A DNA stretch of 64,000 nucleotides, taken from assembly GCA_052426225.1 (NCBI GenBank), contig JBNJNM010000011.1, positions 1,116,001 to 1,180,000 on the forward strand, written 5' to 3'. The notes under the pieces were generated by a model, which had not been told where the DNA came from, did no database searches, and saw only the letters and a list, made by a program, of their open reading frames with translations. Origin of the DNA: Zancudomyces culisetae HAW-14-8 (lineage: Eukaryota > Fungi > Kickxellomycota). Positions 1 to 64,000 of the stretch are shown here, piece after piece. The translations under genes were made by a program, and so were the position numbers. The first letter of the stretch is position 1; each line of letters begins with the position of its first letter.

Positions 1-1
1 A

Positions 2-493
2 ACTAATATCAGCTCTTACCCACGTGCGTGTGTTGGCTCGGCCACTGGTGAACACGCCAATGCTTTTCGATTCCCCAAGAAACCGTTTGTCCTGTGGAAA
101 AAGAACCCTTCTCCCCCTGTTCCGATTGGCTACAACCTAACTGAGTTTGCTGCGTCCCTGAACTACATTCCCGACCACCTCAAGAAATATCTGTGCCCCA
201 CCGACTCTCGCTTCCGACCTGACCAGAAATGCATGGAGTCGGAAGACTACGACCGAGCAGATATTGAAAAAAATCGTTTGGAGGAAAAACAGCGCGCAGT
301 CAGACGTGATCGAGAGTCTGGTCGACTTGCTCCACATAAACAGCGGTGGTTTGTCCAAGATGTTGATGCCGATACTGGCGAGTCATACTGGAAGTTTACG
401 GGTGAGTACTGGGCGGAACGTGAACGAGTCTCTAACCTGGTATCTTCTGGAAGTGCTGATGTTGAATGGAATGATATCTCGGATATCTTTTAA
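2..493 (+). CDS. Oxysterol-binding protein (OSBP/Osh family), C-terminal part; 5' truncated by window edge
   Basis: Frame is open from base 2: ...LWKKNPSPPVPIGYNLTEFAASLNYIPDHLKKYLCPTDSRFRPDQKCME...EKNRLEEKQRAVRR...WF...W.FTGEYW. This matches the OSBP C-terminal signature (PTDSRxRPDQ, KxRLEEKQR). Confidence 0.93.
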   Translation, partial: TNISSYPRACVGSATGEHANAFRFPKKPFVLWKKNPSPPVPIGYNLTEFAASLNYIPDHLKKYLCPTDSRFRPDQKCMESEDYDRADIEKNRLEEKQRAVRRDRESGRLAPHKQRWFVQDVDADTGESYWKFTGEYWAERERVSNLVSSGSADVEWNDISDIF

Positions 494-998
494 GCTACAT
501 TTTGCTTCATATTTAACCCTTGCCACGCCTATTTTCTTTTTCTTTTTTTTTTCTCTTTAGTTTTTTATTCTATACTTACTTAGCTGAATACACAGATAAA
601 AAACACAAGTGAGTGTGGGAGTGGTGTGGGAGTGGTGTGAGTCAGGCGATCGGTAGGCCAGTAGTGGGGCCTAGCTGCACTGTTGATGCTGAGAATGCTG
701 AATGATTCCTGCCTATTTAGAGTTTGAATTTCGACATTTTCACGTAGCTAATCCCAAGACAAGAAAAACAAGATGAAATTTTTTTATATTTCTCAGCCAA
801 TCGGGTTTGATTTCTTGTGAATAGAACTTTTGATCAGTATCCATTTAATATTTCACTAGTGTATTCTCTATTGCTAAATACAAAAATATACTGAATAATA
901 AAAGGTAACCGTTGTATTGTAGACTGACACACCTAAAACAATGGCCAACTAAATACCATCCATAAAATTTACTTTATATACTTTATACTAGATTAGAA

Positions 999-3900
999 AT
1001 GTTATCACAACCAAAATTTACCAGATTTCATCGGCTTTTTCCAAACCAAACACACTTAAATAGCGGTATAATTAGACATAAATCCGCAGTCAAAAATACC
1101 TTGAACAGTCATCGGAGGTATGTCCCATACTATATGACATTATTTCAGCAACCAGTATACAGGCAAGAAGTAGGACAAAAATTGTATCATAATGTCACCA
1201 GTACAAAGATTGTTTCTAGGCGGTTTTCAACCTTGAAGAAAATATCAGATTCAGAACACAAAAAGACAATTGATGAATCGAAGAACGATGGTCATATCAA
1301 TATTAATCATGCTCAACAGCCTGTAAAGTGCCAACCCAGCGACAAAGTTTGTAAAATAAAGTCGCTGCATTCTGAATTTCAGCATCCCATTTTTCTTGGC
1401 AGCGAACCAGATGAAAATCAAGACATTCTACGAACAGAACTATCTCTACAAAATGACCAACCCGAGGATTTTTTGATTAAAATGATTGATTTTTCCGATA
1501 ATTTTGTATCTTTTACCGGTAACAATGGCGGCTACTGGCGATATTTAAGAAGCGTAATGAAAAGTCCCAACAAAACCAAAAAACACAGCAATGAGAGTTC
1601 GGAAATGATTGATATGAAAAAACATAAAGAATCAGGACTGGAAAAGGCTATAGATCAGCGAAAAAATTTGGAAGCAGCTAATCATTTTCAAAAAGATGCA
1701 GATATACGTGTAAAACAGGATCAAGGCCAGGGCCAGGTTCAAAACCATAGCCAGAGTAAAACGATCAAGGATTATAAGGACGAAACACTCGACATCCCTG
1801 GTAAAAAACATGATGTTTCTAATCAACACTATGACAATTATAACAAAATTGGTAGAAAATTTAAGGAACGAACTACCTATCACTCAAAGAATTTGAGCAG
1901 TGGACTTGTATCGGTAAACGGTAGATACTTGCAGCAACTGCAACTGCAACAGTTAGCTCAAAAAGATTGTAATACCAGTAAAGGACTGCCTGCTAATTCC
2001 AGCGCCAAACATGAACTAGTAATTCAACTTGAACGGTTGCTTAGTGGATTTCCACTATTATTTGACAAAAGGCTTATATCTACACAGCGTTACATCGAAC
2101 GAATGCTGTCCAAGAATAACTATCCTCTTACTTTAAGCACTATTGATAAAAAAGATGGTGAAATTGTATTTTTAGGACAAAAAGTAGACAAAATGATTAA
2201 AAAACTTATCACAAAGAACGCATTGCTAGGTGAAAGGGGAATCAGTAATTTTGTTGAAACCTCATGGAACATATACCAAGCTATCAGCCACCATGATAAT
2301 AGAGATGAGTTGCTTAAACAGCTTTGTGAACCTGCGGTAGTACTGTTGATCGAAGTCCTAAAACGATTTGATCAGGATAGAACAATGGGGATGGTCTTGA
2401 GAGGCAAGAGCGCAAGTAGCGAGTCGGACAATAAACCTCAGAATAGTACCGGCAAGTGTAGCCACGGAGTACATGAGAAAATAGTAGAAATAGTGGAAAA
2501 TGTGCTGATGACGGGACAACCAATCGAGTCTTCATTTATTTTTAATAGCTACCTGAACGCGCTAAACGAACTACAATCGTACCGACAGTTGGTTCACGCT
2601 GTATACTATGCCTTGGATGTTAACATTGATCAGACACAATCGACACACCTTATCGATTTTAGAAATAAAATTACAAATGTGGACAATAGCAACACCGTTT
2701 ATACTCGCAGAGAGAAATCTGACAAGAATGTATTTAGAATTGCGATAGATACGATTACGGCTAATCATTTGATATCTGCACACATCCACTTGGGAGAGGT
2801 TGACTTAGCGTACCGGGTATTTAAACATATGGATAAATTTACAGATGTCAAAAAGACTCTTTCAAAGAATGCTGTAACATATACTTTGATAATACAGGCG
2901 ATATTGAGCCATCAAAATGCAGAGAATATGAGATATAAAAGCGAATTAGGTATTTCAGACGCGAAAAAAGTTCTTGGAGAGTTTTTTAGCGTAGCTAGAG
3001 AGCTAAAATACATGGAACGTTACAGGACAATCAATGACTCTGGGATTCAGCAGAATCTATTGAAGGCTGCTGAAACATTGCCAACCAAAGACAGCGCGGA
3101 CAGAAATGCACGCTATCTCATTGATGATATTGATCAAGGGGCTGACTTGCGCAAAAACTCTTTATTATCGGAAAAAAGTTGCACGTTGGTAAATGGTAAA
3201 AAAAACAGTGTTAGTGCTCGGGACTACAAAGTAAATAAATACCAGCTGTACGAGAGCTTTTCTCTTTCGACAATGACATTGAATACACTGTTTTACCATG
3301 CGATCCAAAACGACCAGTTTGAATTCGGATATGATATTCTTTTTGGACTTTTAAGACTCGGAGTTGTGCCTGACCACATTACTGTAACCAACTTTTTGCT
3401 AGGCCATACCAAGAAATTCGATTTATTACCTACCAAAATAAAAAGTTCTAGCGACGAGAGTGAAGCTGTACTATTAGATGGCGGACAGCCCAAGACGTGT
3501 GGTGGTCAGGTGAGTTATGATAATGATAATTCCCACTACTCTGGTGATAATCCCGATAGCTGGGAGTTGTTAGCTTTACAAGCCGAAAAAAAATCACAGG
3601 CGCAAACAATTATTAATTTCTACAAACGTCTGAAATTCAACAAAGGAACACACGCACTAATCGATACTACATTTTCTACACTGGTGATCAAAAGTATGCT
3701 TATGCTAGGACAATCTGAGCTGGCTATCAAAATATTCTACGAAATGGGACAAAATAAATCCAATTCGACATCCAACAAACCAAACATTATCACTTATTCT
3801 ACACTTCTTAACGGGCTATCAAAGACAAGAGATGTAGATTCCTGTATTAAAATCTTCAACGACTTGGTTAATAATTCTGACTTTTCTCCCACAATTCCTA

Positions 3901-5240
3901 TATATACAGCCATGTACAAAGTATTTTTGACAACGGATTTTGGGCAACTGAATATGACCTACAAAAACGCACTTGTGAACAGGGATGAATCGGTATTATC
4001 TATTGAGCACATCAACATATTAATGTCACATGCCTACAGCCAATACAATCATGATTTATTAATTTCGCTATTTAGAAAAGCTACTATGCTCAAAGAAATC
4101 GAACCAAACACATTCACTTTATACATATTATTCAAGTCATATATAACGGTTGGAAATTACGCACATAAACGCCTTGACCAACAAACCGAAGACTTTATAC
4201 AATTTTCAAGTCTGGGAACACATTTTTTGCGCTCAAAGTTAGATGCTACCAAATTACCGCACCTAAACTACGATATTTTGGAGCATCCTGACCATCCACG
4301 CCGCATATACGAATACCTAGTGGAAACTGATTTCCCATTGGACAGCGAGCTGTATAACTTGGTTCTCGATGCCCTTTCTGTGTTTGGTGATTTTGGAGGG
4401 GCAGATATTGTGTATAACCATATGGTAAAGTATGCAAACATCTCACCAACCGCTCCAATGTTTTCCCAAGCCGTTATCAATTTGCTGAGCTTTTCTAAAT
4501 ACGAATTGGCATCAGCTCTATTTGCAAAAATCACAGCTGGAAACACTGGTAGCACTGATGGCACCGGTAAAACTAGCAGCGAATATCATAACCTGTTTTT
4601 GAATACTCATACCTACAACATGCTTATAGAAAAGGCGACTTCTTATGGTCGGTTGGAGCTAGCGATTGATGTATACTTGCACATGGTAGGCAGAGCTGTT
4701 CCTCTAACTGTGCCAGTACATGTACTCGGTGGTAGTGATGAACCATCCCCTCACTCACGCTCAGAACCTTCCTCGCTTGACACACCTATTGCCAAAGAGC
4801 ATAATTATTTGGCGTATTTTTCTTCAATACCGAATCCTTGGTATAGACACCAATATAGTAGGTCACCTTCGTTGTCATACTCGCAGAATAATTGTGTCAT
4901 GGACAGTCCAATCGATCTTAAAGATTCAGATCCTAGCATGGCCACAACCACAACCACAACCGCGACTGACAACTTACAACATATCTTTGAGATTAGAGCT
5001 ATCTCTGAACTTTTCAACCTAAGGCAGCTGCCGACTCCAGAAACGTTTGAGTGCCTTATCTACGCTCTGTTTCGTGATAACCGACCACTTGAGGCACTGG
5101 TTTTGTATCAAGATCTAATCGCGTTGAATATTACCCCTAGTACACGTATGCCCAAGCTGCTCTTTGATGGTCTGGAACATAATAATCTGTCTAATTTGGC
5201 AAACCATATTTGTAGCGATTTTTATTCTCGGTTTGCCTAA
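999..5240 (+). CDS. Large pentatricopeptide-repeat (PPR) protein, probably mitochondrial
   Basis: 1413 aa intronless ORF with a basic/hydroxylated presequence-like N-terminus. Multiple PPR-like repeats, e.g. PNIITYSTLLNGLSKTRDVDSCIKIFNDL, NAVTYTLIIQA, NTHTYNMLIEKATSYGRLELAIDVYLHM, PTPETFECLIYAL. Confidence 0.85.
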   Translation: MLSQPKFTRFHRLFPNQTHLNSGIIRHKSAVKNTLNSHRRYVPYYMTLFQQPVYRQEVGQKLYHNVTSTKIVSRRFSTLKKISDSEHKKTIDESKNDGHININHAQQPVKCQPSDKVCKIKSLHSEFQHPIFLGSEPDENQDILRTELSLQNDQPEDFLIKMIDFSDNFVSFTGNNGGYWRYLRSVMKSPNKTKKHSNESSEMIDMKKHKESGLEKAIDQRKNLEAANHFQKDADIRVKQDQGQGQVQNHSQSKTIKDYKDETLDIPGKKHDVSNQHYDNYNKIGRKFKERTTYHSKNLSSGLVSVNGRYLQQLQLQQLAQKDCNTSKGLPANSSAKHELVIQLERLLSGFPLLFDKRLISTQRYIERMLSKNNYPLTLSTIDKKDGEIVFLGQKVDKMIKKLITKNALLGERGISNFVETSWNIYQAISHHDNRDELLKQLCEPAVVLLIEVLKRFDQDRTMGMVLRGKSASSESDNKPQNSTGKCSHGVHEKIVEIVENVLMTGQPIESSFIFNSYLNALNELQSYRQLVHAVYYALDVNIDQTQSTHLIDFRNKITNVDNSNTVYTRREKSDKNVFRIAIDTITANHLISAHIHLGEVDLAYRVFKHMDKFTDVKKTLSKNAVTYTLIIQAILSHQNAENMRYKSELGISDAKKVLGEFFSVARELKYMERYRTINDSGIQQNLLKAAETLPTKDSADRNARYLIDDIDQGADLRKNSLLSEKSCTLVNGKKNSVSARDYKVNKYQLYESFSLSTMTLNTLFYHAIQNDQFEFGYDILFGLLRLGVVPDHITVTNFLLGHTKKFDLLPTKIKSSSDESEAVLLDGGQPKTCGGQVSYDNDNSHYSGDNPDSWELLALQAEKKSQAQTIINFYKRLKFNKGTHALIDTTFSTLVIKSMLMLGQSELAIKIFYEMGQNKSNSTSNKPNIITYSTLLNGLSKTRDVDSCIKIFNDLVNNSDFSPTIPIYTAMYKVFLTTDFGQLNMTYKNALVNRDESVLSIEHINILMSHAYSQYNHDLLISLFRKATMLKEIEPNTFTLYILFKSYITVGNYAHKRLDQQTEDFIQFSSLGTHFLRSKLDATKLPHLNYDILEHPDHPRRIYEYLVETDFPLDSELYNLVLDALSVFGDFGGADIVYNHMVKYANISPTAPMFSQAVINLLSFSKYELASALFAKITAGNTGSTDGTGKTSSEYHNLFLNTHTYNMLIEKATSYGRLELAIDVYLHMVGRAVPLTVPVHVLGGSDEPSPHSRSEPSSLDTPIAKEHNYLAYFSSIPNPWYRHQYSRSPSLSYSQNNCVMDSPIDLKDSDPSMATTTTTTATDNLQHIFEIRAISELFNLRQLPTPETFECLIYALFRDNRPLEALVLYQDLIALNITPSTRMPKLLFDGLEHNNLSNLANHICSDFYSRFA

Positions 5241-5335
5241 TTATGCATATACATACTTGTTGTTGTTGTTGTTGTATTATGCTGATAGTATCTCTTTGTT
5301 TTGTGTGTTTACTTAGCCATGTCTTGACAGTCCAA

Positions 5336-5425
5336 ATCAAACCAAACCAAATCATACCAAACCAAATCATACCAAACCAAATCAAACCAAACCAAATCAA
5401 AACAAAAATAAAATAAAATAAAATA
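5336..5425. repeat. Pentamer-based microsatellite (CCAAA/TCAAA/TCATA, then TAAAA) downstream of the PPR gene
   Basis: Visible array aaatcaaaccaaaccaaatcataccaaaccaaatcatacc...aaaataaaataaaata. Confidence 0.85.
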
Positions 5426-6586
5426 TAGCTAAAAAAAACTATTTAAAACATTGTTAACCTCCTTGGGTTTTGTGGTAAAGTTTGAATGTAACGTGATAAC
5501 ATTTTACAAATTAAAAAATACATAAATAAATATAAACAGTCCATACAATATTCTGCATTTATCTAGATTATCTTGAACCACCCTGATACAAAAAAAAATA
5601 GTAAAATACTTGGCAATGGTCAAGTATTGGGCCTATGTTTGCAGCTTCAAACTGGTATATGATGTTTTTTTTTCTTTTTTTACTGGATCAGGTTGGCTTT
5701 GATAATATTTACAAATAGAGAGTTCATAGGGATACTTGGGTATTCTCAGTATTAGAACCCATCCCTCCCTCCCTCCCTCCCTTCCTCCAATTAGTACTAC
5801 AGATCTAAAGAAAAAATTGAATCTGGAATCTGAAAAGTGGGAAGGTGAGGATTGGAGTGGAGTGAAGAGTATATAGTCTTTTTTTGGCATGTTTCAAAAT
5901 CAATCAAAAAAAAAAAGTAAATGAATAATAGCTGAATCTTATTTGCGTCATCTGTAAACTGAAAAGCTTGTCAAAATGGCAAGATGGTAAGAAAAAAAAA
6001 AGTATATATAAAATCAATAAAAAAAAAATTAGATGAAGATTTGTATTATTGATGATAATTTTGTTACAGATTTCATGTAATTGTAAGTTGGATGATAATA
6101 AAACAAGCGTATGACATCACTAAATTATAATCGTTTTATTTTTATTAGTTTTTATGTTTTTATTTTTTGATTTTTTTATTAGTTTTTTTTTTTATAGTGT
6201 AAAGTGTTTGAGTGACTTTGGATTTTAGAGATGATGAAAAATAACAATTTTGTAAAAAAAGAAAAGAAAAAAAAAAGTGTTTAAGAAAAAATGCAAAAAT
6301 GAAAAAGTGGGAAAGTCGAAAAAAAAATAAACACGGAACAATATATGGAAATATGGGTAATCTTTTACAAAAATAATCGAGTGGAATTAATAATTATTAA
6401 GGGTTAATCATTGATAATAACCCTAAAGCCAAATGCAAAACAAATAAATAATAAATAAATAGTTTAAAAAATAAAATAAAAAAGTAGAACAGAGGATACT
6501 AAAAAAAGAAACGGTGTGAAGTGTAGAGACGGGAAAACTGGATATATTTATTGATTCTTGGAAGCAGAATATGAAAACAAATCCGA

Positions 6587-9500
6587 ATGCATATCGGTGC
6601 GGAAAATCAAAAAGGTAGTTTACGGAACTCGATTTCATATGAAGAATGGAAAAGCACTATAAAGGGAAAGAACAAAGCCGGTGAAAGAAAAGAAAATACG
6701 ATATCCGAGGAGACGAGACAGATAGCCAGATCAAAAGGAAGATTAAAAATGAACATTGATCTCAAGGAAAGCATAGACAGGCATTTGGGGCAAAATTCGC
6801 TGGTTCTAAATGAAATCAAGCGCGCAAATCTCGATGCGTATAATATAATTGGGCGACAGAATCAAATAATTCCAAAAAGCATATTCACAGTAGGTGTGGG
6901 GACTAGTGGAAGCAGCACTTTGGGATTTATAGGTGCGAATTGTAATCTGAATAGAACAAGAGGGCTATATAGTAGCTTTAGGAACGCTATTATAGATAAG
7001 TCGAAGGGAGAATCGAAGGTATCTAGTGGTGGCGGTGGTGAACGAATTGCTGGATTTAGTACATTAAATGAAGTTGACAAAAAATTAAAAATTGATTCAT
7101 TATCTGAAGAGGAGGAGGAAGAGGAGGAAGAGGGGGAGCGAAAAGGAAAAGAAAAAGAAAAATTTGAACCAGTACGTACCAGAGACACACAAGGTATCGA
7201 AAAGAGTAAGGCAGAAACAACGCAGAGGCAAAATGAGCAGGTACAAACACAACTACAACTACAGCTACAGCAACGACAAATACAGCTGCAGCAACATCAT
7301 CAAAGACAGCAACAGCAATTAGCACAGCAAGTTAAAAAGTCGGTGGACACCCTAAAAGATAGAATACTAGGGTTGAAAGACTTGTCAGACAGGTCTAGTG
7401 AAATATCAACCAACAGACTGACTAGCAGTAGTAGAGAAGGAATGGTGAATGACAATGAGGCTATAGAAAAGAAGGTTCTAGATATAGAAAGTAAGTCTGA
7501 AGCACTGAGAGCGAAAAGTATGGTTGGTAGTAGTATTCAGAGAAATAAAGACCTTGGAGCAAAGATAGGTACTATGTCAAAACCAGAGGTGAAGCCATTG
7601 GCACGTAGGAGTACAATTGGTAGGGTGAAGCGGGATAAAGAAAACGAAAGGAGTGGAGATGAGGAGAGGAAAAACGAAAGGAGTGATGGAGTGGGAAGAG
7701 AAGAGGATAAAAGCGTTAAAACGCAGTTTAACCAACACGAGGATAGCCTTTTAAATTATAGAAAAGCAATTAAAAACACGACGAGTTTATCCCAAGAAAA
7801 GCCAAAGCTGAGCAAATTCCATGAAAATTTGAAAATGGCAACAACACCCAAAAAAGGCACAATATCGGTACAAAGCAGAATAGAGGCGGCAGCAGAGAGG
7901 CGAGCGGTCGGAAGGATAGGAGTACCGGGGAGTGCGAGTAGGGCAAGGGGTTATAAAGAGGGTAATTCGGTAAATCACGAGTTTGATGATGGTAAATCGG
8001 TAGTGACAAATGCGACAAGGACGATTTTAACGACAAGTCGAACTATGACATCGAGGCCACAACCACAAAACGATGCAAGCTCACTGGTGAGTTTCAGAGA
8101 TAGAAAGCTGAAACCACCAGTTGATGGTCGCAACCAAGCCGTATCCAGAGCAAGAGAGAAGGAGGAGCGAGGGATACCACTAGAGAGAGCATCAGAAAGA
8201 CACCCACCCACCAAACCAAACAGCCGGAGACCCACATTGACGGAATTAACCATGGATAAACATGCCAAAACAGAGAGCAGCGTAGGCACTAGACGTGTTA
8301 TCAACAAGGCAACGGTGATTGGGGGTTCGTTCAACTCGGCAATCAGCGAAGTTGGGAAACGAAATAGAACGACCACCAATGAGTTTAAAAAGTTTCAATC
8401 ATCTTCGATGTATAATCCCAGTTCTACTACAGCAGCATCGACTATTGGTAGAATGAGAGTGCCCAGCCAGGCCATGTCGACAATTGGCACAGGAGGGGGA
8501 GGGTATAGCTCGAGCATGATAAGAGGCCGCCACTCGATGAGTCCCAGAATGAATCCTCGGTCGCCAATACATCCACGGTATGCAGATATTAATAGGGTGG
8601 CCGAGCCTCTGACTCCGGAACAAGTGCTTAGGATGTACAAGGCGATGCTGAGCAAGCATGAAGCCGAAGAAATCAAAAACTACCAAAACATATATTTTAT
8701 TCGAAGAGCCAACTTGCGGATTCCTCCACGAGGGCAGACCAACGATGGCTTTGACGATAGCGAGGGCGATTATATAGTGCAGGTGGGAGACCAACTGGAG
8801 TATCGGTACGAGATAGTCCAGATGATGGGCAAGGGTTCGTTTGGCCAAGTCGTTAAGGCTATTGACCACAAGACCGGGTCGTCGGTGGCTGTCAAAATCA
8901 TTCGATGCAAATCGTCATTCCACAACCAGGCTTTGATTGAAGTTGGCGTTTTGGAGTTTCTTAATAAAAACGATCCGAATGGTGCCCATCACATTGTCAA
9001 AGTCATTGAGAGTTTTGCCTTTAGACAACATTTGTGTATTGTTACTGAACTTCTCAACATGAACTTGTACGACTGGCTCAAAGCAAATTACTTTTTGGGT
9101 TCTCCTACTGTGCTATTGAAGCATTTTTCTAAACAGATGATTGAATGTCTTGTTCTTTTAGCCAACCAGCATGTCATTCATTGTGATTTAAAGCCTGAAA
9201 ATATTCTATTGTCCGCTATGCCTCCTCTACCCCCCTCACGAAGGTCCGCCTCTTCTCTTACAAACACTCCTTACCATCCTGCAAACTCTTCTGCTGCTAG
9301 TTCTTTGGGTGTCCGTACCCAACAACATCCAATGGCTCCTGCTGTTCTTCAACGTGACATTGCTGCAAACCGTTATGCTATTAAAGTTATTGATTTTGGA
9401 AGCTCTTGTTTTGAATCCAAACGTATTTATACCTACATCCAATCTCGCTTCTACAGGTCTCCCGAAGTCATTCTTGGTTTGCCTTATGGCCCTCCCATCG

Positions 9501-9877
9501 ATATGTGGTCTACTGGCTGTATTATCTACGAACTGTTTACCGGCTCTCCTCTCTTTCCTGGCGAAAATGAACGTGACCAACTTCTTTGTATTGCCGAGGT
9601 CATTGGTTTGCCTCCTGCCGAAATTGTCGCCAATTCTCCCCGGAAACTTGATTTTGCCCAGGTTGTAACTGGTCCTAATGGTGAATCTCTATACGCCCTC
9701 AAATCCTATACTACCACCAAGGGTAGAAAAAGATCTCCAAACTCTAAACCCCTAGATTCTTTACTTGCAAGAGCCAAAGATCCTCTTTTCCTTGATTTTG
9801 TCAGCAACTGTCTCGTTTGGGATCCTGACTTTCGAATGACTCCTAACCAAGCCATTAACCACCCCTGGTTATCTTAG
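6587..9877 (+). CDS. Dual-specificity tyrosine-phosphorylation-regulated kinase (class-2 DYRK, Pom1/DYRK2-like)
   Basis: DH box (DDSEGDY), GKGSFGQV, VAVK, HCDLKPEN, DFGSSC and activation loop YTYIQSRFYRSPEV. About 680 aa disordered N-terminus; the start codon is uncertain. Confidence 0.95.
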   Translation: MHIGAENQKGSLRNSISYEEWKSTIKGKNKAGERKENTISEETRQIARSKGRLKMNIDLKESIDRHLGQNSLVLNEIKRANLDAYNIIGRQNQIIPKSIFTVGVGTSGSSTLGFIGANCNLNRTRGLYSSFRNAIIDKSKGESKVSSGGGGERIAGFSTLNEVDKKLKIDSLSEEEEEEEEEGERKGKEKEKFEPVRTRDTQGIEKSKAETTQRQNEQVQTQLQLQLQQRQIQLQQHHQRQQQQLAQQVKKSVDTLKDRILGLKDLSDRSSEISTNRLTSSSREGMVNDNEAIEKKVLDIESKSEALRAKSMVGSSIQRNKDLGAKIGTMSKPEVKPLARRSTIGRVKRDKENERSGDEERKNERSDGVGREEDKSVKTQFNQHEDSLLNYRKAIKNTTSLSQEKPKLSKFHENLKMATTPKKGTISVQSRIEAAAERRAVGRIGVPGSASRARGYKEGNSVNHEFDDGKSVVTNATRTILTTSRTMTSRPQPQNDASSLVSFRDRKLKPPVDGRNQAVSRAREKEERGIPLERASERHPPTKPNSRRPTLTELTMDKHAKTESSVGTRRVINKATVIGGSFNSAISEVGKRNRTTTNEFKKFQSSSMYNPSSTTAASTIGRMRVPSQAMSTIGTGGGGYSSSMIRGRHSMSPRMNPRSPIHPRYADINRVAEPLTPEQVLRMYKAMLSKHEAEEIKNYQNIYFIRRANLRIPPRGQTNDGFDDSEGDYIVQVGDQLEYRYEIVQMMGKGSFGQVVKAIDHKTGSSVAVKIIRCKSSFHNQALIEVGVLEFLNKNDPNGAHHIVKVIESFAFRQHLCIVTELLNMNLYDWLKANYFLGSPTVLLKHFSKQMIECLVLLANQHVIHCDLKPENILLSAMPPLPPSRRSASSLTNTPYHPANSSAASSLGVRTQQHPMAPAVLQRDIAANRYAIKVIDFGSSCFESKRIYTYIQSRFYRSPEVILGLPYGPPIDMWSTGCIIYELFTGSPLFPGENERDQLLCIAEVIGLPPAEIVANSPRKLDFAQVVTGPNGESLYALKSYTTTKGRKRSPNSKPLDSLLARAKDPLFLDFVSNCLVWDPDFRMTPNQAINHPWLS

Positions 9878-10340
9878 CTTTTAGTCTTTTTTACACCCAT
9901 TCTCTCCTTTTCCCCTTTCCTCCTTTCCCTTTCCCCTTCCTCTTTCCCTCTCTCTCTTTTTTTTTTGGCTCATTTTTGTTTTTTCGTGTAACATTTTGTC
10001 ATCACATTTTTCTTTTTTTTTTCTCATAGTTTCTATTAGTTGGTTTTCTTTTGCATTTATCTAAATTATAGAGAATATAAATCTAAAATAACCAAAACAT
10101 AAAAGCAAGCTTTAAAAAAAAAACATTAAAAAAAAAACAAGAATAGCTTTTGTTTTATTTAGAAGAAACATGAATATAACCCATTAGATTAAAACTTTAT
10201 ATTTATTCACTTTACAACTTCCCCCTCAACCTACTTCTCTCCTTGTCACCACACTTCGAACTAGGGATATTATTAACAATTTTTCTCATCACCTTCCAAC
10301 AAGACTAAAAGTGACAAGAAAAAGTGAAATAGAAAAAAAA

Positions 10341-11537
10341 ATGAGCGAGAATTATAAAGACAATCCGGAAATCTACAAAGTTTCCGAGCCGTTTCTTTCT
10401 CCACTAACCATCGATATACCACTTGAACATGGAGAATCGGCTGAAATATTAGACGGTAGTTATCAGTCGACAAAAAAAGTGGATAACAATAGCAATAACA
10501 ATCGCAACGAAAATGAAAATGAAAATGAAAACAAAAATGAAAACAATCAATACAGCAGCGAACTTTCTTCTGACCAAAATCTCATAAGGGAATCTATATA
10601 TTCAGTACTACGCGACTCCTTTCTAGTTGTAGACGAAAAAATAGCACAGGTTCAGCTGAGCCAACAGAATCTATACGATACTCTTAAAAACCTAAATGAC
10701 CAATTGCTGATATTTGATGACTGGATTAAACCCTCCTCTGTATCCACTTCTATCCACACTTCTGACTCTGTTTCTGTTTCTGCAGCTGAAGCTGAAGCTG
10801 GACCTTCATCTAAATATCCTTCTTTTGAACAAACCAATACTGCCCATTCTGGTACTACTGGGAATATCGTTGAAGGCGCGCTGAGCAATTTTTTACTAGG
10901 TAGAAACAAAAGTATTGGTCTTGGTAGTGTTGGTGGTATAGATGGAGGAAGTGCAGGTGTTGGTGGAAGTGGAAGTATCTCTAGCCTTGGGAGCATCGGT
11001 AACAACGGTGGAGGAAATACGAGAGATTCTCGATACTTGGGTACATTTGTTTGCGGACATAAACGAAGTGATAGTATCAATAGCACTGCCACCGCTACAA
11101 CGGGCACAATGACACCCACTACAGCAATTTCTCATATACACAACTACTTGAGACCCGGAAGAAGTCGACCGGGCTCTATGAATATTGATTCCAGTATCAT
11201 CATTGATAGTAGCATTGGTACTGATGGTGATGGTGATGGTGGTGGTGATAGACAAACATCGCTACAGAATCGTAACTCGGGTTTTACAAGCACCAACACA
11301 AACACCAATGAACCATTAAAACATCAGTATTGTACTGTTTGTGGGCAAAATTTCAAGAATGCCATTGATGCTGAACTGTATACGCGAAGGTGTGGAATCA
11401 AAATTGCGAGTGAAAAGCTTTATGATTCCAAAATGAAGCTTTTGGGTATTAATCAAACTCTGAGTAGTGTGAGGAAACGGCTTTCGCGGTTGGAAAATTT
11501 GGCTATTTCGAGTATTAACACGAATAATTCAAGCTAA
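10341..11537 (+). CDS. Snapin-like (BLOC-1 subunit) protein with a long low-complexity insertion
   Basis: Two helices resemble Snapin: LVVDEKIAQVQLSQQNLYDTLKNLNDQL and KLYDSKMKLLGINQTLSSVRKRLSRLE. First ATG is at 10341; the ORF track starts at GTG 10311. Confidence 0.7.
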   Translation: MSENYKDNPEIYKVSEPFLSPLTIDIPLEHGESAEILDGSYQSTKKVDNNSNNNRNENENENENKNENNQYSSELSSDQNLIRESIYSVLRDSFLVVDEKIAQVQLSQQNLYDTLKNLNDQLLIFDDWIKPSSVSTSIHTSDSVSVSAAEAEAGPSSKYPSFEQTNTAHSGTTGNIVEGALSNFLLGRNKSIGLGSVGGIDGGSAGVGGSGSISSLGSIGNNGGGNTRDSRYLGTFVCGHKRSDSINSTATATTGTMTPTTAISHIHNYLRPGRSRPGSMNIDSSIIIDSSIGTDGDGDGGGDRQTSLQNRNSGFTSTNTNTNEPLKHQYCTVCGQNFKNAIDAELYTRRCGIKIASEKLYDSKMKLLGINQTLSSVRKRLSRLENLAISSINTNNSS

Positions 11538-11875
11538 AAATATTTAATTGCAGTCTACTAGTAGTTGTAGCAGCAATATTTGTAGTGGTCGTAGTCGTAG
11601 TGGTAGTAACAATATTTGTTTTTTGTAGTTTTTTTTTCTCTTATTCCAACTCTAACTCGGTATATTTTTTTTTCCGTGCATGTATTTTTCTTTTGGTTTT
11701 TATAGAAAATTGAATTAGTTTTATAGATCCAGAAAATATGATCAAATAACCAGATTATGAAAAAATAAAATAAAATAAAATGAAAAATTATTTCTTTTTC
11801 ATTCCCATTCACTGTTGACCAAATTAACACTAAATAATATAATTACCGAATATAGACAGATGTGTTTAGAAAGGA

Positions 11876-14800
11876 ATGGATCACGCAAGAGAAATCTCAA
11901 CGTTGTTTAGGACGCTTCCCGTGACATGTTTGGAATTTATCCCCACCAACCATAATCTCGACCGAAAATTCGAAATTCTGCTAGCGGGTGTTGGTCCAGA
12001 ACTCCGCATCTTTGATTTAGCAAGCAAACCAACACACTTTACATCTTTAAAACTTTTACAAGCCCAACGGATTTATGGGATTCGATTCTTTGGTATCCCC
12101 CAACTAGAAAACCAAATATATTACCAAGATATTGCGGTATTTGGAGGTAGACAATATCAGGTTTTGCGTTTGGCTTGGAGGGTTGATGTTGATGTTGATG
12201 TTGGTGTTGGTGTTGGTGTTGGTGTTGATGCAGGAACGGAAAGGAACAGGTATACATTTACGATAAAAAGTGGGCATAGTACAAGTCCACCAGAATCGAC
12301 GGTGGATTCAGGACTTGTAAAATTCGGTTCTGACTGGATTTTCGATTTGAAATATATTCACAATCACGGAAATAAGGCTAGCCACCTGGTTCTGGCATAT
12401 GCGCACAATTATGTGGAAGTTGTATCACTTGAAACATTTGAGGTACTGACCCGCTTCCAAAACTCTGTAAAATGTAATTTATATTGCGCAACAATTCGCG
12501 GTGAAACGTTGGACAACCTAACAATTGCATCTGGAACCTGTTTTAACCAGGTAATCCTGTGGGAGATCAACGCGAATATTGCAAAAAATTCAAAAAAAAT
12601 TGAGCTAGAACCTTCAAGAACGTTGTTGGGCCACGAAGGGGTGATCTTTGGTATCACTTTTAGTCAAGATGGATCTCGGTTGGTTTCCACAAGCGATGAT
12701 AGGACTATTAGAGTGTGGGATATATCCGATACCCAAAGCGGAAAATATGTTTGCTGTGCTGTTTTGTATGGGCATAGAGCTCGGGTTTGGAAAGCCATTC
12801 TTTCTGATGAGTATTTGATAAGCATTTCGGAGGATTGCAGCTGCAGGGTTTGGCTAGCAGTATCTGATGAGGCTTCAAAAGTTGAATATGTTCCTATTGC
12901 AAACTATTCTAATGGTCATTTTGGTAAAAATATTTGGTCAATGGCAATACTAAACACCGAACATGATTTGCTATCGAATGGGGACATCAAAACGCGGAAA
13001 AAATGTATAGTTGCTACTGGAGGAGAAGATGGTGGCATAAAGTTATGGCCATTAGGTGAAATTTCAAATCGATATATTATTGATGAAGAAAAATTAGAAA
13101 AACTCGAGCTAGGGAATCTGCAGTACAGCTCGTCATTGAGTAATATCTTGGTCTCAGAACGATTCGAGTTTCCACACTCAACCGATAACATACGAAACTT
13201 TGTACGTGTTGGAAAACAAAGGCTACTGGTTTTGACTGATCAAGGCTTTTTGTTTCACTACAATGAACAAACTAACAGTTGTAGTGATGACTTGGCACAC
13301 TATAAAAAGTTTTATAGATATGGTGTCATGTCTGCTTCAGATTGTGGAAAGGTTGTTGCAATCGGATGTCTAGATGGAGAAATAAACCTAATTGTGGATA
13401 ACAAAATACAATTTCTGCGAACTCACCATGTAAACGCACATTTGGGAACTCAGATAAGGTTCCTCAAGATCTTTACCAGTAAAAAACGAGAGAATACTTT
13501 TTTGTTGGTTTCAGTTGATGTCAAGGAGAATGTCGTTTTGAGTACGCTAGCTTTGTCGAAAACAAAGTCCATCACTACTACAAATATGTCTCAGCTATTA
13601 TTGCCGAAATTTTCAAAGTTTTCAACAATTGATATTAATGAAAAGTTTGACCTATTAAGCGTTGGTACTGTAAATGGTGCTTTACTCATATTCCACTGCG
13701 ATTCATCTTTTAGATTTAACAATTTAGATAATGATACAAGTAAAATCCATCCGGTAATTAATTGGAGGAGGGTTCACGGAAACTATAATCTTTCAGCGCT
13801 CAAATTCACCGAATCTAGCCAAAACACAGCATTACCTGATATTGACAGTATGACTTGTGAATTATACACTGGTGGCAGAGATGGAATGGTAAACAAGTTC
13901 AGAATTACGATAGCAAACACCGATAGCAATGTTGCACACGAATTGCATAATCTTAGTCTTGGTGATTCGAACGAACCTAAACTGGTGATTTCCGGTAAAC
14001 ATCATACGGAAACGGTCGTTATTGACCGCCATGACAACACGACTACTGGAACTTGTCAGTTAAAAGTTATGTCTATTGAGCAACTTCCTAGTCTAAAAGT
14101 TACCAGCGGATGGGTCGAGAAAATAACTAGCACTACTCACCTGTATTGCTGCTGCTTTTATAAAGGAAACTTTTCCGTCTATAACATGAATAAGCAAGTT
14201 GAAATCTTCTCCATAAAATGCGGAGGTGGTCATCGTAGATGGGAACTGTTCAGTAGTGACGAACTAGACCACATATTCTCGTTTGTCAGAAAAAATGATA
14301 TATTCACATTTAGATACTCTGATCAAAGCAGTAGCATCGGTATTGAAAGCAGCATCGTGCAAAACAGTCTGCTGGGCAAGGAAATCCGCAGCTCTTGTAT
14401 TACATCTGCTTTATCGGAAAACAAGTTTGTGGTTGCCTGCGGTGGTGAAGAAGGGATATTAGCCCTTGCCACAGTTGATCGCTCTGATATTATGCGAGGT
14501 AACTTTGCAATTAGAGATATGCATACCACCGATTCCGGGTATCCGAGTGCCTCTCCGATTTCATTAAATTCATTTATACCTAAAATACACAAAAAGTGCC
14601 ACACTTCTGTCATCAAAAACTTGTGTTGGTTGGACCCAAAGATCCCCGGAACAAATTTCCAGTACCTGCTATCAGCAGGAGGCAGTGAAGAACTCTATTG
14701 TTGGAAAGTATCAGCAGATACAAAATCACTGGATGGAGATTACGCTGATACTCTCGACCTGAATTGCCATTTGGTTTCAAAATGCCCTATAATTTCCTCA

Positions 14801-15649
14801 TCAGAAAGCATTAGAATCACCAGCATAACAACATTTACAATTAATGTTTCTTCGGCTAGTGAGTGTTTTATTGCTTGTGGGTACTCTGATGGGTTTGTCA
14901 GACTTTGGCATCTTGAACTAAATAGTGGTGTCTCAAACGACCAGAAAAACAGATTCAGCCTTATCTCTACATTTTTTAATACCAATTGCGTCTTATCCAT
15001 TGCCAACATGGTCCTAAAAAACAATAATCCAAGCATTAACCAACCCAAGATTTTTATTTTCTTTGGTGATACACTTGGCCGCATCAAGGTTGTAGATGCA
15101 AGCAAAGCTATACAGAGATATATTTCTAATTTTTCAAATGGTTTCGCAAATTCTCAAGAAATTGCGCGGAGCCCTCAAGAGGATCTTCCAATTGTTTACA
15201 ATATCGATCAGGTAGTCCAGAACGGAGTAAATGATATTGATGTACATTTGCTGACGCATCTTTCAAAAATATCTGTTGCCCTCGCTGTTGCGGGTGAAGA
15301 TGACAGCGTCAATTTTTTGGTTCTCTCAATCAACGATGCTGAAGTCAAACCCCTATTTTCCCACAAAGTGCCAAATGCCCACTTTTCATCTGTTCAAAGG
15401 CTCAAATTCGTATCCACAGGCAATCAGCTCTTGGCCATTTCTGTGGCTACTGATCAGCGCGTTGTCCTTTGGCGCCTAGCCATACATCAAAGTCACATGG
15501 ATGTCATCAAAAATCATGGCACTTTTAATACTATAATATCAGATCCTTCGGATATGTTTTTAATCAAAAACACTGGTGAAGACTCGTGTTGTGGTGTAGT
15601 TGTGGGTATAGGTTTAGAACTGTTTGAATTTTCCAAAACTTTACTTTAG
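11876..15649 (+). CDS. WDR6: WD40-repeat protein WDR6/Trm734 (Rtt10), partner of the tRNA 2'-O-methyltransferase Trm7
   Basis: 1257 aa. Motifs LPVTCLEF, IASGTCFNQVILW, GHEGVIFGITFS, SDDRTIRVW, GHRARVW, GHFGKNIWS, CGGGHRRW and TDQRVVLW are characteristic of WDR6/Trm734. Confidence 0.88.
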   Translation: MDHAREISTLFRTLPVTCLEFIPTNHNLDRKFEILLAGVGPELRIFDLASKPTHFTSLKLLQAQRIYGIRFFGIPQLENQIYYQDIAVFGGRQYQVLRLAWRVDVDVDVGVGVGVGVDAGTERNRYTFTIKSGHSTSPPESTVDSGLVKFGSDWIFDLKYIHNHGNKASHLVLAYAHNYVEVVSLETFEVLTRFQNSVKCNLYCATIRGETLDNLTIASGTCFNQVILWEINANIAKNSKKIELEPSRTLLGHEGVIFGITFSQDGSRLVSTSDDRTIRVWDISDTQSGKYVCCAVLYGHRARVWKAILSDEYLISISEDCSCRVWLAVSDEASKVEYVPIANYSNGHFGKNIWSMAILNTEHDLLSNGDIKTRKKCIVATGGEDGGIKLWPLGEISNRYIIDEEKLEKLELGNLQYSSSLSNILVSERFEFPHSTDNIRNFVRVGKQRLLVLTDQGFLFHYNEQTNSCSDDLAHYKKFYRYGVMSASDCGKVVAIGCLDGEINLIVDNKIQFLRTHHVNAHLGTQIRFLKIFTSKKRENTFLLVSVDVKENVVLSTLALSKTKSITTTNMSQLLLPKFSKFSTIDINEKFDLLSVGTVNGALLIFHCDSSFRFNNLDNDTSKIHPVINWRRVHGNYNLSALKFTESSQNTALPDIDSMTCELYTGGRDGMVNKFRITIANTDSNVAHELHNLSLGDSNEPKLVISGKHHTETVVIDRHDNTTTGTCQLKVMSIEQLPSLKVTSGWVEKITSTTHLYCCCFYKGNFSVYNMNKQVEIFSIKCGGGHRRWELFSSDELDHIFSFVRKNDIFTFRYSDQSSSIGIESSIVQNSLLGKEIRSSCITSALSENKFVVACGGEEGILALATVDRSDIMRGNFAIRDMHTTDSGYPSASPISLNSFIPKIHKKCHTSVIKNLCWLDPKIPGTNFQYLLSAGGSEELYCWKVSADTKSLDGDYADTLDLNCHLVSKCPIISSSESIRITSITTFTINVSSASECFIACGYSDGFVRLWHLELNSGVSNDQKNRFSLISTFFNTNCVLSIANMVLKNNNPSINQPKIFIFFGDTLGRIKVVDASKAIQRYISNFSNGFANSQEIARSPQEDLPIVYNIDQVVQNGVNDIDVHLLTHLSKISVALAVAGEDDSVNFLVLSINDAEVKPLFSHKVPNAHFSSVQRLKFVSTGNQLLAISVATDQRVVLWRLAIHQSHMDVIKNHGTFNTIISDPSDMFLIKNTGEDSCCGVVVGIGLELFEFSKTLL

Positions 15650-15823
15650 TATCGGCATTTGTATCGGCATTGGTATATGTGTTTGTATATGTGTTTGTAC
15701 ATACTACTGAAATAGATTTTCTAATGAAACCCGTTATTACTATATTATACAAACCTTTAATTTATTTTCAAATCAGAAGCGAACAAATTGTCAGTGTTTG
15801 AGAATAAGTGTGAATCTTTAATA
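15200..15823 (+). repeat. Direct repeat, left copy: last 450 nt of WDR6 CDS plus ~170 nt of 3' flank
   Basis: Near-identical to 22391-23003 by direct comparison. Confidence 0.97.
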
Positions 15824-16049
15824 TTATATTTTTATTCACCACCTTTGGACAAATATATTTGTGAATAGTAAAGATATTTACTCTTTTTTTAAAAAGTCCA
15901 ATAACTTTTCCAAAACAATCAATAAAAAACTAAAATCATTTGAATGATATGGTGGCATTTTTCAACGAACATTTCTTACAATAGCTTGCTCTTTTTTCAA
16001 AAAAAATAGATTTTTAAAGTTATCTGTATGTGTAATGATTTATTAAAAA

Positions 16050-16272
16050 GTATGTGTGGGATAGCGTCGGACGAGACTAGACTCGTACCCGCCAATTTTT
16101 GGGCTTATCTTCTACAAGAAAGCTTGTTCAGCAGGATTCTGGAATGGGTCATGTGATTCTTTAGGGTTCACATCCATGTTAGTGATCTTCGATCGATCAC
16201 CTTCGGATGAATAGTGAACCTTTATCCTGTGATTGCCGAATCCACGCGGTTCTTAGTTTGCACATAAGACCT
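16050..16272 (+). ncRNA. Candidate structured ncRNA with an Sm-type site (family unassigned)
   Basis: GC-richer patch in AT-rich DNA with four hairpins found by eye, AATTTTTGG at 16094-16102 between two hairpins, and a TTGCAC terminal loop. G-U pairs favour the + strand. Confidence 0.5.
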
Positions 16273-17536
16273 GAAATGTTTTGTTTGAGATTTTAATGAT
16301 TTTTTTATAATTCTTTACTTTGCTGTAACAATAATTTTATATTTGATGTCTTTAAAACTCACCTTGCTTTCAATTATATATGTTCAATATTCCTTTATTT
16401 CCTTGTAATATTTTATAATACTTACCATTAAAAGAAATACTGGGCTTTCTTTTATTATATTAATTTAGTACTTACTAATTATTTGTATCACCTATTTGTT
16501 TGCGATAATGCTGTTTTGTTATTCTGAAATTTACTGTTCCATACCTGTTTTTATTAATAAACCTGATGATATAATCTTAGTTGTAAACTCTAATTTTGTT
16601 GATATACAATTTTATGACTTTATTACTTTTTAGTTCAATACTTTTGCTCAAGCTCATAATTGAAATTCATGATGATATTTTTTCATCGAGAATATAATAT
16701 TTAAAGTTAGTTCTGTTGTTGGTTATAGTATTTTTCAAAGATTTCTTGTTTCCCATTTACTTAGTTTCTTAGGATCCTAAAAGCCAGTTTCAACCGACAA
16801 GGGCATATGCACACATTTTGTGAATAAGAATGTATAAACATTTATGGTTAGGCTGGACTGAGTCTAAAATTTGTTATCTTGTTACCAGATTTTTGATAGT
16901 ATTCGAAACATCCAGATCATACCTCTTGGCTTTTCAATGCATTATTATGACTTGTTTATTTAAATACTCTGAACTTAATTTAGAAAAAGAGCAACGATTG
17001 AAGGAAAATGGTTTAAACAGAATGATTGTGAAGCCCTAGACTTATTTAGAAAAAAATATAGGATAATCTCAACAAATTTTCTATCGGTTGCAGTTAGCAC
17101 TGTCATTAGTCTGGTTTATGAAACGTCTAGAGGGTATCTTCAGTATATCCATTAAAAGTTCGAGAATATATTATTAACTTTAATGGCATTTAAACAAATA
17201 ATATTAAACATTTCAATCGTAATTTATACAAGGATAAAAAAGTTTAAAAATTAATTATGAAAGCCATGAAATAGTCTAACTGAACGATCTAGAATTATGA
17301 TCAATTAGATATCTATGTTTAGTCTTGTCCATCACTTGTATATCCAATGATTAACATTATTATTGTATGTTATTATATATTAAGAACCTAGACAACTCTA
17401 CAAATAGCCATCGCTAATTCTACAAAATAGGCCTGCTGGAAGCATAATAGCAATTATAACATTTGAAGAACATACACAATACTAAAGCTAAAAATGTGTT
17501 TATTTTAATTTGGCTAGAGGAAAAATTTTCTATTCT

Positions 17537-17645
17537 AAAAGTATTTAAGCACGGCCTATTTCGAGATTACAACAAATATACATTGAATTCCCTTAAATTT
17601 CAAAAACCCAAATTAGATTAGAGTAAAAGAAAGAAAACCCTCAAA
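17537..17645 (+). promoter_or_regulatory. Conserved core promoter/5' UTR of secreted-protein paralogue 1 (TATA-like TATTTAA)
   Basis: Closely matches 20752-20861, starting at the TATA-like element and running to the ATG. Confidence 0.6.
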
Positions 17646-18119
17646 ATGATCAAGGCAACAATCCTCAGCACATTAGCTCTTAGCTCTACACTAGCTTACA
17701 GCGTACAGAATGCTAAAAATCAAACCGTACAAGCATCAGGTGAAAAAAGTCTTTCAGATTCCAAGTTTAATAACATGTATTGTGGATGCAGGTACGGACA
17801 TGGACACGGATATGGACATGGACACGGACACGGACACGGAAGGCTGAACCTTGATTTATTTTCAGATGTTAACTTTACCTGTCGTATAGGAACTTTCCAT
17901 CCCATACCAAACAAATGCTACACAGGGCCTAAGTTTGCCGCTTTTACACTGAGTGGTGTGAAGCCTCACAATTATTCTCTTATGTTTTGTAGTAAGCCTG
18001 GTTGTAGAGGTAGATGCATTCATGGGGTTAGAAAATATGGAAGGCGTTATAATCTAAGATATGGTTTGATGGGTGGCTATGCTTCTTCTTACAAGTGGGT
18101 TATTCCTTTCAATGGTTAA
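17646..18119 (+). CDS. Small secreted Cys-rich basic protein with a His-Gly repeat (effector/antimicrobial-like; possible beta/gamma-crystallin-like fold)
   Basis: Signal peptide MIKATILSTLALSSTLA, YGHGHGYGHGHGHGHG tract, and a Cys pattern shared with the paralogue at 20862. Confidence 0.85.
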   Translation: MIKATILSTLALSSTLAYSVQNAKNQTVQASGEKSLSDSKFNNMYCGCRYGHGHGYGHGHGHGHGRLNLDLFSDVNFTCRIGTFHPIPNKCYTGPKFAAFTLSGVKPHNYSLMFCSKPGCRGRCIHGVRKYGRRYNLRYGLMGGYASSYKWVIPFNG

Positions 18120-20751
18120 TCATACCAGTTTAGTGTATTTCTTTATTAGATGTTTGAATAGCTGAATAAATATAAAATTATTCCATTTGAGTTCAAATGT
18201 ATTTTAAATAAATTATTCACAGACCAATACCGTTATATAACAGCTTATCTTCAGTTTTTTAACAGTGGTATTACTGTGGTTACTCCTAGAGATTGTTTGT
18301 TATTGATAGCATTAATATTAATATTATCATCCTGTCTTCATTTTAATTCCTAAACATATAATATGGAAGGATGAACTTGAACTTATTATTTTTATCATAA
18401 ATCTCTTCTATAATATTTGCACCATATTTAATGGAGTCAGTGGATACATTATTACATTAAATTGGATAAACTTAATATTTGATTCTACAGAATCGAAAAG
18501 TATATAAAGGTATATGTAAAAAAAATTAGCTAGAGGCTTTCCGTTGTATACGCACTACACTAAATATAATGTGGAGAATAAACGCTGATTTTAATAATAT
18601 CCACAAAGTACCTTTCATTCAAAGTATGATTAATCTTCAGAATGAGGGTTAAGTTTTCAATTTTCAAGTTGATATCACTATATAAATTAAGTTCAATTTC
18701 GCATTAATTCATAATTATATTGAAGGCTTTAATTACAACGTGCATCATTGTCCGCTTTAAGATGTGTTTAAAATAGTAAAATATTGGAGTTGTATTCGTC
18801 AATTCAAAATATCCAAAAGGCTAAAACTAAATCCAATTATAAAAACAAGTATCAAGAAAAGTATGATGATGTCTTTATAAAGAAGAATTCTTACAATGTT
18901 AATAGCTTTTCCCACAATTAAGTTTTTTTTCTTTGTCTAGAACACTTAATATATATTAATCAAAGTATTAACAGTCATCGAAAATATACAGATCGTTTAT
19001 TCTAATGACAATAAACCTAATTTTTTATAACCAAATAACTTTATGAAATATAAACTACTACGGATCACGTTGACAAATACCGAAAAGGATCTTTAATAAG
19101 CATACCATCTAGCTTTCATAAAGATAGTAGATAATTAGTCTTCAATATTCACTAAAATTTAGAATACTCTATTCAATCCATAAAAAAAAGTAATAACTTC
19201 CAAGCCATCAAACATGGAACACTGAATCAGTTTTAGCTTGAACCCACTTTGGACTCGTCGGGATGCAAAAGCAGGATCAATAAGAAAACACCAATCTAAA
19301 CATATAGTTAATTCGACATATGTAACTATGTGGGTCTATGGGGCTACCACAACATTCAACACTAAATCACAGGTATTTCGACAACGAACATTTACTTTCA
19401 ACTGAGTAGGCCCTGAATTCAAATATAATTCAACTCGGTCTATAAATCAAATTAATAATTTTTACCATTGCAACGACACTTGTACATAACCATTATTATG
19501 TTTTTTTGGTTTTGCACTTTCAATAAAGTACCAAAATATATTTGAATTATTATTTAAATGGCTGCAATAAAAACACTGCAGAATACATTATAAAAGGTAA
19601 AGAGTAAAGAGAATGATGTTGATATTAGTATTCAAACATTTACCATAGATTTTTCTAGCTAGTTTGTTTACATGCGTTTGGTCTACAAACATACACTAAT
19701 TGATATGATAAGAAATGATAAGATGGTTTTAATGCGTTGAGAAGTCAATGTATAAAACAACTATATGATTTTAACTGAGTTGAAGTGTTTGTGTGCTCAA
19801 ATAAAGTTGTACATTAACTCGTTTAAACATAGTGTATTCTACGCATGAAAAGCTCGACTTATATTTTACATAAACCAGTTTTTTCTCACCTTCATTGTTC
19901 GAAATGTAACAGTGTTACAAATACACCACGTTCCTCGTACCTATTCATGTTACCAACCATGAGAGTCTCGAAGGATTTTATTAACAATAATTTATTTTTA
20001 TTTTTTGAATACAACAATTTCATAAACAATTTTTTGTGGTTTTCAAACAAATAATAAGCAAAAAATATATTAGTCAGCTGAGCCGAGCCTTAAGAGTAGA
20101 AGTTTATTGGCCTAGAAAATTATGCTATATATTATTATAAAAATTATTGTATTATTTAAACACATCTAGATCAACAACATCAACCTTGTCTAGTATTGTG
20201 TATATCTTAAAGTTGACTTGCACAGTAAACTTCAAAATAGCCGAGATGCAATAATAGAAAAACAGTTATGTTAACTATGTAAATTAAAATTTTAGACATT
20301 TGCCAATAAGAAAAACATATTGCCCTTGCGAATTCACTTGTCTTTACTGTAAAGCTGTCCGGATTATTTTTAATTTAATAATTTCAAAAATGAACGTTTA
20401 AAATATGAAAAACGAGTGTTTTTGTAGTTACTGAATTATATGTCCAGATATAGACTAGAAATGGATACATTTTTTCCACGAATGAATAATTAAACTCTTT
20501 TTCGGAGATACAACAAAAACTAACTTAGCATGATCTAGAATGAAAACCAGTAAATAATTTATTTAATGACACGTTCATATTATAAAAATATGAAAATCTA
20601 GATACCTTATGTAATTAATTTGGACTATGAAGTTAATTGCAACTTTAGTAGAATAATAATGATATAAACAATTTTACAATTACCAGTTTCAATACCAGTG
20701 TGTCAACACGTTTATATAGTGGTATAATTTTAAACAAATCCCTAACCTGTG

Positions 20752-20861
20752 AAAAGTATAAAAGGCACGACCCATTTCGACATTACAACAAACATACATT
20801 GAATTCTCTTAAATTTCAAAAACCTAAATTAGATTAGAGTAAAAGAAAGAAAACCCTCAAA
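20752..20861 (+). promoter_or_regulatory. Conserved core promoter/5' UTR of secreted-protein paralogue 2 (TATAAAA)
   Basis: TATAAAA about 100 nt upstream of the ATG; closely matches 17537-17645. Confidence 0.6.
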
Positions 20862-21305
20862 ATGATCAAGGCAACAATCCTCAGCACATTAGCTCTTAGC
20901 TCTACACTAGCTTACAGTGCACAGAATGCTAAAAATCAACCCGTACATGTATCAGGTGAAAACAGTATTTCAGAAGCCAAGTTTAATAGCATGCACTGCG
21001 AACCCAGAAGAATGAAAGTTCACTTGTTCCATTACAGCTTCTACAAAGAATACAAAGGTACCTATGATATAGAACCAAACAGATGCTACGCAGCGCCTGA
21101 TTTTACATCAGTACGACTTAGCATACCGGATGATAAGGGAGTTGCCTTCAAGGCTTGCAGAGATAGTAACTGTTCAGACAACTGCTATATCTTTAGAAAT
21201 CCAGGAATCCAGATTGATGACATATGGTGGTATGTTAATAAGGGATATTCAAAATCGTTTTCTTGGGTTAGTCCACACAGTAACTCCATGAATTTGAACG
21301 AATAA
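20862..21305 (+). CDS. Small secreted Cys-rich protein, paralogue of 17646-18119
   Basis: Identical signal peptide. Shared pattern LF...GT(F/Y)...PN.CY..P.F....LS...C....C...C...GY..S(Y/F).WV.P. Confidence 0.85.
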   Translation: MIKATILSTLALSSTLAYSAQNAKNQPVHVSGENSISEAKFNSMHCEPRRMKVHLFHYSFYKEYKGTYDIEPNRCYAAPDFTSVRLSIPDDKGVAFKACRDSNCSDNCYIFRNPGIQIDDIWWYVNKGYSKSFSWVSPHSNSMNLNE

Positions 21306-22387
21306 TTAGGATTTGTTAAAGTTTGAACTATTTAAATTTTATAGATAGATAATTAATTTCAAGTCACAATTTTAAATAAATGACTTAAAGATTCCACTAG
21401 AAATTCAAAATTGAAGTTGGGAGTGAATATTTTAATATTACTTTAGACAATGTATTAATGTATTAAAGACGGAGAAATGGCATGTTAACATCACAAAACG
21501 TTCGGTGTGGTATTCAAGAATTTATCAATTTAAGTATTATTATGCTTACTTCGATACCCATCCTGCTCATTTCATTACCATCTCATAACTGCAAGTCAGC
21601 ATTGGGTAAAATTAATGGGTTAGGAAAAAAAAGATACGAGTTTAGATTTATATTCTAAGTATATTGTGTATATTTGAGTTTAACTCCACTCCATCTTGTT
21701 TTTTTGTTTAGACACTTTAAAGTATTTCCAAAACTTTAAAAGCATTTTAACCAAGAAAATATCTAGTAAAGAAATTATCAAAATGGGCGGGTTATTGAAA
21801 ATGATACTACGTTTTTGGGCTATTAAACTCAATTCTATTGAGCTATGGCTTAACCGTATACTAGACTAAATTAAATTTGGCTTCAATATTTAATTTTATT
21901 GAAGCTTAATATGATCAATCTTAAATCTGATATCGATTTTAAAAGTATTTGAAGTTGGCTAAAGCATATCTTGTCAATGAACATTAAATATATCAGGAAA
22001 ATTTGTAATTTATATTGAAAGTTGTTGTAAAGTGTGTTATAGCAAATTTCAAAGAACATTAGGACTGATCTAGATACTATTTTTCACTTTAAAATGTATT
22101 TATTTATCACTAAGATTACCCTACCGATGAAGGTCTAGCTTTAATTACATTTTGAATTTAAATATCAAACATTTAAAATTTTAATACAAGTTGATTGCTG
22201 TAAATACTATGGCAGTTATGATATCCGTTAAAACAACATCTATAAATTAAATACGTAGTAAGTAGTAGCCTTCAGTTAATAATATATCCTAAACCTATTG
22301 TTCATTAAGCTTATGGATGGTTATATTTAAATAAGCTATGGATCAGTACTGCTATAAAACCAATCTAAAATCAAACTAGAGATATTC

Positions 22388-22840
22388 ATGAATATCGATC
22401 AGGTAGTCCAGAACGGAGTAAATGATATTGATGTACATTTACTGACGCATCTTTCAAAAATATCTGTTGCCCTCGCTGTTGCGGGTGAAGATGACAGCGT
22501 CAATTTTTTGGTTCTCTCAATCAACGATGCTGAAGTCAAACCCCTATTTTCCCACAAAGTGCCAAATGCCCACTTTTCATCTGTTCAAAGGCTCAAATTC
22601 GTATCCACAGGCAATCAGCTCTTGGCCATTTCTGTGGCTACTGATCAGCGCGTTGTCCTTTGGCGCCTAGCCATACATCAAAGTCACATGGATGTCATCA
22701 AAAATCATGGCACCTTTAATACTATAATATCAGATCCTTCGGATATGTTTTTAATCAAAAACACTGGTGAAGACTCGTGTTGTGGTGTAGTTGTGGGTAT
22801 AGGTTTAGAACTGTTTGAATTTTTCAAAACTTTACTTTAG
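22388..22840 (+). pseudogene. Duplicated 3' fragment of WDR6 (150 aa ORF with a junction-supplied ATG); right copy of the direct repeat (22391-23003)
   Basis: Differs from 15200-15649 at only three positions I could find (TTG>TTA, ACT>ACC, TCC>TTC). Confidence 0.85.
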
Positions 22841-24029
22841 TATCGGCATTTGTATCGGCATTTGTATATGTGTTTGTACATACTACTGAAATAGATTTTC
22901 TAATGAAACCCGTTATTACTATATTATACAAACCTTTATTTTATTTCCAAATCAGAAGCGACCAAGTTGTCAGTGTTTGAGAATAAGTGTGAATCTTTAA
23001 TATCATATATTTTTACCATCATCCTGTTAAAAAATGTATCTCATTCGGTTGTTATAGATTCTCTACCCTAGCCTTCATACAGGCCCTCATATCATACTAT
23101 CCGATCGCTGTTAGCTTCTTTTTGTTAGATTGGAAGCCTGACAACAAAATTTCATATTAAGCTCTAGAGATATAATGTAAAGAGGTGTGCAGGAAAAAAA
23201 GATTCCAGAAACAATAGTGCTAAACCTGTTTTTTTGCAATGCTGTATTTAATTAAGAAAAACAAGTATGTGATTGTCGATTGAAGAGGAAATGCAAATTC
23301 TCAGCCATACGAGCAGCAAAATAGTTACAGAATCAGGGTGTGAATATGAAGAAAAGACAGCAAGATTGGGTTTAGAATATATTAATCCCTTTAGGGTTTG
23401 AACGATTCTGTTGATAATGGATGACAAGTTTTTTTTGTTTTTGGTGCATTTTCGGCCTGAAATACATTGCTAATGTGCATACTATTTCTCTAAACCGGCT
23501 TTTTAAGTAAAGTTAGTCGCGTTTGCTTTATTTGGTTTGGCCAAGTGGTGTGTTGGTATTCGAAACAATAGAATATTCCTAGTGAATGACATTTTTATCC
23601 TCATCACTTTGTGTTAGAACACTGAGTATTCGATAAGTAGACTTTTGAAGACGAGGATTTTGGATATGCAGTCATCACATTTCTGAGAAAAACACACAAT
23701 CACGTCAGAATAATAAATACTTGTGATACAACAGTCAATAATACCATCTTTAAAACATAATATATCTACACACTGAGCCAAGAGTGTCGATACAATTGTC
23801 ATTTTATTTCCAGTATTTTTTATTTCCAGTATTTTAATATATTTGTATTTTGCTCCTCTATACCATCACTTTTATTTTTGTTAGATGAATTTATTAAATA
23901 AATATCGCATAAAACTTTATACCATCACACCAGGTAAAAAGGAATTGGAAATATAGAACCACTACAGTATACAGAATATTACTGGCATACTTTGGGTTGT
24001 CAAACTAAGATCGAACACCACTAAAACCA

Positions 24030-24482
24030 ATGACAACAATACTACCCGCAAACTCAAAAATGCCTGGTAGAGTATCCATGAGAAAGACCAGAACACTCAT
24101 AACTGTGGAAAAAATAAAAAGTTTTGTAGTGATGATACAGAGATCCGAACAAAACCGAAAAATAATCGAGACTTTGGATATCTCTGGGACAACCCTAAGA
24201 ACATTAAAAAAAAGATACTTTAATGGCGAATTTAGCAATTTAAACAGTATTCAGGATCATCATTTGAGAAAACAATACAAAAAAAAAGATAAAAGCAGGA
24301 TCAAAGCTATGGTTGCTGCTGAGGTAGCCGCAAATCCAAGAATCAGGTTAAGTGATTTGGTAGCTGTGGGTAAAAAATATGGATTTCACTTTTCGCTTTC
24401 TACATATTCAAGGGTTCTTAAAGAGATGAGATACCTGAAAAGAGATATGGTGAGAGTCCAGTTAGATCAACACCCAGATTAG
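24030..24482 (+). mobile_element. Tc1/mariner-IS630-type DNA-binding (double HTH) ORF without a DDE catalytic domain
   Basis: RKIIETLDISGTTLRTLKKRY (HTH1) and ANPRIRLSDL...GFHFSLSTYSRVLKEMRYLKR (HTH2, resembling the 'xSxSTISRxLxxxGxxxK' pattern). The ORF stops where the DDE domain would begin. Confidence 0.65.
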
Positions 24483-24600
24483 TTTATAGTGAACACGAGC
24501 TTTACCATCGATGGCTTCAATTTTGAAGTACATATCTTGTTTATTTAACGCAAATAGTATATAATCTTATTTTTTTACCTATAATAAAACAACCGATAAA

Positions 24601-25734
24601 CTAATAGTTATTAGTAAAAACAAAAATCTCCTTTCTACCACTGGTAAAAGTGGAAGTAACTGCATTTTGCACTTCCTGGATATCAAGTGGCTTCTCAGAG
24701 CTGCCAGAGCCCGAAAACCAGTTTATTGGTGTGGTGACTTGCTCTTTTAGCTCACCCTTCTCCATCATAGTCATAATGTCATCCCACATCTCCAACCATT
24801 TTGCTGGTGTGTTCTTTTTGTACCATTTCGATACCCAGTAACCCTTAAATGTTATATCCTTGAAGATCAAAATGGGCGCGGAAGCCGGCATTGGTTGTTT
24901 GGACATGCCTCCATAGGTTGCTATAACACCTTCAGGTTTCAAGTGTTTTACCATCTTCATGGCCTGAGGACCACAAACACAGTCTAGAGCCAACCTGACC
25001 GGCTTGTCTGCAAGAAGTGCGACAACCTCTGGGCTCTCCAAGTCCTCCTCTTTGACCACTATGTCAGCACCCAATCCCTTCAAAAATGACTCGAGCTGGT
25101 CAAAGTTTTCGCGTCCTCGAACAACATTGACTGTGTGGTATCCCCAGCGTTTTGCCAGTTGGATTATAATTTGGCCTACACCACTGTTGGCTCCGTTTTG
25201 AATGACGTAGTCGCCCTTTTCCAGCTTTACAATGTCTAAAAGCATTCTGTAAGCGGTGGATGCGTTGACTTTGATGGATGCAATCTGGGTGGGAGATAAA
25301 CCATGTGTGTTTTTAAGCACAATAACTTCGTTTGGTGAAACGTGTGTGTGTGTTGTCCAAGCACTTGCTACCGGTGAGCTCATAAACATGACCCAGTCAC
25401 CAACCGCAAAGTTTTGCTGCGAGATGGATGCAACCTTGCTGCCAATTTCAAGAACTCTTCCAATTGATTCATTTCCTCCAATGGTGCCAACTAATTTCTC
25501 TACACCACCTTCAGCTGAATTCGACTTTACTGTGAACTCGGTTCTATCCTTGGGAAGTGGGTATACACCTTGGACTACGTTCACATCTGAAGGATTGATT
25601 GGTGCCACAAAATTCTCTATCAAAATCTTGTCCTCTGGGAGTGCCTCTAGCTTGAAGTCATATACTTTGATTACATCTTGTGGGTTTCCGTGCTGAGTAT
25701 AGATAGCTGCTCTGCCCCATTCTGGTTTTACCAT
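24601..25734 (-). CDS. ETR1: Trans-2-enoyl-CoA/ACP reductase (MECR/Etr1; MDR superfamily)
   Basis: APINPSDVNVVQGVYP, VNASTAYRML, IQNGANSGVGQ, TYGGMSKQP and IFKDITFKGYW. Confidence 0.93.
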   Translation of the reverse strand: MVKPEWGRAAIYTQHGNPQDVIKVYDFKLEALPEDKILIENFVAPINPSDVNVVQGVYPLPKDRTEFTVKSNSAEGGVEKLVGTIGGNESIGRVLEIGSKVASISQQNFAVGDWVMFMSSPVASAWTTHTHVSPNEVIVLKNTHGLSPTQIASIKVNASTAYRMLLDIVKLEKGDYVIQNGANSGVGQIIIQLAKRWGYHTVNVVRGRENFDQLESFLKGLGADIVVKEEDLESPEVVALLADKPVRLALDCVCGPQAMKMVKHLKPEGVIATYGGMSKQPMPASAPILIFKDITFKGYWVSKWYKKNTPAKWLEMWDDIMTMMEKGELKEQVTTPINWFSGSGSSEKPLDIQEVQNAVTSTFTSGRKEIFVFTNNY

Positions 25735-26982
25735 TTTGAATACACTTGTTTTTTCCTTTTTTCTTTTCCGAGTAAAGTAAAGAATAGATACTATTACAGA
25801 TAGTAGGTTTGGATTTTGTTTATTTTCAGATGGAGTATGGTATTTAATTGCGTTTATATATGTTTTTTGTTCAGATTTCTTTGTCTTTTTAATTTTCCAG
25901 AAGTTTTAAAATGTGAAAATCAAGCTTTTATGGGATATTAATCCACCCATTGATCGTCAAATCACGGCCAAGTAACCAGACGAAGATTTCGAAACAAAAA
26001 GAACAATTGAAAAAGCTTATGCTAGTTTTTATACAATTTTTTTTCAATTTCAGCCGCATTCTATGTCCATGAATTACTAAGCAGTTTCGCACGTGGAATT
26101 TAATCAAATGAATCGTTTGAGGTTCGTAAATATTTTATTTTATTTCATTTTATTTTTCAGGTAAGGAAACCACATTGTCTGGAATCTCCTCTTTCTTTCC
26201 ACAGTCTCCCAGAAAACCTCCAATAATTACAGGAATCACCTTATAGCAATAATGTGTTTTATGAGATAAACTTAATAGCTGGTTTAAATGGCGGTAGATG
26301 CTTGGCACAGCTACAATCCCGTAACAAGGTGCCCATTTTGCTCCTGTACACTTTATGAATTTTACTATTTCAAGTCCGGAAAAAATCCCATCCTGCTTCA
26401 GCCGTTCTAATTCTTCCAATAGTGAATAAACTAACATCAAGTTCACATGGGCTCCCCTCTCTGGCCGAGGTACAAAATATTTGTAAAAACCCTGCTAGTG
26501 TTCAGGATATATGCCTTTTTTTAGTACTGTCTCGTATTTTATTGCTACTACTCAATACAGCGAGCAAGCTAGAATGAAATGATAACAACACTAGAAGTGT
26601 ACTTCTACACCTTGGTTGGCTTTGGCTTTGTAGTTTTACATCTTTGGGTTTGTTAAAAACCGACTGTAACATTAATATCCGTTCGAATAAGCATGGTTAC
26701 GTTTTAAATCAAACTGTGCTGCCCATTTTCCTATTAGCGCGGGAATGCAAGACTTGAACCAAAACCAAAACTTTTTTTTTCCAGGGGTTGATTGGCTAGA
26801 TTTGTTTTTAGTGCATGTTTTTAATGCATGTTTTCAATGCATATACGATTTTTTTTTTGAAGATTCGCACTTTTCAAAGTGAATAAACTTTATCCACCTT
26901 AGCTCCACCCTTCCAGAGTTTTGTAGTTGTTGCAGTATTACTCGAGAGAAAATCCACAATATCACCACAATAAGAATAAAAA

Positions 26983-28134
26983 ATGATACTTGAAAACTAC
27001 AGTGACGCGCGTTTAAATCTCCCACCGGAACTAAATTATCTCGAGGAGGTCAAAAACAGCTGTACCGAATTGGTACATTGCTGTGACAATAAATTCGAAT
27101 TGAACTTTAAGGACTACATTAAAAAAATCGAGGTCAGCACTTTCACTCAGCACGTAAAAAGCTATACACATTGGTGCGATAGATTTCCTTTTAAATTCGA
27201 CACGGCAGCCGCAGAGATTAATTTTATGATTATTGTCGAAATGTTGACTGGTGTATTTGGCTACCAACCCGATGAAATATCAGCTAAACTGGGTGGTGAG
27301 ATGGATCAATTTATATTGGCAGGGTGTATTTCTCTTTTTTTATCATACACAGAATTAGACTCAAAGATTCTGCGAGAACTAACGGTACTACAGATTTCGG
27401 AAAATTTCAGGATTCCGCTATCAAAAGAAGAACCAGCACTTAAGGATCCGAAGACTGGTGAATATATTAGTGGAATGACCATAATGAAGCCTACTGTTCT
27501 ACAACCCTTGGCTAAGGGTATTGTAAATGTATTGAATGGAGTAGGTAAAATACTAGACACTCTTGGCAGCGCAACTGTAGGAGATTTGATTGTAAATAAA
27601 TTCAAAGATACTACCAGTGGAAATGACGTGGTAAAATTCTTGGTAAATACATTCCCGTATTTCAATGATAGTACAAAAATTGAAATAGACGGTGGAGAAA
27701 AAGTAGTTAGATTAAATTTATTTTCTAGTGCGACAAGGGTGTGCTTGAACTTACACAGGAACCACACCAAGTTATTCAACTTTAGCGATGTTGACAATTT
27801 TCTTGTCATCCTTCCTTTCACCTATGATTTTTTGTATACCCAAAAGATAGGCATCTTGTCGTTGAATGATAATAGGTCGGGTATCGATAATACCAACTTG
27901 CTGGCATGCCAGAAATCGATGTACGCCACGAACTTGTATATCAGTATAAAATTAACCGAATATTACAAGAGTATGATGTGCTGTGCTCAAACACCAGTAC
28001 AAGAATCAAATATTTCAGCCGAACCATCTTCAAGTGCCACAGTTGCTGCAATTGTACCTTACAACTGGTTTATTTTTTGGTATTCATATGAAAAAAGCAT
28101 GAAAGCAGGTGGCGATGGCTCTATTTATATTTAG
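26983..28134 (+). CDS. Divergent queuosine-salvage hydrolase-like protein (QNG1/C9orf64/DUF2419 family)
   Basis: Collinear similarity to the family: EEVKNSC, FPFKFDT..AEINF, QISENFRIP, PLAKGIVNVLNGVGKIL, LVNTFPYFND, FNFSDVD. Catalytic motifs appear eroded. Confidence 0.6.
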   Translation: MILENYSDARLNLPPELNYLEEVKNSCTELVHCCDNKFELNFKDYIKKIEVSTFTQHVKSYTHWCDRFPFKFDTAAAEINFMIIVEMLTGVFGYQPDEISAKLGGEMDQFILAGCISLFLSYTELDSKILRELTVLQISENFRIPLSKEEPALKDPKTGEYISGMTIMKPTVLQPLAKGIVNVLNGVGKILDTLGSATVGDLIVNKFKDTTSGNDVVKFLVNTFPYFNDSTKIEIDGGEKVVRLNLFSSATRVCLNLHRNHTKLFNFSDVDNFLVILPFTYDFLYTQKIGILSLNDNRSGIDNTNLLACQKSMYATNLYISIKLTEYYKSMMCCAQTPVQESNISAEPSSSATVAAIVPYNWFIFWYSYEKSMKAGGDGSIYI

Positions 28135-28291
28135 TTTACGCTTTAGATTCTAGAGTAAACAGGAAAGCAAAAATCAAACTTGCTTTTCAGGGGAATTATA
28201 GCCTCGTATTTTAGTAGCACCTCAAGAAATCACGGCTTGTTATTTATTTAGATCAAAGTACCATACAAAGGATTATAAATATAAAGTGGGT

Positions 28292-29426
28292 TTATTCAGA
28301 ATGCTGAAACATATTGTACATTTTGTTGTTGACTGAAATATATAACGAAGTATTTTGATAATAACTGGGGCTTATGTTTTGAATGTTGTTAATTATACTA
28401 TCAATGAGATGGGCTCTTCCTACATTTGCACTGACCGAACCAGCATCAAAGTTTACGTTGATTATATGAACATGGAAGTGGTAATAAGATGGCAAATAAT
28501 GAACAAACATCATAATATCAGATTCAGTGATTCCAGGATATCTACATTTGATTGTTTCCATTGACTTGTGCTTGATGTTTTTCAATAGACCGACATGTTT
28601 TGACGTCAAATCACGCAGTGATTTTATCGATCTATCATTTACCAAGGCAACAAGGTACAACGTTTTGAGAGTGATGCCATCCCACTTGCTATCTGGGAGT
28701 AAAACAAATCCTTCATTTGGGTCGGTATCCTTATAAACCACCCTATCAACCTCGGCCTTTCCTTCAAGAATGTTGTATACCCAAGATGTGCGACTTAGAT
28801 CTTCACTTTCTATATATTTTTTTGTAACCAGTTTGTATAATTCTGGTGTTTCCTCGAGGTACTTTTTGGTATCACCCATGTATTTGTCAATATGTTTTTG
28901 AGTAGCTGGATGAATCATCATAAACTTGGTTTGAGGCTCATAGCTCTTGGTAATACCATCAGAATCCTCGATATCTGTTCTGAATAAACAACCTTCAGCC
29001 CACCCGTAGATATCGTTCTCCTGGATATTTTCAAAGTGTGTAGATTGAATAATCTTTTTGTTTAATCGCGAGATATCAAACTTGAAATGAATCCGTTCAG
29101 CAATGAGTAACGCCTGGCCTTTATCACCCTCGACGCCCTCTAGGTGACCCAAAAACACGATTCTCTTTGTGCTTACATCTATTTGTTTGAATAAACACAG
29201 TATTAATGAATCTGGAAAAAAATATTTCTCCAAATGAAGATGAGGATAGGTGCTCTTTTTTAAACGCAAATAATAACGATAGTAACATAATTAATAAAAA
29301 CAACTTGAATGTGAAGCTAGTTTGAATAAGTATTTTTTTATTAAACTGAGCTGGAATTTTACCTTCATTTATGATTTGCGTGGGAACAAAACTGTGTAGC
29401 TTTTTGATGATACTTTGGTTTTCCAT
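28292..29426 (-). CDS. DCS1: m7GpppX diphosphatase (scavenger decapping enzyme DcpS); exons 29426-29363 and 29178-28292
   Basis: HIT motif HYLPSYYHFHVHI, plus ENDIYGW, HPATQKHIDKY, WVYNILEG and LLPDSKWDG. A GT...AG intron at 29362-29179 joins MENQSIIKKLHSFVPTQIINE to DVSTKRIVFLG in frame. Confidence 0.93.
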
Positions 29427-30081
29427 GCCTGTATGCTCGAAAAAATATATAATATTGATTCTATTTTAATAGTTTTTATATGTAGGAGAGAGAAAGGCGT
29501 GTATATTTGCTAGTTACTGTTTACTGTCTACTATTTGTTGTTTATGGTCTCGTAGGTTAGACTTCTTTTGTACAAATTCTTAATCGTTTAGTTGTCTAGT
29601 ACGTTTTAATTGGTGAAAGTCATAAGAACGGTTGTAAAGTAAACAAATTGAAAAGATGTGTTTTTCCCTCCTTTTTTTTGATTCCAGGTACTACTCTTCC
29701 AAATAAAGCTGTTTAAAAGTCATAAAATGCTAATTAACGGAAATGGATATTGTAGCTACTATTGGCTGTTTTCAAATATCGGATCATTGTGTAGCGAATA
29801 ACAACGTGACTCTGGAATCTAGAAATGAAGCAGCATATCAACATTATCCACCCCCCTAAAGACTGAGAAGTAAAGTACATTTATTTTGAAAAATAATGAT
29901 TCGTGTGTAGAAACAGGTATTAATCGACGAGGATATAAATCATAGTAAAATATAAAACAAAAAAAATAAAACACAGTGCGAGTGAAGGATAATGTGTGCC
30001 ATAAAACAACAGATGAAAATGATTTGAAGGCAAATCAAGATATTGAGGATCGGGAGAAGGACATGGGCTTTTTCTAGGCTA

Positions 30082-32550
30082 TCATATAAAAGTCGAAAAC
30101 TTCTCCCAGTTCAAGGGAGTGGGAACAGGTAAATTGAATTGTTTCGCTGAAGGGCTGGTCGAATGGCGAAGACCCTTCATAAAATTTTTGGAAGAAATGG
30201 CGGGGTCAGCGAGAAAATGGAAGTTTTGTTTGACAGGTGTAGTGATCTCACCATATGCCTGGTTGTCTTCGTTGTTAGCCGCAGCGGTAGAGCTCGAAGA
30301 ACCATTAAATAAATTTCCTGTTGAGGAGTTATCTAAATCAAGATAAAGGTTGAGTGACGTAGAATCGCTGTGAGACAGATCGTTATAGGTAGCACCAAGT
30401 TCATCTTCCTTTGCAAACATATCTTTCATGTCATCGTTAAATGGAGAGGTAAAATCAAAATCGTTAAATGGACTAGGTGGGGCATATATTGGGGTTTTTT
30501 TAGTGCTTTTTATTAGAGAACTTTCGGGTGAAGATCTGGGTGATGTATTAGGGATTTTTTGACCGAGCCTTGAAGGAGAACTACTTGGGCTGCCAGTGAG
30601 TGCAGAGTAAGAAAGAGCAGTTGGATGAGGTAGTGACCCTCTGGTTTGTTTTCTCAACATATTATCCGTGGATTTCTCCAAAGGTTTTTCTGAAAATTCT
30701 TTCAAAACCACTTCAGAGAGTATGGGAGGAGGGCTAACAAGTGTGGATCGTTGCTGCGTATGGTATTTTTGAGAAGTTTTGAGGGCTGCGGGACTAGGGG
30801 ATACATTTGAAAGGATTTCAGCCATGCTGTTAAATCGGAGCGGAGTGGGTTGTCGGAGCTGGCTTGTCCTTTTCTTAGAGGAAACTAAGTCCCTGATACC
30901 GCCACTAAAAGACATACTGGACTGGGTGCGTATAGCTGCTCGCGGAGTTAGTACATAAAGCTCATCAGAAGCAAAACTTTTGATTCGAGAAGTATTAAAA
31001 TCCATTACTGAGTGTTTACCGAAGCCCAAATTTGGGCTATATAAGCCGATACGCGGGGACTCTGCTTTGTAGAAGGAGAAAAAGGACGAATTCTTAACCT
31101 GAACGATTTCTTCTAATAGGGATTTCAATTCAAGATATGTTTCTTTTTTTGCCCTCTGGTAGTCAAGGTTACATCCTGAGAGTGCATAAGACAGGTATGC
31201 AAAGATTGTTTTGTTCCGTATGTCAAACACAATCTTGGACATTTGGAAGAGTAGTTGCTTTTTAACATCAGTAATTGAGCCGATTTGAACAACCAGTTTT
31301 TTAAAATCAGTTTCACTGCAATCACTTTCGTCATTCGAAAATGTACAATCCTGCAAAGAAAAGTCAGAAGTTGAAAAGTTATTTTTGTAAAATAGACCAC
31401 TTGTATTATACCTACTTAGTCTTGATTTCTGTATTTTTCTAAACTCGTGGTTTCTTTGGTTTCTAAATTCAAGGATTTTGGCTTTTACCATGGCTATCAT
31501 GCTGTATAGGTTCTGATGTAGACTCTTAAACTTTTTAATTTCAGAAAAAAGATTTATGTCCAGTTTTATGCTTTGCAATTTTGCGCTAAGACATTTATAA
31601 TCCCGTTCGATTGATCTGAACAAAGTTTTCACCTTTGTAGGACCATCTTGATCAGTGATTCTGTAGCTGTAATCGCTGTACCCAGCTGAATTAATGCTAT
31701 TTCCGTTGTTCAATGCACTGGAATCCAGTATTCTAAGTTTGCTGCACATCAGATCCGCTTTTGTCGTGATGAGCCTAAGTTCCCTTTTGTAAATGCCGTA
31801 TTTTGACCTATACAATTCAATTTTATCATCTAAACCGTCCTGTGAGTTCTTGGTCAAATGGGAATACCCACCAAGATATATCCCTTGTATATTTTGGCTG
31901 CCTCTGAATTTTGCTCTACTGTTGTTTGTTTCTTCTCCCCTTTCAGTACTATGAAGCTGTGCAACAGTTTCACTGGCGAGCTTTTCTATCTTTTCTCCCA
32001 GCTTGAATATTTGCTTTTGTAATATCCCACATTCGTCCAATAATGCAAAACACTTTTGTGTTTGTGTAATTTTATTTTGAGCAGCATTTATTTTTGTTTG
32101 TATGCTTGTCCAGTCGCTCAGTAAACTATAGATATATTCGAGTGAATACAATGCAGCAGTATGTGTATGACCATCATTCTCTTGTGTAGTATACTTTAAT
32201 TCTTGAAATATAGTTGAATCGTTGTTTCTCTCGCTACCTTCCACACAATAAAGAGATTTTGGACTGCCCTCTTTATAAAAGCCATTGTTGCCATCAGCTT
32301 CAAAATAGGCTTTTGCTTGCTCTCGTTCATCAACACTATTTTTCAAGTTTAATGCCAACTTGGTTGCGCCTTTTGTCCACTCTTCTGAAGAATCAAGAGC
32401 TCGTGTCACATCTCCCAGCTTCTCTTCAAACCCGTTGGCACTTAAAAGGGGTGTAAGCTGTTCAAGCAGATTCGTGCCAATGGCTAAATGGGCCCTCAAC
32501 TGTTCTGCGAGACAGTCAACAGTCTCGCCACTTTCAATTCCCCCATTCAT
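30082..32550 (-). CDS. Uncharacterised protein with helical/coiled-coil N-terminal two-thirds and Ser/Pro-rich disordered tail
   Basis: 822 aa open frame with heptad-like segments and many SP/TP sites at the C-terminus; no family recognised. Confidence 0.75.
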   Translation of the reverse strand: MNGGIESGETVDCLAEQLRAHLAIGTNLLEQLTPLLSANGFEEKLGDVTRALDSSEEWTKGATKLALNLKNSVDEREQAKAYFEADGNNGFYKEGSPKSLYCVEGSERNNDSTIFQELKYTTQENDGHTHTAALYSLEYIYSLLSDWTSIQTKINAAQNKITQTQKCFALLDECGILQKQIFKLGEKIEKLASETVAQLHSTERGEETNNSRAKFRGSQNIQGIYLGGYSHLTKNSQDGLDDKIELYRSKYGIYKRELRLITTKADLMCSKLRILDSSALNNGNSINSAGYSDYSYRITDQDGPTKVKTLFRSIERDYKCLSAKLQSIKLDINLFSEIKKFKSLHQNLYSMIAMVKAKILEFRNQRNHEFRKIQKSRLSRYNTSGLFYKNNFSTSDFSLQDCTFSNDESDCSETDFKKLVVQIGSITDVKKQLLFQMSKIVFDIRNKTIFAYLSYALSGCNLDYQRAKKETYLELKSLLEEIVQVKNSSFFSFYKAESPRIGLYSPNLGFGKHSVMDFNTSRIKSFASDELYVLTPRAAIRTQSSMSFSGGIRDLVSSKKRTSQLRQPTPLRFNSMAEILSNVSPSPAALKTSQKYHTQQRSTLVSPPPILSEVVLKEFSEKPLEKSTDNMLRKQTRGSLPHPTALSYSALTGSPSSSPSRLGQKIPNTSPRSSPESSLIKSTKKTPIYAPPSPFNDFDFTSPFNDDMKDMFAKEDELGATYNDLSHSDSTSLNLYLDLDNSSTGNLFNGSSSSTAAANNEDNQAYGEITTPVKQNFHFLADPAISSKNFMKGLRHSTSPSAKQFNLPVPTPLNWEKFSTFI

Positions 32551-35500
32551 AATGATTTAATGCCTCTATGTTTTGTTCACAATAATAAAAATAGGTATGA
32601 TAAATGACATGTAAATAAAATGAAATTAGTATGAAAATGATTTGTGACCAGGTTAGTGCTTGTTTTGTTATCAGAAAAAGATAGGGTATATATCTCCTTC
32701 CACTGCCCCCTACTTTGGTTTGCTACTATAATTAAAATATTGTCGATGATTAAACTAATTTTTCTAATGTATTTTTTTCTCGATTTACCTAAAACTTATT
32801 TCAAGTAAAAATATACTGCTTTAATTAATTAACTAATATTCGTTCTCGTACGACGCTCAGCATTATAGTGTTTATAATCAGAGAAAGCGTATTCGTACAC
32901 ACTTTGTTGAAGCTTTAGGCTTTGTTGTGTGCGTTTTTTTTTGCAAAATCTAAACAAGTATTTACCTTCTTGCTTTGCTCATCATACATAACAGGCTTAG
33001 TCAGACTTGGCTCCTTGAAAAAAGCGCAGGCAAATAATTTAAATGAATTCAATTTTTTTTATGTTTTTCTTTTACATAAGACTATTCCTTTACCTTCCCC
33101 AAAGATTGTACATAATAGTCAAGATTTGTTAAATATATATTTTGTTTACAAATTTTATTACAAAACTTTGTAGTGTTAAAATTTTTGGATTTTAGCATTT
33201 CTTTCCATCTATTTATTCCAAAGATGAAACGGAACCATGGCAAAATAATAATATCTTTAGTTAATCTCTTTGTATTGACTTTTTGCAAATTATCAGTATT
33301 ATTTTATTTTCACTGTTTATACATTATCCTTTAAATATTTTTTTCAATTAAAGCTCTTGAATTTAGAATTCTGTGTTTTCTCGATACTTATAATGTACGA
33401 GAAATACCCAACACGCAACCAATAACTAACGCCACTAGTTTCTCGAAATCTTGCTGTATATTTCTCATGTGGTAGAAACTTGATACCATTGAACCAAGAT
33501 AAGAGGCGGGCAGTGAGATAAAACGAACAACCTCTACCCCGTGTACCAATTTCGATCCTGTGTATATCAGTTGTGTTTTTATTTTAGGCATTAATCGCAC
33601 TTGGATTAAACACACCTCATGGGGTGTTTCCTCCTTTGTTTATAAACTCCATTTTACATATTCAATTGTCTTGTACAACATTTTAATTAAAATTTAGCTG
33701 AGTAAGTGTGTAGTTTAAAGGAAAGGTCTATTTCTCTGTATTAGTTTCACTTGGAGTCTAATGGGATACTGCGAAAAAAAAAGCCAAATATAAATGGTCA
33801 GTATTCACTAAAAACACTCTATGTAAAGACAGTATCCCAGAGTAAACAGAAATAAGATGATAAAGCTGGGGAAAGGTATGGCAAATACCTGACGAAATAA
33901 CAGCAGAGGTTATTCATGATGTATTTTGGTGGGTATGGGTGGGGAGAGCGGGAGCAGGAGCGGGAGCGGGAGGAGGGTTCGGATTCTCGGGATTTATTTT
34001 CGATTGGGGCTGGAACAAGCCATAATTGTCTTTTGTTTTTGATTCGGAAATTTAGCAAATTCAGTTCCACAACCGCTAACATTTTTTCTGACCCTGCTTT
34101 TACAAATGGATTGGTTAACAGGGCCAATCAAGTTTAAGCAGTATCTATATTTATGTCGCTTTGATATACATACACCATCCCACACTGAACAACAAAAACA
34201 ATTTCTAATAATGGTGTTTTAGTGATTGTGCTCACTCGCTTTTTTTAGATTTGTAGAATGTATATTGGAAATTTGGAAGTTTGACTGGGTAATTATTTAA
34301 GTTATTAATAGTCGCATTTAATAGATAAATCATACATGTTTGTAAAAATGATAATATCCTGAACATACACCTGTGATACCATTTTCCCAGTTTGCAGTAA
34401 AATAAAAGTATATAGTTAGTTAGATAGTTAGATGAGTAAAAGGAGACTTTATTCAGTCGCATGTTCTTCTAAGAATATAAAATCAAAATAAATTCACTAA
34501 CTGGAAGCACACAAGAGTGATTATAATGGTGATGAGAAAATATATTTTTACTTTTGTTTGTGACGAGCAAATGTGGTGAACACCACTATTTTAACTTCCT
34601 GACTCGAAGCTAGAAGTATACTATTGCTAGTCATCACTATTATATGGGAATTTGTCTTTGTTATTGTATTTTTACCTTATGGAAGTTTGATATGAAATCA
34701 ATCAAAATATTAAAACTTTATTTCATTAAACTTGAATAAAAACATATATGGATATTAAACCGAATTCAATTTCCCGAATCTTTACGTAATGCTATTGATA
34801 AATTCAAAGTTTAAATCTTTTTTTAACTTTACAGTACTTCAACACGTTATGACTAGTCATAGCAAAAGTATATTTAGAAAAAATCAGATAATTAGACATA
34901 AACAACCCTTGAAAAAAAATACAACATTAGGTTAGAAATATATGTGGAGAAGGTGGGTAGATGAGAGGCAGAGGCAGAGGCATAGATAAAATATTAATAT
35001 TGCAAGTATGTATTTATTGGAGTTACAAGTAGTGATGAGGTATGATGTGTTATATTTTGATTTACATTTTGCAATTATTATATTGCCACTAATACCATAA
35101 TTAAACTCATGAAAATGTAGACATGATGTATATCGGAACGTGCAATAATGACGTACTTATGCCTTTATATATACTGATCAGGTAGTACAACAGAATTAAA
35201 TTGTTTTAAACTATTCAACAGAGTAGATGGTAGTACATGAATAAGAGCTATTTATTATATATTTTTAATCCATTTTTTACTCTGGCTTCTTTGTCTAGGG
35301 GTAAATAACAAAAAAGATTATTAACACGACTGTAGTGAGAAATAATGCCCGAGATATAATTCAACTATGTAAATAAATACATACATTTATACCGAATTGG
35401 GATTTTCTAGGGTCTAAATTGCCGTACGTGAATGACACGTAGAGTTTGTGGACGATTTGTGAGTTTTGAGATATTTCCACTGTTTTGTGTGTTGCATTTT

Positions 35501-37647
35501 ATCATCCAACACTTCTCTATTACCCCACACCAATTTACTCGGTTATTTGGTTTTAATATGACGCAGTAGATGATGTGGTCAGTATCTCTGTAGCCTTTGA
35601 TAAAATCTTGAAACGTAATTTGCAAGGATTAATGTCATGTGCACATACAAAATATATTTTGAAATATCAAACATAATGTTAAACAAGCACTATACCTTGG
35701 TACATATTACTGTTTACATTGGTTATAGAAACAAGTATTGATTATGAACCATAGAAAAACCATGATAAGTAGAAGTTAAAATAAAAATCAAAGATTACAT
35801 GATATCCTTTATGGTTAGTAATGTGTGTAGAGGATTTGTTGAACCATAACTATCCTGTTCCCTTTCTTAGTGTCAGGTTGTATTACCTGAAAAAGTAAAT
35901 CTCAAATAGGGTATGAGAATGAAATCAAATATTTACTTGGCCAGATTTAAAAAACGCCTACGTATTACTTGTAGGGAAAAGTCATTTTTAACCCAGATAT
36001 TCATCTATTGTGAGGGTAATGAGAAAAATTGGCGGGTGAGGGTTGAGGAGAGAGAAAGAGAGAAACAAAAGCTGGTTTACTCACTTGTTTTAATTTTGGT
36101 TTTAGTTGTATGGTTATCCAATTTCAAGTTTTTTTTCAGCTTTTTCTTTTTCTTTTGTTTTCCGTAAATTACAAGTTCCACCAAAAATGAAAAATAATAG
36201 TAATGACAATTAAAAAAAAGGTGGGGAGAATGGAAAAAAAAATCCGTGATTGAAATATTTACAAAACGATTTTTTTTTTATCTTTTGTAAAACAAAGGAT
36301 TAGATAAACTGTTAAGAATTCTAAACTCAATTAAAATTGATATACAGGTGTATTTTACACTTTGTAAACATGAATACATACGTTTAATATATTTATTAGT
36401 ACTCGAAACTCAATTGTATTTGTATAAAAGCGTAGTAAATACAAAATATATGTCGAATATTTAGAAATCTATTAATGGTTAAGCAAGGTTTTACTTTTCT
36501 AGAAAAGTTGCAGGAAATAAAAAATAGAGTTGTTGATATATCATTTCATTTTTATTTTGTTTTCACGGCTAATATCATTAAATTGGTTTACTGTTTAAAA
36601 AAATTTTCAATTAATTTTTATCGCTTTATTGTATACAAAGTAAATCTTCACATTTAATAAAGATAAATGATTATAGAGGTAAAATAAAAACATGGTCGCA
36701 GCTGTTGTTGTAAGGTAATAAAAATAAACAAACAATGTTGCATACAGGACTTGAATTTATTTCTTGGATTTTTAGTGTTTTTTTTTCCTATTGCTTTTTA
36801 TTTTTATTTTGTTTTACATAAAAAGTGAAAACAAATTCAATATATACTATGTCCCATCTCCCATCTCTAAATCTTCCTTTTCTTTGTATTTATTCCACCC
36901 ATACACTCTCTACTCTCCCCTTCCTCTCCACACAAAAATCAATGACACACACCCCTTTCAAAAAAAAATAGTATAAAAAAATAAAATAAAGATGATAGAA
37001 AAAAATAGAAAAAAAAACAAGCAAACAAGTTGGCAACGTGTTTTCGTATCGTAACCAATTTGCAACTACTGTTTGCCATTATTGCTATTGCTACTACTAT
37101 TACTATTATTATTGCTATTACTATTAGTGTTTAAAATTAAATTTTTTTTAAAAAAAAATGTTACTATATACAAAAATAATAGAAAAATAATCTTGAATAT
37201 AAACAAGAAAAAGAATACTTTATAGATGGTAGTGAAAATAGGAATAAATTGGAATTGCAAAGAGAAATTTATTTATTTTCTTTTTTTTTTACACAGTGGA
37301 TAAGGAGGAAGACCAAGATTTGTTGAGTTTGGTATAAAGGAACACTATCGTAACCAGGGACCTTGGACATAATTGACACGAAATAGCGTAAAATAAAAGC
37401 TAAACAGTACAAAGAATAAAATAATAATTGAAGAAATTTGTAGATATAGTGGCGCTAGAATTCTGGTATAGAAATAAAAAAAAAGACAATTGAAAGAAAA
37501 AAAGGGGAAGGGATGAGATTTTTTGTGTAGTACTATTTCTAGCATTTACAAGAACCAAATATAATACAATCATTTAAACGGGGATTTTCTTTTCTTTTTT
37601 TTTTAAAAAAAAAACACAAAAACGAAAAAAGGAAATACAAGGCAAGA

Positions 37648-40600
37648 ATGAATGAGGAATATGGAGGAGCAGGAGGAGGAAGAGGAGAAAGAGGAGAAAG
37701 GGATCAGTATGGAGGGAGACCAAAATACTATGAACGCAATAGTTCGCCTATGGATGAATATGAATACATAGACAAATATGAAAATGCAGGTTATGGAATG
37801 AGGCGACCAGAGGGTATCCACCAAGCGATTGTGGAAGAAATAGGAGGGGGTAGTGGTAGTGTTGGTAGTGTTGGTAGTGGTGGAGGGAGTGGTAGGGGAC
37901 GACCAGTTTATGGAAGAGACTTTGATTGGGAAGAACGAGAGAGGGTGCAATTGGCAAGAGATCGTGTACATGGAGCAGGGGGACAAGTAGAATACGGGGA
38001 AGAGATGACAGGGTACTATTCAAACAGTCCACGATACCCACCACACAATCCACAGTATATTGAGAGAAGAAGATGGGAAGATGAGGGAGAGGTGTTGATG
38101 GAAGGAGAACCAGAGCTATACAGGAACGAAAGAGATGTGGAATATGGACCTCTACATTATGGCGAGGAGGGAATAGGAGGAGAAATAGCACGACAAAGGA
38201 GAGGGATAGAAGATAGGAGATACGAAATGGAAAGGTATGCGGGTATGCGTCATGGCGAAAGAGGGGGGGAAATTAGAGATGATGATGATCCACGAGGGTA
38301 TTATGGAAAAAGAGAGCAGTACGATAGGTACTATGACAGAGGGTATGAGAATAGCGAGGAGATTGTTCGGAGTAGGGAGAGATTTCCAAGAGAGCAAATG
38401 ATGGACTCGGAAGAAAGATACACACGAAGGTATATGGGTAGTGGTGGTGAAGATTTACATCCTTCCCATTCCCATGCTCACGCTCACTCTCGTTATCAAC
38501 AACAGCAACAACAACCGTACTATAGAGATGATGAAATTGGAAGAGGAAGAGGAAGAGGAAGAGTAAAAGGAGAGGAGGAGGGAAGAAATTATAGGGCAGG
38601 AACATCAGACTATGGTATGGGATATGAAAGTGAGTACAGAACGAGGATAAGTATGAATGGAGAGGAAGAGGAGGACGAAAGAGTGGGATACATCCAACAG
38701 CCAGAACAGTCGCGACATCTGGGAGAAGATAGATCCAAGGGATTAATAAATTTGCTGAATGCAGGAATGGATGAAGAGTGGGATGGTCAAGTGAGCACGG
38801 CAGTAAAGAAGGCTGAGGGGGATGAGGAGGAGAAAGGAGCGATGGGGTATTATGATGATCAAGGAGATGGAGGAGAGGACGAGGATGATGCGGCAATGAT
38901 GTTGTTGGGATTGACAACTAGCAGTCACGGTCATGGTCATGGTCATAGTCATAGTCATAATCAAGAAGTAAGGGGTAGTACAAGCAAAGAGCGACACAGC
39001 AATCGGGTGTCGATTTCGAATTTGTTGAGTATGACAGATAATAAAGTGGAAAATGATGGTGATGATATAGGGAATGGGATGGAGGGACAAGAGGGTAATG
39101 GTAATGATATTGATATTGGATCGACGGAGGATTACTATCAACGTCAAAAGGTAGGATATGGTGATAATGGTAGAGGGGTTGAAAGAGAGGTACATGTTGG
39201 ACGGGATAAAGAGGGGAAGGAAAATACACTAGCGGAAGAAAGAGAAAGAGAAAGACAAAGGGAGAGGGAAAGGGAGAGGGAAAGAGAGAGGGAAAGAGAG
39301 AGGGAAAGAGAGAGGGAAAGGGAAAGGATTCAGGCAGTGAGTGTGGAGGAAGTTCCAGTAGGAAGGAGTAGGGGGTTAGCACGAAAACGAAGGGCGCCGC
39401 AAAGTAAAAGTAACAACAACAACAATAATAACAACAACAACAATAACAACAACAAAAATAACAACAATAGTGGTGGTAATGGGGTAAAGAGTGTACAGAG
39501 CAGAGGGTTGAGGGAGTTTTATGGAGGGCAAATAGAGAAAGATGGAAGGAGAGGAAATAGAGCAACAATAAAGGAAATGGAATTTGATTTTGATATAAAC
39601 CGACCATTTGAAGCGAAGAGTAAAGAGGTGGAGGAGTATAAGGCGTATTTGAAGACTAGGGGACAATTTGCGGTGGAATCATATATGAATAAGAGTCGAA
39701 AGCGAAGAAAAAGATATCACGAGCTATTTGTGGACAAGTATTATGCAAGACTTCCAAAAAAGCTAATGAATGATACCAGTATATTTGACGGAGAGGCGAA
39801 TATAATAACGAGCGATAGTAGTGAAGAAAGTGGGGATGGGGTAGCAGATCAAATGGTGGTGGATCCAAGAAAGTATAAGAGGCGAATGATACAAAGACAA
39901 AGGAATGCTGAGGAAGACGAAGATGGTGAGGGAGATGAGGAAGGACAAAGAAATAGGGAGAGGTATTGGGACTGGCAAAAAGATTTGAAGTCAGAGGATC
40001 AAAAGTCGCTGATCGACAGAGTGTATAAGCAAGTTCATGGGTTTGGATGGAATGGAGGAATAGAGATCCTGGACAAAAATTTACCAGGATTTCAATCGAC
40101 ATCATTATCGATGCATGAAAATAGACAGTACAATAGTGGAGCAATGATATCACAGCTACATAATGAGACAGGGTTTAAGTATGGTAGTGGTAGTGGTAGT
40201 GGTGGTGGTGGTAGGAATGAAAGTATTTCAATAAAACAAGAGGAAGAACAAGAGGAGGAGGTGGAAGAAGTGATAGACGAGGAAGAAGAGGAGCGGCGTG
40301 AAATACAAGCAAAAATGAAGGAGATAGCCGAGGCAGTACCCAAGGTATATAAGCAGATGCAGCAGATTCTAAACATGAAGCAGGCAAACAATAAAAAGAT
40401 AGTATACTATTGTCAGCGGGAGATGCGGCGGGTGTTTGGAGGGAATATGCATCGGGGTGGAGTGGCTACGACGTTGGGAGACAACCGGGCGTCGAAGGAA
40501 TCGATTATTCGTATGCGGCGAGCGACAAGAGAGTCGTTATTGTATTGGAAACGACATGAGCGGGAGGAGCGGGAGGCACGTAAGCGGGCAGAAAGAGAGG

Positions 40601-43600
40601 CGTTGGATAAGATGAGACAAGAGGAGGAGGCGAGAGAGGCAACTAGACAGTCGCGAAAGTTGAACTTTTTGATTACACAAACAGAGCTTTATAGTCACTT
40701 TGTAGGTAGTAAGATGGGGATGGAAATGGAAATGGAAATGGGAGGAGGAGGAGTTAATACAAATAAACATAAAAAGAAAGTAGGAGGATTACAACAACAA
40801 CAATCACAACAACAACAACAACAACATTATCAAGAAGAGGAAGAAGAGGAAGAGGAAGAGGGTGAAAAGGTAGATGATGATTTAGATTTTCTTAATGATA
40901 GTGATGAAAAAATCCAGGAACGTGCTAGAAGACAAGCACAAGATGCATTAGAAAAGCAGTTAGAAAAGACGCGAGAGTTCGATACAGATTCCAAACGACA
41001 CAAAACGGCAAGCCAGGAGGTGGAGTTGAAACAAGCAGTGGAGAATTTGAATTTCCAGGAACCATCGATGTTGGGAGAAGAAACGGTTCACATATCACAA
41101 CCCAAGATGTTGATGTGTAAATTGAAGGAGTACCAGCTGAAGGGGTTGAATTGGCTGGTGAATTTGTACGAACAGGGCATTAATGGGATTTTGGCGGATG
41201 AGATGGGTTTGGGCAAGACTGTCCAGTCGATATCTCTGATGGCGTATTTGGTAGAAAAGTATGGTATTTGGGGTCCGTTTATGGTCGTTGTACCTGCAAC
41301 CACTCTGCATAACTGGCAGCAAGAGATTTCGCGTTTTGTTCCCGACGTCAAGATTTTGCCGTACTGGGGAACCCAGCGTGACCGAAAGATTCTACGCAAG
41401 TCGTTCTGGGATGTTAAGAAGCTGGGCCGTCGAGACTCTCCGTTCCATGTATTGATTACCTCGTATCAACTGGTTGTATCTGACGAAACTGTGTTGAATC
41501 GTGTCAAGTGGCAGTACATGGTGCTAGACGAGGCCCAAGCCATCAAATCGTCGGCCTCGACTCGATGGAAAGTGCTGTTGCAATTCAAATGTCGTAATCG
41601 GCTATTGCTTACGGGCACACCCATCCAGAACAGTATGCAGGAACTGTGGGCTCTACTGCATTTTATTATGCCGTCTTTGTTTGATTCCCATGAGGAATTT
41701 AGTGAATGGTTTTCCAAAGACATTGAATCTCATGCTGAGACCAATTCCATGTTGAATTTCCGACAGTTGCAGCGCTTGCATATGATTCTCAAGCCGTTTA
41801 TGCTGCGACGTACAAAGAAGCATGTACAAAACGAGTTGGGCGAGAAGATTGAGCATTTGGTGTATTGTAATTTGACTCATAAACAGACCGAAATGTATAA
41901 AGGTTTGATGCGGCGCATCTCTGTCGATGATTTGTTGACCCGCCTCAACAACAACAACTACAAGTCTTCAAAGGAAAGTGACGAGAGTCTGATGAATCTA
42001 GTCATGCAGTTCCGTAAGGTTTGTAACCATCCCGAGCTATTTGAGCGTGGCGAAATCGAGAGTCCCTATGCTCTTGTCAACCATTCCTATGCCCCACTCA
42101 ATCGACCTGAAAGTAATTGGTTATATCAAAAGAGTTCTAAACCTGTGCTTGGTTTATATCTACCTAATCTTATTTCGGTTACATTGGCATATCAATTCAA
42201 ACGTGCTCGATTGTTTGTTGATCGATTTCTATCTCAATCCCAATCCCAATCTCAGTCTTTGTCTATTTTCAACAATTCTTACTATTCGCCTTATTATACC
42301 AATTTGGATTTGGAAACCCAAGCTTTATCAAACCTGCGTTTGTTGTTGTCTGTTACTAGTGATTTATATCAATATAGTGATCTCAAATCTCTGAATCCAA
42401 TGTATAAACCCAGTGTAATTGCTCCAACTCCTTCTCTTGTTACTTTTACTGCTAATCCTGTTCTTACCAACTACAATGACAACTACAACTACAACGACAA
42501 CTACATTAATAATGCTATTTCAACTGGTTGTATTAAATCCACTCTAAAACAACAATTACATGATATGTATCATCATACCAATTTTCCTAATTCATTCCTT
42601 ACCAAAGGTTCTTCTTTGGTATGGACTCCTTCCAGTGAAAAGTTGATATTGCATGCGGGAAAGATGAAGGTATTGGATCCTTTGCTATCACAACTCAAGG
42701 CTGATGGCCACCGTGTCTTGATATATTTCCAGATGACTCGGATGATTGATTTGATGGAAGAGTATTTGGCATACCGTCAATATACATACTTGAGACTCGA
42801 TGGGTCTAGCAAGATCAGTGATAGAAACAGTATGGTGATGGATTGGCAAACGAGGCCGGATATTTTTATCTTCTTGTTGTCTACTCGTGCTGGTGGGTTG
42901 GGAATCAATTTGACTGCTGCTGATACCGTCATTTTTTATGATTCTGATTGGAATCCCACCGTTGATCAACAAGCTATGGATCGTGCTCATCGGTTAGGTC
43001 AGACTAAACAAGTTACCGTTTATCGATTGATTACTCAGGGAACCATAGAGTTGCGGATTTTGGAAAGGGCAAGACAAAAGGATAATATTCATAAATTGGT
43101 TATTTCTGCTCATAAAAATAACCAATTGGTATCTCCCAATGACAATAGTGAATCTTCCTCCACTTCAACTAATAACAATAACAATAACAATAATAATAAT
43201 GGTGATGATGTAGATTCAAAGAGTAAACAGCAAGATGATCAAGAAATTCCAACTACTTCAGCTGAACTTCGTCCAAATGATATTGTATCTTTATTACTTG
43301 ATGAAACTGATGAATTGGATATGGAAAAGCTATCACTTCAACTAACCGAATCACGAGCACGTGCACGAGCAGAAGCACAAGCACAAGCACAACCACTTTC
43401 TCTTACAAATACTATGCAACAAACAAAAGATTTAATCAGCTCCAAGAAAATGGATATATTCGATGAATACTATCATCTAAAAGAACAATTGAAATTACAA
43501 CAGCAACAACATCAAAAGAGTCTAAAACGCTCTCGGAAATCTACTAAAGGTAAAAACAAGATGAAAAAGGATGAATCATTATCAAACTCGAATACCACCA

Positions 43601-43842
43601 CCACCACCACCACCACCACTGCTACTGTTGCTCCTCTCCCAGAACCAGAACTAGAGCCAGAACCACAACCGCAGCCACAACCACAACCACAACCACAACC
43701 ACAACTAGTTCAAGATCAAACACCAACTACTATTGATTCACCAAATGAAAATAATCTTCTTGACAATAATAACAATAACAATAACAATATCATTAATAAT
43801 AGTAATAGTAATAGTAATAGTAATATTGATAATAGTATTTAA
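37648..43842 (+). CDS. INO80: Chromatin-remodelling ATPase INO80
   Basis: DBINO/HSA region ([27 protein letters not shown]), [86 protein letters not shown]. Confidence 0.97.
   Translation: [2064 protein letters not shown]
39236..39470 (+). repeat. Coding microsatellites in INO80: (ER)n hexamer array and poly-Asn (AAC/AAT)n
   Basis: gaaagagagagggaaagagag... and aacaacaacaataataac... are directly visible. Confidence 0.9.
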
Positions 43843-43931
43843 TAATCAAATAAAAACACAACACTTTTCTCTCTTCTTTCTACATAAAACAATTCTAATA
43901 AAAAGAGAGAAACATAAAGATGAAGATGAAA

Positions 43932-46793
43932 TCAAAGTTTAACAATTTCCAAAAACAAAAATCCAGTTTGTCGAGGATCCAACATCCGATACCCATAGGG
44001 CTCCAAAACCCTCCGGTTACCATCCACAATCACCTGTCCCAACTTTCGCATCCGCCGTTGGTAATGCGATTTGAAAACCAACTGGCTTGTATACAATGTG
44101 AATACCCCCAGTACCCCTTCAAAGAAATTGATAATCCGTGACCCCTCTGCTCCCCTAAGAACCTCATTGATTCGCTGTATAAACTCTGTGTATTCCCTCT
44201 CCGAAATCCCCCCTCCCTCTCCCCCTCCTCCTCCTTCTCCTCCTCTTGTTTTTGTTGCTGATTTTATCGATTCTGGAAGTTGCGTTGAAAATCTAATATA
44301 CCGTGTTGATGTATGTGGTTGCCTTGTTCTTTTAATCCTTGATTGGTTTATATCTTGCCTATTATTCGCCGCAAACCCATCTTCACCACTACTTCCTCCT
44401 CCATCATTATCATTACTATTATCTGTTGCGTTTGTCGGTGTAGAATAATCCCGTGGAATCCTAATTCTTTCTTTACTTTTACTTCCTTTACTATCATTAT
44501 TTTCATTTTCATTTTCATTATCAGGTCTTTGTTGATTTATTTTATATTTAAATGTATTATCCGAATCGTATATAATCTTATTATTCTTCCTATCGTTGCC
44601 ATCATCACCTCCATCTCTTGAATTTGGCTTTGTTTGCGGTTTTGCTTTCGTCTTTGGTTTATTCACATTACTCTCTTTATTTCCACCACCACCACCACCA
44701 TTACTATTATTGCTATTGCTATACTCAATAGTCATACCAGCTTGTTTAACATTAGCATTAGCATTACCATTAGCATTGTTGGGTTTGTTTATCTCTCCGA
44801 TTCCTGTCTTTATTTTTATTTCCTCACTTTTCTTTCCATTTACACAAACATCACTATTACCCCCTTTTTCCAATAAAACCGGTTCGGTATACCCCTTATT
44901 ATATTTTTTCTCCACCCCCACATTACCAAAACTACCTTGCGTTGTGATTTTTGTGTTGGGTTTTACACTATTCTCAATTTCTAATACTCTATTCTTCTCC
45001 TTATTCTTATCCTCCTTGCCCTCATCACCATCGCCATCACCATCACACTCACCATCACACTCACGACCGTTGCTTATATTTATTGATTCTTCCTCTTCTT
45101 CCACCAAACTCATCTTTTTGAATTTCTTGGCATCGTCTTTATCTCCCCCATTCCTATTCCCGTTCGCATTCCCATTTACCTGTCTTTTTTCTCCATTGAG
45201 CATAGGTGTATTAGTCACAGATGTTACACCTTCTTTTTGGCCACTCTGGATTACGTGATCAATCGATGTCACATTTCTCCTCTCTCTTCGTCTCTCCTCT
45301 TCATACCTTCCTCGCCTGCTACCATCCCTGTTTCCTGTATACTCTGTATCTTCTCTTACCACTCTTGCTCCTGCTCCTGCTCCTGCTCTTCTGCCTTCTA
45401 CATTTTTTCTAATCATTCCCATCTTTATCCCTTCCATCTCCCTTTCTCTTTCTCTTTCCCTCTCTCTTTCTCTTTCCACCCTTGCTCCAAGTTCAGTTCC
45501 AAAACTAGTAATATCAACCATCGACCCCGCTCTCGATCCTGCTCTTGATCCAACTCTTGAACTAGCTCTAGATCCAACTCTTGATCCTGTTCCTCCTATT
45601 CCCCCCATTCCCGGCCCAATCGCCCCTGGACTCCTACTACTTACCCTGGTTTGTCGACTATTTACCGCACTAGCGTCTATACTGCTATTAATAGAATCAT
45701 ACCCACTACCCTCACCCCCAAACCTTACCATCCCCCCTCCTCTACTACTTTCCCTTTTATGATGCCGCTCCCCAGTTCCTGTTTGCAGTACTACTTCTTT
45801 AATATACACGTTTTCTATCTCATTCTTCTCAAATAACCCCGTTCTTATTTCCTGCTCCAACATTTTTCGACCATTGGTCTTTCGGTAGTGATAACTACCA
45901 CTTCCCTCACTCCTGTTGGCTCCGCCCCCATACAAACTACTATTAACACTACTTTCATCGTTACATACTCTTTCGGAACTATCACGATCCATCACCATCC
46001 CTACTCCTACTCCTACTCCCGCTCGTACACTTTCTGCTCTCATGGACCCGGGACTACCACCGCTTTTTTTGTACCTGCTACCTCTCTTGCGTCTACTACC
46101 ATATCCATCATCATTCTCTATATATCCTCCCTTCTTACTATAATTGTTCCTCGTATCTCCATTACTTGGACTTGTACTAAAACTCGCTTTCTCTCCACCA
46201 GCTTGTACCATCTGACTACTAATTACCCTTTTTTGCCCATCACTGATATATTTGCTTTTCAACCCACCCATCATAGCTCTTTCAGCTTTCTCTCTGTCAC
46301 CGCCGATCCTAGGACTATTCTTATAGTGCTCTGTATCATGATCCATTGGCTCCCTTTCACCTTCACCTTCACCCTCACCTTCGCCTTCGCCATGACTATT
46401 ATGATAATGACCTGCTGCTTTCTTAGTCGCATGTAGACTATACATTTCACATTGGCTTTCTGTTGCCGTCGCAGAATCCGTCCTGGTAATTTCCACGCCT
46501 ACTTCTCCTCTTCTCCCTTGATGCTCATACTCTCTCCCGCTTCTACCACTCGCTTTGCTAAAACTTCGGTCTATACTGTTTTTTGCGCTGGAATTTGCAC
46601 TGTAACTTTCGCTTTCCACATGCCTTCTAGACCTGCTTCTTATTTTTTCCCTATCCCATTCTTGCCCTCCCCTAGTACTGGAAAACGACCTGGTGCCCGA
46701 TTTTTCCAACCCCATTTCTTGTTGAATCAAACTATCCAAATCATATTCCTTTGTTAGGAACCGTTTGTGCATCATATTTTCGACTCTATTCAT
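43932..46793 (-). CDS. ERF4/GOLGA7-domain protein (palmitoyltransferase accessory subunit) with a very long low-complexity N-terminus
   Basis: C-terminal RIRIPRDYS...[10 protein letters not shown]...[17 protein letters not shown]...[10 protein letters not shown]...[25 protein letters not shown] matches the Erf4/Golga7 domain. Confidence 0.85.
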   Translation of the reverse strand: [953 protein letters not shown]

Positions 46794-49700
46794 TTTTTAT
46801 TGTATTTTTTGTCTTTTGTTTTTACTTCCTTTCTTGTACTTTTCAATCTTTGAATGAATTATTCAGTTTTCTTTGTCACTTTTAGATTTTCAATAATTTC
46901 ATAAAAATACGTACTATATTATACTATATTGTACTGTACTGTACTGCACTTATGCGTGTAATTAATTTGTTCTGGCAGGCGTAAATTATATTATTACCCA
47001 AAATTTTGTCCTTGGTTTAACCGTTTTCTGTTTATTGCTACTTCTTAATCGCTGTGTGATACTTTTTTTTTTTCAAACCACAAGTATGACTAACACACTC
47101 TATTCTTTTCTTACTTTAGTAATGAAAAAAAAATTAAGTAGGTCTCCTTATTTGGATATTATGTCTTTTCTTTTGTCAAGGATGAGTAGGCACAAAAGAA
47201 TGTTTATGAATCCTCTTTTTATAACTTATAATGCAATCTGGGTATTGAAGTGATAAAAAAATGCGGTTTATACTAGTTTATCAATGGTAGTATATCTAAT
47301 TCCCACTTTATCATCCCTTCGAAGCACCTCCCTTTATTCTATGTCTAATGTTGCTTATCGAAATTTGAGTCTTAAGTGTTGTATTTCCATTCACAAATGA
47401 GCGCTTGTTCTTTTCATCATTTCTTATTATTTTCTTCTTATTATTACCGCTTATATATTGTGGCTAAATAGAAAAAAGTAATGATAGTTTGATATTATAT
47501 AACTTTTATTTCCTATTCTATCAAAAGTCTAATATATACCCAAATAAGCTCCTCAAAAACCAAAGATCCTTTTTATATACAATTTTGATAGAATTGCAAA
47601 ATTAGTACATTGGTCAGTGGCTAAAAAAATATTAAAAATAAAATAAAATAAAATAAATGGCAAATAGTTCATCCCATTTTTTACCCAATTCATCCATCCA
47701 TCATAATATTCACGCTGAACATAAAAAGAAATGAAAAAAAATAAAATTTTTTTTCCTGGTTACATCGTATTTCTCGATGTTCAAACCATACTTTACCACT
47801 TACAAATCTTTTGTAAGCAAGACTAAAGTGTTCTTTGTTTCCTAATTTACTTAATAGACCATTTGTTCTTATAATGAATGAGATAAATAAAAAGGCTATA
47901 ATGTTACTTGTGTTTTAATGGCATTTATCTCTCTGTCTCTCCTGTTTTTTTATATCTATAATACAACTAAACAATTCTAAACACTTTGCTTACTATCATT
48001 TATCCTTGTCTCTAGCCTTTGCCCCCCAGTTTATCCTTACATCTCGCTTGCATATAACGAAATCCATTTACTCACAAGTTTGGCTGTTTTTCTTTTTTTT
48101 CTACCAACCTCACTGTTACTAACAGCCATAATCCAATATAAGGCGTATTATTTATTTATTTATTTATTTGTTTATTGCATCTTTCCGTTCTTTTTTTTTC
48201 CATAAACCAATGGTGTTTATAAACTACTAATCTATTTTTTTTTAGCTTAATGGGTAATGAACATGATAAAAATATGCTCAAGCTCTTCATAATCCCAACT
48301 ATTACTAATTTGTTCTCGGCTATAACAAAAGCAAAAAAAAAAAATCAAGAATTCTTCCTGTTTTGGCGAGTCTAATAGATATTCAAGTTAGTTTTCAACT
48401 AATGATCTCATATACAGGTAAACTTTACCACTTGTCTTGTTCCCACTATTCTCTTCTCTCTTCACCTCACTTCTTCCAACCCTACTGCGATTCTTCCTCT
48501 CCCCTTTCTTTTCTTCCCAAAAAAAAAAGTTTGGAACAAGTAATAGAAAATTGGTTGCTATTAATAATCTGCTGTTATTATCCAGCTTTTTGCTAATGTT
48601 TGTTCCCTAATCACTCTGATATCCCGCGCTAAATACATAACTACAATATGCAATACACATTGAAACACACGTATCTTCATCCAAATGATTATTGTCTCCT
48701 TCAAATATCTCGTTCTCCGTATTCCATTTTTTTTTCCTTATTTATCAAGTTACTTTTATACTTCAATCTTTATCCAGCAGCATTAAATGATCAAAAATTT
48801 ACTAATCGTGTCCAATTTAAAATCACCCCTAATTAGAAATCATAATCGATTTTATACCTTATTTTCAAATAACCCAAATTTAATGTGCTGTTATCTAAAC
48901 GCAAGCAATTATTCAACTTATTTCACTGGTCAAGCTTTGATTCCGTTGGATTCTTTATCAACGTTTATTTGAGACCATCGTAAATCATAAATAAAAAATA
49001 TTTTCTTCTGATCAATTTGTAATTAGAATAAAATGGGTATTCTCAACTTAATTAATAAGTATAAAATCACCTCATGCTATAAACACATTCCCAGTGTGTT
49101 CTCTATAGCCACTAGAAGTAGAACAGCATTATTGATGTGCCAGTTGTAGATCTGCTCTTATTTTTTCTATATTTTGACTTCAACGATTATGAATATTTTA
49201 ACCCCACACTTAGTATTCGTCAATAACATCATCCACCCCTCTTGCTTTTAACGAAAACAGTCAATACACAGTTCGAATAATCATTTTAATCCTGAATATC
49301 CCCCCTTCTTCTCCGTCCCACTCATTGGATACTGATTTAACATTAGTATTACTAACTTGTGCGATCTTGGTGTTACCCGAAGATTCCTTTTTGTTTGTTT
49401 TTTTTTGTAAAGAATCATAAAAGATAAACAAAAAACTCACCTGGAAATTGCATATATAAACAGGATCACTGTAAAATAAAGAGTAAAAAACAACGATGAA
49501 ATATACATTATTGCAATTACCACCACAAACAGCACAAATTCTCTAAACCTTGTTCCTTGCTTTGACATTTGATTTTTTTTTTGAATATCTTGATTTGGAT
49601 TTGTAACCAACTTTCTATTAATTCTCATAAACCTCAACTTGGAGTGAATATTTTCGTTTCTAATGTCGGGTATCGGCAATATACAGTGGTAAAAATACCA

Positions 49701-50427
49701 CTTTAGCCGACCCATTTCGTATGTCAGTGGACTAGCTAAATAGCCCCTCCCCTCCAATTACAGACACACACACATATAATCAAAATTGAGGTATAGGGTT
49801 TTTTTGAAATCACATTGTATCACGTGAGCTTGGTGATAAGCGGGTTGATGGCTACTAGTGTCGGTTCGCCGGAACCTTGCTCCCATTGGCTTATCCCCTT
49901 TCTGTTGTTTTGTCACTTTGAAATGATATTAAACCTTTTCTTCCTTACTTTTTTTTGTCATTAACCATCTTGAAAGTGGATTTACGTTCAGGAAAAGCAT
50001 AACAAAAAAACACATGCAATTAAACACGACTCAATTAATCCTTTTCGGTATATATTGTCAATCTATTACGTTCCAGAATTTAGCTAATACCTACGATAAA
50101 GCTTAGCAATAAACTAACATTTCTGCTATCTCTTTCTTCTTTCATTATTAACAGGCGTTGCGATATTTGCGCGCGCAAAAACTCCAGGGTTAAATTCCAA
50201 AACACAAAAAGTTGTGCTTATAAGTAAAGGAGAGTTATGTGTAGGTTCTATTAAAACTACAAACTAAATATTTTAAATGCAAAACTAACAATATCTCGCG
50301 TATAAACATATGAAGAAAATAATATCCCCAGTTTCAATACAACCGTAAAGAGAAGGAGAATGGTATGAACAAAATACATTGGATCCATGAACGTCAATAG
50401 GGCACCTTGCATTAAATTCCTCCAAGC

Positions 50428-51776
50428 TTACTTGTAGATTTTAATGATTATCACAATCAGGAATAGAAGGATCACAAATCCACCAACGCAATATGCTAGT
50501 ACCTTGTTTCTTGTTAAACTACAAAATTAATTCCCTTTCAAATGTTAGCTCAATAACCATACTAGAACTACATTCTAGGTGATCGCACTTACCTTCTTAA
50601 CATTGAGTCAACCAAGTGCTCTGCATTTCCAATGCTAAAATCAATATCAAACATCTATCGGAAACGCGAGACATAAATATCCAAATATTAATAACGAGTT
50701 GTTTCCCAGCAAATATAGGAAGCATGTATACGTTATTAGCACTTACTCTATTCCTTGAATGTACAATTTGTTCCCTCTGTGATCTCAAGTCATTTAATAT
50801 ATTCGAGCCAACGGCCTCTACAAGTTTGTAAATATAACGACCATGTAATCAGTACGTCTCTAAGCGCTAGTGCTTTACAAGTATGTATGTTACTTTTTCA
50901 AAAAAAAAATAGTACCTGCTTCCACAGCCAGTCTGTGACTTTCTTGAAGCCGATAACCCGCACTGTGCAGTGCATCAGATCCATCTAATAAATGAGAGTG
51001 CTGGTCACGCCCGTTTTCGTATTCAAGGCTATAGTCACGACCGTTAGCACGGTTTCCGAGTAGTGCAGCTCTGTTCGCCTCATTGTCTCCATTTTTGGCT
51101 GTTATTTTAACCTAAAAATAAATACATTTACACTTATTGATTAATTCTTGCTCCTCTCCTCTCCTTTCCCTTCCACAGCACAAGACCACTAATATTATCT
51201 GCCATTATTTAGCATCTCTGACTGAAATACCTGTGTACAAAATATTAAAATCTATTTCCTGAATCAATGCTGGATAAAATAAACATACCAACTCAGTTCT
51301 GAATCGCTCGACAGTTTTTTTGAACTCTTTAACGTCCGCGGAAGCCTCATTTCTCTCGGCGCTTCGTAATTCATATACATCAACCTCCATTTGTTCAATC
51401 TATCCAGAGAAAGTTATTAACTTTTATTTAAAAACCTTCAAACTATTCTCAATCGCTTTTCTTTAAATGCACTTTGATTTCTCTACTAAAGATAATCAAT
51501 AAAAATAACCTAGCGATATGTTGCATCATTATTTACCAGCTCCAATGCTTCATCTATCTGTGCCTTTATCCTTTTCGCATTCTGTCTATTTAAGCCTAAA
51601 AAAGAAATATTTCCGGGTTTAACAAATCATCAGATGCAGCCAATACAATAAATACTCAAGTTAAATGGATAGTAAAACATACTTTTGTCCCCATTCAGTG
51701 CGTTTGCCAAATTCAATTCGATTTCCGAAATCAAGGTAGCACATTCCTCTCTATGGTGCTCGAATATCGCCTCCAT
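50428..51776 (-). CDS. VTI1: Qb-SNARE VTI1; 7 exons: 51776-51683, 51595-51537, 51399-51289, 51111-50916, 50817-50747, 50654-50593, 50518-50428
   Basis: Hand-spliced using GT-AG introns with all phases consistent. Product: MEAIFEHHREE...IDEALELIEQMEVDV...QHSHLLDGSDALHSAGYRLQESHRLAVEAEAVGSNILNDLRSQREQIVHSRNR...RNKVLAYCVGGFVILLFLIVIIIKIYK* (Habc, SNARE motif, C-terminal TM). Confidence 0.92.
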
Positions 51777-52312
51777 GGTTTGTTTTAGATAACTATTATA
51801 CTTGCTTGAAATATACTTTGATTAACAACCAATTTTCTATCTTTGGTTTGCAAGTAGTATTAGTATACAAATTCCGATATTTTTTTTGAAGCAACAAGAG
51901 CATATTTACGCCAAAACTAAATTGAGGAATTTTGAGCAAAGCCAATAAGCTTTAAACCTGACCAATTCTTCCACATGGACTTGTGTTCCAAGCTGTGTTA
52001 TTTGTGCCAGCAGCTACACTAAATAAAGGGATGGTAATAATTTTTTATCTTGTCTCCTTTGATGGCAAATTTTGCCCAAGCTAAAAAATTATTTCCACTC
52101 GTTTCTGGTATTTATTTGCGCTAAAAGAAATAAAAGTAAACCAACAGTGTACCAATGCTGATTATATGACTTTAATGGTTTATTCATCGAATAAGAATAA
52201 CATCCACTCTACTTAAAGGAATATATATGTAACTATCTTGCAAAGTAGCTCGAGACTAATTCACTGCTAATTTTCCTCAATATTATAATTTAAAGATATA
52301 AAATAGTAGATT

Positions 52313-53422
52313 TCATGCCAACACCTTTGGCTTGACCGAATTGATAATGTCCCAGCGTCTTCTACACTTGAACCTGAATTCACCCATTTTTTTACTATCA
52401 CAAATACACTTCCCAATCTTATCAGAATTCGCTGGACAGAATCCCATTTTTGGGTGGTAGTAGCCAACATCACTAAAATGATGCACTTGTTCCTTTTTTA
52501 AAAACATCGCTGCAGCGATAGTGTGAACCGGCGCATCTCCCCATCTTTCGTAAAAGAATCCCCCTTCACGATCTAAAAAGTTGAAAAAATCTTCGTACTT
52601 CTTTGATCGATAAAAGCTCAGCTCTGCTATTTCAAAGTTAGTCCAAAAGTGACAACCATTGTACTTCTTCCCATCCTCGCTGACATATTTAATAAAGTTC
52701 TCTGGTTCTATGTGTTGCGGGTACTTGTCCATAAACTTCAGCACTGAATCCCATAATGTAGGTATTGTTGCCATGAACTCCATTGGTGCCATATTCCAAC
52801 CATAAACTAACTTGTTTTCTTTCATGTACTTGAATGGATCGTAATCCATATCACAGAAATACTCAACATCTGGCTCGATCCGCCAGTAATATTCCAAACC
52901 GTCCAAAAGTGGATGCCTGTAGAAATATCCGGATTGGAATCGGCACATAAACCTGTAGCTTTCACTTTTTCCGTACATATACTTTGCCTTTTTGCGCATC
53001 TCGGCTGCTTTCTGTTTATCAATATATGATGGATAACTCCATGCTTCGCCCTCAACTAAACCAAAAGTAACATTTGCTTTTGTCATAACTTGAACACCTT
53101 TTTTGAACTCGTCAGTGAAAGGTTTATCGTTGAGGAATATGTATGGATAGTTGTAATTTCTATTGAAGCGGTCTTCTATTTGACGCATTGTTTTTCTTAT
53201 ACCTACAAGATCCACATTTCTAGTTAATGAAACAAATGCAGCCTTGACCCTCTTATCGTTGATTTTTTTTATTTTTGTACCATCTGAAGAATTCCATGAG
53301 CTTAATTCTTGTATTTTTAGCCTTGAGGTCTTAATGTCGAAAATGGCATATCGAAAAGCTACAGTCATAATAAATATGAGCAGTAACGCAAATAACACTG
53401 TTTTTAACCGTCTATATCCCAT
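52313..53422 (-). CDS. Alpha-1,2-mannosyltransferase, GT15 (KRE2/MNT1/KTR family), copy A
   Basis: Type II TM anchor; EDRFNRNYNYPYIFLND, SYRFMCRFQSG, YYWRIEP, CHFWTNFEI, GGFFYERWGDAPVH. Confidence 0.96.
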   Translation of the reverse strand: MGYRRLKTVLFALLLIFIMTVAFRYAIFDIKTSRLKIQELSSWNSSDGTKIKKINDKRVKAAFVSLTRNVDLVGIRKTMRQIEDRFNRNYNYPYIFLNDKPFTDEFKKGVQVMTKANVTFGLVEGEAWSYPSYIDKQKAAEMRKKAKYMYGKSESYRFMCRFQSGYFYRHPLLDGLEYYWRIEPDVEYFCDMDYDPFKYMKENKLVYGWNMAPMEFMATIPTLWDSVLKFMDKYPQHIEPENFIKYVSEDGKKYNGCHFWTNFEIAELSFYRSKKYEDFFNFLDREGGFFYERWGDAPVHTIAAAMFLKKEQVHHFSDVGYYHPKMGFCPANSDKIGKCICDSKKMGEFRFKCRRRWDIINSVKPKVLA

Positions 53423-54720
53423 TTTTTCAAAAAAAAATAAAAAATATATTAAAATGAATAAGTTAATGATCTTAGCAACTACTGTCTGATACGCTCTAGT
53501 ATATTTTATATAGTTTCCAAATGATTAAATCAATTGACAAGGTTCGCAGCTGTAGATTGAACTCGAACCTGTGAACACCTTTTACCGACGAACAAAAATT
53601 TTATGACCACCAACAGACAACAATGATTATTCATTAGCGAGACTTTCCTTAAAATGCTGAGGTATCAATAAATCACAGGATTGAACGCTTATTCCCTTGA
53701 AACTTTCGCACCTCACATTTTTTCAATTTATAATATAACCAAATAATGTCATTTTTGCCATACTTTTTTATTCTCGAAGCACAAAAATAATCAAAAGAAA
53801 CTATGCACAGGGATTTGTAATCTCGGGTAGAGAGTAGGCTTTAGCAGGTGACCTAGGTGTAATGCAACTATTAACTTACTCTGACACAGAAGAGCCAAAT
53901 ATGCAATAAATACGACTTCAGGGAAAAAATAAATTATCTAAGCTTTCGATTCCTTGTCACTATTTTTCAACTAACTTTTACTTCAAATTAGCCATTGAAT
54001 TCTTGATTTTTTAGTTTACTGTTTATTTTAGCTCCCGTGGTCAGTGTATTACATTTTCAAATCAATAAAGATATAAATTCCCATGCATGTGTGAGAAGTG
54101 GGAAGTAACTAATATGCTGAACAAGCTAAAAGTCTAAATACATTCCATTTCTACTCTGTAACATATAAAAAATGACGTATCTCTTCAGATAGCAAGTTCA
54201 CAAAATTTGTCTAAATACTCGAGCTTTAAAACCCGGATATTCTCGTTGTGCGTATAAATTTTGATATGTGGATTCCTAGCAAGATCGTTATTCTTTAAGT
54301 TTTTTTTTTGTTTGATGAATTTATTAAATAAATATCATATAAAACTATTTAGGTTTATTGATGTACACAATATTAGTAAAATAAACATGACATTTGTTTT
54401 GTAACAAAACCATTAAAAAAGTATTGTCTATGTTAAAAACAATCCGTATGTGAGAGTTTATCCAAAGTTTGGATGGAAATCAAAAATTATCAAATTTAAC
54501 CTTCAAAAAGTGATAAAAATTCTTTGATCTGTAAAAAACACGTTCGTAGAAAAAAACGTTTGAATAAACAGTTGTTTCATTGAATAGTTGTTTTAGTAAC
54601 CTAGATCTTTAGCCCTAACTAGAAAACCGTTCATTACAAACTATACATTCCTACTTTTGGTTTTAGGATCTTCGTTTTGAAACACTCATCATTGTATTTT
54701 GTCTTCTGAATAGGCTGTCG

Positions 54721-55803
54721 TTAGCTAATTAGTTTCCATCTTCTAACACACTGTTTGTTGATTTGAAACTTGGACCTATGATCACAAATACATTCTCCAA
54801 TCTTATCAGAATTCGCTGGACAGAATCCCATTTTTGGGTGGTAGTAGCCAACATCACTAAAATGATGCACTTGTTCCTTTTTTAAAAACATCGCTGCAGC
54901 GATAGTGTGAACCGGCGCATCTCCCCATCTTTCGTAAAAGAATCCCCCTTCACGATCTAAAAAGTTGAAAAAATCTTCGTACTTCTTTGATCGATAAAAG
55001 CTCAGCTCTGCTATTTCAAAATTGGACCAAAAGTGACAACCATTGTACTTTTTTCCATTCCCGCTGACATATTTAATAAAGTTCTCTGGTTCTATGTGTT
55101 GCGGGTACTTGTCCATAAACTTCAGCACTGAATCCCATAATGTAGGTATTGTTGCCATGAACTCCATTGGTGCCATATTCCAACCATAAACTAACTTGTT
55201 TTCTTTCATGTACTTGAATGGATCGTAATCTATATCACAGAAATACTCAACATCTGGCTCGATCCGCCAGTAATATTCCAAACCGTCCAAAAGTGGATGC
55301 CTGTAGAAATATCCGGATTGGAATCGGCACATAAACCTGTAGCTTTCACTTTTTCCGTACCTATACTTTGCTTTTTTGCGAGTCTCGGCTGCTTTCTGTT
55401 TATCAATATATGATGGATAACTCCATGCTTCGCCCTCAACTAAACCAAAAGTAACATTTGCTTTTGTCATAACTTGAACACCTTTTTTGAACTCGTCAGT
55501 GAAAGGTTTATCGTTGAGGAATATGTATGGATAGTTGTAATTTCTATTGAAGCGGTCTTCTATTTGTCGAATTGTTTTTCTTATACCTACAAGATCCGTA
55601 TTTCTAGTTAATGAAACAAATGCAGCCTTGACCCTCTTATCGTTGATTTTTTTTATTTTTGTACCATCTGAAGAATTCCATGAGCTTAATTCTTGTATTT
55701 TTAGCCTTGAAGTCTTAATGTCGATTATGGCATATCTAAAAGTTATAACTAGAAACAGTATTAACAGCAATGTGGTGAATACCACTCTCAGTTTTTTACG
55801 CAT
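54721..55803 (-). CDS. Alpha-1,2-mannosyltransferase, GT15 family, copy B (tandem paralogue)
   Basis: Same motifs as copy A (CHFWSNFEI); near-identical core. Confidence 0.96.
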   Translation of the reverse strand: MRKKLRVVFTTLLLILFLVITFRYAIIDIKTSRLKIQELSSWNSSDGTKIKKINDKRVKAAFVSLTRNTDLVGIRKTIRQIEDRFNRNYNYPYIFLNDKPFTDEFKKGVQVMTKANVTFGLVEGEAWSYPSYIDKQKAAETRKKAKYRYGKSESYRFMCRFQSGYFYRHPLLDGLEYYWRIEPDVEYFCDIDYDPFKYMKENKLVYGWNMAPMEFMATIPTLWDSVLKFMDKYPQHIEPENFIKYVSGNGKKYNGCHFWSNFEIAELSFYRSKKYEDFFNFLDREGGFFYERWGDAPVHTIAAAMFLKKEQVHHFSDVGYYHPKMGFCPANSDKIGECICDHRSKFQINKQCVRRWKLIS

Positions 55804-57511
55804 GTTACCTCGTACTAATACACCTGTTTTTTTTATAGAAAAAATGAACTAATCCTAGCTTGCGATATTTTGCTTCTTTTATACATTTTATTTCAAAAGT
55901 AAATATTATTATATAAATGCACCCAATACCTCAAAGGATTTTTAAAGCTTAATACTCTGGGCTATAATATTTTTTGCATTCGGTGTATGACCATTGCCGA
56001 TAAATAATCTATAAGAATATATTTTCACGCAAGGCTATTTATTTGTACGATACATTCCTTTGTTTGGCTTGTAATAGCCAGGGCCCAAAAAAAATAGAAT
56101 GTCACATTTGTGTTCCATTTTTTCTGTTAATGTGTTTGGGATATTTAGGGTATGGAAGACTCAACATTTTTATTTCCTAACTGCTTGAGAAAGTGCATTA
56201 ATGACAAAACTGTAAGTGTACATTGTGCTCGAAATAATTTCCGTCTGGTATGATACTCTGACAAGGGGTTGTTATTGATTCCAGAATTACAACGCAGACC
56301 ATGTGAATTACTCCAGCATTGTGGTATACGAAAATGTTATAGCAAAAAAATAATCCGCAATTTTCTAAATTGTATCCGGATATCACAAAACTTGCTTCTC
56401 GCTTTGAGTTTGATTTGCTTTCACATATGATTTTACTTATCCACGCCTCCTTTTTTTTGATACTGTCAGCGCTGAGAAAGCATAAACCCATTATTATTGA
56501 ATCTCAACGTGCTTGATACTGTTTTTCAATAAAAACGTGGCTGTAGGCAAATCCAACCTCATGTGAAGTTCATACGCCTGATTTTCACGTGACAGTATAA
56601 GAAGACAATCGCTTTTACTGCTAAAATGGATGCTTTGTTCTGTGCAAAAACAGTAGGCGTAGCCTTAAGGCAATAATAAACTCTGTTTTTTTGTACAACA
56701 AAAGCAATATTCACATTCGGAGGGTTTTTATATTTGTAGTTTTGCCCGTTTTTCCGTAGACCTTGTTTATACGATCATGCTTTTTTTGAAAAGCTTTTAT
56801 AATTATTTTCCAAGAAAGTGTATTTGCTTTTAAAAAAATAGGTGCATGTAGATAGGTAACTATCAATCACCCAGTATTTGAACGTTTAAAAAAAATGTTA
56901 CATCTTACTATGCATAGCAAATTTTTGTGAATTCTTTTCCCTTTTGCTGAATGGCTTCCAAGACGTATGTTTAAGCTGGGTGATCCGAGAAGATTCAACA
57001 CCATTTATGTTAGAAATTTATATTAATATACGTAAGCTAGGTATAGATAGTAGAAATTCACTTTATATACATTTTTGTAGCTCTTAATTCATGGTATACA
57101 GATCAATTCAGTACTTGAAATGCCTAATATATCGTGTTTATACACCCCATCAATGGGTTGCTCTAGTTTTTTTAAAAATAGAGTAAGCTGTAGTACGTAT
57201 TAATTAGAAAGGGGCTCAAGTCTTTATAGTATACACTGCCTGTATACTGTATATTGCTTGCAGTTTTTAAACAACGAAAGGAAGATTGAGAGTGTTGGCA
57301 ATCCAATATTCCGATAATATCCCAGTTAATTGCTACCAATGGCCAACCATAGTCCCCCAAGTTAAACCCCATGATTAACTCAAAACTATTGGCTGGTTTT
57401 TCGAGGCGAAAAATAAAAAGAGGGAAAAAAAATCGTGTTTACAGTAAATATACAAACAAAAATTTTTTTGTCCTGTTTACATTTCTTTATAACGAAATTA
57501 GCGATTGAACA

Positions 57512-59272
57512 ATGAGCGACGAAAAGAAAAATTTTGGGGGATATAGCTTAGATTTGGATGACGATTCAGGTAAAACAAAACATATATTTATGCTTAGCTT
57601 AATGTTTTAACAGTCATAATTCTGAGTTTCTAATCGCATACGCCCAAGGCAATAATTATTCAGTTCTAAAATCTCGAATTGTTTTTAAATAAATAGAGAA
57701 GGTCACCAAAAATGACAATCTAGTCGAAGTTAAAGAGGAGGTTCAGGTGAAGCTGGCTGATTCAAAGGGCGATCCAAACTCACCTCTGTATTCAGTGAAA
57801 TCATTTGAAGAACTTGGATTGTAAGCATCATTTTTATATTGCAGTCTGGTTACAATAATATTAGTGCGGTTGGTTCATATTTATAACGTATTTTAACTAT
57901 CTTTATAGACATAAGGATTTACTGAAGGGAATTTACGATATGAAATTTTCAAAACCTTCGAAAATCCAAGAAAAGGCGTTGCCTTTGTTGCTTGCTAACC
58001 CGTAAGTGCAATGGTGCAATCTGTATATATATGTGTTTATGTACAGCATATCAATATTTTGGCATGGCGACTTAAATAGGCCTAAAAATATGATTGGTCA
58101 ATCCCAATCTGGAACAGGAAAAACCGCAGCCTTTGTCTTGACCATGCTTAGCCGAATCGACTTCTCCAACAATACACCACAGGTATGTAAATGATTCCAA
58201 AAGAAATAACCTAATAGTAAAATATGTTTGTTCTTGTGCCCTCTATTCATTTTTATGTTTTTTTTTGCTGGTAATTCAAATGCTGCAGTTTTTTACCAAA
58301 AAATTAAATACGGAATAGGCGATATGCTTAGGACCTACGAGGGAGCTTGCGAGGCAAATCTTGCAAGTAGTTGAGGAGATGGCAAAGTATACTCAACTGA
58401 AAGTGCACTCGGCGGTAAAGGATGACGAAAAGGCAAGGGAAAAGATCGACGCACACTTGATAGTGGGAACACCAGGAAAAGTAACAGAGCTGATTTCAAA
58501 GCGACTTTTGCCTGTTAATATGATTAAGATATTTGTCCTTGATGAAGCCGACAATATGTTGGACGTGCAGGGACTAGGAGATCAGAGTCTGAGAATTAGG
58601 ACTCTGATGCCAAAGACTTGCCAAATAGTTTTGTTTTCAGCTACGTTTCCGGATAAAGTCAGAACATTCAGTCAAAGGTTTGCACCTGGTGCTAACGAAA
58701 TCAGTCTAAAGGCAGAGGAGTTAACGGTAGCAGGTATTAAACAATTCTATATGGACTGCAAAAGCGAAGAACACAAGTTCGAGATATTGGTTAGCCTTTA
58801 CTCGCTGCTTACAATTGGCCAGAGTATCATATTTGTGCGAAAGAGAGATACAGCAGATAAAATAGCCATGAAAATGACAGCACAAGGACACAAAGTAGTA
58901 TCTCTACACGGAAAAATGGAAAGTAAAGATAGAGATACGATTATGGATAGTTTTAGACAGGGAACAACAAAAGTTTTAATTACAACAAATGTTATGGCTA
59001 GAGGAATAGATATTTCCCAAGTAAACATGGTAATCAACTATGACATTCCCGTGGATGGGAATGGCAGACCCGATCCCGAAACCTATCTACATAGAATTGG
59101 ACGGACGGGAAGATTTGGAAGAACTGGTGCTAGTGTCAATTTTGTTAGCGATCAGAGAAGTTATGATGAAATGAAAGCTATACAAAATCACTTTGGCTGT
59201 GAAATTGTTAAGGTTCCAACAGATGATGAAGAAAGAATTGCAAAGATTCTGAAGGAGGCGCTAAAGTCTTAA
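57512..59272 (+). CDS. DBP5: DEAD-box mRNA export helicase DBP5/DDX19; exons 57512-57569, 57697-57820, 57909-58001, 58080-58182, 58319-59272
   Basis: Spliced product contains [77 protein letters not shown] and [13 protein letters not shown]. Introns are GT-AG with consistent phases. Confidence 0.96.
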
Positions 59273-59677
59273 ACTCTATGCTTTTCAGCATTGCACTCTT
59301 TATTATTACCACTGACACTGCGTTTTGAAATTTTATTATTTCTCCTCTTCCATCCCCTCTTCATTTTTTTTTGTATTTGTTTTTGTTTAGCACCTTCAAT
59401 TATGGAATTCAAGTTGTCTATTAAAGATATTTACAAAATTAATAAAAGTAGTATTAAAAACATGCTTTTATAAGCTGTTAAACAAGGAATGGTAAAACAA
59501 AGAAAATGTATATGTATATGTAAATGTAAATGTAAATTAGGAGCGGTTTTCAGAAATACTGATATATGTGCTACAGGATATCTTGAATGTTGTTGTAGTG
59601 ATAAAAAAGCAAGATGGTTTAGATGAAGAGGTGATAAAAGTAAAGGAGTGTGATGATAGAAAGGGAAATAAGATACT

Positions 59678-62600
59678 TCAGTCTTTTACTAGCCATTTCA
59701 GCCTCTTGGTTCTGTTCAATAGCTGCGATTCAATAAATCGGGCAGCGGTGTCATCATCGGTTCGAAGACGAAGCAGTCTCAAGATGTAATCTGCTTTGTT
59801 TGGAATAATTTCACGGTTTTTGGTAAAGGGAGTGGGATCTGTATCTTTAGTTTGCTGTAATTCAGAAATATAAAACGAAGAATCAGGAACCAGCAGTCGA
59901 GAGTTGTCAATATTATTCGTATTCTTACTCTTATTTTCATTTATGTTTAAATAAGCAATCTCATCATTGCCATTGCCATTAGAGTTACTATTACTATTGT
60001 AACTATTATTATTTCCAGTATCATCATTATAAAACTGGTTGTGGAAATACCTATTAGCTGGCGTAGCTGTTGGGATATGTGTGTCTAGGTTCGAAGCTCC
60101 CACACTTTTATGCTTATTTAAAACACCAATAGGTAGTTTTTGTTCATAATTTTGAGATGGTACAAAGGTCGATTTTGAATGATTATGTTTGTAGTATTTA
60201 GTAATAGCTTTGTTCGGGCGTGTCTTGGCGTCATTTTCGGAATTTAAAGTATTAAGAATGTACGATTTTGCCGTTTCTACCGGATTCTGGCCAGGCTGTG
60301 ATGAGTTTTTAGCTAATGCCGGAGTTGGATACGGTGATACATCATTATTTGGCCCCTTGTTGACAGAGTCTATGCGAGTACTGATGGGTTTTCTTTCAGT
60401 CAAACTATGCTTATCCTCAGTAACTTTTTGCAGAGCACCTGGAGATCCGGTAAAAACACTATCATGGCCAGATCTACTTGATTTATCATCAATATTTGTA
60501 TCTGAAGAGGTAGCTTGGGCGTCTGCGTCTGCAGATCTCATTATGCTCTCAAGAGTCAACAACTTCCCAAAGGCTCCACTACCAATACGAGCATGTTTTT
60601 GACTGGATTTTTTCTCTGGTGTATTTGGAAGCGGTTTTCCGGTTGAACTTTTGTTTGGGACATAAAATTTATCCTTTAAAGGCACTACAGAGTTTACAAC
60701 AAATCGATCTGGTGTAAGAGTGGGTGGTACTCTAATGTGTATAGAAGTAGAAGTGTTTCTAGGAGACAATTCGGAATCTGGTACCTGATGGTCAGCAAAA
60801 GCGTAAACTTTGGATAGCTGTGTTAAGCCTGTGTCCGCCTCAGAGTTGTTGTAAACTGTGGATAATTTTTTGACATCAACACCTGTAACTTTCCCATCTT
60901 TGGATTTGATGCCTATCGCACTAACTCCTGGGAAGGTCTCTTTAGCGGTTTTAGGCTGAGATAGAGGAGAGGTCTGTGATAGTATTCCACCATGCGCATT
61001 TTCGCTTGGGGGTGTTGGGAGGGGTTTTTTTGTAATGATACTGTTAGAACAGGTAGATGAGACCTTTGCATCAGAGGATGGGAAAGATGAGTTGCTGCGG
61101 ATGCTCATAAGCTCAAACTCTTTATTCACAGTTATGTATTCGTTGATTAGCTCTAATGTGCTTCGGTAATATATGTCCTTGACATAAAAGAGATCGCGGT
61201 ACTGATAGTTTTCTAATAGATCCATGCTTAGACCATTCTTGTCATCTCCACCACTGAAAAACCACTTAAAGTAGTCTATTGAGTCGTAAATAATACACAA
61301 GTCAGGCTCGGCAAATGGCTTCGCTAGATCTAACGTGTCATCACGTAGTTGAGGAAGCAAAATACTTAAAAACGCACGAAGCATTTCATTCCAAAGCTGC
61401 AACACTATCCTATCCGCTACTTCTTCATACGAAAACGAATAAAGAATTCGCAAATTGGTATTTAGATAATCTATGATTGGAACCAGGCCTTCTTCCCAGG
61501 CATGAACAGAAATCCGATAAAAACCTACACTTTCCTCCTCGCGATGGAAATACCCCACAGTTTTCTTTAAAAAGTTGAGCGGTAGCCCTCCAAAGATAGT
61601 GTTTCGTTTATGATTATCATCTCTGTTCGATATCCCATCACTCGTAAAAGTGCCAGGTTTGCTAGTATTACCTGTGCTCAACGTGGCACTACTCATATTT
61701 CTGAAAGGAGAATATGAACCGTTCGGAGTTTTTTCAACGATTTTCCCGGTTTTACGCCGTGCCTTGACAAACGCTTTAAATAGCTGCGACCGAATAGAAA
61801 TCAACGACTCCTCAATTAGCCGACACTCTAAGCCCGTAAGAGTACGATCTAATATATTAAACATTCTGCCAAAGTAGAACATCATATCATCGACGTGGAA
61901 ATCCACACCAATCTTAATCAAAATGCTTCCGCTTGGTGCGAGATCAACATTTAAATCGACGACATTGCCATTGGACTTGAGAATAGCGCTCGAAAGAAAG
62001 AATACGCCGCTTCCATGAATCTTTTCCACACCACCTAAACTTCGCGGTTTATCTTTCGTACATACTCTAACCTCAACGGGATATTTAATGGTGTTGGTTT
62101 CTTTGTCACGAACACATACGCTATAGAATGGATGTGGCTCTATATCAAATGTCTGATTCCACCTTAAAGTACCTGTGTTTGTTCGCGCTCTTCGCGTATG
62201 GCCTACAGTAATCTCACGAGGTTTATTGCGGCCATCTTTGTATTTCATTACTAGTCTTACATATGGTTGGCTACTTTCGGTATTTTCCATAAGAGAGTTC
62301 TTGTTCGTTTTAAACGCATAAGCGTTTTCTGAAGTGCAAATCTTCACAGAATACATGTACCTGGCAGCTGATGTTCTTAGTGAGCCTAATGATTGTCTCG
62401 CATCTCCTCCCAACGCCACTGCTACAGTAGGGAGCTTTAGCTGGGCTGATATAGAATTCATTTTCTCATATACCACGTATATGTTGTTTAATTTTATACA
62501 CAGCTCTGAGATAAATCGTGAGTTGCTCTCCAGTGAGTATTGCTTACTAATATCAGTAGAATTGGTTTTTCCCAACAGTTTTGCCGCATTGAACAATCCA

Positions 62601-64000
62601 CTACTCTCTTTAAAATGAGCAATGCCCATCGCTCCTGGTACTGTCGCTACTGCATTTGTGCCAGGCTTTTGTGTATCGTAAAATTGTTGTTCTATTGCCA
62701 TAGAGTATTGTTCAAAATTTTGGCTAATAATTTTACAAAATCTGTTCAAAAACCGCCCATACGACAACATTGAAGGCCATTTGATCGCCTCGACAATTGG
62801 CATTTGCTGTGCAAAACATGCAACTAGGTCTGTTACAGATGAAGAGTGTTTTGAAAATCCCAGTATATCCGTTTTTTTATCCATCAATAGTGCATTACTC
62901 AACCATCCTGGTACCTCTTTCTCAAGCACACTTAGCCATCCATCTAACACATCGTCGAACCATTCATTCAGGGACTGCTCATAGATAACCTCATAGTCAT
63001 GATACTTGCACAAATATGTGAGGTGCATATAGGTGGAATGAGCGGTTAACATGGATGTTATATGTGTTTCGATAACATGGTCACGCCTTTTGAACACATT
63101 ATTCATTACATCTTCGTAGAAGGCTTGAACCACAATGGTTAAGAATATTCCAGCAATATCGTGGTTACAATACATGCTGTTTTTTGGAAAGGCCTCAATC
63201 AGTTTGTTGTAAGCTTTTATTATATTCTTGCTTATCTCCATGTATATCAAATAGGCAAATTCGAGGTTTTTTTCATCCTCCAAAACCTTTCTCTTCATTT
63301 CCAAGTAATTACGACCTGCAACTGGCTTCAGTATTTCCTCTATTTTGTCTCGGCTCGCTTCAATCCGTGATTTTTCGTCTTTTTGTGTACCAAAATTTGA
63401 AACTGGTGTAGCAACCCTCTCATACTCTACCTGCTCAATACACGTTAAAACTTTTCTGATGTTTTTTAAATCTTCATCGCTGGCGGCATCGATATCATCT
63501 AAGCATGCCTCTAGTAGACTTAATGCATGCATTTCAATAGTATCAACTGTATTCGACAAGTATATAACGTACGCTTTCTGCCAGTTGCTTTTTCCTACCT
63601 TCAAAATTGCTCTTTCCACCCCCTTGAATGCATCAAATAAGTAGCTTATAGGTAAAGTTCCGCTAATCCAGTATTCTTTTACAACATCCAATATACAGGT
63701 AGCTCTGAATCCATCACCAATTCTCCATACAAACGCACATTGCTTTAGTAACTTTTCAGCATTCTGTGAAATAGAAAGATTAGATCCCGTCTTGGAACTG
63801 GTATTGTTGTAAACATCTGCCAGAAAGGCCTTTTTATAAAGCAATTTATAACTCCCAAGTCGTTTGTCTGGTATAAGCCTGAATCTGGTTCTAAAAGTAA
63901 ACGGTGTTACCGACGCTCGGTTGGGATTTGTTGACTTTCCCTCAAATGCTACTGATTTTTGAGAAAATTTATTAAGTACAATGCTCAATGAAATTAGTTC
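59678..64000 (-). CDS. Munc13-homology (MUN; MHD1-C2-MHD2) domain protein; 5' truncated by window edge
   Basis: MHD1-like WLSNALLMD...HSSSVTDL..F.Q, C2-like SQPYVRL...TLRWNQTFDI, and MHD2-like PIIDYLNTNLRIL...LQLWNEML...LLP. Frame is open to base 64000. Confidence 0.82.
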   Translation of the reverse strand, partial: ELISLSIVLNKFSQKSVAFEGKSTNPNRASVTPFTFRTRFRLIPDKRLGSYKLLYKKAFLADVYNNTSSKTGSNLSISQNAEKLLKQCAFVWRIGDGFRATCILDVVKEYWISGTLPISYLFDAFKGVERAILKVGKSNWQKAYVIYLSNTVDTIEMHALSLLEACLDDIDAASDEDLKNIRKVLTCIEQVEYERVATPVSNFGTQKDEKSRIEASRDKIEEILKPVAGRNYLEMKRKVLEDEKNLEFAYLIYMEISKNIIKAYNKLIEAFPKNSMYCNHDIAGIFLTIVVQAFYEDVMNNVFKRRDHVIETHITSMLTAHSTYMHLTYLCKYHDYEVIYEQSLNEWFDDVLDGWLSVLEKEVPGWLSNALLMDKKTDILGFSKHSSSVTDLVACFAQQMPIVEAIKWPSMLSYGRFLNRFCKIISQNFEQYSMAIEQQFYDTQKPGTNAVATVPGAMGIAHFKESSGLFNAAKLLGKTNSTDISKQYSLESNSRFISELCIKLNNIYVVYEKMNSISAQLKLPTVAVALGGDARQSLGSLRTSAARYMYSVKICTSENAYAFKTNKNSLMENTESSQPYVRLVMKYKDGRNKPREITVGHTRRARTNTGTLRWNQTFDIEPHPFYSVCVRDKETNTIKYPVEVRVCTKDKPRSLGGVEKIHGSGVFFLSSAILKSNGNVVDLNVDLAPSGSILIKIGVDFHVDDMMFYFGRMFNILDRTLTGLECRLIEESLISIRSQLFKAFVKARRKTGKIVEKTPNGSYSPFRNMSSATLSTGNTSKPGTFTSDGISNRDDNHKRNTIFGGLPLNFLKKTVGYFHREEESVGFYRISVHAWEEGLVPIIDYLNTNLRILYSFSYEEVADRIVLQLWNEMLRAFLSILLPQLRDDTLDLAKPFAEPDLCIIYDSIDYFKWFFSGGDDKNGLSMDLLENYQYRDLFYVKDIYYRSTLELINEYITVNKEFELMSIRSNSSFPSSDAKVSSTCSNSIITKKPLPTPPSENAHGGILSQTSPLSQPKTAKETFPGVSAIGIKSKDGKVTGVDVKKLSTVYNNSEADTGLTQLSKVYAFADHQVPDSELSPRNTSTSIHIRVPPTLTPDRFVVNSVVPLKDKFYVPNKSSTGKPLPNTPEKKSSQKHARIGSGAFGKLLTLESIMRSADADAQATSSDTNIDDKSSRSGHDSVFTGSPGALQKVTEDKHSLTERKPISTRIDSVNKGPNNDVSPYPTPALAKNSSQPGQNPVETAKSYILNTLNSENDAKTRPNKAITKYYKHNHSKSTFVPSQNYEQKLPIGVLNKHKSVGASNLDTHIPTATPANRYFHNQFYNDDTGNNNSYNSNSNSNGNGNDEIAYLNINENKSKNTNNIDNSRLLVPDSSFYISELQQTKDTDPTPFTKNREIIPNKADYILRLLRLRTDDDTAARFIESQLLNRTKRLKWLVKD

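What the first reader, a model, noticed from the sequence alone, without database searches (positions are those of the whole stretch)
15200..23003. AT-rich accessory island bracketed by direct repeats of a housekeeping gene's 3' end (genomic-island-like architecture in a fungus)
Seen: 15200-15823 and 22391-23003 are near-identical, with three substitutions in 450 coding nt and a 12-nt repeat-unit indel plus a few substitutions in the 3' flank. Between them lie ~6.5 kb of very AT-rich DNA with no housekeeping gene, only two effector-like secreted paralogues and a structured RNA candidate. The left WDR6 is intact and the right copy is only the 3' end. Inference: this is the geometry produced when a circular DNA carrying a gene 3' end integrates by single crossover (attL/attR-like), and recombination between the repeats could excise the cargo leaving one intact WDR6. 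It may be a recently mobilised or presence/absence effector cassette. No integrase is seen inside it, and ordinary segmental duplication is an alternative.
Basis: partly seen in the sequence, partly recalled or inferred. Interest (0 to 1): 0.8.

Follow-up and report, generated by a model that had tools for sequence, protein, structure and literature searches.

The report
Gene-end repeats kept alike by conversion
In the mosquito-gut fungus Zancudomyces culisetae, a 0.63-kb copy of the end of the WDR6 gene sits 6.6 kb downstream of the real gene end, across a small cluster of secreted-protein genes. The two copies look young only because gene conversion keeps them alike, so this is an old, recombination-prone local duplication and not a freshly inserted mobile island.

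Summary
Window 15200-15834 and 22391-23015 are direct repeats, 96.7% identical, and they are the only two copies in the genome.

They bracket 6.56 kb that holds two secreted paralogues (SP1, SP2) and a decayed small ORF.

The genome is Z. culisetae. By matching statistics, the assembly is taken to be the HAW-14-8 PacBio HiFi assembly. The independent Illumina assembly of strain COL-18-3 has the same arrangement with identical junctions. So it is not an assembly artefact, and it predates the split of the two strains.

The decisive result comes from the variable sites in the repeat:
- 17 sites group by genome: both copies in one strain share a state that both copies in the other strain lack.
- Only a 2-nt indel at the 3' edge groups by position.

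That pattern is concerted evolution by gene conversion. Near-identity is therefore not evidence of recent mobilisation.

An inner repeat pair, the 5' regions of SP1 and SP2, has produced a recombinant COL-18-3 contig that lacks SP1. Part of the cargo is thus presence/absence polymorphic.

Four things were not found:
- an empty-site allele;
- an integrase or transposase;
- terminal repeats;
- a second copy of the cargo.

How the structure first arose remains unresolved. The kind of structure is ordinary and the interest is modest. Other first-stage notes of this scan report bracketing direct repeats elsewhere in this genome; none of them was checked here.

The parts
11876..15649 (+). Intact WDR6 (tRNA 2'-O-methyltransferase regulator) ORF, 1257 aa
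   Evidence: Single ORF. WD40 and beta-propeller Pfam hits. Full-length matches (86-100% coverage, about 28% identity) to WDR6 of Mucoromycota, Zoopagomycota and Glomeromycota.
15200..15834 (+). Repeat A: the last 450 nt of the WDR6 coding sequence plus about 185 nt of 3' flank
   Evidence: It evolves in concert with A'.
15835..22390 (.). Bracketed 6.56-kb segment ('cargo'), mostly non-coding and AT-rich, unique in the genome apart from the family-gene parts
   Evidence: No Pfam hit in 9 further ORFs, apart from one sub-threshold DUF6533 match at E 0.046. No WDR6 remnants. No tRNA or Rfam hit.
16086..16310 (-). Decayed copy of a 73-codon ORF family (start codon lost, one frameshift, premature stop). 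The family often lies beside SP genes near contig ends.
   Evidence: Alignment with 14 copies. Intact ORF in L038 1465-1686 minus strand. Frame analysis. At least 141 hits in the genome.
17537..17777 (+). Inner repeat B1: promoter/5'UTR, signal peptide and start of the pro-region of SP1
   Evidence: 92% identical to B2. Crossover substrate in the COL-18-3 contig L055.
17646..18119 (+). SP1, a 157-aa secreted protein with a (GH)n insert; a member of a family with at least 143 hits in the genome
20752..20993 (+). Inner repeat B2 (5' region of SP2)
20862..21305 (+). SP2, a 147-aa secreted protein. The mature domain is predicted to be a single beta-gamma-crystallin-type domain.
   Evidence: 99% identical to Z. 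culisetae AX774_g5422. AlphaFold block-mean pLDDT 83-96 over residues 51-140. All listed top PDB matches are beta-gamma-crystallin-type domains or whole crystallins, best E 3e-3.
22391..23015 (+). Repeat A': a copy of the WDR6 3' end
22388..22840 (+). 150-codon ORF on A'. Its ATG lies immediately upstream of the junction, and it is annotated as a hypothetical protein in COL-18-3.
23016..24029 (.). Spacer between A' and the next gene. It holds a dispersed 47-50-nt motif at 23867-23916.
24030..24482 (+). Single-copy 150-aa ORF with a weak Tc3-type HTH match. It is not a repeated transposon.
   Evidence: Pfam E 1e-3, below the cut-off. One copy in the genome.
24601..25734 (-).
   Evidence: ADH_zinc_N. 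A 74% identical paralogue on contig 7.

Best explanation
This is an old, strain-shared local rearrangement in Zancudomyces culisetae. A 0.63-kb copy (A') of the WDR6 3' end lies on the far side of a small cluster of lineage-specific secreted beta-gamma-crystallin-like genes. The copy and its parent (A) are kept nearly identical by repeated non-reciprocal recombination, that is, interlocus gene conversion.

Shown:
- The arrangement and both unique junctions exist in two strains assembled by different technologies.
- Within each strain the two copies share substitutions that the other strain lacks.
- The inner repeat pair (the SP 5' regions) behaves the same way, and it has generated a crossover product that deletes SP1 and its spacer.

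Inferred:
- The outer repeats are a standing substrate for the same kind of crossover. Such a crossover would pop out the whole cassette and leave an intact WDR6. That product was not seen.
- The intact 150-codon ORF on A' is a by-product of conversion from the functional gene.
- The three- to four-fold excess of between-strain divergence inside A and A' reflects old paralogue differences fixed in opposite directions, or conversion-associated change.

The founding event is unresolved. Option (a), about 50%: a module of subtelomere-type family genes was inserted just downstream of WDR6 with a long target duplication. That could happen by template switching, by fill-in of a staggered break, or by homologous integration of a circle. 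Option (b), about 35%: a later short dispersed duplication of the WDR6 end was inserted into an already resident cluster.
For: - The repeat is real and has only two copies.
- The organism was identified through SP2, 99% identical to Z. culisetae AX774_g5422.
- The assembly statistics match the HAW-14-8 PacBio HiFi assembly (27.2 Mb in 26 contigs, largest over 5.2 Mb; PMC12611240).
- COL-18-3 contig LSSK01001089.1 is collinear with window 12257-31284 at 98.6%, through A, cargo and A'.
- The junction sequences are identical in three COL-18-3 contigs.
- Site patterns: 17 variable sites group by genome and one 2-nt indel at the 3' edge groups by position. In the coding part, A vs A' differs at 0/449 sites in COL-18-3 and 3/449 in the window, against 11-12/449 between strains.
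- Between-strain divergence is 4.0% in A and 3.4% in A'. It is 0.88% in the rest of WDR6 and 0.3-1.9% in the cargo. Fisher p = 2e-6 and 0.003.
- Contig LSSK01000968.1 joins B1 to B2 within a stretch of about 120 identical nt and lacks window 17778-20751.
- The cargo genes belong to large families: at least 143 SP hits and at least 141 hits of the 73-codon ORF, many near contig ends and adjacent to each other.
- No integrase, transposase or repeat ends are present.
- No other copy of the cargo above 77% identity exists.
Against: - No reads could be examined: no run was listed. Junction support therefore rests on two assemblies.
- The COL-18-3 assembly is from short reads. Identical A and A' coding parts there could in principle be helped by repeat collapse, although its flank differences between A and A' were resolved.
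- Only two strains (four contigs) were sampled, so an empty-site allele may exist elsewhere.
- No close outgroup has conserved synteny (Smittium simulii), so the order of events cannot be polarised.
- The interleaved pattern of the six A-private sites in the window strain is not explained by simple conversion tracts.
Confidence: 0.7

Rival explanations
1. One reading: an integrase-free mobile island. A circular DNA carrying the WDR6 3' end plus the cargo integrated by a single homologous crossover. It can excise again through the repeats, giving a recently mobilised presence/absence effector cassette.
For: - The geometry is exactly that of an ends-in single crossover: intact gene, cargo, then a 3' fragment continuing into the downstream flank.
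- Recombination between direct repeats does happen in this locus: the inner pair produced a deletion contig.
- The cargo is built from family genes typical of contig ends.
- Other first-stage notes report bracketing repeats elsewhere in this genome (unchecked).
Against: - It is not recent. The junctions are shared by two strains, and the identity is explained by gene conversion.
- No empty site was found in the four contigs.
- There is no second copy of the cargo.
- There is no recombinase.
- Three other SP loci in COL-18-3 show no high-identity bracketing repeats.
- The geometry is equally produced by template switching or by a staggered break.
Confidence: 0.12
2. A' is kept because it is a gene. 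The 150-codon ORF, with an ATG created at the junction, encodes a free-standing C-terminal WDR6 fragment under purifying selection. That selection, rather than conversion, keeps it like its parent.
For: - The ORF is intact in both strains, and the ATG at the junction is conserved.
- It is annotated as a gene in COL-18-3.
- Few non-synonymous differences separate it from the parent: 1 in the window strain and 0 in COL-18-3.
Against: - Selection cannot make both copies share the same 7 synonymous and about 6 flank substitutions per strain. Only sequence exchange does that.
- There is no expression evidence.
- A 150-residue piece of a beta-propeller is unlikely to fold alone (inference).
Confidence: 0.08
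3. Assembly artefact: a haplotype join or false duplication in the long-read assembly.
For: The roughly 3% divergence with microsatellite indels resembles allelic differences. COL-18-3 holds two or three slightly different versions of this locus.
Against: An independent assembly of another strain, made by another technology, has the same order and the same unique junctions without gaps. There are only two copies and no alternative contig in the window's genome.
Confidence: 0.02
4. A' is a 5'-truncated retrocopy of the WDR6 mRNA 3' end, inserted by a retroelement's reverse transcriptase.
For: The copied piece is a gene 3' end including the likely 3' UTR. The genome holds about 3 Mb of retroelements (PMC12611240).
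Against: There is no poly(A) tract at the 3' end of A' and no target-site duplication around it.
Confidence: 0.03

Closest known systems
Segmental (dispersed) duplications under interlocus gene conversion, with non-allelic homologous recombination between them (concerted evolution, as described for duplicated genes, LTR pairs and low-copy repeats)
   Same: Paralogues within a genome are more alike than orthologues between genomes. The junctions are shared across strains. A deletion product arises from crossover between direct repeats in the same locus.
   Different: One partner is the working 3' end of a single-copy housekeeping gene and the other is a fragment. The fragment can therefore feed changes into the gene: 5 amino-acid differences between strains fall in the last 150 residues, against 12 in the preceding 981.
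Ends-in single-crossover integration of a circular DNA by homology (yeast integrative plasmids; re-integration of extrachromosomal circular DNA)
   Same: The product geometry is the same: intact gene, insert, then a truncated duplicate that continues into the native downstream flank. Pop-out by repeat recombination restores the gene.
   Different: No circle, no empty site and no second integration were seen. The structure is old and fixed in the sampled strains.
Bacterial genomic islands integrated at the 3' end of a gene, with attL/attR direct repeats
   Same: Direct repeats derived from a gene 3' end bracket accessory cargo, and the gene stays intact.
   Different: There is no integrase. The repeats are 635 bp rather than tens of bp. 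The composition is the same as local intergenic DNA. The host is a eukaryote. There is no sign of excision.
Fungal cargo-carrying elements (Starships, Cryptons) and LTR retrotransposons
   Same: A block of accessory genes is bounded by direct repeats.
   Different: There is no tyrosine recombinase, no gag/pol and no terminal inverted repeats. The repeats are host-gene sequence, not element ends.

Membership tests
Duplicates under interlocus gene conversion (concerted evolution) | Paralogues within a genome share derived states that are absent from their positional orthologues in another genome | tested here: met
   17 sites group by genome and one 2-nt indel groups by position. A vs A' is 0-3/449 within strains and 11-12/449 between strains.
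Duplicates under interlocus gene conversion (concerted evolution) | The duplication predates the split of the compared genomes (same junctions) | tested here: met
   The flanks on both sides of A and A' are identical in the window and in COL-18-3 contigs L054, L055 and L059.
Duplicates under interlocus gene conversion (concerted evolution) | Crossover (NAHR) products between the direct repeats | tested here: inconclusive
   Met for the inner pair B1/B2: contig LSSK01000968.1 lacks window 17778-20751. Not seen for the outer pair A/A'.
Site-specific genomic island (attL/attR type) | An integrase or recombinase gene in or beside the island | tested here: not met
   No Pfam recombinase or transposase domain in SP1, SP2 or nine other cargo ORFs. 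The neighbouring HTH ORF is single-copy and below the Pfam cut-off.
Site-specific genomic island (attL/attR type) | An empty site or excised form exists in some genomes | tested here: not met
   All four available contigs (one from the window's genome, three from COL-18-3) carry A'. The WDR6 product is on one COL-18-3 contig only. The sample is very small, and reads could not be tested.
Site-specific genomic island (attL/attR type) | Composition or ancestry foreign to the host genome | tested here: not met
   GC of 26-33% matches other intergenic DNA in the window. The cargo genes belong to families native to this genome and to Harpellales.
Homologous single-crossover integration of a circle | Product geometry: intact gene, insert, then a truncated duplicate continuous with the native flank | tested here: met
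   The geometry is not specific to this mechanism.
Homologous single-crossover integration of a circle | A circular intermediate, or reads with the order cargo end, A, cargo start | not testable with these tools
   No sequencing run was listed.
LTR retrotransposon / Starship / Crypton | Element-encoded gag/pol or tyrosine recombinase, and element-derived terminal repeats | tested here: not met
   The repeats are WDR6 sequence. No inverted repeats of 40 nt or more. No such domains.
Processed retrocopy | A 3' poly(A) tract and a flanking target-site duplication | tested here: not met
   Sequence at 22380-22391 and 23010-23040.
Beta-gamma-crystallin superfamily (for the cargo proteins SP1 and SP2) | A double Greek-key beta-sandwich domain | tested here: met
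   The model has block-mean pLDDT 83-96 over residues 51-140. All listed top PDB matches are beta-gamma-crystallin-type domains or whole crystallins (IPSE/alpha-1, spherulin 3a, N. crassa APP, nitrollin, protein S), with TM-score by target 0.5-0.66 for single domains and best E 3e-3. No Pfam sequence match.

The most novel reading that the evidence does not exclude
The bracketing repeats may be more than a scar. They could be the working parts of an integrase-free cassette system. In that reading, blocks of subtelomere-type secreted beta-gamma-crystallin genes pop out as circles through flanking host-gene repeats and re-enter by homology. Z. culisetae would then gain, lose and move gut-interaction genes as units. 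The several other 'direct repeats bracket a cargo' notes in this genome would be further instances.
Probability: 0.08. Interest if true: 0.75.

Novelty: new member of a known kind. Interest (0 to 1): 0.3.

Why it matters
This is a clean natural example of why near-identity of flanking repeats cannot be read as recency. With only one genome the island looks freshly inserted. A second strain shows that it is old and homogenised by conversion.

It also shows that a dead fragment can exchange sequence with the end of a single-copy housekeeping gene. That part of WDR6 differs three times more between strains than the rest of the gene.

For the biology of the fungus, the locus documents copy-number change by repeat recombination in a very large, Harpellales-restricted family of secreted beta-gamma-crystallin-like proteins. 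These are plausible players in life in the insect gut.

Tried and rejected
- Reads: the look-up of sequencing runs listed no run for window 14000-23999. Junction depth, empty-site reads and circle reads could not be examined.
A small substitute was run on three COL-18-3 contigs around other SP genes. It found no high-identity bracketing repeats, only an old tandem duplication at about 70% identity and about 8.8 kb spacing in L065.
- Synteny in relatives: the nearest available WDR6 (Smittium simulii, 28% identity) has different neighbours, so it is uninformative.
- Decayed full WDR6 duplicate under the cargo: no remnant was found by tblastn or sensitive blastn.
- Homology continuing beyond the 3' edge of the repeat: not significant.
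- Transposon reading of the HTH ORF at 24030-24482: it is single-copy with a sub-threshold Pfam hit.
- tRNA or known RNA as an integration target or cargo: none found.
- Structured-RNA reading of 16050-16272: rejected in favour of a decayed 73-codon ORF on the minus strand.
- Searches of earlier findings by words: one was malformed and one was blank.


Full report
**Observation.**
The repeat is present as described. Window 15200-15834 and 22391-23015 align at 96.7% over 637 columns. A search of the window's whole genome (27.1 Mb, 25 contigs; the window is contig 11, 1116001-1180000) finds exactly these two copies.

The left copy is the last 450 nt of an uninterrupted 1257-codon ORF plus about 185 nt downstream. 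The ORF has WD40 and beta-propeller domains, and its best database matches are full-length WDR6 proteins of early-diverging fungi.

The right copy starts sharply at 22391 and carries a 150-codon ORF whose ATG lies just upstream of the junction. The copies differ at 3 of 449 coding positions (two synonymous, one S->F). In the flank they differ by a few substitutions, a 12-nt microsatellite-unit indel and a 2-nt indel. Homology does not continue significantly past the 3' edge.

**What lies between.**
The 6.56 kb is 26-33% GC, apart from one window at 37% over SP1. Other intergenic stretches of the window are similar, so the composition is not foreign-looking. It holds three recognisable elements.

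- **SP1 and SP2.** SP1 (17646-18119) and SP2 (20862-21305) share a 241-nt 5' region at 92% identity (17537-17777 vs 20752-20993). They are 42% identical overall.
- **The SP family.** They belong to a family with at least 143 six-frame hits in this genome, many close to contig ends. A profile search of 1.84 billion representative proteins found only 30 family representatives. Of the ten whose source was looked up, seven are from Zancudomyces culisetae, one from Smittium mucronatum and one from Furculomyces, plus one weak archaeal hit. Pfam is blank.
- **The SP fold.** An AlphaFold model built on 19 paralogues is confident over the mature domain. Every listed top PDB match is a beta-gamma-crystallin-type domain or a whole crystallin, though with weak E-values.
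- **The 'structured RNA candidate'.** The stretch at 16050-16272 aligns with 14 other copies in a codon-like pattern. It corresponds, on the minus strand, to a 73-codon ORF that is intact elsewhere. In the window the start codon is lost, and there is a frameshift and a stop. That ORF family has at least 141 hits and often sits next to SP genes near contig ends.

The rest of the cargo has no match elsewhere in the genome above 77% identity, apart from the repeat A/A'. It has no Pfam domain in nine further ORFs, apart from one sub-threshold DUF6533 match (E 0.046). It has no tRNA and no Rfam family. It has no inverted repeats of 40 nt or more and no trace of further WDR6 sequence.

**Identity of the genome, and a second strain.**
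SP2 is 99% identical to a Z. culisetae protein. The assembly statistics of the window's genome match the PacBio HiFi assembly of strain HAW-14-8 (PMC12611240). This match is an inference from the statistics.

The older Illumina assembly of strain COL-18-3 (PMC5026252; GCA_001969505.1) contains the locus on three contigs:

- LSSK01001089.1 is collinear with window 12257-31284 at 98.6% and runs through A, the cargo and A' without gaps.
- LSSK01000968.1 starts inside A, carries A', and lacks window 17778-20751.
- LSSK01001583.1 covers from 21368 rightwards, including A'.

The three differ from one another by about 0.1-0.8%. Two assemblies of two strains, made by different technologies, therefore agree on the order and on both unique junctions. 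That makes an assembly artefact very unlikely. It also means the arrangement predates the divergence of the strains.

**The decisive comparison.**
I aligned A and A' from both strains and classified the variable sites.

- At 17 sites, both copies of the window strain share one state and all COL-18-3 copies share another.
- Only a 2-nt indel at the extreme 3' edge separates A from A' in both strains.
- In the coding part, A vs A' differs at 0/449 sites in COL-18-3 and 3/449 in the window strain. Between strains either copy differs at 11-12/449.

Because the junctions are shared, independent duplication is excluded. The copies have exchanged sequence since the strains split, which is concerted evolution by gene conversion. 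The 97% identity therefore says nothing about the age of the structure. The intact ORF on A' needs no selection to explain it.

The inner SP repeats show the same signature at one site.

Between-strain divergence is 4.0% in A and 3.4% in A'. It is 0.88% in the upstream 2.9 kb of WDR6 and 0.3-1.9% in the surrounding non-coding DNA (Fisher p = 0.003 and 2e-6). Seven of the twelve coding differences are synonymous and five change the protein.

My reading is an inference. Either older paralogue differences were fixed in opposite directions in the two lineages, or conversion itself added changes. On either reading, the fragment has influenced the sequence of the working gene.

One caveat applies. 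The COL-18-3 copies come from a short-read assembly. However, that assembly resolved flank differences between A and A', and all three contigs agree on A'.

**Recombination products.**
LSSK01000968.1 follows the SP1 upstream sequence into the inner repeat. Within about 120 identical nucleotides around the start codon it switches to SP2 sequence. It is a crossover product between the inner repeats and lacks SP1 and the 2.6-kb spacer. Part of the cargo is thus presence/absence polymorphic, either within COL-18-3 or among its haplotypes.

I did not find the corresponding product of the outer repeats. The exact WDR6 product and the exact 150-residue product occur only on the contigs already described. 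All three contigs that carry the downstream dehydrogenase gene also carry A'.

**How it most likely works.**
- Shown: the locus is an accessory gene cluster nested in two pairs of direct repeats, and those repeats recombine.
- Inferred: the outer pair can in principle delete the cassette and restore a plain WDR6 locus.
- Not supported: a dedicated mobility mechanism. There is no recombinase, there are no element ends, there is no second copy and no empty site.

The founding event cannot be resolved with the data to hand. The cargo's content (a decayed 73-codon ORF followed by SP genes) mirrors modules found near contig ends. This favours an ectopic copy of such a module having been inserted just downstream of WDR6 with a long target duplication. 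That could occur by template switching, by fill-in of a staggered break, or by homologous integration of a circle. A later short duplication of the WDR6 end into a resident cluster is nearly as likely. A retrocopy is unlikely, since there is no poly(A) tract and no target-site duplication.

**Limits.**
- No sequencing run was listed, so no read-level test was possible.
Three other COL-18-3 loci showed nothing comparable.
- The nearest relative with a WDR6 gene has no conserved synteny.
- Other first-stage notes report bracketing direct repeats elsewhere in this genome. I could not check any of them, and they are not evidence here.

**Verdict.**
The interpretation as a recently mobilised island is not supported. 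The structure is a strain-shared local duplication under gene conversion, around a copy-number-variable cluster of secreted beta-gamma-crystallin-like genes. It is a new example of a known kind and of modest interest.

Noticed in passing
window 16050-16320 (minus strand): The first-stage 'structured ncRNA with Sm site' is a decayed copy of a 73-codon ORF family (MSGLMHKLK...). In the window copy the start codon is lost, and there is one frameshift and a stop. The family has at least 141 hits in the genome. One hit (contig 10, 1471891-1472070) lies in a 1577-codon open frame, so the family may derive from the N-terminus of a large, possibly retroelement, protein.
   Followed up: partly
window 17646-18119 and 20862-21305; loci L004-L046: The SP family consists of a signal peptide, a pro-region that often ends in a run of basic residues (Kex2-like), and a mature domain of about 90 residues with four conserved Cys. 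That domain is predicted to be a single beta-gamma-crystallin domain. There are at least 143 hits in the genome, many near contig ends. Outside Z. culisetae, the ten representatives whose source was looked up gave only Smittium mucronatum (a three-domain protein) and Furculomyces.
   Followed up: partly
window 23867-23916 and 54300-54346: A 47-50-nt AT-rich motif recurs at 85-97% identity in at least 40 places across the genome. Its function is unknown; it could be a promoter element or a miniature element end.
   Followed up: no
window 52313-53422 and 54721-55803 (minus strand): Two tandem paralogues of about 360 aa, likely Kre2/Mnt1-type mannosyltransferases by motif recall (not scanned). 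They share a 965-nt core at 97.5% identity (52397-53361 vs 54781-55745). This is another local duplicate that may be under conversion.
   Followed up: no
L057, L058, L059 (COL-18-3 contigs LSSK01001089.1, LSSK01000968.1, LSSK01001583.1): The short-read COL-18-3 assembly holds three versions of this locus that differ by about 0.1-0.8%, one of them with the SP1 deletion. This suggests heterozygosity, heterokaryosis, polyploidy or a very recent duplication in that strain. The window's genome has a single version.
   Followed up: partly
window 15200-15649 vs L054 2944-3393: The last 150 codons of WDR6 differ between strains at 12 codons (5 amino-acid changes). The preceding 981 codons differ at 26 codons (12 amino-acid changes). 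The repeated part of the gene therefore evolves about three times faster.
   Followed up: yes
L054 1330-3393: In the COL-18-3 annotation, WDR6 is called as a 687-residue product although the contig covers the whole 1257-codon ORF region. This is probably why the word search did not return a Z. culisetae WDR6.
   Followed up: no
L065 3657-4802 vs 12521-13643 and 5456-5718 vs 14087-14345: Around another SP gene in COL-18-3 there is an old direct duplication at about 8.8 kb spacing and about 70% identity. It looks like an eroded tandem duplication of a subtelomere-type module.
   Followed up: no
window 24030-24482: A 150-aa ORF with a weak Tc3-type helix-turn-helix match is single-copy in the genome and 99.8% conserved between strains. 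It looks more like a host gene than a transposon remnant.
   Followed up: partly
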